The notes beneath the pieces were generated by a model, which worked only from the letters and a program-made list of their open reading frames with translations, did not search any database and was not told the origin of the DNA. A program made the translations under genes and the position numbers. From a virus (lineage: Duplodnaviria > Caudoviricetes), in IMG/VR virus record IMGVR_UViG_3300033402_000781, positions 1 to 39,337 of that record: 39,337 nt of DNA, one strand, 5' to 3'. This document shows positions 1 through 39,337 of this stretch, in pieces. Each line of letters opens with the position of its first letter. Positions within the stretch are counted from its first letter, which is position 1.

Positions 1-468
1 TCACGAGCGGCTTCGATAGTTTTCTATCTTTTCCCAGATTTCTTCATTCGTCATTAATCTTTTAGAACCAGATCCTAACGTCCTGATGTATCTATCAGCG
101 TATAGGTTGGCATATTCTCCAGAGTGGGTCTTTAGACCCGCTATATAGATATTCCAGTCAGTCAAAGAGGCGGGATGATTAGGTCGATTTATAAATATTT
201 CGCGTGCTGAAGCAATGTCGCCATCAAACCACCACGCTTGAAATCCATGCTCGTCTATAAACCGTTTCGCGAACGTTAGTGCTCCAGCTGGTATACCCCA
301 ATCTAAAACAGCGTTCTTACCCTCACTTGCTGCTAATGCAGCGACGTCCAGGAATTTTGGGTCATGATCTGAGTGACAAGGTATATAGCCAAATTTCGAC
401 GCCAACCAGACAGCAAACGTGGTTTTTCCCGTACACGGGACTCCTGTGATTAGAAGTTTAGTTGACAT
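1..468 (-). CDS. P-loop NTPase, nucleotide/adenylate kinase-like
   Basis: N-terminal LLITGVPCTGKTT Walker A, later VLDW strand, 155 aa; typical small kinase fold. Confidence 0.65.
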   Translation of the reverse strand: MSTKLLITGVPCTGKTTFAVWLASKFGYIPCHSDHDPKFLDVAALAASEGKNAVLDWGIPAGALTFAKRFIDEHGFQAWWFDGDIASAREIFINRPNHPASLTDWNIYIAGLKTHSGEYANLYADRYIRTLGSGSKRLMTNEEIWEKIENYRSRS

Positions 469-961
469 TCTTTATGGCCCGCTCTATATATGGTCTAATT
501 TCTTTTGGTACATCTTCAATGTTTTTATGGTGATCCTTAAAAAAATTAAGCCCGTCTGGACCATAGCGCTTTTCTAGAGTGTCTACATGCCGCACGAATT
601 GACTAGGTTTGATTCGTCTGGGTAGACCTGTAAATAGCACAAACGTGTCATCGTCTTCGTGCATTAGGTAGTCTTGTTTTATTTGATTACCTCGATGGGT
701 GTCGATGGAATAGATCCCAATGCTTTCCTTCACGCCTTTAAGTAACGGATTCTTTACGATTGAAATAGCATGAGTAGGAACAAATCTTTGTCGAATTATT
801 ATCTTGAGCGCGTCACGCACTTCCGTGTGCTGACGAAGCCACTCTCTAACATCTGGGCTAAATGGTTCTTGATCCAGAAGTTGTTCTACAGTTGTTACTC
901 TATAGTCAAGCTTGCCATTGAAACTTAAAGTCGCATCAAAACTCATCTTGTAGTCGGTCAT
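458..961 (-). CDS. hypothetical protein
   Basis: 167-aa ORF overlapping the start of the kinase-like gene (operon-like); no recognised motif. Confidence 0.6.
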   Translation of the reverse strand: MTDYKMSFDATLSFNGKLDYRVTTVEQLLDQEPFSPDVREWLRQHTEVRDALKIIIRQRFVPTHAISIVKNPLLKGVKESIGIYSIDTHRGNQIKQDYLMHEDDDTFVLFTGLPRRIKPSQFVRHVDTLEKRYGPDGLNFFKDHHKNIEDVPKEIRPYIERAIKNVN

Positions 962-1041
962 TACAAGTATTATCTCACCGCAATAAGCATGTGCATATAT
1001 AACAGGGGTGGGGTTTGAAAGAGATCAATTAGCACTAACTT

Positions 1042-1190
1042 TGGCGGAACACTCGGGTCTGGAACTTTCCACCTATTCTAGACCTTTCTTCCGACCTAAT
1101 GAAAATGAGACACAAACCCTAGATCTGTCTCATTTCTGATGGCATTATATCTTAAAATGAGACAAATGGGACACTACTTTGCCCCTATGT
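1042..1190 (+). repeat. 149-bp element left-end repeat, copy 1 (att region)
   Basis: Direct repeat of 23159-23307 with 6 mismatches; contains AAATGAGACA...TGTCTCATTT inverted repeat and a further AAATGAGACA copy. Confidence 0.9.
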
Positions 1191-1218
1191 ATCAATTCAG
1201 TTTGCTTTCCTACTGATT

Positions 1219-1332
1219 TTATTGTTTAAGTAGCTTATCAAAGAGATAGTTAAATACGTCGTCAACTTTTGACTGATCAGGGGTGGCAACCTGGACGTAT
1301 TTAACCTTTGGTTTGGTTTTTGCTTTAGGCAT
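1219..1332 (-). CDS. small conserved protein (37 aa, MPKAKTKPKVKYVQVATPD...) downstream of recombinase; possible directionality factor
   Basis: Not in ORF track; translated by hand; conserved in element 2 (27295-27456) with synonymous changes (CCT/CCG, ACC/ACT, TAT/TAC, AAG/AAA). Confidence 0.65.
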   Translation of the reverse strand: MPKAKTKPKVKYVQVATPDQSKVDDVFNYLFDKLLKQ

Positions 1333-1348
1333 GACTACATTGTAACAA

Positions 1349-2962
1349 CTACTTTATCTTTTTCGGTTTAGGTGCTCGTTTGCCTCTCTCCAGTGACAAA
1401 GCCAGAATAGCCTCTGTAATATGGCGAATATTGATAGGATCATGCCAATGAACCTTGGTTACGCGAACATGATGGTCTCGTGGTGCCCGGAAGACATTCC
1501 CGTGGTAAACCGGGTTATCGTCTATCTCTATTTTGCTAAATAGGGCTAGGCAAAAGTGCCGTTTAATATCCTCGTTAGCTTTTACATACGCTTTGCCTAT
1601 ATCCAAGCCTTGAGCCAGCTCTAATGCCCGATCCCGCCTGGCATTTATGATAGCCAGTCGCTCTTCGGCTTCAGCAATGACAGCTTCAGCCTGCTCAATC
1701 TCCTTGGCGATGCGTTTCTGCTCACTCTTCAGTAGACTATCCTGAATTACTTTGTCGTAATAGGCTTGCATGACATTATCTCGCTCAGCCAGCAGCCGGT
1801 CTCGTCGACTAGTTTGCTGCTTAACATCAGTTTCAGCATACCGCTGCTCGCTAGCTAATTCCTTACTAATTTCAGCCGTCAGTTTCTGCCGGTCACTATC
1901 GGAAAACTTCAATTGCTTAATGGTATTTGTCACTGCTTCCTTGATTAGTGGCATTGGAATATAGACCTGTGGACAACCGTTATCCCTCCGGTTCATACAA
2001 AAGAAGTACTCGAAGTTTTTACGGTCGTGTTTCTTCGATAGCATATAGCACATATGCCGCTGACACTTACCACAGAGCAACATCCTCGACAGATACGGAT
2101 AGTGCTTGCGGTGCCGATTCTCCCGTATGTAGCGACTAGCCCGAACGGCCTCACAAGCAGCAAAAACAGCTGGGGTTACTAACGGCTGATGATTTCCCTT
2201 ATACTCAACCCCACAATAGGTGATGTAGCCAAGATAGTAGCGGCTACTGAGCATTTTGTTTAAGCCGCTATGGCTAATCGGTTCAACTTTAGAGCGGGCT
2301 CGCAGTCGGCTACGCAAGCCACGTTTGGATAGTTCCTTAACTAGACGTAGTTCGCTATAGTCACCAGTAGCGTAACGCTCAAATGCCCAGCGAATCAGCG
2401 GCGCCCGCACGGTATCAAGCGCCACGGTATGTATTTCCCGCCGGTTTGTCCTCTCGGTAACATTAACATAGCCAATTGGGGCTTGGAATGGTGTACCGCC
2501 TTGCTTGGCTTTCTCGGTAGCATCCTTTAAGGCTTCAGCTGCTAGGTTACGGCTATAGAACTCGGCAATAGTGGCCATAATGCCATGGAGCAGTCTACCG
2601 GACGGTGTCTCATCTATATTTTCAGTCACGGAGACTAACTGCGCTCCGCCTTTCTGAATTGCCAAACCAATCGTCACATCATCGTGCAAATTTCTGGCTA
2701 GGCGATCAATCTTATGGACGATGACATACTGAATGCCTTTTTTATCGCACAGGTCACTCAGCAATCGCTGTAGTTCCGGGCGGGCAGCCGATCTGGCTGA
2801 CTCACCACGATCAGCATATTCCTTGATTTGGGTAGCACCCAGTTCTTTGGCTTTACGCCGACAAGCCTCTCGTTGTGCCGGGATAGAAAACCCATCCCGA
2901 TTAGTGTTACCTTTTGTTGCTTGATCGAGTGTGGACACTCGAAGATATATGGCTACTTTCAT
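1349..2962 (-). CDS. large serine recombinase (resolvase + recombinase + Zn-ribbon + coiled coil)
   Basis: YLRVST catalytic serine motif, KIDRLARN, APIGY, GNHQPLV, CGKC...YFFC..CP zinc ribbon; AGGAGG RBS. Confidence 0.95.
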   Translation of the reverse strand: MKVAIYLRVSTLDQATKGNTNRDGFSIPAQREACRRKAKELGATQIKEYADRGESARSAARPELQRLLSDLCDKKGIQYVIVHKIDRLARNLHDDVTIGLAIQKGGAQLVSVTENIDETPSGRLLHGIMATIAEFYSRNLAAEALKDATEKAKQGGTPFQAPIGYVNVTERTNRREIHTVALDTVRAPLIRWAFERYATGDYSELRLVKELSKRGLRSRLRARSKVEPISHSGLNKMLSSRYYLGYITYCGVEYKGNHQPLVTPAVFAACEAVRASRYIRENRHRKHYPYLSRMLLCGKCQRHMCYMLSKKHDRKNFEYFFCMNRRDNGCPQVYIPMPLIKEAVTNTIKQLKFSDSDRQKLTAEISKELASEQRYAETDVKQQTSRRDRLLAERDNVMQAYYDKVIQDSLLKSEQKRIAKEIEQAEAVIAEAEERLAIINARRDRALELAQGLDIGKAYVKANEDIKRHFCLALFSKIEIDDNPVYHGNVFRAPRDHHVRVTKVHWHDPINIRHITEAILALSLERGKRAPKPKKIK

Positions 2963-3233
2963 AGCTGTTCCTCCTTATTATGTTTGCTCCAACATAATGG
3001 CTGGAACAGATCAAAGGGCATAGCAACACTAACTCTTAGGTTAAACGTGAGGGTTAGGTTTCAATCAGATATGAGCCACCCGAGAAAGCAGCTTACTGAC
3101 TTTGATTTTTCCGTTGTTCTAGATATTTATCGAATAAAAAGCTAAAAACTTCATTGAGTACTGCTTCATCTGTTTGCGCTACACAGACATATTTAACTCT
3201 AGGGATTATTTTTTTACGAGCCATCGGTTCTCC

Positions 3234-3509
3234 TTATCTCTTGATAATAACGACCAACAAAGTAGCAATGGCTACTACCGCAGTAATAACGCTGACCATT
3301 AAGGTGCGTTCAGAAATAGTCCGATTCTCCCGATGTCTTAACAGATTGATTATCTTGTCACGAGCAGCGTCGGCTTGTGGGTCGTGTGTAACTCCTCGGA
3401 TAACAGTTAATTCATTGTGTAAGCTAGCAGGTATTTTGATCTTATGCTCTTCTAAATAATCCAGTAAATCAGGATTATTCATGGCCTCGTAATCTTTAAT
3501 TGATGCCAA
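3234..3509 (-). CDS. small protein with C-terminal transmembrane helix; candidate toxin partner of the Panacea gene
   Basis: 91 aa, hydrophobic C-terminus LMVSVITAVVAIATLLVVII; GGAG RBS; directly downstream of the HTH-DUF4065 gene. Confidence 0.55.
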   Translation of the reverse strand: MASIKDYEAMNNPDLLDYLEEHKIKIPASLHNELTVIRGVTHDPQADAARDKIINLLRHRENRTISERTLMVSVITAVVAIATLLVVIIKR

Positions 3510-3535
3510 CTTAAACTACTCCGTGATCACAGTTA

Positions 3536-4225
3536 TTAGAACAAATTGTTTTTGTCTTCTTCAAGAATAGTATCGTAAGATATCAGCCCACCAGGAGTGC
3601 TCGAACGCCAAGGAGTTTGGTTGTGAGTAAACTCCACAATTTCAGCGGTATTTTTGCTGCGCCACCTCTCCCCAATTTCTTTGATTAGCGACACTTGGTC
3701 TTTGGACAGACGATCTTGAGAGGCAGGCTCCCTAGAAGAAATCAGCAAGGCCGCACCGCTGGGCTCAATTGCTATAGCCTGGTCTTCAAAGAGTTCATCG
3801 ATAGCACGGAAGTAGTCATCGGCTACAGGGCCGCGCTGGATACTGCGATATGTAAGGCCAGATATGGACACGCCGTTGCGATAAAACCAGGTAAAATCGG
3901 CTAGATAAACGAGCTTTGCTAACTTGGTCTTAGTAATTTTATGATCAACCTTATCACTGCCGTATTGGATACAGTTCAAGATTAACTGCTTGAATGTCGC
4001 CAGTTTTTCTTGCGTAGTGGAGTTAAGTTGCGGTATTAAATCCTCGGGATCCACTTTTAGGTAGGTAGCTAGGTGGAGAAGCTGGGCTACAGAAAGATCA
4101 TTTTTGCCTAGTTCGACTAGAGCGTATGTAGGGCGGCTGACCCCTATGAAGGCCGCCACTTCGGCTTGAGAGAAGTCGTTTGCCTCGCGTAGTTCTTTGA
4201 TTTTTTTAAAGTCTATTACTTGCAT
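3536..4225 (-). CDS. XRE HTH fused to DUF4065 (Panacea/SocA-like antitoxin) domain
   Basis: N-terminal SQAEVAAFIGVSRPTYALVELG HTH; C-terminal TKLAKLVYLADF...YRSIQRGPV...EFTHNQTPW matches the DUF4065 pattern. Confidence 0.8.
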   Translation of the reverse strand: MQVIDFKKIKELREANDFSQAEVAAFIGVSRPTYALVELGKNDLSVAQLLHLATYLKVDPEDLIPQLNSTTQEKLATFKQLILNCIQYGSDKVDHKITKTKLAKLVYLADFTWFYRNGVSISGLTYRSIQRGPVADDYFRAIDELFEDQAIAIEPSGAALLISSREPASQDRLSKDQVSLIKEIGERWRSKNTAEIVEFTHNQTPWRSSTPGGLISYDTILEEDKNNLF

Positions 4226-4370
4226 ACTGTAACTCCTTTCATTGAATTGATAATAAGGGGTAGCTGTTATGCATGAACAAATTTATTGTACACCAGCGCT
4301 TCAATCTTGTAAAGTCTTTTTATGCACAAGCGTGATATTTGCCCATTATTTTTACAAAATCATAAAGTAG

Positions 4371-4399
4371 TTGCAAATATTTTTACATTCCTTTATAAT
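4371..4399 (+). promoter_or_regulatory. sigma70-type promoter for rightward element-1 operon
   Basis: TTGCAA-17 nt-TATAAT. Confidence 0.65.
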
Positions 4400-4525
4400 A
4401 GTGAGTAGCTTGTTAAAAAGCACAATCGCCGTGCCACACCTGGAAAGTAATAGCACGACGATTGAAGGACGACTTACCGTCGTTTCTTATATTAACACTA
4501 TTTCTATAAGAGAGGGAGACTTAAA

Positions 4526-4663
4526 ATGGCCAACTCAAAGCCAACCACACCCAAATATCATAGCGCAATCACCGGTAAATTTGTTTCGCCGGAATACGCT
4601 AAAACCCACCCAAAAACAACCGTAGAAGAATCGGGGCCGCACCACCCCAAGGGGAAGAAATAA
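4526..4663 (+). CDS. small 45-aa protein (SAITGKFVSPEYAKTHPKTTVEE family)
   Basis: Not in ORF track; GAGGGAG RBS, ATG at 4526, TAA at 4661-4663; motif recalls a widespread small mobile-element protein family (TGxFV..YA..HP.TTV.E). Confidence 0.7.
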   Translation: MANSKPTTPKYHSAITGKFVSPEYAKTHPKTTVEESGPHHPKGKK

Positions 4664-4687
4664 TGGGACCAACACCCCTACTCATCT

Positions 4688-5047
4688 TTGTCCAGTGTGC
4701 AAAGCTTGCTTAGCCAGCTGACAGCTAAACCAAAACAACCAAACAAAAAGTCATCTGGTGGCTCATTCAATGCATTAGAAATTGCGACCGTCTGGAATAA
4801 GGCTCTAGGGATCCCTGGCCAGGATATGCGACTATGGCGCCAAGATCCGTGCGGCGCTTATATGTACCGCGACCACTACGGTAATACCAATAGTAAATGG
4901 GGCTGGGAGATTGACCACATTCAGCCAGTAGCCCATCGAGGTACTGACGTTATGGGCAACCTACAGGCTCTCCAGTGGCAAAATAACCGCCGCAAAGGCG
5001 ATAACATCGGCACAAATTACTGCGCCGTAACATATAAGGTGGCCTAA
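4688..5047 (+). CDS. HNH endonuclease
   Basis: WEIDHIQPVAHRGTDVMGNLQALQWQNNRRKGD HNH motif; start codon uncertain. Confidence 0.85.
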   Translation: MSSVQSLLSQLTAKPKQPNKKSSGGSFNALEIATVWNKALGIPGQDMRLWRQDPCGAYMYRDHYGNTNSKWGWEIDHIQPVAHRGTDVMGNLQALQWQNNRRKGDNIGTNYCAVTYKVA

Positions 5048-5048
5048 G

Positions 5049-5420
5049 ATGTACGGAGATAACTACGGCATAGGGTTTGTTTCAACGCAGAAGCTAACTG
5101 ACGAATATACCAAGTCTATTAAAGGCACCGCGAAGATTATCGTGGACATAGACCATGACAGTAGCATAGAAGCCCTTGATAAGGGCGTGGTTATTGCGGG
5201 GCCAGAAACTAGCTATGCTGCGATTCTTGATTATTTGATCGAGCAGCGCAAGAAGCATTTGCAGGTCGTAACCCTACTTCGCCCAGAGGTATATTCGGAT
5301 GACGGTGTCCAAGCGCTTTATAAGGTTCTACATACCCTTTACTTGCAGAAAATGGGCTGGTTAGAGGCCACGCCGCTACCAACTGGCGGAAAACGATTTG
5401 TAATTCAAAATTCATTATAA
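5049..5420 (+). CDS. hypothetical protein
   Basis: 123-aa ORF starting 1 nt after the HNH stop. Confidence 0.6.
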   Translation: MYGDNYGIGFVSTQKLTDEYTKSIKGTAKIIVDIDHDSSIEALDKGVVIAGPETSYAAILDYLIEQRKKHLQVVTLLRPEVYSDDGVQALYKVLHTLYLQKMGWLEATPLPTGGKRFVIQNSL

Positions 5421-5439
5421 GTTAAGAGAGGAAAATAAT

Positions 5440-5997
5440 ATGGAAGCACAAGCTACCAAGACCCCAACAAAACGATACGCAGACGAAATTAGCGCCATTC
5501 TGGCGTCAAAGCAGAACAAAGTATCCAAGCTCATTGATATTGCCGAACTGCTTAATGGCAAGCTCTACGACATTGAAGATCAGCGCTTTGACTACATGGC
5601 ACGGCTGTTTGATGAAAGTATTCTAGCCGATAAGCTGCGTGCAACAAACGTCGATCGTGCCATCAAGGGTATTACGCAGGCTGTAACAGACTATAAGCAA
5701 GGTAATGCCTACCTTGTCCAGTATGCGTTCACCGCCCATTACCGAAGCCCTGAGATGTTCACAGACATGACAGAAGTGTCCGACGTCCGCACCAACGCTA
5801 ACCCAGCCCCTGGCAAAATTAAGATGGAAGCTAATATGTGGTTCCAGAGCTTGCCTAAGCAGAAAACTTTTAAGATAGCCGACAAGCATGAAGTTAGCTG
5901 CCGATTAAAGGGCGCTCGCATCCAGGTTAACCTCGTCGATAGCCACGGCAAACTAATTGATAAGCTTGGGCAATCCGAACTAAAAAGCAAGTTTTAA
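5440..5997 (+). CDS. hypothetical protein
   Basis: 185-aa ORF with GAGG RBS, in operon. Confidence 0.65.
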   Translation: MEAQATKTPTKRYADEISAILASKQNKVSKLIDIAELLNGKLYDIEDQRFDYMARLFDESILADKLRATNVDRAIKGITQAVTDYKQGNAYLVQYAFTAHYRSPEMFTDMTEVSDVRTNANPAPGKIKMEANMWFQSLPKQKTFKIADKHEVSCRLKGARIQVNLVDSHGKLIDKLGQSELKSKF

Positions 5998-6005
5998 GGG
6001 AACAT

Positions 6006-6407
6006 ATGAGCACCACGACCATACTCTGGAAACAACGCATCGTCCCCGCTGGTGGCTATATACCTAGCGAGGATACTATCGATATCATCCTGACTGATGC
6101 GGCGCTTCATGCTCAGAAGCCGAGTAGACCGGCTTCGCTGGTACGGAATTATGCTAAGCACCTTAAGGGTGGCAAACTTCGCCGTACTTACGGCAGCATC
6201 CGACCAGTAGCTGACAGCACTTTCGAGATGGATCTGAATTTTGACGAGCAGGAAGTGTTAGACTTGTTAGCTAAACACGGTAAACGCATGTTACGCATAT
6301 ATATGCCGACAGACCAATTGTCGGTATATCTTGCGCCAGATGCGCTAGAGAAAATAGAATCCCTAAAACGGAAGCACCTTTTACAAGTAAATCCGCGCAG
6401 TAATTAG
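6006..6407 (+). CDS. hypothetical protein
   Basis: 133-aa ORF with AGGG RBS, in operon. Confidence 0.6.
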   Translation: MSTTTILWKQRIVPAGGYIPSEDTIDIILTDAALHAQKPSRPASLVRNYAKHLKGGKLRRTYGSIRPVADSTFEMDLNFDEQEVLDLLAKHGKRMLRIYMPTDQLSVYLAPDALEKIESLKRKHLLQVNPRSN

Positions 6408-6445
6408 CGGGAATTGTGTATTCGGCTCAGTAGAGCCGTAGACGT

Positions 6446-6588
6446 TTGACGGCGTTGCGAGACACGTCAAGCTGAGAGGCAGTACGCCTCGACAGTGCCC
6501 ACTCTGCAGCAATATGGGGAAGCCCATGTCTTTTATTAGGCATGGATCAGACTTCCCGATATGGCTGTGGGGTGGGCACTTTTTATTT
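6446..6588 (+). ncRNA. structured leader/attenuator candidate upstream of the methylase-terminase operon
   Basis: Hairpins TTGACG..CGTCAA (GCGA loop) and GAGGC-AGTAC-GCCTC, then an 87-nt multi-segment stem (6494-6580) with G-U pairs followed by a T-run. Confidence 0.5.
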
Positions 6589-6618
6589 ACCTTAAAGCCA
6601 AATGGAAGGAATAAACCC

Positions 6619-7887
6619 ATGGCCAAACAACTAACAATCCAACACATAAACATCAATGAGCTGAAACCAGCTCTATATAATCCGCGCAAGTGGAGCGATG
6701 AGGCAGCCAAGCAGCTCACCGAAAGCATTAAGCGCTTCGGTTTAGTCGACCCGATCATCGTTAACGGCGCAGCGGCACGTAAAAACGTTGTCATCGGTGG
6801 CCATTTTCGTCTCAAGATCGCTAAAGACCTTGGCCTCAAAGAAGTGCCGGTGGTCTATATTGACATTCCTGACGAGGCCAAAGAGCGCGAGCTGAACCTA
6901 CGCCTTAACCGTAACACCGGTGAATGGGACTTTGAGCTGCTCAAGCAGTTCGATATTGACCTGCTACTGGACGTTGGCTTTGACGACCAAGACTTGGGTG
7001 ACATCTGGAACGATGCCCTAGAAACCGATGACGATGACTTTGACGTTGAAAAAGCCGTTAAGGAAGCAGCCGAAACAACCATTAAGCTGGGCGATCTGTT
7101 CCAGTTGGGCAAGCACCGTCTGATCTGTGGTAGCTCAACGGATGGGGCGGTTATAAAGCGCTTGGTTGGCGAGCACAAGCCAACCATGTTTTACAGCGAC
7201 CCACCGTATAACATTGGCTTGGACTATAACAAAGGCGTTGGGCTTAAGGCTGGCTACGGCGGCACTACCGACGACAATAAGTCTGAGACCGAGTACCGCA
7301 GCTTCCTGAGCGACATTCTGACGGCCTCACTACCAGTACTGGGCGATGACGCCCATATCTTCATGTACTGCGACCAGACCTACATCGGCCTGTTGCAATC
7401 ACTAATGGTCGAGCATGGGCTGAAGAACCGGCGGGTTTGTTTATGGATTAAGAATGGCTTTAACGTCGTGCCACAAGTAGCTTTTAACAAGGGTTACGAG
7501 CCATGTATCTACGCCACTCGAGGCAATCCGTATCTATCAGACACTAGCCAGAACCTAACTGAGATTCTTAACAAAGACATTGCTTCTGGTAACCGCACCA
7601 TAGATGACATCATCGACCTTTTCGACATCTGGTTGGCTAAACGTGAGGCCGGTCAAGACTACCAGCACCCTACTCAAAAGCCGATCACCTTGCATGAAAA
7701 ACCTCTAAAGCGTTGCACTAAGGTCTATGACGTAGTGCTGGACGTTTTTGGCGGCTCCGGCTCAACGCTTATAGCTTGTGAGCAAATGCTACGCACAGCA
7801 CTACTATCTGAACTTGAGCCAGTCTTCTGTCAAGTAATCATTGACCGCTGGGAAGCTTTGACTAGCGAAAAGGCCGTGCAGCTATGA
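6619..7887 (+). CDS. ParB-like N-terminal domain + DNA N6-adenine/N4-cytosine methyltransferase
   Basis: LKPALYNPRK...IGGHFRL ParB/Srx motif; SDPPY, HPTQKP, DVFGGSGST (beta-class MTase); start moved to ATG 6619 after GGAAGGA RBS. Confidence 0.92.
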   Translation: MAKQLTIQHININELKPALYNPRKWSDEAAKQLTESIKRFGLVDPIIVNGAAARKNVVIGGHFRLKIAKDLGLKEVPVVYIDIPDEAKERELNLRLNRNTGEWDFELLKQFDIDLLLDVGFDDQDLGDIWNDALETDDDDFDVEKAVKEAAETTIKLGDLFQLGKHRLICGSSTDGAVIKRLVGEHKPTMFYSDPPYNIGLDYNKGVGLKAGYGGTTDDNKSETEYRSFLSDILTASLPVLGDDAHIFMYCDQTYIGLLQSLMVEHGLKNRRVCLWIKNGFNVVPQVAFNKGYEPCIYATRGNPYLSDTSQNLTEILNKDIASGNRTIDDIIDLFDIWLAKREAGQDYQHPTQKPITLHEKPLKRCTKVYDVVLDVFGGSGSTLIACEQMLRTALLSELEPVFCQVIIDRWEALTSEKAVQL

Positions 7888-8624
7888 AAACCGGAGATAT
7901 TTACCAGTTAGGCCAGCATCGTTTGGCCTGCGGCAGCTCAAGTGAACCTGAGCTAGTAAAGAAGCTGGTTGGCAACGACAAGCTTGCTTTGATTCTCACA
8001 GACCCACCTTATGGGGTGTCGTACGTAGAGAGTAAGCAAGGCATCGCTAAGCTAGCCAGTACAAAAGTTATTGCCAACGATAATATTGAAAACGAAACAG
8101 AGTACGAGGCCTTTACTAACGCCTGGCTAGCAGCAACCAAGCCGTACCTAGCTCGTAAAAACAGCCTATATATCTTTAACAGTGACAAGATGCTATTGCC
8201 AACCATTCAGGCTCTGAAGGCTAGTGGCGGTAAGTTCGCTCAACTACTGATCTGGGCAAAAACACAAGCTGTCATTGGCCGATTGGACTACTTACCGCAG
8301 CACGAGCTGATTATCTATGGCTGGTATGGGACACACACTTTTAGCAAGAGCAAAGATAAAAGTATTCTGGTCTACCCAAAGCCTAGCTCTAGTAAGCTGC
8401 ACCCGACTATGAAGCCGATTGGTTTACTGCGCCGCTTGATCCTGAACAGCTCCACTGTTGGTGACATTGTCTTTGACGGCTTTGTGGGCAGCGGTAGCAC
8501 ACTTCTAGCCTGCGAACAGACCAACCGACGTTGTCTGGCCGTTGAACTTGACCCTGACTACTGCCAAGTGGTGATTAAGCGCTGGGAGAAGTTGATTGGC
8601 CAGAAAGCGGAGCAGCTATTATGA
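7884..8624 (+). CDS. site-specific DNA methyltransferase (N6_N4 family)
   Basis: TDPPY, HPTMKP, DGFVGSGST; ATGA overlap with upstream gene. Confidence 0.92.
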   Translation: MKTGDIYQLGQHRLACGSSSEPELVKKLVGNDKLALILTDPPYGVSYVESKQGIAKLASTKVIANDNIENETEYEAFTNAWLAATKPYLARKNSLYIFNSDKMLLPTIQALKASGGKFAQLLIWAKTQAVIGRLDYLPQHELIIYGWYGTHTFSKSKDKSILVYPKPSSSKLHPTMKPIGLLRRLILNSSTVGDIVFDGFVGSGSTLLACEQTNRRCLAVELDPDYCQVVIKRWEKLIGQKAEQLL

Positions 8625-9037
8625 GTCGTAACCAAGAACTGGATAAAAAGAAGCTCCTAGCGCGGCTTACCAAGTCACCGATTGTGGAAGTCGCCTGCAA
8701 ACAGGCTGGGGTGCCACGATCTACCTATTACCGCTGGCGTAAAGACGATGAAGAATTTGCTGAAGCCTGTGATGTTGCCCTTGAGGAGAGTGCTGGCCGA
8801 ATTAATGATTTGGCGGAATCCCAGCTGATCTCAGCTATTAAAGACCAGAACATGACCGCCATTATCTTTTGGCTGAAGCATCACCATAGAGCTTACCGCA
8901 CCCGAATTGAGCTTGATGCTCATATAAAACAAGATCAACAGGCTCTAACGCCAGAGCAAGCTGAAATGGTAGCCCAGGCTCTGCGTTTAGCTGGCCTAAC
9001 CAAATTACCGGAAGGAGAGACTAATGGACGCGACTGA
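8621..9037 (+). CDS. HTH protein, probable terminase small subunit
   Basis: VEVACKQAGVPRSTYYRWRKDD HTH, AIIFWLK motif; directly upstream of and overlapping TerL. Confidence 0.7.
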   Translation: MSRNQELDKKKLLARLTKSPIVEVACKQAGVPRSTYYRWRKDDEEFAEACDVALEESAGRINDLAESQLISAIKDQNMTAIIFWLKHHHRAYRTRIELDAHIKQDQQALTPEQAEMVAQALRLAGLTKLPEGETNGRD

Positions 9038-10526
9038 ATTACAAGATAAAGTATTTACAGATAAACAGGTTCGGGCTGAAGTAACAACCCAGAGCCACCA
9101 ATGGTTCTTTTCAACCTATTTCTCGGCTTATGTCACCCATGAAACGGCTGATCTGCACCGTGATCTGTTTGACATTAGTGAAGACGAGAGTCTACCACTA
9201 GCGGTCATTGTAGCCTTCCGTGGCTCGGGCAAGTCGACGATCATGACCTTGTCTTACCCCATTTGGGCAGTGCTTGGCCGACTGCAGAAGAAGTTCGTGT
9301 TAATAGCCAGCCAAACGCAGTATCAGGCTCGGGTTCACCTGACAAATATAAAGCGTGAGCTGGAAAGCAACGAGCTGCTCGCTAACGACCTAGGGCCATT
9401 CGTGGAGCAACGTGAAGAATGGGGTTCAACCTCGCTTTATATTCCAAAGTATAACGCTCGTATTACAGCTATCTCGACTGAGCAAAGCGTCCGGGGTATC
9501 CGCCATGGCCAGTACCGCCCTGACCTGATTATCTGCGATGATGTTGAGGATATGGCTTCTGTTAAGACGCGAGAAGGTCGTAACAAAACTTTTGATTGGT
9601 TTACTGGGGAAATTATTCCCGCTGGTGACACCTACACCAAGCGGATTGTAGTCGGTAACTTACTACACGAAGACTCATTGTTGATGCGCCTAAAAGAACG
9701 GATTGAGGAGGATGAGATTGATGGCAGCTTCCGCGAGTGGCCGATTGTTAAGGACGGTAAAAGCCTGTGGCCTGGCAAATATCCAGATAAGCAGTCGCTT
9801 AACGTCCTCAGGCGAACAATTGGTAACAAAATAGCTTGGGAACGGGAGTATATGTTGCGTATCATTCCTGACGAAGACCAGATTATTGATGCCCGCTGGA
9901 TCCAATACTATGAGGAGCTACCTGAGAAAATCGAGGAGAACGAATATATTAACTCTTTCTTGTCTGTTGACCTGGCTATATCTGAAAAAGCTTCCGCTGA
10001 CTGCACGGCCGTGGTTATTGTCCATGTCTTTGGTTTTAAACCAGAAGACCGTAAGTACTACATAGATAAACAGTTCCTCAATAGCCGGATTAGCCATTTG
10101 CAAACACTAGATTCAATTGTAGCAATGTATAAGCCATTGGTAGTTTCATATCAGGAATACCGACCACGTGCATTGATCGAACAAGTAGCTTACCAAACTG
10201 CTGCCCTAGAGCAGTTAAAGAACCGGGGCATTGAGGCCGTTGGCGTTAAGATTCATGCCGACAAACGGGCTCGCTTGCAGTTGGCCAGTCCTTTGTTTGA
10301 AATGGGTATGGTCTATTTTCCCAAAAGTCGGACCATTGCCCCGATTATTCAGCAAATAGTTGGCTTCGGTGTCGAGAAGCATGATGACTTAGCTGATGCC
10401 GTCTCAATGGCGCTCAACTACATCCAGACGAAGGTTAAGTGGGAAGTGACCTTTGGTTTCGGTTTCTTGGGTGGCGATGATGGAGGCAGCTATGAAGAGT
10501 TTTATGGGATCGTATACGAAGAATAA
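9024..10526 (+). CDS. terL: phage terminase large subunit
   Basis: AFRGSGKST Walker A, LIICDDVED Walker B, RNase H-like nuclease SVDLAIS..ADCTA and HDDLADA. Confidence 0.9.
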   Translation: MDATELQDKVFTDKQVRAEVTTQSHQWFFSTYFSAYVTHETADLHRDLFDISEDESLPLAVIVAFRGSGKSTIMTLSYPIWAVLGRLQKKFVLIASQTQYQARVHLTNIKRELESNELLANDLGPFVEQREEWGSTSLYIPKYNARITAISTEQSVRGIRHGQYRPDLIICDDVEDMASVKTREGRNKTFDWFTGEIIPAGDTYTKRIVVGNLLHEDSLLMRLKERIEEDEIDGSFREWPIVKDGKSLWPGKYPDKQSLNVLRRTIGNKIAWEREYMLRIIPDEDQIIDARWIQYYEELPEKIEENEYINSFLSVDLAISEKASADCTAVVIVHVFGFKPEDRKYYIDKQFLNSRISHLQTLDSIVAMYKPLVVSYQEYRPRALIEQVAYQTAALEQLKNRGIEAVGVKIHADKRARLQLASPLFEMGMVYFPKSRTIAPIIQQIVGFGVEKHDDLADAVSMALNYIQTKVKWEVTFGFGFLGGDDGGSYEEFYGIVYEE

Positions 10527-10528
10527 GC

Positions 10529-10789
10529 CTACATACCTTTAAGAAACTCACCGGGATCAATTTCCATAGCTTTGGCTAAACGCCAAATGGTATGAGCGCT
10601 GGGAGAATAGGTTGCCGTTTCAATATGACCTACATAAGTGCGGTAATAACCGGCTCGATGTGCAAGTTCCTCCTGAGTCAGATTCTTCGATAGACGAAGT
10701 TCTTTGACGCGATTTGCCAGTTTTTTAGCGAATTCTTTCTTCTCTTTGGTCTTTTCTTCTGACGACATGTCAGCAAAGTTAGGTTTCAT
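10529..10789 (-). CDS. XRE-family HTH transcriptional regulator
   Basis: VKELRLSKNLTQEELAHRAGYYRTYVGHIE HTH_3 pattern. Confidence 0.9.
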   Translation of the reverse strand: MKPNFADMSSEEKTKEKKEFAKKLANRVKELRLSKNLTQEELAHRAGYYRTYVGHIETATYSPSAHTIWRLAKAMEIDPGEFLKGM

Positions 10790-10819
10790 ACCTTTTATTC
10801 AATAGGTAGCTCCACTATT

Positions 10820-10842
10820 ACTCCACGCAGTATTCGTGGAGT
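10820..10842. promoter_or_regulatory. palindromic operator candidate between XRE and DUF4352 genes
   Basis: ACTCCACG-N7-CGTGGAGT perfect 8-bp inverted repeat in the divergent intergenic region. Confidence 0.5.
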
Positions 10843-10913
10843 TTTGTCCAATTCTGTGGTACTTTGTCAGATAAGGTTACCTGTAACCTAACTAACCAAT
10901 ATAAGGAGGAAAT

Positions 10914-11486
10914 ATGAAAGGCCCAGATTCAAAGAACTGGTTCAAAAGACACAAAATACTAACCGTAATAGGAGTGCTGGTGCTTCTAGCAATCATTGGT
11001 GGGGCTGCAGGTGGCGGTAGTAAGGGCACTAATAGCTCAAGTAACACAAGCACAAAAAGTGGGGGTACTGCTGCGGCTACTATGCCAAAACTCAACCAGC
11101 CTGCAAACGATGGGAAGTTCCAATTTACGGTAACCAGCATCCAGTGTGGCAAGCCAAGTGTCAGCAGCCCTGATGGCTACATAACCAAGACTGCTCAGGG
11201 GCAATATTGTCTGCTAAATATCACTGCAAATAATATCGGTGACCAGTCGCAAACCCTAGACAGTAGCAGTCAATACCTATATGACAGCAGTAACAAAAAG
11301 TACTCGTCGGACAGCGAAGCTAGCATTGATATCAGTCCAACCGACAATACGTTCTACAACCCGATAAACCCAGGCAATACTGTATCGGGTACAGTTGTCT
11401 TCGATATACCCAAAGGCGTGACACCAGTGACAGCAGAGTTACATGACTCAGCGTTCTCTGGCGGTGTAAAAGTCAGCTTGCAATAA
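10914..11486 (+). CDS. membrane-anchored DUF4352 protein (Mpr-like)
   Basis: N-terminal TM helix, S/T/G linker, DGKFQFTV..GQYCLL..NIGD..INPGNTVSGTVVFDIP..ELHDSAFSGGV pattern; AAGGAGG RBS. Confidence 0.8.
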   Translation: MKGPDSKNWFKRHKILTVIGVLVLLAIIGGAAGGGSKGTNSSSNTSTKSGGTAAATMPKLNQPANDGKFQFTVTSIQCGKPSVSSPDGYITKTAQGQYCLLNITANNIGDQSQTLDSSSQYLYDSSNKKYSSDSEASIDISPTDNTFYNPINPGNTVSGTVVFDIPKGVTPVTAELHDSAFSGGVKVSLQ

Positions 11487-11495
11487 GCGTTAAAG

Positions 11496-12455
11496 CTAAA
11501 TAATATCGAGAGTCTCCCAGTAGAATTTCTTGAGACTATGTTCGTTTGAGAATTGTCGTACTAAAGCTTCGTAGCTGGAAAAATTACTGGAGTCAATCTT
11601 GAGACGTACTCTAGTTTGTGTGGATTTTGTAATTCGATGCCCGTTCGGCCAAATATCAATACCAAGATACGTTACGCCATCTCGAACTGGTCTAAGCATA
11701 TCTAGTCTATGGCTGATTGTAAGTTTAAGCTCTTCGCCCAAAAAGTCTATAGCTCTGTGTCTGATTGCTTCAAGATCGTATTGGTTTGAGCTAAAACACA
11801 GCCAGTCATCGCCGTAGCGGAGATAAGCTGCTGGTTTGAGCGCATGAACCATGAAACGGTCGAACTCATTTTGGTAGATGTTAGCAAATATTTGGCTAGT
11901 CAGGTTGCCAATTGGTATTCCCAACCCTGCTTCTTTTTTCTGATAGCTGGATAGTACTTCTTGGATGAGCCACAAAGCATCCTGGCATGTAGTGCGGCGG
12001 CTGACGAGACTTAACAAGGTTTCCTGATCGACACTGTCAAAGAACTTGGTAATGTCTGATCGCCAAACCCATCCGTTAGCGTAGTCCTGCATATAGGAAG
12101 TTGCCCGTTCAATTGCCCTGTGCTGACCCTTACCGGGTCGGCATGACCAGGCATCAAAGATAAAGGTTTTGTCCCACGCTTGGACCAGAAAGTCATAGAT
12201 AAGCCGATGTACAACACGATCGCGCACCGGCGCAACCGCAATTTCTCGTCTCTTGGAATCCTGCACAATGAACTGTGCGTAAGCACCATGTTTGTAGCTT
12301 TTGTTCATCAGTTGGTGGGAGAGTTGGTCGATATTTGACTCTAGTGAATATTGAAAAGCGACAATCTCGCTACTCGCTCGTTTCCCACCGCGAAACGCAT
12401 ACCAACTCCTATATAAGTTAGAAAGGCTAAAATTAATGGAATCTGAATTACCCAT
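11496..12455 (-). CDS. DGR reverse transcriptase (RT1)
   Basis: KRREI..RDRVVH, SDITKFFDSVD, GIPIGNLTSQ (DGR-type SQ motif), RYGDD; no maturase/HNH tail; adjacent TR/VR pairs. Confidence 0.95.
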   Translation of the reverse strand: MGNSDSINFSLSNLYRSWYAFRGGKRASSEIVAFQYSLESNIDQLSHQLMNKSYKHGAYAQFIVQDSKRREIAVAPVRDRVVHRLIYDFLVQAWDKTFIFDAWSCRPGKGQHRAIERATSYMQDYANGWVWRSDITKFFDSVDQETLLSLVSRRTTCQDALWLIQEVLSSYQKKEAGLGIPIGNLTSQIFANIYQNEFDRFMVHALKPAAYLRYGDDWLCFSSNQYDLEAIRHRAIDFLGEELKLTISHRLDMLRPVRDGVTYLGIDIWPNGHRITKSTQTRVRLKIDSSNFSSYEALVRQFSNEHSLKKFYWETLDII

Positions 12456-12780
12456 AATATTAAGAGTTTACGATTTGTATAAGCAGCTGGTGGACTGCAA
12501 TGTAAAAATCCCAAAAATACATCGCTATGGCCTAGGCCAAAGTACTGAGGCAACTGCGCTTGCAGCTTTGGAAAGCCTGATCATGGCTAAGTACGCTCCT
12601 AAACCGAACAAAGCCAAATATTTAATATTAAGTGTCGCGCAAATTGAGACACTACGCTTTAAGCTACGCCTGTATCTGGAGTTACAGCTTGTCAACGAGA
12701 CAAAAGTCTTCCAGATGCAAGCAGTGCTGCAAGAGATTGGCCGTATGGCCACTGGTTGGCGCAAGAGCGTCACCTCGTAA
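12436..12780 (+). CDS. avd: DGR accessory variability determinant Avd (four-helix bundle), antisense to RT
   Basis: 114-aa basic helical protein, IPKIHRYGLG...LRFKLRL...EIGRMATGW, typical bAvd pattern; lies between TR1 and RT1. Confidence 0.85.
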   Translation: MESELPIILRVYDLYKQLVDCNVKIPKIHRYGLGQSTEATALAALESLIMAKYAPKPNKAKYLILSVAQIETLRFKLRLYLELQLVNETKVFQMQAVLQEIGRMATGWRKSVTS

Positions 12781-12790
12781 GAATTGATCC

Positions 12791-12901
12791 TCACTGCGAG
12801 GCGAACCCGCACATTGTCATTCTGGTTGTCAGCCCAGTTCAAGTTCGACTTGACCTGGCCATCGTTCCAGTTGCCATTCGGCACGTGCGGATCGCCACTA
12901 A
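12791..12901 (-). repeat. DGR1 template repeat (TR1)
   Basis: 111 nt aligned ungapped to VR1 (16 mismatches) and VR2 (16 mismatches); all mismatches at TR adenines; 8 AAY codons. Confidence 0.97.
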
Positions 12902-13255
12902 TATGTCACCCATGTCGAGGTATAGCAGGTAGCGCGCACGCAAGCTTGCTATAGGCAGTAGTTTGCCATTTCCAGAGCCACCGCTTTATGCATGTCTCTA
13001 TGGATAAACACCAGTGATGTTTAAATATTTCTGTTGCTCCATGACCTGCAGTCCGCCTCTGAAGGCACGCAAAATCAGCCATATAGTAGCAATAGAAGAG
13101 CTAGGTCGCTTGAGCAACCCACCTTGACCTCAGCACGATTCACCTTACTTATGAAGGTAGCATATAAACACCTTGAACGCCAAAAAATTTCGAGTGCAAG
13201 CACAAAGAATAAGAAATAAGTAAAAGGAAGAACTAATTACTAAATAATAAAAGTC

Positions 13256-14245
13256 TTACATCACTGCGAGGCGAACCCGCACAACGTCATCCCGGTAGGC
13301 AGCCCAGAGCAAGTACGACTCGACCTGGCCAACGCGCCAGTAGCCATACGGCACGTGCGGAACGCCACTAACTTCAAAGCGATTAGCTAGGAACCAGGAA
13401 ACATCCTGAGATGATAGTTTGCTAGGATCTTCTTGAAAAGTTAGACTCAGCCATTCGAGAATTCCCATATGGTCAACATCATGATCGGCAACTTTGAAGT
13501 GTTCACTACCATTGTTAGTGAGGGCATCTGGACTACGCTGTTCAGCTGGCCCCTCCACTAATCTCTTTAAGCCAGCATGGTCACTGGTTTGTGCCAATAT
13601 AACCCCCCAATCACCATCAGTTGTGAGTTTGTGATCAAGGTAAGCTTCAGCGCTGACATATGATCTGGAGGTCATGCCTGGCACAGGGTTACGATACATT
13701 TCAGTGCCATTCTGTAAAGCAGCCAGCAGGTCGTCATTAAAGTAATCATTTGAAGTAGCTAGGCCTTGTATATCTCGCAACTCTTTAATCCATTCAGGCA
13801 AGCGGTGTAAGTTATCCTTTAAGGTTCTCCACGGCATCAGTACAAGCTTCATAGTTTCACCGACGTTGAGGTCTTCAGGAGTTGCTTCATTACTAGCTAT
13901 TAAGTCTTGCTTTGCCCTATATAAATTCTCGAATCGAGTCGCTAGATTAGGGCTAACTTGCAGCAGTTCTTCCGCCGTTCTGGGTACAGTTTGGCCGAGA
14001 CGGGCACTATAACGATCCCATGACCCTAGAGCGCCATCAGCAAAGTTATTATCTAGCTCAACTCTTGCCCAACTAGCGGCCTCCGCGCTCAACCCCTCAG
14101 CACCATTACCATCTGGTGTAAGTAACTGGTTAGCTGGGCTTGGGCCCATAGCTAGACGAGTAAGAGCAGTTCTGGCTTCATCACTAAAACCACCCCATGG
14201 TGAGGTAGGTTCTGCTTCAGGTAGTGGATAGCGGAAGCTGGTCAT
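13256..14245 (-). CDS. DGR1 target protein A (C-terminal variable region, probable C-type-lectin-like fold)
   Basis: 3' end carries VR1; ATGA-coupled to the vWA gene; paralog of 17618-18574. Confidence 0.9.
   Translation of the reverse strand: MTSFRYPLPEAEPTSPWGGFSDEARTALTRLAMGPSPANQLLTPDGNGAEGLSAEAASWARVELDNNFADGALGSWDRYSARLGQTVPRTAEELLQVSPNLATRFENLYRAKQDLIASNEATPEDLNVGETMKLVLMPWRTLKDNLHRLPEWIKELRDIQGLATSNDYFNDDLLAALQNGTEMYRNPVPGMTSRSYVSAEAYLDHKLTTDGDWGVILAQTSDHAGLKRLVEGPAEQRSPDALTNNGSEHFKVADHDVDHMGILEWLSLTFQEDPSKLSSQDVSWFLANRFEVSGVPHVPYGYWRVGQVESYLLWAAYRDDVVRVRLAVM
13261..13371 (-). repeat. DGR1 variable repeat VR1
   Basis: 16 adenine-specific differences from TR1 (8 A>T, 5 A>G, 3 A>C). 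Confidence 0.97.
14088..14245 (-). repeat. 158-bp perfect inverted repeat (5' end of target A), partner 17618-17775
   Basis: Base-by-base identity from the ATG through ...GGGTTGAG, then abrupt divergence. Confidence 0.95.
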
Positions 14246-16134
14246 AATTTACTTCTCCTAATATAGTCTGCAAGAACCCCATGCAATTTACCAGGTAGTA
14301 CGTTGGGGTTGCCAACTACTTCGTGGTTATTGCTAATAAATTCTTGCACACCTCCACCAATAACTAAATGGGCTATATAGGCAGTTCCTGGCATTTCGGA
14401 TACTGTTTGGGTAGCAGCTGCATGGTCACCAAAATGCCCGTCGCTGATAATAATTGCAATAGCATCGCGCTTCGGCTTGGCTGCAGCGGCTTGTTTAACG
14501 TGCTGTAAGGCACCATTAACTAGTGTTGAGCTACTATCTGCCTCTAATAGGTTGGTGTACGTTTTACCTTTTTGTTGGCCAGTAGGCTGGTAAGAGAGGG
14601 GGCTTAGAACTTCAGTACCTGATCCAAAGGCAATAATTTGCGTTCGAACGTCTGGCTGATGATATTGCCCAGCAGTTCGGGCAACTTTATGCCTAGCGAG
14701 CTGTAAGCCTTCGATAAGGCACATAGCAGTATCAGCGGCACATTGGGCTTTAGAGCCTGCCATAGAACCACTAACGTCTACTAGCAAATGCACATCAAGA
14801 CCGCCAAAGGTAACTTCTTGTCTATGGGCTTCCCGTACAATTGGCTGCCAGATTGCTTGGCCTTGGTCGGTAGCTAATTGCAAGGCAACGCCTGCCATTG
14901 TACGTGGGTGTAGACGCACACCTTCAGTGTGGGCATCTCGTCTATAGCGAGGGCTCATGATGATATCAGCTGGCGCAGCAAGTTTCATAAAGACATCAGC
15001 CACCTCTTTGATAGTTGGTGTCCACTTGTCGAGTGAACGTACATAATTTTCGGCATCACCAGGGCTAAGATGCATTTCAGCAGCTATGGTCCCGGCTAAT
15101 TCAGATAATTGTGCCTCGCGTTGCTCTTCCGATGTTGAATCTGTCTTAGTACGATTAGATTGAGCCTTGGCTCTAGCCTCATTTTGGGCTTCTTGTTCTT
15201 GAGTGGCCTGCTTAATTGCTTTTGCCATTTGCTCGGCTAATCCACCCTTATCTCCTGGCTTATCAGAAGGCTGGCCTTGCTCCTGTTGAGAATCTGCGCC
15301 TTCGCTATCACCCTTGTGTTGGTGGCCATGAACTGCATCCTCATATTGCTCGTAAACTGCTTCAAATCTGCCTTCACCTTCATCGGATTCACCTTTATCA
15401 CTATGCTCTTGTTTGTCTTGCTCGAGTAAGGCCTCAAAGTGAGGGCGTATAAATTTATCAGCAATACGGCGACGTTCAACTAAGGTAGTGCGCGGATCAG
15501 TTATAACATCCATAATGTCAAAAACTTGATCACCTTTTTCATATTCTCTTAACGAACCAAGAATTTCTGCAACTTTGTTATCCATTGTTATAGCTGGAGT
15601 ATCAATAACTGTGCCGATACGCATGCCATACATAAGTTGCACATGCTTGGGTAGTTCTGTAAGGTCGGAGGGCATTTGATGGGAATAGACAGCATCGGCA
15701 TTGGCATCGAGTACAGGCACTCTCCGATTACGCTTATCTATAACCGTGTCATCAACCAAACAGTTAAAGAAATCTCCCGCAGGCTCTGGTTTTACTGGTT
15801 TGCGCCAGTTTGGGTCTAGGTAATCATTAGCGTGGCCTAATTCATGAGCGGCAATAAACAGCGAGGTCACTTCTGGTGACACAGTAGAAGGCCCTACTTC
15901 TGCCTTGCTTTCAACTCCATTGCCTTCAACAGACTGCTGGGGGTCAACAGTTATAGTTAAGCCATGCTCAGTTTTAGCACAACTCCAACCGCCACCTGGC
16001 TGAGTTACTACTTCTAGGCCACGTATACCATATAATAGACCAAGCTGATGAACACCTTGTTCCAGCTTGTGTTGATCCCAATTGGGTTGGATTGATTCAA
16101 TCTCTGAGTTTGACACTAATGTCTCCAGAATCAT
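14242..16134 (-). CDS. vWA-domain protein with N-terminal HExxH metallopeptidase-like domain (MoxR partner)
   Basis: AAHELGHA, acidic/Q-rich linker, MIDAS LLVDVSGSM and IISDG; start probably ATG 16134 or GTG 16116 rather than TTG 16200. Confidence 0.88.
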   Translation of the reverse strand: MILETLVSNSEIESIQPNWDQHKLEQGVHQLGLLYGIRGLEVVTQPGGGWSCAKTEHGLTITVDPQQSVEGNGVESKAEVGPSTVSPEVTSLFIAAHELGHANDYLDPNWRKPVKPEPAGDFFNCLVDDTVIDKRNRRVPVLDANADAVYSHQMPSDLTELPKHVQLMYGMRIGTVIDTPAITMDNKVAEILGSLREYEKGDQVFDIMDVITDPRTTLVERRRIADKFIRPHFEALLEQDKQEHSDKGESDEGEGRFEAVYEQYEDAVHGHQHKGDSEGADSQQEQGQPSDKPGDKGGLAEQMAKAIKQATQEQEAQNEARAKAQSNRTKTDSTSEEQREAQLSELAGTIAAEMHLSPGDAENYVRSLDKWTPTIKEVADVFMKLAAPADIIMSPRYRRDAHTEGVRLHPRTMAGVALQLATDQGQAIWQPIVREAHRQEVTFGGLDVHLLVDVSGSMAGSKAQCAADTAMCLIEGLQLARHKVARTAGQYHQPDVRTQIIAFGSGTEVLSPLSYQPTGQQKGKTYTNLLEADSSSTLVNGALQHVKQAAAAKPKRDAIAIIISDGHFGDHAAATQTVSEMPGTAYIAHLVIGGGVQEFISNNHEVVGNPNVLPGKLHGVLADYIRRSKL

Positions 16135-16168
16135 TGACAATATTAACATAAAATGGTAAACTTGTAAA
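16134..16168. promoter_or_regulatory. overlapping divergent sigma70 promoters
   Basis: + strand TTGACA(16134)-17-TAAACT(16157) with TG extension; - strand TTTACA(16168)-17-TAATAT(16145) with TG extension. Confidence 0.7.
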
Positions 16169-16171
16169 GTT

Positions 16172-17608
16172 ATGAACGTTTTGGAATGCGCTGGCAGCAA
16201 CGCTTGTCGGCAATACTGTGAAGCGCTCCGCTCTCAAGGCGTAGCGGTGGAGATTGATGAAGCTGGTTGTAATGTACCAGCTATGTTTACTATTGAGAAA
16301 GATGGTGTCGTCTTCGACCCTACGCCCGCTGAAGAAGCCATCCAAAACTTAGATTTAGTAAATAACCTTGGTGGCGCACTTTGTGGTGCCCTAATAGAAC
16401 GTACACACGATGATCCTGATCAGAAGACGGTAAGCGAGCTGATTGATGGTTATAAAGAGACTTTTTCAGATAGACTTACACTTTGGCAAGCTATGTTAAG
16501 TGCTACGCGTGACGGTCGTCAGTTTACAGATGTCGAACTTAAATTTTATCAAGGTAAATTAGCTCAAGCTGACGTTGCTGTACATGAACGCGCAGCAGAT
16601 TCTACACCGGAATCGGTCTTGAGAGCTCAAGCAGCTGCGGACCATACTACCCTAAATGAGCATAAGCTATTGTTTGATGATCAAATGATAGGTACAGTCG
16701 ATCGCTTAGTCAGCAATCTTATGGACAGCAAACCTACCCTATTGGTAGGAGATAAGGGTATTGCTAAAACTCAAGCTGCTAAATTTGTAGCTGAGCTATG
16801 GGATCCTGGAAATGAACCGGTTATTATCTCTGGTCATGGCGATATGATGAGCAACGAGCTAGTTGGGCAAATGGAGCAAGATAAGGATACCCGTGTCTTT
16901 GGCTTCAAAGAAGGCAAATTAGTTAAAGCTATGCGTGAAGGCCGCCCAGTTATAATCGACGAGGTAAACGTTGGTGATCAGCCAGTCATTATGCGCTTGC
17001 AAGATATACTCCTGCGTCGTCCTGGTGATCGAATTCTAATCCAAGAAAACGGTGGTGACTCGATTGAGATTCAACCCGGCTTTGTAGTTTTTGCAACTGC
17101 CAACGAAGCATCTGCTCGCTACCAACACCGTAACGTGCTCGACCCCGCTTTCCGTGACCGTTATGACGTTATTAACTTACGGTATCCAGACAGCGACAGT
17201 CGTAATCCAGCTCAAGATGTACCTCGTTCACTTATGCGGCTGGCTTTAGCGGCTGCAGTTGATGAGCAAGGTGTCTTGAGTCGTCACATTGATGCCGCAG
17301 AACTCGAGCGATTAGTTCGTCTAAGCCACGTAACACAACACCTTTATAGTGTGCCAGCTCGTAATGCGCGCGTTACTAATTTAAATACTGGTCAATCTAC
17401 TAGTAATTTCCTTGACGAAGAACCGGTTATGACCGATTGTATTACGCCCCGTACTTTAGTAGACACTGTGCAACGCTGCGCTACCGGTAATAAACCGGGT
17501 ATGTCTTTAGTAAGTGAGATGGAGCGGGTAATTGTTGGTTTAGACCAGGCCGGCAGCGCCCATAACCAATCACATGCTCGACGTGCGTTAACGTTACTGC
17601 AAAGGTAA
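16172..17608 (+). CDS. MoxR/CbbQ-like AAA+ ATPase (AAA_5)
   Basis: LLVGDKGIAKT Walker A variant, VIIDEVN Walker B, FATAN sensor I, LDPAFRDRY arginine finger, TPRTL. Confidence 0.9.
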   Translation: MNVLECAGSNACRQYCEALRSQGVAVEIDEAGCNVPAMFTIEKDGVVFDPTPAEEAIQNLDLVNNLGGALCGALIERTHDDPDQKTVSELIDGYKETFSDRLTLWQAMLSATRDGRQFTDVELKFYQGKLAQADVAVHERAADSTPESVLRAQAAADHTTLNEHKLLFDDQMIGTVDRLVSNLMDSKPTLLVGDKGIAKTQAAKFVAELWDPGNEPVIISGHGDMMSNELVGQMEQDKDTRVFGFKEGKLVKAMREGRPVIIDEVNVGDQPVIMRLQDILLRRPGDRILIQENGGDSIEIQPGFVVFATANEASARYQHRNVLDPAFRDRYDVINLRYPDSDSRNPAQDVPRSLMRLALAAAVDEQGVLSRHIDAAELERLVRLSHVTQHLYSVPARNARVTNLNTGQSTSNFLDEEPVMTDCITPRTLVDTVQRCATGNKPGMSLVSEMERVIVGLDQAGSAHNQSHARRALTLLQR

Positions 17609-17617
17609 TATTAATAC

Positions 17618-17775
17618 ATGACCAGCTTCCGCTATCCACTACCTGAAGCAGAACCTACCTCACCATGGGGTGGTTTTAGTGATGAAGCCAGAACTGCTCT
17701 TACTCGTCTAGCTATGGGCCCAAGCCCAGCTAACCAGTTACTTACACCAGATGGTAATGGTGCTGAGGGGTTGAG
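17618..17775 (+). repeat. 158-bp perfect inverted repeat (5' end of target B), partner 14088-14245
   Basis: Identical reverse complement of 14088-14245. Confidence 0.95.
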
Positions 17776-18574
17776 TAGTGAAGTACAGGTCTGGGCTAGC
17801 GAAGCATTAAATAACCTGAGCAACTATTTTGACACATGGCAGAACTATGATGGCCAGCTTGGAGTAGCAAAATCAGTTTCGGTTGGCGAGCTAGCTGCCA
17901 ATAATCCAAATTTAGTTAGTAAGCTCACTCATCTATATGAGACAAAGCAAGCCCTGCTAGCAAGCGGCGAGTCTACACCTGAAGGTACAAATATCGGCGA
18001 AACTATGCGTTTGGCACTAGTGCCTTGGCAAGAGATGAGGAATCACTTAAGTGATTTTGATGAATGGGTAGATGGACTTCGGAATGCCCAAGGCCTTGAT
18101 AGCGAAGATTATATAAATGAAGATCTGCTAGCAGCTATAAAAGGTAACAGTCCTTTTTACAGGGATTCTGTTACTCCGTCTCAATTATTGACTGCCAGTC
18201 AGTACTTGGATAAAAAAATTGCCGAAGATGGGCCAGTTGGCGTTATGCTTGTGCAAACTAGCGACGCTGCCGGTATTGAGCGTCTCGTAGGTCAAAGCCC
18301 CGATCAAATGACTAGTGATGGCTCACAGCATTTGGAAGTGGCAGGAAGTAATGTTGATAGTATGGGTGTATTTGAGTGGATAGCTTTGACACTACAATCT
18401 GATCCTGCACAGCTTTCAAGCGATGACTATTCCTGGATGTTGGCAAACCGTTTAGACGTTAGTGGCGATCCGCACGTGCCGTTTGGCGGCTGGGACGGTG
18501 GCCGGGTCAGGTCGCTCTTGAACTGGGCTGGCAGCCAGGTTGGCGATGTGCGGGTTCGCCTCGCAGTGATGTAA
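17618..18574 (+). CDS. DGR1 target protein B (C-terminal variable region)
   Basis: 3' end carries VR2; 9 nt after the MoxR stop; first 53 aa identical to target A. Confidence 0.9.
   Translation: MTSFRYPLPEAEPTSPWGGFSDEARTALTRLAMGPSPANQLLTPDGNGAEGLSSEVQVWASEALNNLSNYFDTWQNYDGQLGVAKSVSVGELAANNPNLVSKLTHLYETKQALLASGESTPEGTNIGETMRLALVPWQEMRNHLSDFDEWVDGLRNAQGLDSEDYINEDLLAAIKGNSPFYRDSVTPSQLLTASQYLDKKIAEDGPVGVMLVQTSDAAGIERLVGQSPDQMTSDGSQHLEVAGSNVDSMGVFEWIALTLQSDPAQLSSDDYSWMLANRLDVSGDPHVPFGGWDGGRVRSLLNWAGSQVGDVRVRLAVM
18459..18569 (+). repeat. DGR1 variable repeat VR2 (remote, opposite orientation to TR1)
   Basis: 16 adenine-specific differences from TR1 (11 A>G, 4 A>T, 1 A>C). Confidence 0.97.
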
Positions 18575-18692
18575 GACTTTTATTATTTAGTAATTAGTTC
18601 TTCCTTTTCTTCTTTTTATTACTTATTGTTATCGAAATTTTTTGGAGATTTTGGGCTGGACTTTCATCCCCTTACTGATACCTTTGTCCTTG

Positions 18693-20054
18693 ATGAACCC
18701 ACCAGAAATACAACTCACCAACACCTCAGCCTTCCAGCTGCCTAATGAAAAGAATGGCAAGCCAGTCCAACGCACTGATTTAAAAGCAAAACGGGTTGAG
18801 TACTGTCTTTATGCAAGGAAGTCCAGTGAAGATGACGAAAGACAAGCACTTTCCATCGACTCGCAGCTAAAAGAAATGGCAATCCAGGCTGAAGCGCAGG
18901 GACTTCGAGTTACAGAAATCAGAAAAGAGAGCCACTCAGCTAAACAATCAGGCCAAAGACCGGTTTTTGAAGGGATAATAGCTGATGTGCGGAGAGGCTT
19001 GTTTACCGGCATATTGAGTTGGGCACCAGATAGATTGAGTAGAAATGCTGGAGATTTAGGTGTCCTAGTGGACTTAATGGATCAAGGCAGACTGATAGAG
19101 ATCAGAACCCATGGTCAGGTATTCACTAACTCTCCTAACGACAAATTCCTGCTGATGATTCTTTGCTCCCAAGCTAAGCTAGAGAACGATAATCGAGGAA
19201 TTAACGTCAAGCGAGGCATGAAAACCAAGTGTGAGCTGGGCTTTAGACCCAATATGACGCCGCTAGGCTATCTTAATGACCACTATTCAGGCAAAGGCCA
19301 AAAGCAAGTCTTTGTCGATGAGACAAGAGCCCCTCTGATAAAGGAAGCCTTTGAGAAAGTGGCTGCTGGTGCAAGTGGCCGAGAAATCTACGATTGGATG
19401 AAAGAGATAGGTTTTAGAACTAAAAGCGGTAAATGTATAACTTTAAGTGGTGTCTATCGTATGCTGAATAACCCGTACTACTGCGGCATCTTCGAGTTCC
19501 CGATGGGCAGCGGTAAATGGTACAAGGGATCATACACACCGATTATTTCAAGAGAGCTATTCGATGCAGTTCAGAAGCAGATGGAAGTAAATCCAAAGAG
19601 TAAGCCGGGTACTAAGCAGTTCGACTACACCAAACTACTGATATGCGGTGGTTGTGAGTCTGGTGTTACTGCTCAGGAAAAGCTTAAAAGGCACAAAAAC
19701 GGAACTGTTAGCCGGTATGTGTACTATCACTGCACTCAATCAAGGAACTTTGACTGCCCTCAGGCTTATATTCGGGAAGAAAAACTGGCTGAGGCCTTCG
19801 TTAGACTGCTAGACAAGATAACAATCGAGGAAATCGAAGCCAAAGTAGGTTTAAAGAATGAACTTGATAGATTTAGGCGCTTATCGTCTGCTGTCCTAGG
19901 ATTTAACGGTACTGAAGGACAGCCAGAGATCAGCCTCCATAACTTCGCTAAATACATTCTTACAGAAGGCACCAGGGGCGAAAAGCGAGACCTGATAGCC
20001 TGTCTTAATCAGACGATTTATCTCAAAGACAAAGAACTAATCACTCAAATCTAA
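18693..20054 (+). CDS. large serine recombinase (second family)
   Basis: YCLYARKSSED, SWAPDRLSRN, TPLGY, CGGC...YYHC..CP; start set at ATG 18693. Confidence 0.93.
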   Translation: MNPPEIQLTNTSAFQLPNEKNGKPVQRTDLKAKRVEYCLYARKSSEDDERQALSIDSQLKEMAIQAEAQGLRVTEIRKESHSAKQSGQRPVFEGIIADVRRGLFTGILSWAPDRLSRNAGDLGVLVDLMDQGRLIEIRTHGQVFTNSPNDKFLLMILCSQAKLENDNRGINVKRGMKTKCELGFRPNMTPLGYLNDHYSGKGQKQVFVDETRAPLIKEAFEKVAAGASGREIYDWMKEIGFRTKSGKCITLSGVYRMLNNPYYCGIFEFPMGSGKWYKGSYTPIISRELFDAVQKQMEVNPKSKPGTKQFDYTKLLICGGCESGVTAQEKLKRHKNGTVSRYVYYHCTQSRNFDCPQAYIREEKLAEAFVRLLDKITIEEIEAKVGLKNELDRFRRLSSAVLGFNGTEGQPEISLHNFAKYILTEGTRGEKRDLIACLNQTIYLKDKELITQI

Positions 20055-20237
20055 AAGCCAGCCAAGGAGTAAAGTTCCAGAAACTTTGGTATTTAAGGAG
20101 TTATCAAGAAGTTCCAGTCCTAGGTGGGGTCAACCTAAATCAAGCCCTTGAGACAAGCAGAAGACTTCTGACGGAGCCTTCTGTCCTCTTTGATTGTTCT
20201 TGGGTATTCACTGACCCCTGTAAAAGTTCCACTTTCT

Positions 20238-20331
<94 letters not shown>

Positions 20332-20367
20332 AGTATGTAGACATTATATTAAAGTTTTACCACGAAA

Positions 20368-22743
20368 CTAATCTTTTGGTATTTCAAGATCACTGGCATC
20401 AAGCCTGACATGATCACCCGACAGTATTTGTTTTTGCAATATGTGCCTGGCAATACTGTCTTCTACTGCACTTTGTAAGACTCGTTTCATGGGTCTGGCA
20501 CCAAGTCGAGGATCGTAACCTGCTTCGACAATTTTATTGATTGCTGCTTTAGTTAGTTCAACGGATATATTCTGATTGCTTAAAGTCTGATTAATCTGGT
20601 TCAGCATTAAACCAACAATTTGAGATAGTTCATTCGGCAGTAGCGGCCTAAAGAGAACTACTTCATCAAATCTGTTCAGCAGTTCTGGCTTGAACTGACC
20701 GCTGCTAATAAGATGGTCGGCAAAAGCTTTTTCAAAGCTCTCCAAACTCTCACCCTTCTCCACCCTGTCCCGTATTTCCTGGGCACCAGCATTAGAGGTG
20801 GCGATAATTATACAGTCTTTAAAACTGGTTGGCCGGCCGTTATCGTCAGTCAGCTGACCCTCGTCTAATAACTGCAGCAGCAGATTGAGTATATTTGAAT
20901 GTGCTTTTTCAATCTCATCAAGCAAAACTACGCTAAATGGTTGTTTCCGGACCGACATTATTAAACTGGATGATTCATTCTTTCCATTGTCAAGTATGCG
21001 TTTAACATCTTCTGCCTGCTGATACTCACTCATATCCAGCCTTATAAGGCTATTTTCACTGCCAAAATACTCAGCAGCTAAAGATTTAGCCAGTTCAGTT
21101 TTACCAACTCCCGTAGGACCTAAAAACAGGAAGCTGCCTATAGGACGATGCGGGTCAGCTACTCCTGCCCGGGAACGTCTTAAGGCTGATGCCACTACAT
21201 TCACAGCCTGAGTCTGGTTGATCATCCGCTGGTGTATACGGTCTTCCAGATGAAGCAAGGCATCTGCCTCAACCGGAGCAGCCGAGCCAGTCTTCACTCC
21301 AACAGTTTGCTCGATTGTTTTCTGTATAGAGCCTGCAGTCACGATTTTGTCTGAGGCATTAGATACAGCTTGCTCGAGCAGCGTGATAGCTTTACCAGGG
21401 TACGCTTCATCCTGGTTGTATTTACCGCTCAGCCTGTAAGCTTCGATCAAAGACTCAAAAGTGATCAGTACTTTATTCTGACCTTCGAGCTTAATAGCAG
21501 TGTCCTCAAGTATGCGCATTACCCCGGCTTTTGGCTGTTCGGTGAGAACAATAGGTGTAATGAGGCTGGCTAAAGCCGGCGACGAGGTTTTAAGCCCTTG
21601 GTATTCTTCAGGCGTGAAAGCTAATATAAAGTGTACTCTGCCGCTCTGGAGTATTGGCAAAAGCACATTACTAGCGTTAAAGGAGCCCAGACCCTCAGTG
21701 AAAAATAACTGGGAATTCTCTAAAAACAGAATAATATGCCCAGCTTTGGCAGCTTCATTTGACAAACTGTTGATAAGATACTCTATGTCACCAGTCTTCT
21801 TGGTGTTGGTCAGAATGAAAGCAGCATCCAAGCTGATAATCTGGTGATACTCCAGCGACTGCTTGGTCCTTCCTTCTATAAGTTTTTGAGCTAGAGCATA
21901 TACATGACTCTTTTTACCTATGCCTGCTGGGCCTATTAAGGCTACTGCTCCGGCGTTATTATTAAAAGCTGCTTCGATGGCTTGAACGCCACTGGAGTTA
22001 GTAAGCCAGCCGAAATTAGATCCGTATTTGGCAATAGATAAGCTAATATTATCGCCAAATCGATTAAGCATTGGTGTAAAACCGAATGCCCAGTCCCGGC
22101 CAATACCGCCGAAGGATTGTTTACCGCGTTTCATATTTTCTGACAACCGGCCTAACCAACTAGCCACTTCAGATATATCTGATGGCTGCAGTTTAGAATG
22201 AATTAAGAGTTCCTTAACTGAGGGTGAACTAGAGAGTAAACCAGCTGCCACATAGCCCAGCTCAATAACAGGGCTGTTATTTTCCTCAGCTAATTGAGCG
22301 GCAAAGGTTAAGGCCAGATTGAGATCATTCTCATGGTTACTTAAATTAAGATCTGCGGCATTTGGTGGTATCAGCAAGTGATTAGTAAGGAAAACAACCT
22401 GCCAATGGCCGGCAATACTTTGCCAAAGTGCACTAGGCGTCATTGCCTGGTTTGGCTTTAGCCTGGACAAAACATCAACAGATAACTTGCCGTCCAGGCT
22501 CTTCCCTTCCGGTGGTAATACCGAAAGGTCACGCTTGTACCAGGTAGATAACATATAACAGACAATAGTTAGGGCAATTAAGAGGTAGATAAAGTGATAT
22601 TGCTTAGATAAAACAAGCCCGATGATCGCTACTAAACTAATGTAGATAATAACTAGCAGCAGGTCATACCCTAGGCGTCCTATATGGCCTGCCAGGCGGG
22701 CTTTCTTAGCCCTGGTGCTACGGAGATCTATAACAGGTTTCAT
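20368..22743 (-). CDS. ClpA/B/C-like ATPase with N-terminal transmembrane helices
   Basis: Second AAA intact (GPTGVGKTE, RLDMSEY, LLDEIEKAH, PELLNRFD, GARPMKR); first AAA degenerate (GPAGIGKKS, FLENSQ); two N-terminal hydrophobic helices. Confidence 0.88.
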   Translation of the reverse strand: MKPVIDLRSTRAKKARLAGHIGRLGYDLLLVIIYISLVAIIGLVLSKQYHFIYLLIALTIVCYMLSTWYKRDLSVLPPEGKSLDGKLSVDVLSRLKPNQAMTPSALWQSIAGHWQVVFLTNHLLIPPNAADLNLSNHENDLNLALTFAAQLAEENNSPVIELGYVAAGLLSSSPSVKELLIHSKLQPSDISEVASWLGRLSENMKRGKQSFGGIGRDWAFGFTPMLNRFGDNISLSIAKYGSNFGWLTNSSGVQAIEAAFNNNAGAVALIGPAGIGKKSHVYALAQKLIEGRTKQSLEYHQIISLDAAFILTNTKKTGDIEYLINSLSNEAAKAGHIILFLENSQLFFTEGLGSFNASNVLLPILQSGRVHFILAFTPEEYQGLKTSSPALASLITPIVLTEQPKAGVMRILEDTAIKLEGQNKVLITFESLIEAYRLSGKYNQDEAYPGKAITLLEQAVSNASDKIVTAGSIQKTIEQTVGVKTGSAAPVEADALLHLEDRIHQRMINQTQAVNVVASALRRSRAGVADPHRPIGSFLFLGPTGVGKTELAKSLAAEYFGSENSLIRLDMSEYQQAEDVKRILDNGKNESSSLIMSVRKQPFSVVLLDEIEKAHSNILNLLLQLLDEGQLTDDNGRPTSFKDCIIIATSNAGAQEIRDRVEKGESLESFEKAFADHLISSGQFKPELLNRFDEVVLFRPLLPNELSQIVGLMLNQINQTLSNQNISVELTKAAINKIVEAGYDPRLGARPMKRVLQSAVEDSIARHILQKQILSGDHVRLDASDLEIPKD

Positions 22744-23105
22744 AATTTAATTACTCCGATCACCAGAAAAACAACAAACGCTGGAGGCAGAAATGGCCAA
22801 GCAACTAGTTCTATAAAACTAAGCAGTAATACTAGAGCAAGAGTAATTGAAGCTGCAATGAGGACCAGTAATCGTACAGTGAATCCGATAAAGCGGCTAA
22901 TTAAATTATCTATAGCGGCATAAAAATGGGCTTGAATACTACGACCAGGAAGGCTGATGATCCTTCGCCAAGGTGAGAATAAAGTACGCAGCAATGTTGC
23001 AACTGAGAAATAAGCCAGTACACGACTAGTTCTCTTTTTAAAACTATTTAAAACTGTGGCCCATCCTTTTTCATACCACCAGCTCAACATGCTTATGACT
23101 GACAT
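22740..23105 (-). CDS. small membrane protein coupled to the Clp gene
   Basis: SWWY...FSVATLLRTLFSPWRR...ISRFIGFTVR with hydrophobic C-terminus; ATGA overlap with the Clp gene. Confidence 0.8.
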   Translation of the reverse strand: MSVISMLSWWYEKGWATVLNSFKKRTSRVLAYFSVATLLRTLFSPWRRIISLPGRSIQAHFYAAIDNLISRFIGFTVRLLVLIAASITLALVLLLSFIELVAWPFLPPAFVVFLVIGVIKL

Positions 23106-23158
23106 ACCATAATTCTATCACCTAGCATTAAATGGGACGACATTGCAAACTGTCCGGC

Positions 23159-23307
23159 TGGCGGAACACTCGGGTCTGGAACTTTCCACCTATTCTAGAC
23201 CTTTCTTCCGTTCTAACAGAAATGAGACACAAACACTAGATCTGTCTCATTTCTGATGGCATTATATCTTAAAATGAGACAAATGGGACACTACTTTGCC
23301 CCTATGT
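23159..23307 (+). repeat. 149-bp element left-end repeat, copy 2
   Basis: Direct repeat of 1042-1190 with 6 mismatches, starting with TGGCGGA. Confidence 0.9.
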
Positions 23308-23383
23308 TCCGTCTGCATTTGCTATCCTAATTACTTTATTGCCTAAGAAGTTAATTAAAATCACTCTAACAGAGATGAATAAG

Positions 23384-23412
23384 TTGACAAGTGTCTTAAA
23401 ATATGCTAATGT
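23384..23412 (+). promoter_or_regulatory. sigma70 promoter of the DGR2 target gene
   Basis: TTGACA-17-TAATGT with TG extension. Confidence 0.65.
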
Positions 23413-23461
23413 GTAAGAAGTAGAACAAAAATTAAAACTAACTATAGATCATAATACTATT

Positions 23462-25501
23462 ATGCAAACACCAGGCAGCCAATTTCTACACGAAAGAAAC
23501 CCAAACCTTCACTCTTCTCAGGAAGTTGAAGGAGTTGTTGGCTATCTGCGTGCTGGAGGAGAATCTATCCCTAATGAGCCATCAGACAAAATCTCTGCTT
23601 ACCTAGGTTTTTTAGCCAACGGAGATTACGTTAATGACGGTATTCTTACAGGTGATCAGTCTAGTATTGACCGACAGATAGATGCTCATGTTATAAAAAC
23701 CGAAGATGTTCCAGAAAGCTATTTTGAACTTCAAAGGCGTATAGCCAGGGAGCAAGGACACGGTGATATTAACATTACCCGCGAAATGCGCGAACAAATG
23801 ATTGAAGCAGCTCAAGCAGACCAACGAGTTGGACTAAGCAAATGGGTAGAGTATCTTGGTGGCGAGGATGGAGGCTATCCAGATTGGTTTAAGCACTATA
23901 CCTTTAGTTCTGTTACGAAAATAGGTGGTTTCGATAAAGAAAAAGGCGAATTTCTAAAACGAAGCAAAGGTACAACTGCTCCTTACCCTGAACTTAACCG
24001 TGAAGCACTAGCCTACGTTTATGATGTCCTGAACAAGTCAAGGGTACAGGGTGAAAAAGTTGATGGCGGTGCTAGCGATGAGCAACTACAAAAACTACTG
24101 AAAGGTGCAAACTTCGGTAGACTTTACGCTCACGCTGTTCTGGCCACAGCTCCAACCTCACCCGAATTGCTAAAAGACACTCATGGCTCTTGGACAAAGT
24201 TTAATCAAACAAATGACCCTCGAACTGCCCGACGTTTGTCTGGATCCTTACAGGGTCACGGTACGGGTTGGTGTACTGCCGGTGAAAGTACAGCCAAATC
24301 ACAACTGAGTGGTGGAGACTTCTACGTCTACTATACCCGTGACGAAGATGGCAAAGACACCGTCCCACGAGTAGCTATTCGTATGCAAGAAGGTACTGTC
24401 GCAGAGGTTCGTGGCATTAACGCCACTCAGGAACTAGAACCAGAACTTGCGGATATAGCTTCCGAGCAACTGCAAGACCTGCCTGGAGGCGAAGAGTACA
24501 TACGTAGAGCCGAAGACATGAAACGTCTAACCGCTATTGATAAAAAGATAACTGCTGATCGCAGTGCCCAACTAAGTAAAGAGGAAATACGCTTCTTGTA
24601 CGAATTTGACCATGAAATTCAGGGCTTCGGCTATGAAACTGATCCAAGGATTGCTGAAATTCGTGCCAAGCGAGGTGAACTTGACTACCCTGAGCTAAAG
24701 GTTCTAGCAGTTGAACACCTAAGGGAGAGTTTTGAAGCTGCATATACCGGGTACAACGCTATAGCCGCAGAACTTAATAAATTGCGAGCCTCAAGACCTC
24801 ATCCTAAACGCTTATTCGGTAGACGTTCTGTTGAACACAGCTTAGGTGAACAGATACCAATACTTAACCGTGAACAAGTGACCAAACTGTATGAGCAGAA
24901 ATTGGCTGAGTGGCGAGAAAATGGCGTACTTGACTATGTCGCTGAACGAATTGTTACACACGGTGAACGTCATACACCAATTGCTCGACCAAACATCGTT
25001 GCCTCTACTGACGAGCTAAAGGAATTAGCGCACAACTTTGCCAAGGGTCAGGGTTGGGATGAGGCATACATCTATCATGCACTATACGATGCCTATACGA
25101 CTAACGAAGAACTAGCTCAGTTGTCTGGTTTCCATGAGAATGGTGATCCAGTAGAATTTAGCCTGATTCCTAATAAGTTTTCTGACGAACTTGGTTACAA
25201 AACAGCTGAAGAGCAACGTGGAATATTGAATACTCTAAAGGCTCAAAGTCCAAAACTTAATAGACACATATCTAGTGTATTAGATGGCTTAAGCCTGTGG
25301 TTTACCCTGCGAGCCCAAGGTGATCGCCTAAAGAGTGGTAATGTCTACGACCGTACCGGTATTCGTCATATAGATGTCCCTGAAAAGCGCGTGGACGGCG
25401 ACGATCGTGTGCCTGGCTCGGCTGTGGGCGATGTTGGCGGGCCTGGTCTGAGCGGCTCGTATGCTCGGGTTGGCGGCGATGCTCGTGTCTCGGTGGGGTA
25501 A
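23462..25501 (+). CDS. DGR2 target protein (679 aa; GTGWCTAG-containing N-terminal domain, C-terminal variable region)
   Basis: 3' end carries VR3; central SLQGHGTGWCTAG..GGDFYVYY..PRVAIRM..EVRG motif block. Confidence 0.9.
   Translation: MQTPGSQFLHERNPNLHSSQEVEGVVGYLRAGGESIPNEPSDKISAYLGFLANGDYVNDGILTGDQSSIDRQIDAHVIKTEDVPESYFELQRRIAREQGHGDINITREMREQMIEAAQADQRVGLSKWVEYLGGEDGGYPDWFKHYTFSSVTKIGGFDKEKGEFLKRSKGTTAPYPELNREALAYVYDVLNKSRVQGEKVDGGASDEQLQKLLKGANFGRLYAHAVLATAPTSPELLKDTHGSWTKFNQTNDPRTARRLSGSLQGHGTGWCTAGESTAKSQLSGGDFYVYYTRDEDGKDTVPRVAIRMQEGTVAEVRGINATQELEPELADIASEQLQDLPGGEEYIRRAEDMKRLTAIDKKITADRSAQLSKEEIRFLYEFDHEIQGFGYETDPRIAEIRAKRGELDYPELKVLAVEHLRESFEAAYTGYNAIAAELNKLRASRPHPKRLFGRRSVEHSLGEQIPILNREQVTKLYEQKLAEWRENGVLDYVAERIVTHGERHTPIARPNIVASTDELKELAHNFAKGQGWDEAYIYHALYDAYTTNEELAQLSGFHENGDPVEFSLIPNKFSDELGYKTAEEQRGILNTLKAQSPKLNRHISSVLDGLSLWFTLRAQGDRLKSGNVYDRTGIRHIDVPEKRVDGDDRVPGSAVGDVGGPGLSGSYARVGGDARVSVG
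25386..25499 (+). repeat. DGR2 variable repeat VR3
   Basis: 114 nt ungapped against TR2: 27 mismatches, 26 at TR adenines (22 A>G, 3 A>T, 1 A>C) and one T>G. Confidence 0.97.
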
Positions 25502-25541
25502 AAACTTAATCCTTGTTACTTAATTTGTTTCTTTTCCCTTT

Positions 25542-25561
25542 ATCTTTGCTTTAGCAAAGAT
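25542..25561 (+). other. DNA hairpin downstream of VR3 (candidate DGR target-recognition stem-loop)
   Basis: ATCTTTGC-TTTA-GCAAAGAT, 8-bp stem with 4-nt loop, 40 nt after the stop codon. Confidence 0.5.
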
Positions 25562-25816
25562 CGAACGCGGGTTTTGTTAAAATATCAATTAAGAGGTAAG
25601 TAATCCAAGGGCTGATTTTAGCCTATCGGTGCCTCAAGGATTGCTTGTAAACACATGTTCTTAATGAACTATAGGCTTCGTTTAAGATGTTTACACAACC
25701 AGAACCTTCCCAATACCCCACGAATTGCTGCCAAGGAGTTCGCAGTTGCGGACTGAGAATAGTTAAAGAAACTATCTACACGTAGATAGTGGAGTGAACC
25801 TGGCGGAATTATAGCG

Positions 25817-25930
25817 AGCACGTAGACGGCAACGATCTTGTGCCTAACTCGAATGTGAACGATGATGGCAAGCCTAATCTGAACAACTCGAATGCTCGGA
25901 ATGACAACAATGCTCGTGTCTCGGTGAAGT
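25817..25930 (+). repeat. DGR2 template repeat (TR2)
   Basis: Adenine-rich copy of VR3 with 11 AAY codons. Confidence 0.97.
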
Positions 25931-25942
25931 TTGGGAAGTTAC

Positions 25943-26261
25943 CTAGTCTACACTTTTACGCCAGCCGCCAATCTGGCGGCGAGCTTCGGTTAATTTGGCT
26001 TGGATTTTTAATACATTGGTTTCGTTTGTTAGTTTTAGTTCTAAAATTGCTCTCAGCTTTAAAGCTGTTAGTTCGCTTGCAGCGTCAGCATTAATAAGAT
26101 AAGTTGCTTTGAGTGGTTTAGGGGCATGCTTGGCTAGAATAAGCTGTTCTAAGATATTGCTACAGCTTGCAACTGCAGGTTCTGCTAAAGTGTGACGATA
26201 CTTCTTATCTATGGTGGTACTAAGAGTAACTAGCTTTTTATAAATTTCATAAGTAGTAGTA

Positions 26262-26281
<20 letters not shown>
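25943..26281 (-). CDS. avd: DGR Avd protein, antisense to RT2
   Basis: MEELSVITTTYEIYK...KHAPKPLKATYL...NETNV...IGGWRKS, homologous to 12436-12780; start set at ATG 26281 by alignment. Confidence 0.85.
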
Positions 26282-27293
<1,012 letters not shown>

Positions 27294-27294
27294 A

Positions 27295-27456
27295 TCAGGA
27301 TTGTCTTCGCTCTTGCGTATCTTTTTGTTCACTTTTCGGGTTTGATTGTTTAAGAAATTTATCAAAGAGGTAGTTAAATACGTCGTCAACGGCTGTCATA
27401 TCAGGGGTGGCAACCTGGACGTATTTAACCTTTGGTTTAGTTTTTGCTTTCGGCAT
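27295..27456 (-). CDS. small conserved protein (53 aa), paralog of 1219-1332
   Basis: MPKAKTKPKVKYVQVATPDMTAVDDVFNYLFDKFLKQ plus a 16-aa extension; translated by hand. Confidence 0.65.
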   Translation of the reverse strand: MPKAKTKPKVKYVQVATPDMTAVDDVFNYLFDKFLKQSNPKSEQKDTQERRQS

Positions 27457-27472
27457 GACTACATTGTAACAA

Positions 27473-29086
27473 CTACTTTATCTTCTTTGGCTTGGGTACT
27501 CGTTTGCCTCGTTCTAACGACAATGCCAGAATGGCTTCAGTAATATGCCGAATATTGATAGGATCATGCCAGTGAACCTTGGTTACCCTGACATGATGAT
27601 CGCGTGGTGCCCGAAAGACGTTGCTATGGTAAACAGGGTTATCTTCAATCTCTATTTTGCTAAATAGGGCTAGGCAGAAGTGTCGCTTAATATCGTCATT
27701 AGCTTTTATGTAGGCTTTGCCTATATCCAAGCCTTGAGCAAGCTCTAGTGCCCGATCCCGCCTGGCATTTATGATAGCCAGTCGTTGTTCGGCTTCGGTA
27801 ATGACAGCTTCAGCCTGCTCAATCTCCTTGGCGATGCGTTTCTGCTCACTCTTCAGTAGACTGTCTTGGATGACCTTGTCGTAATAGGCTTGCATAACGT
27901 TATCCCGCTCAGCCAGCAACCTATCACGTCGACCAGTTTGCTGCTTAACATCGGTTTCAGCAAAGCGTTGTTCACTAGCTAATTCCTTACTAATTTCAGC
28001 CGTCAGTTTCTGGCGATCACTATCGGAAAACTTTAATTGCTTAATGGTATTTGTTACTGCTTCTTTAATTAGCTGCATGGGGATATAGACTTGTGGGCAG
28101 CCATTATCTCGTTTATTCATGCAAAAGAAATATTCGTAGTTTTTGCGGTTCGGCTTTCTCGACAGCATATAGCACATATGCCGCTGGCATTTACCACAAA
28201 GCAGCATCCTTGATAGATATGGGTAGTGCTTGCGATGCCTATTCTCCCGTATGTAACGGCTAGCCCTAACAGCCTCACAGGCTGCAAATACAGCTGGAGT
28301 GACTAATGGCTGATGATTACCCTTATACTCCACGCCACAGTAAGTTATATAGCCAAGATAGTAGCGGTTGCTGAGCATTTTGTTTAGGCCACTATGACTA
28401 ATTGGCTCTACGTGTGAGCGAGCTCGCAATCTACTACGTAAACCACGTTTAGACAACTCCTTCACTAAACGTAGCTCACTGTAGTCGCCCGTGGCATAGC
28501 GTTCAAATGCCCAGCGAATTAATGGTGCTCGTACTGTGTCTAGTCCCACTGTATGTATCTCACGCCGATTAGTTCGTTCGGTGACATTAGCGTAGCCAAT
28601 CGGAGCCTGATATGGAGTACCGCCTTGCTTGGCTTTCTCAGTTGCTCCTTTAAGGGCTTCAGCCGCTAGGTTGCGACTATAGAACTCGGCAATAGTAGCC
28701 ATAATGCCATGGAGCAATCGGCCGGACGGTGTTTCATCGATATTTTCAGTAACGGAGACTAGCTGAGCACCACCTTTCTGAATGGCTAGACCAATCGTCA
28801 CATCATCATGCAGATTTCTAGCCAGACGATCAATCTTATGGACAATGACATACTGGATGCCTTTTTTATCGCACAGATCACTCAGTAATCGCTGCAATTC
28901 TGGTCTAGCAGCTGACCTAGCCGACTCACCACGGTCAGCGTATTCCTTGATTTGGGTAGCACCCAGTTCTTTGGCCTTACGCCTACAAGCCTCCCTTTGT
29001 GCCGGAATAGAAAATCCGTCCCGATTAGTGTTACCTTTTGTTGCTTGATCGAGTGTTGACACTCGAAGATATATTGCTACTTTCAT
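27473..29086 (-). CDS. large serine recombinase, paralog of 1349-2962
   Basis: Same length (537 aa) and nearly identical protein, with many synonymous differences. Confidence 0.95.
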   Translation of the reverse strand: MKVAIYLRVSTLDQATKGNTNRDGFSIPAQREACRRKAKELGATQIKEYADRGESARSAARPELQRLLSDLCDKKGIQYVIVHKIDRLARNLHDDVTIGLAIQKGGAQLVSVTENIDETPSGRLLHGIMATIAEFYSRNLAAEALKGATEKAKQGGTPYQAPIGYANVTERTNRREIHTVGLDTVRAPLIRWAFERYATGDYSELRLVKELSKRGLRSRLRARSHVEPISHSGLNKMLSNRYYLGYITYCGVEYKGNHQPLVTPAVFAACEAVRASRYIRENRHRKHYPYLSRMLLCGKCQRHMCYMLSRKPNRKNYEYFFCMNKRDNGCPQVYIPMQLIKEAVTNTIKQLKFSDSDRQKLTAEISKELASEQRFAETDVKQQTGRRDRLLAERDNVMQAYYDKVIQDSLLKSEQKRIAKEIEQAEAVITEAEQRLAIINARRDRALELAQGLDIGKAYIKANDDIKRHFCLALFSKIEIEDNPVYHSNVFRAPRDHHVRVTKVHWHDPINIRHITEAILALSLERGKRVPKPKKIK

Positions 29087-29176
29087 AGCTAACTCCTCCT
29101 TATTATGTTGTGATTACATAATGGCCGGATATTTAAGCTAAAAGGAGCAATTCATTTCGCGGTATAGGGTAGACCC

Positions 29177-30220
29177 CTACTGGAAGGTGTTAAAAAGCTC
29201 TATAAATTCGTTATGGTCGATCAGGTTTTTTTCGACTGCACTCATCAAGTCATCGACTTCAGCTTCAGTTGTAAGGTTGACTAATTCTAGCACTGGTGGC
29301 TTCTTGATATTGTTCCTTCTGGCCAGCGGAACCAGCACCTGTTCGTTAAATTGATCGACCAGAAATTGTCTTGCCTGAACCTTATCACGCATATAGCGGC
29401 ACAAGATATACGCATCGTAGTAATCAGTACGCGGTAACTCCCTGATCGATTCAAATTGGTGAAAGTTTTTACAAATTATTGCCCGGGTGAATTGAAACGC
29501 TCGTTGTTCGGCGGCGTATTTTTTATAGCGAGCACGTTCGGCGTTAACACCCATACCAACAACGCTGCCTCCAGATCGGGTATAGTCCAAGGTAAACTTC
29601 CAATAAGCTTGAGACTTCTTCAGCAGACCCATGGATTGCTTGGTAGGCTGAATCTTTCCGAATGGGTACTTGATATGCAGTATTTCATCAGGTGCAAAGT
29701 CAAACGACCTTACTTTTCGCTCCCTATCGTATGAATGATTCAAGAAAGCTAGTCGTGAATAGCGTTGCTTATAGCCTCTGATGCGGCGGCCAAGTGAACG
29801 TTTAACGTGCATAGTTGACGCATGCAAATAAGTAAAGTCGTCCACTAAAATCAGGTCGGTCGTATTCTCCGGCACTGTCCAGCGAATCGCGTAATAGTTG
29901 TCACCGTAAATAGCCGTCTGCTCAAGTATTGACCCAAAGAAGCCGGTAATGTCGAACATATTGCCATAGATGCGTTCGTAACTTCTCTGGCGAGTTATGA
30001 AGTGCTCGTTCAGTATGCGGCTGATTCGGCTGCCAAGGTGCGTAATGACAAAATGATCGCTCGGATCACGGGTATATGGGAATAGTGCTTGCAGCCCTCG
30101 TAGCTCGACCGTGAATTGCATGCCGTCGTGGCTGGTCTCCTCATAACGCGTATGCCCCTTAATGTATGACAGGAACGGATCGTCAAGCCAGTAACCCTTC
30201 TGATTCTTATTGTTGGCCAT
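29177..30220 (-). CDS. hypothetical protein, possibly a divergent phage portal-like protein
   Basis: 347 aa; IYGDNYYAIRW, FAPDEILHIKYP, FQFTRAIICKNF and QVLVPL occur in an order resembling HK97-type portal motifs. Confidence 0.45.
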   Translation of the reverse strand: MANNKNQKGYWLDDPFLSYIKGHTRYEETSHDGMQFTVELRGLQALFPYTRDPSDHFVITHLGSRISRILNEHFITRQRSYERIYGNMFDITGFFGSILEQTAIYGDNYYAIRWTVPENTTDLILVDDFTYLHASTMHVKRSLGRRIRGYKQRYSRLAFLNHSYDRERKVRSFDFAPDEILHIKYPFGKIQPTKQSMGLLKKSQAYWKFTLDYTRSGGSVVGMGVNAERARYKKYAAEQRAFQFTRAIICKNFHQFESIRELPRTDYYDAYILCRYMRDKVQARQFLVDQFNEQVLVPLARRNNIKKPPVLELVNLTTEAEVDDLMSAVEKNLIDHNEFIELFNTFQ

Positions 30221-32678
30221 CGTCTGAATCCTTCATGTGGCTTAGCAGTTCCATGAGTTCGACTATGGCTGCTCGCTTCTTTGCAAGATCCCACTCCCGC
30301 ACCCAATCAGCGAATCCTTCGATCGCACGATCTTGAATATCTATATCGAACTGGGCTAGGTTTTGGATAAAGCGGCTCGGATGGACGTAGCGGGTGCCGA
30401 CTCCGATTGCATTTACTGACTCGTGGTAGGGTTCTTCTTGTAGCTCACGTTCCAGTTTGCGAGCCAGGTTCATGTAATGCTGGTGGTAACGATTAACTTC
30501 CCAACCAATAAGGTTGGTCGGACGGTAATCTTTAACGATCTCGACGACCTTAGATAGGCCATTTTGGTAGGTGGCATTGAGCAACGCCACGTATTTTTCA
30601 AGGACAGTGTAATCTTGGCGAAGTTCGGATAAGACAAATAATGCGCCACCCCATAAGACTGTCAGTCGATGGTAGCGAGCCATCTCTTCCGGTTCGGTGA
30701 TGGACTGCATAATGACAAGCCTGACTGACACTAATGCCTTGAAATAGGCCTCGATGAGGCCAGGCTGTTCTTCATAGATCGCCACAAAGTAGCCACGCTC
30801 GGCCTGGTCTAAGATCTCAAGCTCGTCAATCAGCGCCTTTGGTAATAGCAGGAGTTGTCGTACATTACTGCCTAGAATGCTGGCAAAGTGTTCGGCAATT
30901 TCCTTTTGGTCTTCATACAGTAAGCGGCTCATCCAGACCATTTGGATTTTTATAAACTGTCCGACATAATCTTGGTTCGGTATCAGTAGAAGCCTGTCGA
31001 TCATGGCCGTTGAATGGTCAAAGAAGGTGGTAAATACACTCTGGGTCTGATCTTTGAGGGTTTTCTCCAGTGTCTTGCGAAATGCGGCAACCAGCTGCTC
31101 TTTGGGGGTAACAAGCTTACCTTCCAGCCTTTCCTCAACTTCTAGTTGTTGCCAGTAGCTATATAGTAGCTTTCGTGCCTCGGCTGCAATCTTTCTGTCA
31201 CCCAAATAGCTGCGTGACTGGTTTAACTGATCACTATCATAAAAGGACTCCAAAATTTTAACGGCTGGTTCAATATCCCACTTGTCCGCAGCAGTGACAG
31301 CAATGGCGAAGTAGTCATTCAGAATGCTGACCGTAGAGCTTTCATTTGTAAAGTCGAGCTGGTTCACCAGCTCTAGAAAATCCTTCAGGGCGCTATTGAA
31401 AACGCTGAATTCTTGGCTTTGCCAAGCTCCTGGGATATCCACGGGATCACTGGCCGTGCGCTCACGATCGCCGATAAGCACTTCCTTATAACCATCTGAA
31501 GCCCTAGAAAGCATCTTGTCATCATGCTGGCTAATGGCAGTGTCACGCATTTCTTTTAGAAGCTCAAGCGCCCTGGTTTCAAACCATTCATTATCCTGCT
31601 TGGTAGTAAAGAATGGGCCACGCCCCTGAATTTCATACACCGACTTGATTGAGGATAGAGACATATTATCGGCCTTAGGCTGGTCAAGTTTTTGGTCAGC
31701 CCACCAGCCACGCTCGGTATCAATGAAGCGTTTATTGCCAAGGTAGTCCCGCAGGATGCGGCCGAGTATCATCGGTCCGTACGATGCGTCATCGAGTTTA
31801 TTGTTACGGATTAGGTCGCGGAACAAGCTGCCAAAGATGTTGAGGTATCGCTTAGACTGCCTGCGAGCGCCCATAGGAATGCTCCAGCTCTTGGTCTTGT
31901 AGCCCGACTCGGCGGTTATGCCAGGGAACATTTCAAGGAATAGCTGCCAGATCCGCTGAAAGACGCGCATCGGCTTCATTGACTCAATGTAGTGTTTCTT
32001 GAAGATTATGATACCCAAAAAGCACAGTGCTACTAAGATGGTGGCAAACAGAAAGCTAGCGACAGGCTCCGGTTTCGTGAAGTGCAATCGAATAAACGTT
32101 GCGACAGCGAACAGGTCGGTGAATATAAGCAGGCTGAAGAAATAGTTGCTAACCCGTTCCTCGTTCATAAAGCCGGTGACATCGGCTGAATACCGTTCAG
32201 TCGATAGCTGGAAACCGACAGCATACAGGGCAAATATTAGGCCGAGGAGCCCAGAGACCGCGCCAACATAGATCGTCAGACCGGTCTGCAGGGCGTCCGG
32301 TGGGATCGTGTTAAAATTGTCGGCGATAAATCGGACATGACTGAGTGCTGGGTGCACCCACCAGTAAACAGCATCCATTAACCACCCAAGCACTAGTGCC
32401 ACCACCAGGTAGCCCAAAACCCGCTTGGAGTACTTAATTACCTCTTTCAATATTTGGTGTTCTTGCTTCTCTTTCTCGAGGCTATACTCCCAGACACGCA
32501 GTTTTTCCCTGGAGTTGGCATAGCGGCGATAACGCTTGGCTAGCCAAGCAGACAGACTGGCCATTCGAGGCGACTGCTTGTCTTCTTCGAACGGTGAACT
32601 ACGTCGAATGGCGTAGCGAAGCGATCGGTTTCGGGCGGCCGAGATAAAGTATTGAATGGTGCGGTAGATTCTTTTCAT
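30207..32678 (-). CDS. large membrane protein (N-terminal multi-TM region, DUF2254-like, long helical C-terminus)
   Basis: About four hydrophobic segments incl. GAVSGLLGLIFALYAVGFQLSTERYS; start set at ATG 32678. Confidence 0.65.
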   Translation of the reverse strand: MKRIYRTIQYFISAARNRSLRYAIRRSSPFEEDKQSPRMASLSAWLAKRYRRYANSREKLRVWEYSLEKEKQEHQILKEVIKYSKRVLGYLVVALVLGWLMDAVYWWVHPALSHVRFIADNFNTIPPDALQTGLTIYVGAVSGLLGLIFALYAVGFQLSTERYSADVTGFMNEERVSNYFFSLLIFTDLFAVATFIRLHFTKPEPVASFLFATILVALCFLGIIIFKKHYIESMKPMRVFQRIWQLFLEMFPGITAESGYKTKSWSIPMGARRQSKRYLNIFGSLFRDLIRNNKLDDASYGPMILGRILRDYLGNKRFIDTERGWWADQKLDQPKADNMSLSSIKSVYEIQGRGPFFTTKQDNEWFETRALELLKEMRDTAISQHDDKMLSRASDGYKEVLIGDRERTASDPVDIPGAWQSQEFSVFNSALKDFLELVNQLDFTNESSTVSILNDYFAIAVTAADKWDIEPAVKILESFYDSDQLNQSRSYLGDRKIAAEARKLLYSYWQQLEVEERLEGKLVTPKEQLVAAFRKTLEKTLKDQTQSVFTTFFDHSTAMIDRLLLIPNQDYVGQFIKIQMVWMSRLLYEDQKEIAEHFASILGSNVRQLLLLPKALIDELEILDQAERGYFVAIYEEQPGLIEAYFKALVSVRLVIMQSITEPEEMARYHRLTVLWGGALFVLSELRQDYTVLEKYVALLNATYQNGLSKVVEIVKDYRPTNLIGWEVNRYHQHYMNLARKLERELQEEPYHESVNAIGVGTRYVHPSRFIQNLAQFDIDIQDRAIEGFADWVREWDLAKKRAAIVELMELLSHMKDSDDGQQ

Positions 32679-32801
32679 AAGGCGGACACTTACACGACAG
32701 CCCACCTAGCTCGTATGATTAAATTATAGTAGTACAACAGCTATTGCACCAACCGATTTAAATTGAGCGATAGTTGTACTAAATAATACAGCGAAAAATA
32801 G

Positions 32802-32830
32802 TTGCAAAGCGCTATACATAGAGTTATATT
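32802..32830 (+). promoter_or_regulatory. sigma70 promoter for rightward element-2 operon
   Basis: TTGCAA-17-TATATT, positional equivalent of 4371-4399. Confidence 0.55.
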
Positions 32831-32951
32831 AAAGGCATCAAAACGCAACATATAGCGTATTAGCCTTTTGGCTAGACCCTAAATGTGGATTTTGGGACAA
32901 ACCACAACACAACGATCTAAACCAACAAAAATCTAAAAAAGGAGAAGACAG

Positions 32952-33335
32952 ATGGAAGATATTACTACCGTGGTCTTATATGGAGTAGAAGGCCAATTAG
33001 ATGCGAACGATTACCTGCCGGGTAATGCGCTTGTAGTATGGGTGACGGACGAACTAACTCGCCACACCGAATATAACTCAACATATGCTGTACGTGATCT
33101 TTGTACGCGCAAGGATCAATTATTTACAGTAGATATCGGCTCAGACTTTAGAGCCATTGACGTCAAGAAGATGCTAATCAAGGAGAATTTGTCCTCTATG
33201 GTTATCCTCGTCACGGACATGGTTGACCCTAAGGTTGCCCAGGGCATAGTGAACCGTTTGGTTACACTGCACCGTCAGTATCGTGAGCAAGCTATTGAGA
33301 CTCAACACGAGCGCCCCAGCTTGCTTGTTGCTTAA
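32952..33335 (+). CDS. hypothetical protein
   Basis: 127 aa, AAGGAG RBS. Confidence 0.7.
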   Translation: MEDITTVVLYGVEGQLDANDYLPGNALVVWVTDELTRHTEYNSTYAVRDLCTRKDQLFTVDIGSDFRAIDVKKMLIKENLSSMVILVTDMVDPKVAQGIVNRLVTLHRQYREQAIETQHERPSLLVA

Positions 33336-33371
33336 AGACTACAAAACAAAATTTAATAAACAGGAGATATT

Positions 33372-33779
33372 ATGAATGCTACCAAAATTAAATTAACAGA
33401 GCAGGACGCAAAAAATGTTAAGGGCTATTACGAAAAACTTGGTAAGTCCCGTGATGAGATAGGCGCTTATTTTGAGCGAACTATGAGTTCACACGACCCA
33501 TTTGCTAAATACACCATGCTGCATAAGTGGGACGTCGTCCATCATGAAAAAGGAGAGCCTCGCAACAGAGCCTATAATAAGTTTATAACCGTACATAGCT
33601 GGGATGACAAAAAGCCAGTAGCAGATATTGAAGCAGCTATGAAGAAGATACCGGCCAAATTAAGACTGGATGGGACGACGTTCGTTGTTGGGGAAATCCT
33701 TCACGAGGCTTTTATCCACGACAATAAAGGTAAATTGGTTAAGACCTTAGACGAAGTACATCTTAGATACGATAACTAA
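33372..33779 (+). CDS. hypothetical protein
   Basis: 135 aa, AGGAG RBS. Confidence 0.7.
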   Translation: MNATKIKLTEQDAKNVKGYYEKLGKSRDEIGAYFERTMSSHDPFAKYTMLHKWDVVHHEKGEPRNRAYNKFITVHSWDDKKPVADIEAAMKKIPAKLRLDGTTFVVGEILHEAFIHDNKGKLVKTLDEVHLRYDN

Positions 33780-33824
33780 AGTTGTAATTAGCCTGTACCA
33801 AGTTAATGAGCTAAAGTCATACTT

Positions 33825-34562
33825 ATGAGCGTGGATAATTATTGGCAACCAATTGCCGACATCCTGTCACACTATCCCAGATTTTTAAAAGCTGTATCTA
33901 AATTACGGACAGACTTAGGTGTGCCCGAAGGCGGCCTTCCGATTGATGATCGAGCACAGTGGTATGGTAACCAGGTAACTGCCGGTGAAGAAGATACCGG
34001 TAAGCGATATGGCTACATGATTGGCCATGACTTACTACCTTCAGACAAAGCAACATTGGATGCACTGGACAAGCTTGCCTCCGACTTTAACTTAGACAGC
34101 CGGTGGCTACACAGCCTGTTTATATTTGTATTTCTGGGCGACAGCAAACTAGACCCAGCCTTTCATAGGAGCGCTAATCTCCGACCACTCATGAATGACA
34201 TACGGCTGCCCAAAGAGCAGCTGCGAGTAACCAGTCTAAGTATCAGCATCCAGAAAGATACATCCATTGAAGATATCCGTGCTATATGGAGTGAAGTCGA
34301 AAAATACCAAGCTTACATGGATTCAGAAGTGCCGAAACGTCGGGATAAAGTTAAGCCAGAGACAGTTAAAAGGTATTTGAAAGTACGTGAGCTAGAAGAT
34401 AAGGGGCTACCCCAGCAGAAAATTGCTGAGAAGCATCCTAAACTAGGCTTTGGCACCGCCAAGGATGTATCAGACTTTAAAAGAGAACTAGAACAACGCT
34501 TTAAGCCAGCCAAATCCGGGGCGTTACGAAAGCTACCGCCCCTGTCGTGGCATAACCAATAA
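33825..34562 (+). CDS. hypothetical protein with possible C-terminal HTH
   Basis: 245 aa; C-terminal ELEDKGLPQQKIAE..TAKDVSDFKR resembles an HTH. Confidence 0.6.
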   Translation: MSVDNYWQPIADILSHYPRFLKAVSKLRTDLGVPEGGLPIDDRAQWYGNQVTAGEEDTGKRYGYMIGHDLLPSDKATLDALDKLASDFNLDSRWLHSLFIFVFLGDSKLDPAFHRSANLRPLMNDIRLPKEQLRVTSLSISIQKDTSIEDIRAIWSEVEKYQAYMDSEVPKRRDKVKPETVKRYLKVRELEDKGLPQQKIAEKHPKLGFGTAKDVSDFKRELEQRFKPAKSGALRKLPPLSWHNQ

Positions 34563-34603
34563 CTCTTCATAATTAACCTTGTATGTTAAACAAGGGAATA
34601 ATT

Positions 34604-35872
34604 ATGGAAAATCAAAAACACAGCATTGTGTATGTCGACATTGACGAATTAAAACCAGCCACCTACAATCCACGCAAAATATCCAACAAAGCCCTAGCAG
34701 ACCTAAAAGAGAGCCTGCGTCGTTTTGAGGTGGTTGATCCACTGATTGTGAACGGATTACCGGAACGTAAGAACATCATTATTGGTGGCCACCAACGCTA
34801 TCGTGCGGCCAAAGAGCTTGGCCATAAAACCATACCAGTTGTGTACGTTGAGCTAGACGAAGCCAAAGAAAAAGAATTAAACTTGCGTCTTAACCGTAAC
34901 AGCGGTGAATGGGACGTGGAATTATTAAAAGAGTTCGATATTGAGCTACTGCTTGATGTCGGCTTTGATGACAGCGACCTAGCAGATATATGGAATGATG
35001 CCTTAGAGACTGACGATGATGACTTTGACGTTGAAAAGGCAGTCAAAGAGGCTCAGGAAACCGATATAAAGCCAGGCGATCTATTCCAGCTAGGCCAGCA
35101 TCGCCTAATTTGCGGCAGCTCAACTGACTCTGAAGTTATTAAGCGTCTGGTCGGTGACTTAAAACCAACTATTTTCTACTCCGACCCGCCATATAACATT
35201 GGCCTTGATTACAACAAGGGTGTAGGGCGAAAAGCAGGTTATGGTGGCACAACGGATGACAATAAAAGTGAGGCAGACTACCGTAACTTCCTAAGAGATA
35301 TTCTAGCTACGGCGCTGCCGACACTTACTAAGGATGCTCACGTTTTTATGTACTGTGATCAGACCTACATTGGTTTGGTACAGTCCCTAATGGCCGATTA
35401 TAAACTGAAGAACCGCCGAGTTTGCATGTGGATTAAGAATGGCTTTAACGTTACGCCGAAGGTCGCGTTCAACAAAGGCTATGAGCCATGCGTTTATGCG
35501 ACTAGAGGCAAACCATTCCTGTCTGAAAGTAGCCAAAACCTGACCGAAGTCCTTAATAAAGACATAGCTTCGGGCAACCGTACCATAGATGATATCATCG
35601 ACCTCTTTGACGTCTGGTTGGCAAAGCGTGAGGCCGGGCAAGACTATAAACACCCCACCCAAAAGCCAGTAACCCTCCACGAAAAGCCATTAAAACGTTG
35701 CACCAAAGTGAGTGACATGGTGCTTGACGTCTTTGGAGGCTCCGGCTCAACCCTAATTGCTTGCGAGCAAATGAAACGCAGAGCACTACTCTGTGAGCTA
35801 GAGCCAGTCTTTTGTCAGGTTATTATTGACCGTTGGGAAGCTTTAACCGGTGATAAGGTGGTACAGCTGTGA
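34604..35872 (+). CDS. ParB-like domain + DNA methyltransferase, paralog of 6619-7887
   Basis: LKPATYNPRK, IGGHQR, SDPPY, HPTQKP, DVFGGSGST; start set at ATG 34604. Confidence 0.92.
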   Translation: MENQKHSIVYVDIDELKPATYNPRKISNKALADLKESLRRFEVVDPLIVNGLPERKNIIIGGHQRYRAAKELGHKTIPVVYVELDEAKEKELNLRLNRNSGEWDVELLKEFDIELLLDVGFDDSDLADIWNDALETDDDDFDVEKAVKEAQETDIKPGDLFQLGQHRLICGSSTDSEVIKRLVGDLKPTIFYSDPPYNIGLDYNKGVGRKAGYGGTTDDNKSEADYRNFLRDILATALPTLTKDAHVFMYCDQTYIGLVQSLMADYKLKNRRVCMWIKNGFNVTPKVAFNKGYEPCVYATRGKPFLSESSQNLTEVLNKDIASGNRTIDDIIDLFDVWLAKREAGQDYKHPTQKPVTLHEKPLKRCTKVSDMVLDVFGGSGSTLIACEQMKRRALLCELEPVFCQVIIDRWEALTGDKVVQL

Positions 35873-36609
35873 AGACGGGATCAATCTATAAATTAGGTCA
35901 GCACCGCTTAGCGTGTGGTGATTCCAGCGACCCAGAACTGGTTAAACAACTACTTGGTGACAGTAAAGTTAACCTTATTCTCTGTGACCCGCCTTATGGA
36001 GTGAACTACACTGAGAGCAAACAAGGAATTACTAAGATTGTTAGCAAGAGAGCTATAGCAAATGACAACATTGACGATGCCGCTGGCTATGAATACTTCA
36101 CCAAAAACTGGCTGGAAGCTATCAAGTTACATCTAGCCAAAAAGAATAGTCTCTATATCTTCAACTCCGATAAAATGTTATTGCCGACCGTCAAAGCCCT
36201 AGAAGCTGGTGGGGGCAAGTTCACCCAATTGCTCATCTGGGCTAAAACCCAGTCTATTATTGGTCGTTTGGATTACTTACCCCAGCACGAGCTAATAATT
36301 TACGGTTGGTACGGCACTCATAACTTTGCTAAAAGCAAAGACAAAAGCGTTTTGATTTACCCAAAACCAACCACAAGCAAACTGCATCCAACCATGAAAC
36401 CGGTTGGGCTACTGCGCCGTCTTGTTCTTAATAGCTCGAATGTTGGTGACATCGTGTTCGACGGTTTTAGTGGTAGTGGTAGCACTCTTATTGCCTGTGA
36501 ACAGACTCAACGCCAGTGTCTAATGGTTGAACTAGACCCTGATTATTGCCAAGTCATTATTGACCGTTGGGAGAAATTAACAGGTCAGCAAGCTAAGGAG
36601 ACGCCATGA
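35869..36609 (+). CDS. site-specific DNA methyltransferase, paralog of 7884-8624
   Basis: CDPPY, HPTMKP, DGFSGSGST. Confidence 0.92.
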   Translation: MKTGSIYKLGQHRLACGDSSDPELVKQLLGDSKVNLILCDPPYGVNYTESKQGITKIVSKRAIANDNIDDAAGYEYFTKNWLEAIKLHLAKKNSLYIFNSDKMLLPTVKALEAGGGKFTQLLIWAKTQSIIGRLDYLPQHELIIYGWYGTHNFAKSKDKSVLIYPKPTTSKLHPTMKPVGLLRRLVLNSSNVGDIVFDGFSGSGSTLIACEQTQRQCLMVELDPDYCQVIIDRWEKLTGQQAKETP

Positions 36610-37019
36610 GTCGCAACCAAGAACTAGATAAACAGAAGCTGCTAAAGGCGCTAGCTAAGTCACCAATTGTTGAAGTGGCTTGTAAACAGACTGGCATACC
36701 ACGATCCACCTATTACCGCTGGCGTAAAGACGACGAAGACTTTACCCAAGCTTGTGACAGTGCCATTGAGGAAAGTGCTGGTCGAATTAATGACCTGGCT
36801 GAATCACAGCTAATATCTGCAATTAAAGAGCAAAACATGACTGCTATTGTCTTTTGGCTCAAACATCACCACACGACTTATCGCACTCGTATTGAAGTTG
36901 ACGCACATCTGAAGCAGGATCAGCAAGCACTGACCCCTGAACAAGCTGTGGTTGTCGAGCACGCTTTAAAGTTGGCTGGCCTAAACCCCAGCGAAGGAAA
37001 AAAAGATGGAAACGGATGA
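36606..37019 (+). CDS. HTH protein, probable terminase small subunit
   Basis: Paralog of 8621-9037, overlaps the TerL start. Confidence 0.7.
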   Translation: MSRNQELDKQKLLKALAKSPIVEVACKQTGIPRSTYYRWRKDDEDFTQACDSAIEESAGRINDLAESQLISAIKEQNMTAIVFWLKHHHTTYRTRIEVDAHLKQDQQALTPEQAVVVEHALKLAGLNPSEGKKDGNG

Positions 37020-38526
37020 GCTACAAAGCACACTATTTACGGATAAAAAAGTAAGAGCCGAGGTAACGACTCAGAGCCATCAGTGGTTTTTTTCAACCTA
37101 CTTCTCGGCATATGTCACCCATGAGACCGCTGATTTGCACCGTGACCTATTTGCTATTAGTGAAGATGTGAATTTACCACTTGCCGTCATAGTGGCGTTT
37201 CGTGGCTCAGCAAAGTCGACTATTATGACGATGTCTTATCCAATTTGGGCTATTGTTGGCAAGTTGCAAAAGAAGTTTGTGCTTATTGCTAGCCAGACCC
37301 AGTACCAAGCCAGAGTCCATCTAACAAACATTAAACGAGAGCTGGAAAGTAATGAGTTGTTAGCTAATGACCTCGGGCCATTCGTTGAACAGCGTGAGGA
37401 ATGGGGTTCAACCTCGCTCTATATACCGAAGTACAATGCTCGCATTACGGCTATTTCTACTGAGCAAAGTGTCCGAGGTATTCGTCACGGTCAATACCGC
37501 CCAGACCTCATTATCTGTGACGACGTTGAAGATATGAGCAGCGTCAAAACTAGAGAAGGCCGAAACAAAACATTTGACTGGTTTACCGGTGAAATTATCC
37601 CAGCCGGTGATACCTACACCAAGCGAATTGTCGTCGGCAACTTGCTACACGAAGATTCACTACTCATGCGCCTTAAGGAGCGCATTGAAGATGATGAAGT
37701 TGACGGCATTTTTCGAGAGTGGCCAATTATGAAAGGTAATAAAAGCCTTTGGCCTGGAAAATACCCAGATAAGCAGTCCATCAATAAACTTCGTCGCACG
37801 ATAGCTAACAAGATAGCTTGGGAGCGGGAGTATATGCTGCGAATAATTCCTGATGAAGATCAGGTTATTGATACTCGCTGGCTGCAGTACTATGATGAGT
37901 TGCCAGAAAAGTCAGAAGAGAACGAGTATATTAACTCGTTTGTATCAGTTGACTTAGCTATCTCTGAAAAGGCCAGTGCAGACTGCACCGCTATTGTGAT
38001 TGTTCATGTCTACGGCTTCAAACCTCAAGACCGTAAGTACTATATTGATAAACGTTTTATTAACGACCGAATAAGTCATATGCATACTTTAGATTCAATC
38101 GTAACTATGTATAAGTCAGTATTAGTCGACAACGACTTACTAGAAGATCGAGAAGAAGAACCAAGAGCCTTAATTGAGCAAGTGGCCTACCAAACAGCCG
38201 CCCTAGAACAGCTAAAGCATCGTGGCATTGAGGCTGTGGGAGTCAAGATACATGGTGATAAACGATCTAGACTACAACTTGCTAGTCCTCTGTTTGAAAT
38301 GGGTATGGTCTATTTCCCTAAAGACCGCGTGATTGCCCCGATAATTCAGCAGATAGTTGGCTTTGGCGTTGAGAAACATGATGACTTAGCTGACGCTGTG
38401 TCTATGGCACTTAACTATATTCAAACTAAGGTTAAATGGGAGGTAACTTTTGGCTGGGGTTGGCTTGGTGGACCGGGCGACGACGAACACATTACGTGCT
38501 ACGGCATCGTATATGACGATGACTAG
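37006..38526 (+). CDS. terL: phage terminase large subunit, paralog of 9024-10526
   Basis: AFRGSAKST, LIICDDVED, SVDLAIS, HDDLADA. Confidence 0.9.
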   Translation: METDELQSTLFTDKKVRAEVTTQSHQWFFSTYFSAYVTHETADLHRDLFAISEDVNLPLAVIVAFRGSAKSTIMTMSYPIWAIVGKLQKKFVLIASQTQYQARVHLTNIKRELESNELLANDLGPFVEQREEWGSTSLYIPKYNARITAISTEQSVRGIRHGQYRPDLIICDDVEDMSSVKTREGRNKTFDWFTGEIIPAGDTYTKRIVVGNLLHEDSLLMRLKERIEDDEVDGIFREWPIMKGNKSLWPGKYPDKQSINKLRRTIANKIAWEREYMLRIIPDEDQVIDTRWLQYYDELPEKSEENEYINSFVSVDLAISEKASADCTAIVIVHVYGFKPQDRKYYIDKRFINDRISHMHTLDSIVTMYKSVLVDNDLLEDREEEPRALIEQVAYQTAALEQLKHRGIEAVGVKIHGDKRSRLQLASPLFEMGMVYFPKDRVIAPIIQQIVGFGVEKHDDLADAVSMALNYIQTKVKWEVTFGWGWLGGPGDDEHITCYGIVYDDD

Positions 38527-38557
38527 CATTTACATCTGTACCCCAGTACAATGGTGG

Positions 38558-38736
38558 TGTCTAGATTGCAGATGAGCGAACGCAAGTTCGCGTAGTTAAG
38601 CCATAGTAATGGGCAGCTACGCGAAAAGCAGGCTTAACGGCTTGTCTGCGATCTAGACAGTCACTAGCGTGGCTGTCCATTTTTATATATAAGGGCAGCC
38701 TCCGATAAATAACAAAGCCTTTAGGAGGGGCTGTCC
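38558..38736 (+). ncRNA. structured 5' leader of the DUF4352 gene (multibranch RNA plus alternative RBS-sequestering stems)
   Basis: 20-bp closing stem 38558-38577/38640-38659 with G-U pairs, GCGAAC-GCAA-GTTCGC hairpin; GGGCAGCC can pair with either GGCTGTCC copy (38671, 38729); TACAAT at 38547. Confidence 0.6.
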
Positions 38737-38737
38737 A

Positions 38738-39337
38738 ATGAGTAAAGATAAAAGTAATAAAGGGTGGTTTGGTAGACATAAAGTCTTAACCATAGTAGGT
38801 GTTATTGTAGTGCTGATAATTATCGGATCAGCGGCTGCAAGTAATAACAAAACAACTGTAAACACAACGGCAAGTACATCTAATAGCGGTTCAAGTAGCA
38901 AATCCGGTTCGAATACATCAAATCCTACAGCACACGTTGGTGCAACGGTAGATGTGGGCGGTGGTAAAGGATTAGCTGTAACACTAAATCAGGTAATAGA
39001 TCCTGCTAGCGGAGCAGATCAGTACACCACGCCTAATGCTGGTGATAGGTTCGTAGCAGTAGATATTAAGATCGTTAACAATGGTACCGCAGCTTTCAGT
39101 GATGACGCTAACAGTGACGTCACTTTAATAGGAACTGATAATCAGAGTTATACAGCAGACTTTGATAACGTTAACGAGTGTACAAACTTTAATAGCGGGC
39201 AATACACATTAGCTCCAGGAGAAAGTACAACTGGTTGTGTAGTTTTCCAAGTTCCAGACGCTGTTAATACGGCTAAAGTACAGTTCCAAATCCAAAGTGG
39301 ATTGTCACAAAGCACTGGTGAGTGGTTAGTGCCTTAA
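38738..39337 (+). CDS. membrane-anchored DUF4352 protein
   Basis: N-terminal GWFGRHKVLT + TM helix as in 10914-11486, S/T/N linker, RFVAVDIKIVNNG..LAPGESTTGCVVFQVP; AGGAGG RBS. Confidence 0.8.
   Translation: MSKDKSNKGWFGRHKVLTIVGVIVVLIIIGSAAASNNKTTVNTTASTSNSGSSSKSGSNTSNPTAHVGATVDVGGGKGLAVTLNQVIDPASGADQYTTPNAGDRFVAVDIKIVNNGTAAFSDDANSDVTLIGTDNQSYTADFDNVNECTNFNSGQYTLAPGESTTGCVVFQVPDAVNTAKVQFQIQSGLSQSTGEWLVP

Follow-up and report, generated by a model that had tools for sequence, protein, structure and literature searches.

Two genes of predicted lectin fold, diversified from one DGR template, flank a MoxR-vWA pair and share an N-terminal tag

The cassette lies in a window of 39,337 nt (the whole stretch of DNA analysed), which is catalogued as a virus record. 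Its gene order is target A (-), vWA protein (-), MoxR-type ATPase (+) and target B (+), with the two DGR targets flanking the MoxR/vWA pair. The features of the locus are:

11496..12455, minus strand: DGR reverse transcriptase RT1, 319 aa, an uninterrupted frame with YGDD (RVT_1, E 3.6e-14)
12436..12780, plus strand: Avd accessory protein, antisense to the template repeat and reverse transcriptase (bAvd, E 1.8e-10)
12791..12901, minus strand: template repeat TR1, 111 nt with 28 adenines; 17 of 36 codons variable
13183..13255, minus strand: T-rich element after the target A stop, common to target B and the VRs of relatives, absent after the TR
13256..14245, minus strand: target A, 329 aa, N-terminal tag and lectin-type body
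13261..13371, minus strand: variable repeat VR-A (in target A); 16/16 mismatches to TR1 at template adenines
14088..14245, minus strand: arm 1 of a 158-nt inverted repeat, which covers the tag of target A (codons 1-53)
14242..16116, minus strand: vWA protein, 624 aa, with N-terminal HExxH domain, charged linker and C-terminal MIDAS vWA domain
16134..16168, both directions: two overlapping candidate sigma70-like promoters placed back to back, known as consensus matches only (10/12 in the MoxR direction and 9/12 in the vWA direction)
16172..17608, plus strand: MoxR-type AAA+ ATPase, 478 aa, Cys-rich N-terminus (AAA_5, E 1e-18)
17618..17775, plus strand: arm 2 of the inverted repeat, at the 5' end of target B; exact match to arm 1
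17618..18574, plus strand: target B, 318 aa, carrying the tag of target A on a body 47% identical to that of A; predicted C-type-lectin fold
18459..18569, plus strand: variable repeat VR-B (in target B); 16/16 mismatches to TR1 at template adenines
18575..18645, plus strand: T-rich element after the target B stop
18642..20054, plus strand: large serine recombinase (context)
20241..20331: tRNA-Ser(CGA), 3' of the serine recombinase

The gene coordinates bear out the tight linkage described in an earlier, sequence-only reading of this DNA: the vWA stop and target A start overlap in an ATGA (14242-14245), and 9 nt (17609-17617) separate MoxR from target B. The vWA gene probably starts at 16116 and not at 16200, and the protein has 624 aa in the database. 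Sigma70-like sites number 14 in the region against 11.8 by chance, the promoter pair being supported by position alone. Because the 158-nt 5' inverted repeat is exact, the way round in which the inner part of the cassette is shown hinges on the assembler's handling of this repeat. One contig from run X3 joins the 5' end of target A to the 3' end of MoxR through the repeat; this was rejected as proof of inversion, being a single contig of depth 3, with a repeat longer than the assembly word and the competing flanks uncovered.

A single DGR template has rewritten the C-terminal tips of the two lectin-fold genes. Recomputation gave the same result as the sequence-only reading, in which both targets were mutagenised from TR1 with adenine-only mismatches, and the probability of such divergence by chance is P 3.7e-12 per TR1/VR pair (28 A in 111 nt). 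A scan of the whole window for adenine-only repeats returned three pairs, namely TR1/VR-A, TR1/VR-B and that of a second DGR. RT and Avd, both intact, adjoin TR1; the latter scores 41.7 bits with PF22296 (cut-off 40) and 65.7 bits with NF033474 (below its cut-off of 80). In related loci, 10/10 TR/VR pairs from 7 loci are adenine-only, these pairs having been picked by an adenine-only search. VR variants were absent among the matches listed from four contig sets, in which rare variants are dropped. The Bordetella DGR has a DNA hairpin downstream of its VR; the T-rich elements found here gave folding z scores of -0.02 to -0.9 in 5/5 cases, so that the element is conserved with no significant hairpin.

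Neither target matched Pfam, NCBIfam, PADLOC or PHROGs. The structure model of the target (pLDDT 84) is predicted to adopt a C-type-lectin fold, as the sequence-only reading had suspected, with the VR in its C-terminus. CLec-fold chains dominate the list of structural matches, the top rows of which have middling Z scores (CarF 6.3, TvpA 6.2, Mtd 5.4, TaqVP 5.2); Foldseek against the PDB gave no row at E<=0.001. The maximum 19-residue hydropathy is 0.61-1.11 in the four cassette proteins versus 2.57 for a membrane protein encoded nearby. The test is crude and not a signal-peptide predictor; it agrees with the earlier reading in giving no sign of membrane anchoring.

The HExxH and MIDAS motifs first read from the vWA sequence are conserved among relatives, as a metal-binding H-E-x2/3-H...D site and a MIDAS. 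The former is HELGH at residues 91-95; the latter comprises D447/S449/S451/T531/D559, with D447 and D559 invariant. Among close vWAs, HExxH and DxSxS each occur in 35/36, and in 17 distant vWAs H91, E92 and H95 are nearly invariant and the downstream acidic residue D123 is invariant; clade II vWAs have an HExxxH variant. One full-length match is labelled 'metallopeptidase', while searches of solved structures with the whole vWA model gave no zincin row, vWA-domain matches filling the lists. The C-terminal domain is predicted to have a Rea1/NorD-type fold: the best structural matches of this half are NorQ-NorD and Rea1/Midasin-MIDAS (Z 19.8, rmsd 3.0, 209 aligned; Z 18.5, rmsd 6.1, 227 aligned), and these cover pre-vWA elements too. 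In MoxR, Walker A reads GDKGIAKT, Walker B is D263-E264 and R330 is invariant; Walker motifs and arginine finger are present in 64-75 of 79 homologues. The Cys-rich N-terminus of MoxR recurs in one other protein, P0050 (E 1e-11).

The sequence-only reading placed the cassette on a mobile element. An island beside a tRNA-Ser and a serine recombinase stands; the term is otherwise too strong, as there is no att duplication (no att-like copy of the tRNA-Ser of at least 12 nt in the window) and no relative in virus collections. A candidate att stretch was rejected as intergenic and unique, and Rfam detected no family except the tRNA. We consider it very improbable that MoxR-vWA assists virion assembly as the chaperone/peptidase of a prophage or satellite whose receptor-binding proteins would be the lectins. 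Terminase genes do lie upstream of the cassette in what is recorded as a virus, the vWA protein is similar over its whole length to phage CobT-like vWA models (E 1.5e-12), and such a pair has been proposed to act in jumbo-phage virion assembly (PMC7824862). Against this, none of 19 proteins tested matches a capsid or tail protein, and relatives of the cassette were found neither in viral contigs and virus collections nor in phage genomes. Many cassettes are surrounded by housekeeping genes, and one lies between hpf and secA by gene names read from the sequence.

The relatives of the cassette are Patescibacteria. Nineteen target-anchored loci were fetched, of which two duplicates, three cut inside the target and one ambiguous locus were set aside; vWA and/or MoxR is adjacent to the target in all 13 informative loci. 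Homologous targets that usually occurred without MoxR/vWA would speak against the association; given 13/13 linked loci, they do not. Two distant lectin-body matches have no MoxR/vWA within 13 kb. Around the vWA, MoxR is present in 14/14 full loci and lectin-type neighbours in 9, while in 4 of the 14 MoxR and vWA are accompanied by just one gene, which is unrelated, and lectins are absent. The weight that the sequence-only reading gave to the DGR is too great, for most cassettes have none (a TR/VR pair at 3/14 vWA-anchored loci); DGR-less cassettes are present in other Saccharibacteria genomes, and RT1 was not found in 10/10 genomes with an RT-less cassette locus, a search that had no positive control and covered genomes that may be incomplete.

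Common to both targets is the tag, an N-terminal, mostly helical segment of about 50 residues. Tag types follow ATPase clades, whereas each of the two clades contains both body families, and the tag of the window is found on the other body family in 4/62 matches. In these comparisons the tag follows the ATPase tree and the lectin bodies are swapped, which is reported here as new. Since tags adjoin the core genes, such tracking would arise as well from recombination within the tag, with no docking needed. Three tag groups compared by hhalign gave 0.1-10%; homology among tag types being weak or lacking, tags are not claimed as one family. Neither MoxR nor vWA carries a copy (no profile match; hhalign probability 0.06 and 0.26%; likewise for the L098 tag), so the tag is no homotypic adaptor of the published kind.

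Arrays of 4-7 genes in other Patescibacteria combine a single tag with bodies that are unrelated to each other (WD40, WG-repeat, GXGXG). Locus L098 has one tag on a WD40 body and six non-WD40 bodies, and L125 one tag on GXGXG and WG-repeat bodies; the array bodies of L096 and L098 do not align to either target body family. In L096 and L117, similarity is equally high at the N-termini and in the middle of the proteins. Shared 5' ends could also be no more than a product of duplication and gene conversion, or serve self-association of the targets; the genes would then be inherited together as an island, and the mirror layout would serve above all for inversion and body swapping. Exact 5' DNA identity over 158, 152, 465 and 360 nt (window, L021, L027 and L028) shows recent homogenisation, and at the position downstream of MoxR L006 has another body than the window, one 76% identical to A, as inversion would produce. 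We nevertheless find this account quite unlikely, because tags remain similar as protein after DNA identity has been lost (the longest exact stretch being 8-15 nt in 9/15 pairs), resemble each other in tandem arrays whose bodies have unrelated folds (L098, L125), and show higher conservation than bodies across 41 proteins (0.67 versus 0.49-0.58, in an alignment chosen by tag).

The tag is absent where the lectin is fused to the ATPase. Protein P0159, an AAA_5 domain joined to a target body without tag, groups with the ATPases of tagged loci (98/97). Locus L097 encodes an AAA_5-lectin fusion and a stand-alone copy with identical body, together with one TR, Avd, RT and vWA; at L120 and L123 a DGR-mutated ATPase-lectin fusion lies beside a vWA gene, and fused forms recur in Atlas structure rows 5 and 7. 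These fusions and the tagged arrays lend comparative support to the adaptor role first suggested for the targets. The reading we prefer, and hold to be about evenly poised, is that the targets dock on MoxR-vWA via their shared tag and hand over tip-bound proteins, which would most likely be cytoplasmic phage or mobile-element invaders. The tag would replace the covalent ATPase-lectin link, ATP hydrolysis by MoxR would remodel the captured protein, and the H-E-x2/3-H...D site would cut either that protein or the vWA linker; the purpose would be surveillance for intruding proteins. On one engine, the receptor set could be varied in three ways, by DGR mutagenesis, paralog arrays and body swapping. 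In known families, MoxR hexamers work by way of a vWA partner, which captures a peptide (PMC7159879, PMC13036017). Counting against the preferred reading, no effector domain was found and PADLOC gave 0 matches for 7 proteins. A predicted complex of the tag (1-55), vWA (8-624), MoxR 1-175 and zinc scored 0.10 (mark 0.32), with controls not folded and most of the ATPase left out of the model, and speaks neither for nor against docking.

The lectins might instead be clients, which MoxR-vWA folds, processes (by cutting the tag) or assembles into a surface or secreted structure for host recognition by the epibiont; this is unlikely in our judgement, though a real competitor. The classic DGR targets among the structural matches, Mtd and TvpA, are surface proteins, and the tag is of low confidence in the target model (pLDDT 42-56 over residues 1-50), which would suit a peptide that is captured. 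In characterised MoxR-vWA pairs the peptide bound by the vWA is that of a client (PMC7159879), and Saccharibacteria live on host surfaces (PMC13622651). Yet a hydrophobic export signal is absent in 47/48 and 19/19 family members, and a lectin fused to the ATPase itself (P0159, L097, L120, L123) is hard to square with export.

A slim chance is given to a signalling or abortive-infection switch, in which ligand would activate MoxR and the HExxH domain would be a toxic or signalling protease acting on the cell's own proteins. Such a model has been proposed for multicellular bacteria (PMC10907252), the Esr pathway senses through MoxR and vWA (PMC13622651), and the HExxH domain is the sole candidate effector in the cassette. 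Among 30 window proteins no effector domain was found, be it VMAP, TIR, caspase, kinase or another, which counts against a switch.

The docking model belongs to a kind of system already proposed, and its novelty as a concept was overstated in the sequence-only reading: VMAP-type MoxR-vWA ternary systems with DGR-diversified FGS/CLec domains were described by Kaur et al. 2020 (PMC7159879) and Dore et al. 2024 (PMC10907252). Both those systems and the present cassette combine MoxR, a MIDAS vWA and a DGR-mutated CLec in one locus, with a proposed sensor role. There the CLec is fused to the vWA, whereas here it is a separate gene, the vWA protein ending at its vWA domain with a stop before target A. 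The present locus is without VMAP, iSTAND, FtsH or a vWA-fused propeller (Pfam/NCBIfam), two lectins being the only other genes beside MoxR and vWA; its vWA carries an N-terminal HExxH domain, and its host is a small-genome epibiont. CPR targets in which an AAA/Midasin-like ATPase is fused to a variable CLec-like domain (UVR4/category g1) were reported by Wu et al. 2018 (PMC5758913), and Paul et al. 2017 is cited for CPR AAA-CLec targets in PMC10907252. They resemble the present family (UVR4 being compared by description) in AAA_5, the related lectin body, fused forms and the order TR, antisense Avd, RT; here ATPase and VR are split and a tag is present. The main texts of PMC5758913 and PMC8144416 contain 0 occurrences of vWA or MoxR, and literature searches found no paper describing this cassette, though Paul et al. 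2017 may already note vWA neighbours.

The phage CobS/CobT-like pair (Iyer et al. 2021; PMC7824862) likewise joins MoxR to a vWA with an N-terminal metallopeptidase-like domain and charged linker; the pair described here is cellular, is coupled to variable binders and DGRs, and gave no relatives in searches of virus collections. NorQ-NorD and Rea1/Midasin-MIDAS, the best structural matches above, act on one fixed client, in contrast to the variable partner set here. Effector-associated domains (PMC7159879) are also short N-terminal modules on neighbouring genes with different bodies, most similar within a locus and replaceable by direct fusion; they differ in that the tag has no copy on MoxR or vWA, and no homology is claimed.

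CPR bacteria are rich in DGRs whose targets mostly lack membrane or known domains, their role being stated as open (PMC8144416). The locus and its relatives appear to connect one group of these, the known 'AAA-lectin' targets in their fused and free forms, with a particular machine, an ATP-driven MoxR-vWA pair equipped with plug-in receptors, in a layout that is probably new. If the receptor model is true, cells with very small genomes have an adaptive protein-recognition system. A broader reading, offered tentatively as possible, is that Patescibacteria have an SCF-like modular machine, in which a MoxR-vWA/metallopeptidase engine would accept plug-in receptors (a locus-specific tag plus any binding fold) as adaptive intracellular 'recognise and destroy' immunity. 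Eukaryotic F-box receptors are the working analogy for the tag, with no homology claimed. Receptor folds would include lectin, WD40, WG-repeat, GXGXG and LRR-like, and the set would be grown by gene arrays, swapped by recombination or inversion and hypermutated by DGRs; if this is true, many domainless CPR DGR targets gain a function. These proposals can be tested with four soluble proteins of 318-624 residues, in which the small tag and three catalytic sites are the points to mutate.

The layout first read from the sequence alone (target A, vWA, MoxR and target B, with an ATGA overlap and a 9-nt gap) is borne out by the gene coordinates:

12791-12901, minus strand: template repeat (TR), 111 nt
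13256-14245, minus strand: target A, with an ATGA overlap with the vWA stop
next to target A: vWA, divergent from MoxR
16172-17608, plus strand: MoxR
beginning 9 nt past the MoxR stop: target B

An RT and an antisense gene for the DGR accessory protein (Avd) adjoin the template. The template differs from each variable repeat (VR) at 16 positions, 16/16 of them at template adenines (P 3.7e-12 each), which confirms that both targets have been mutagenised from one TR. Variable codons account for 17/36 of the template, enough in theory for about 2e15 proteins. Targets A and B are identical without mismatch over 158 nt at the 5' end, and their bodies are 47% identical. A T-rich element lies 3' of both targets; it is kept after the VRs of relatives and is absent after the TR. 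In the related loci (L-numbers) L004, L010, L019 and L021, targets and core (vWA and MoxR) are intact but the DGR RT carries a truncation, a frameshift or an interruption.

The C-type-lectin (CLec) fold, until then a question, is predicted for target B by a model built with 48 homologues (pLDDT 84; residues 1-50 low). Its matches are mainly CLec-fold chains, among them the DGR targets TvpA, Mtd and TaqVP, with middling Z values (for TvpA, Z 6.2, rmsd 3.9, 140 aligned); a Foldseek search gave no significant match. The nearest structures to the C-terminal half of the vWA protein are Rea1-MIDAS and NorD, and the full chain resembles phage CobT-like vWA proteins. HExxH is present in 35/36 close vWA homologues; across 17 distant ones H, E, H and D123 are kept, with the motif partly HExxxH. 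The ATPase retains Walker, sensor and arginine motifs. No hydrophobic segment was found in any of the four proteins; for the hypervariable ones, the initial reading had likewise seen no signal peptide or TM.

The cassette is real and well conserved. Nineteen loci were anchored on targets; we set aside L001 (the window element itself, 99.96%), L005 (a duplicate of L004), three loci starting within the target gene and the ambiguous L018. The sequence-only reading had named targets usually lacking MoxR and vWA as one possible refutation, and the reverse was found: vWA and/or MoxR is adjacent in 13/13 remaining loci. Six of these (L010, L011, L013-L016) are closely related and do not count as independent. 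The target family was found in 3/401 genomes, with MoxR adjoining every one. Fifteen loci were anchored on vWA, one of which, a 59-residue match, was excluded; MoxR is present in 14/14 of the others, nine of which have lectin-type neighbours and four a single unrelated gene between MoxR and vWA, while one is cut. The lectin-type bodies include a second family homologous to the target bodies (hhalign 95.5%), with matches in 10/401 genomes. Six of these were profile sources; the remaining four comprise a decayed cassette without MoxR, a match at a contig end and two distant matches, within 13 kb of which MoxR and vWA are absent. Based on these counts at target- and vWA-anchored loci, linkage of the targets to the core is strong, and the DGR is accessory, since a TR/VR pair occurs in only 3/14 and an RT in 2/14 of the vWA-anchored loci. 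In 12 more loci outside profile building, MoxR lies beside vWA in 9/12, and a TR/VR pair is found in 2/12, each on an AAA_5 fusion.

In L025, L029, L030 and L033, MoxR, one gene of 265-297 aa without a Pfam match, and vWA all run in the same direction; several of the intervening genes start with a YNPFD-like motif.

Targets of one locus share an N-terminal tag of ~50 residues. N-terminal scores have a median of 104 within loci (61 pairs) vs 20 between loci (759 pairs), for groups picked by eye; in L096 and L117, similarity in the middle of the proteins is as high as at the N-termini. An ATPase tree (n=25) has two deep clades with both body families in each, and tag types group into clades with their ATPases. 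The window tag is also joined to bodies of the other family, in the related protein P0208 and three L023 genes. P0159, an ATPase joined directly to a target body with no tag, groups with ATPases from tagged loci. Physical linkage of 5' ends to the core is an equally simple account of the tree pattern, but as a whole account it is opposed by tandem arrays, which put one tag on unrelated folds. In L096, L098, L117, L125 and L128 the core is flanked by gene arrays that have one N-terminus in common; their bodies include WD40 (L098) and GXGXG and WG repeats (L125); in L119 an LRR gene follows vWA. In L098 (G486:C2:3000-17000) a predicted helical tag of ~45 residues, which we liken to the UVR hairpin, is carried by seven genes, all complete, that surround vWA and MoxR; one tagged body is WD40, and ahead of the seven lies another WD40 gene, truncated by the edge of the locus. 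A reading of the shared tags without docking is unlikely in our judgement. P0050, a target with a Cys-rich MoxR N-terminus in place of the tag (E 1e-11), may have arisen by a fusing deletion, or may point to one binding site used by both tag and MoxR N-terminus.

L097 contains an AAA_5-lectin fusion, TR, Avd, RT and vWA, together with a stand-alone gene that matches the fusion exactly in body and VR. All fused ATPase-lectin examples except P0159 came from the vWA-anchored search, and they give no measure of the vWA share among AAA-CLec targets of CPR (Patescibacteria).

We put at about even the chance that the targets are plug-in receptors: the variable tip would catch a ligand, the tag would dock the target onto the MoxR-vWA complex, and the complex would pull the caught ligand by ATP hydrolysis and possibly cut it in a metal-dependent manner. 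A role in surveillance, directed at phage or other invaders, would fit their presumed cytoplasmic location, their hypervariability, the patchy distribution as islands and the repeated losses. Client maturation, in which the core acts on the targets for host recognition, is a minority possibility, and an abortive signalling switch seems quite improbable.

The concept of a DGR-diversified MoxR-vWA system is already known. Kaur et al. (PMC7159879) present ternary systems of MoxR and vWA in which a DGR-mutated FGS domain is part of the vWA protein. Dore et al. (PMC10907252) extend this and name the fusion of CLec with an AAA ATPase as the commonest form of CPR target. Other papers give Midasin matches for CPR targets (Wu et al., PMC5758913), treat what CPR targets do as an open question (Roux et al., PMC8144416), and describe a phage peptidase-vWA/MoxR pair (PMC7824862) and a MoxR-vWA pathway that belongs to the host in this same parasitic relationship (PMC13622651). 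The window locus would work in a similar way to the ternary systems, but lacks their third component, its CLec is not fused to vWA, and its tag, unlike an effector-associated domain (PMC7159879), was not found on a core component. The split, tagged, array-forming CPR form was not found in the literature searched; Paul et al. 2017 and the supplements of the cited papers may bear on novelty.

The vWA relatives with names are from Saccharibacteria or Patescibacteria. vWA is present in 12/401 genomes of the class and, by a wider profile, in 16/381 genomes of the phylum sample. ATPase homologues 44-48% identical (P0273, P0287, P0292, P0330) are named from Eggerthellaceae, Gordonibacter, Clostridiales XIII and Treponema. 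No cassette relatives were found in the viral contigs or phage genomes searched, and a role in virion assembly is hardly credible. At one and the same site next to secA, several genomes have a cassette of one or the other ATPase clade (L028, L056-L058, L060, L061, L063). These cassettes lack a DGR and their lectin bodies diverge; the L061 copy is decayed and has no MoxR.

In the window, vWA leads to target A and MoxR to target B. The gene downstream of MoxR in L006 is 76% identical to target A, and the vWA-side body in L002, L020 and L021 is nearer B (62-63%) than A (47%). Inversion via the 5' repeats would explain these exchanged bodies; it would swap operon partners, because the divergent promoter matches sit within the core. 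The window orientation itself may be an assembly error across the perfect 158-nt repeat.

Other elements of the window are as follows:

1349-10526 and 27473-38526: two related blocks, 73-87% alike
23462-27293: second DGR, 24/25 TR/VR mismatches at adenines
25408-25499: VR of its target, a 679-aa protein with no family matches
25839-25930: its TR
25943-26359: its antisense Avd
26262-27293: its RT (RT2)

RT2 contains an in-frame (AGAC)24 run (26786-26881) directly before the GLPIGN motif. The same run has 26 units in L001 (19169-19272), where the RT2 frame is broken; the L019 RT has a CAGC run and a frame break at the same site (near 1199), and the L010 RT is likewise broken there. Judging from these repeats, slippage in the run could act as a switch of DGR activity.

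Both blocks encode a serine recombinase followed further on by a ParB-methylase, a methylase, and small and large terminase. No capsid or tail match was found among the proteins tested. The terminase-bearing blocks are possibly satellite-like elements, and are probably the reason for the window's status as a virus record.
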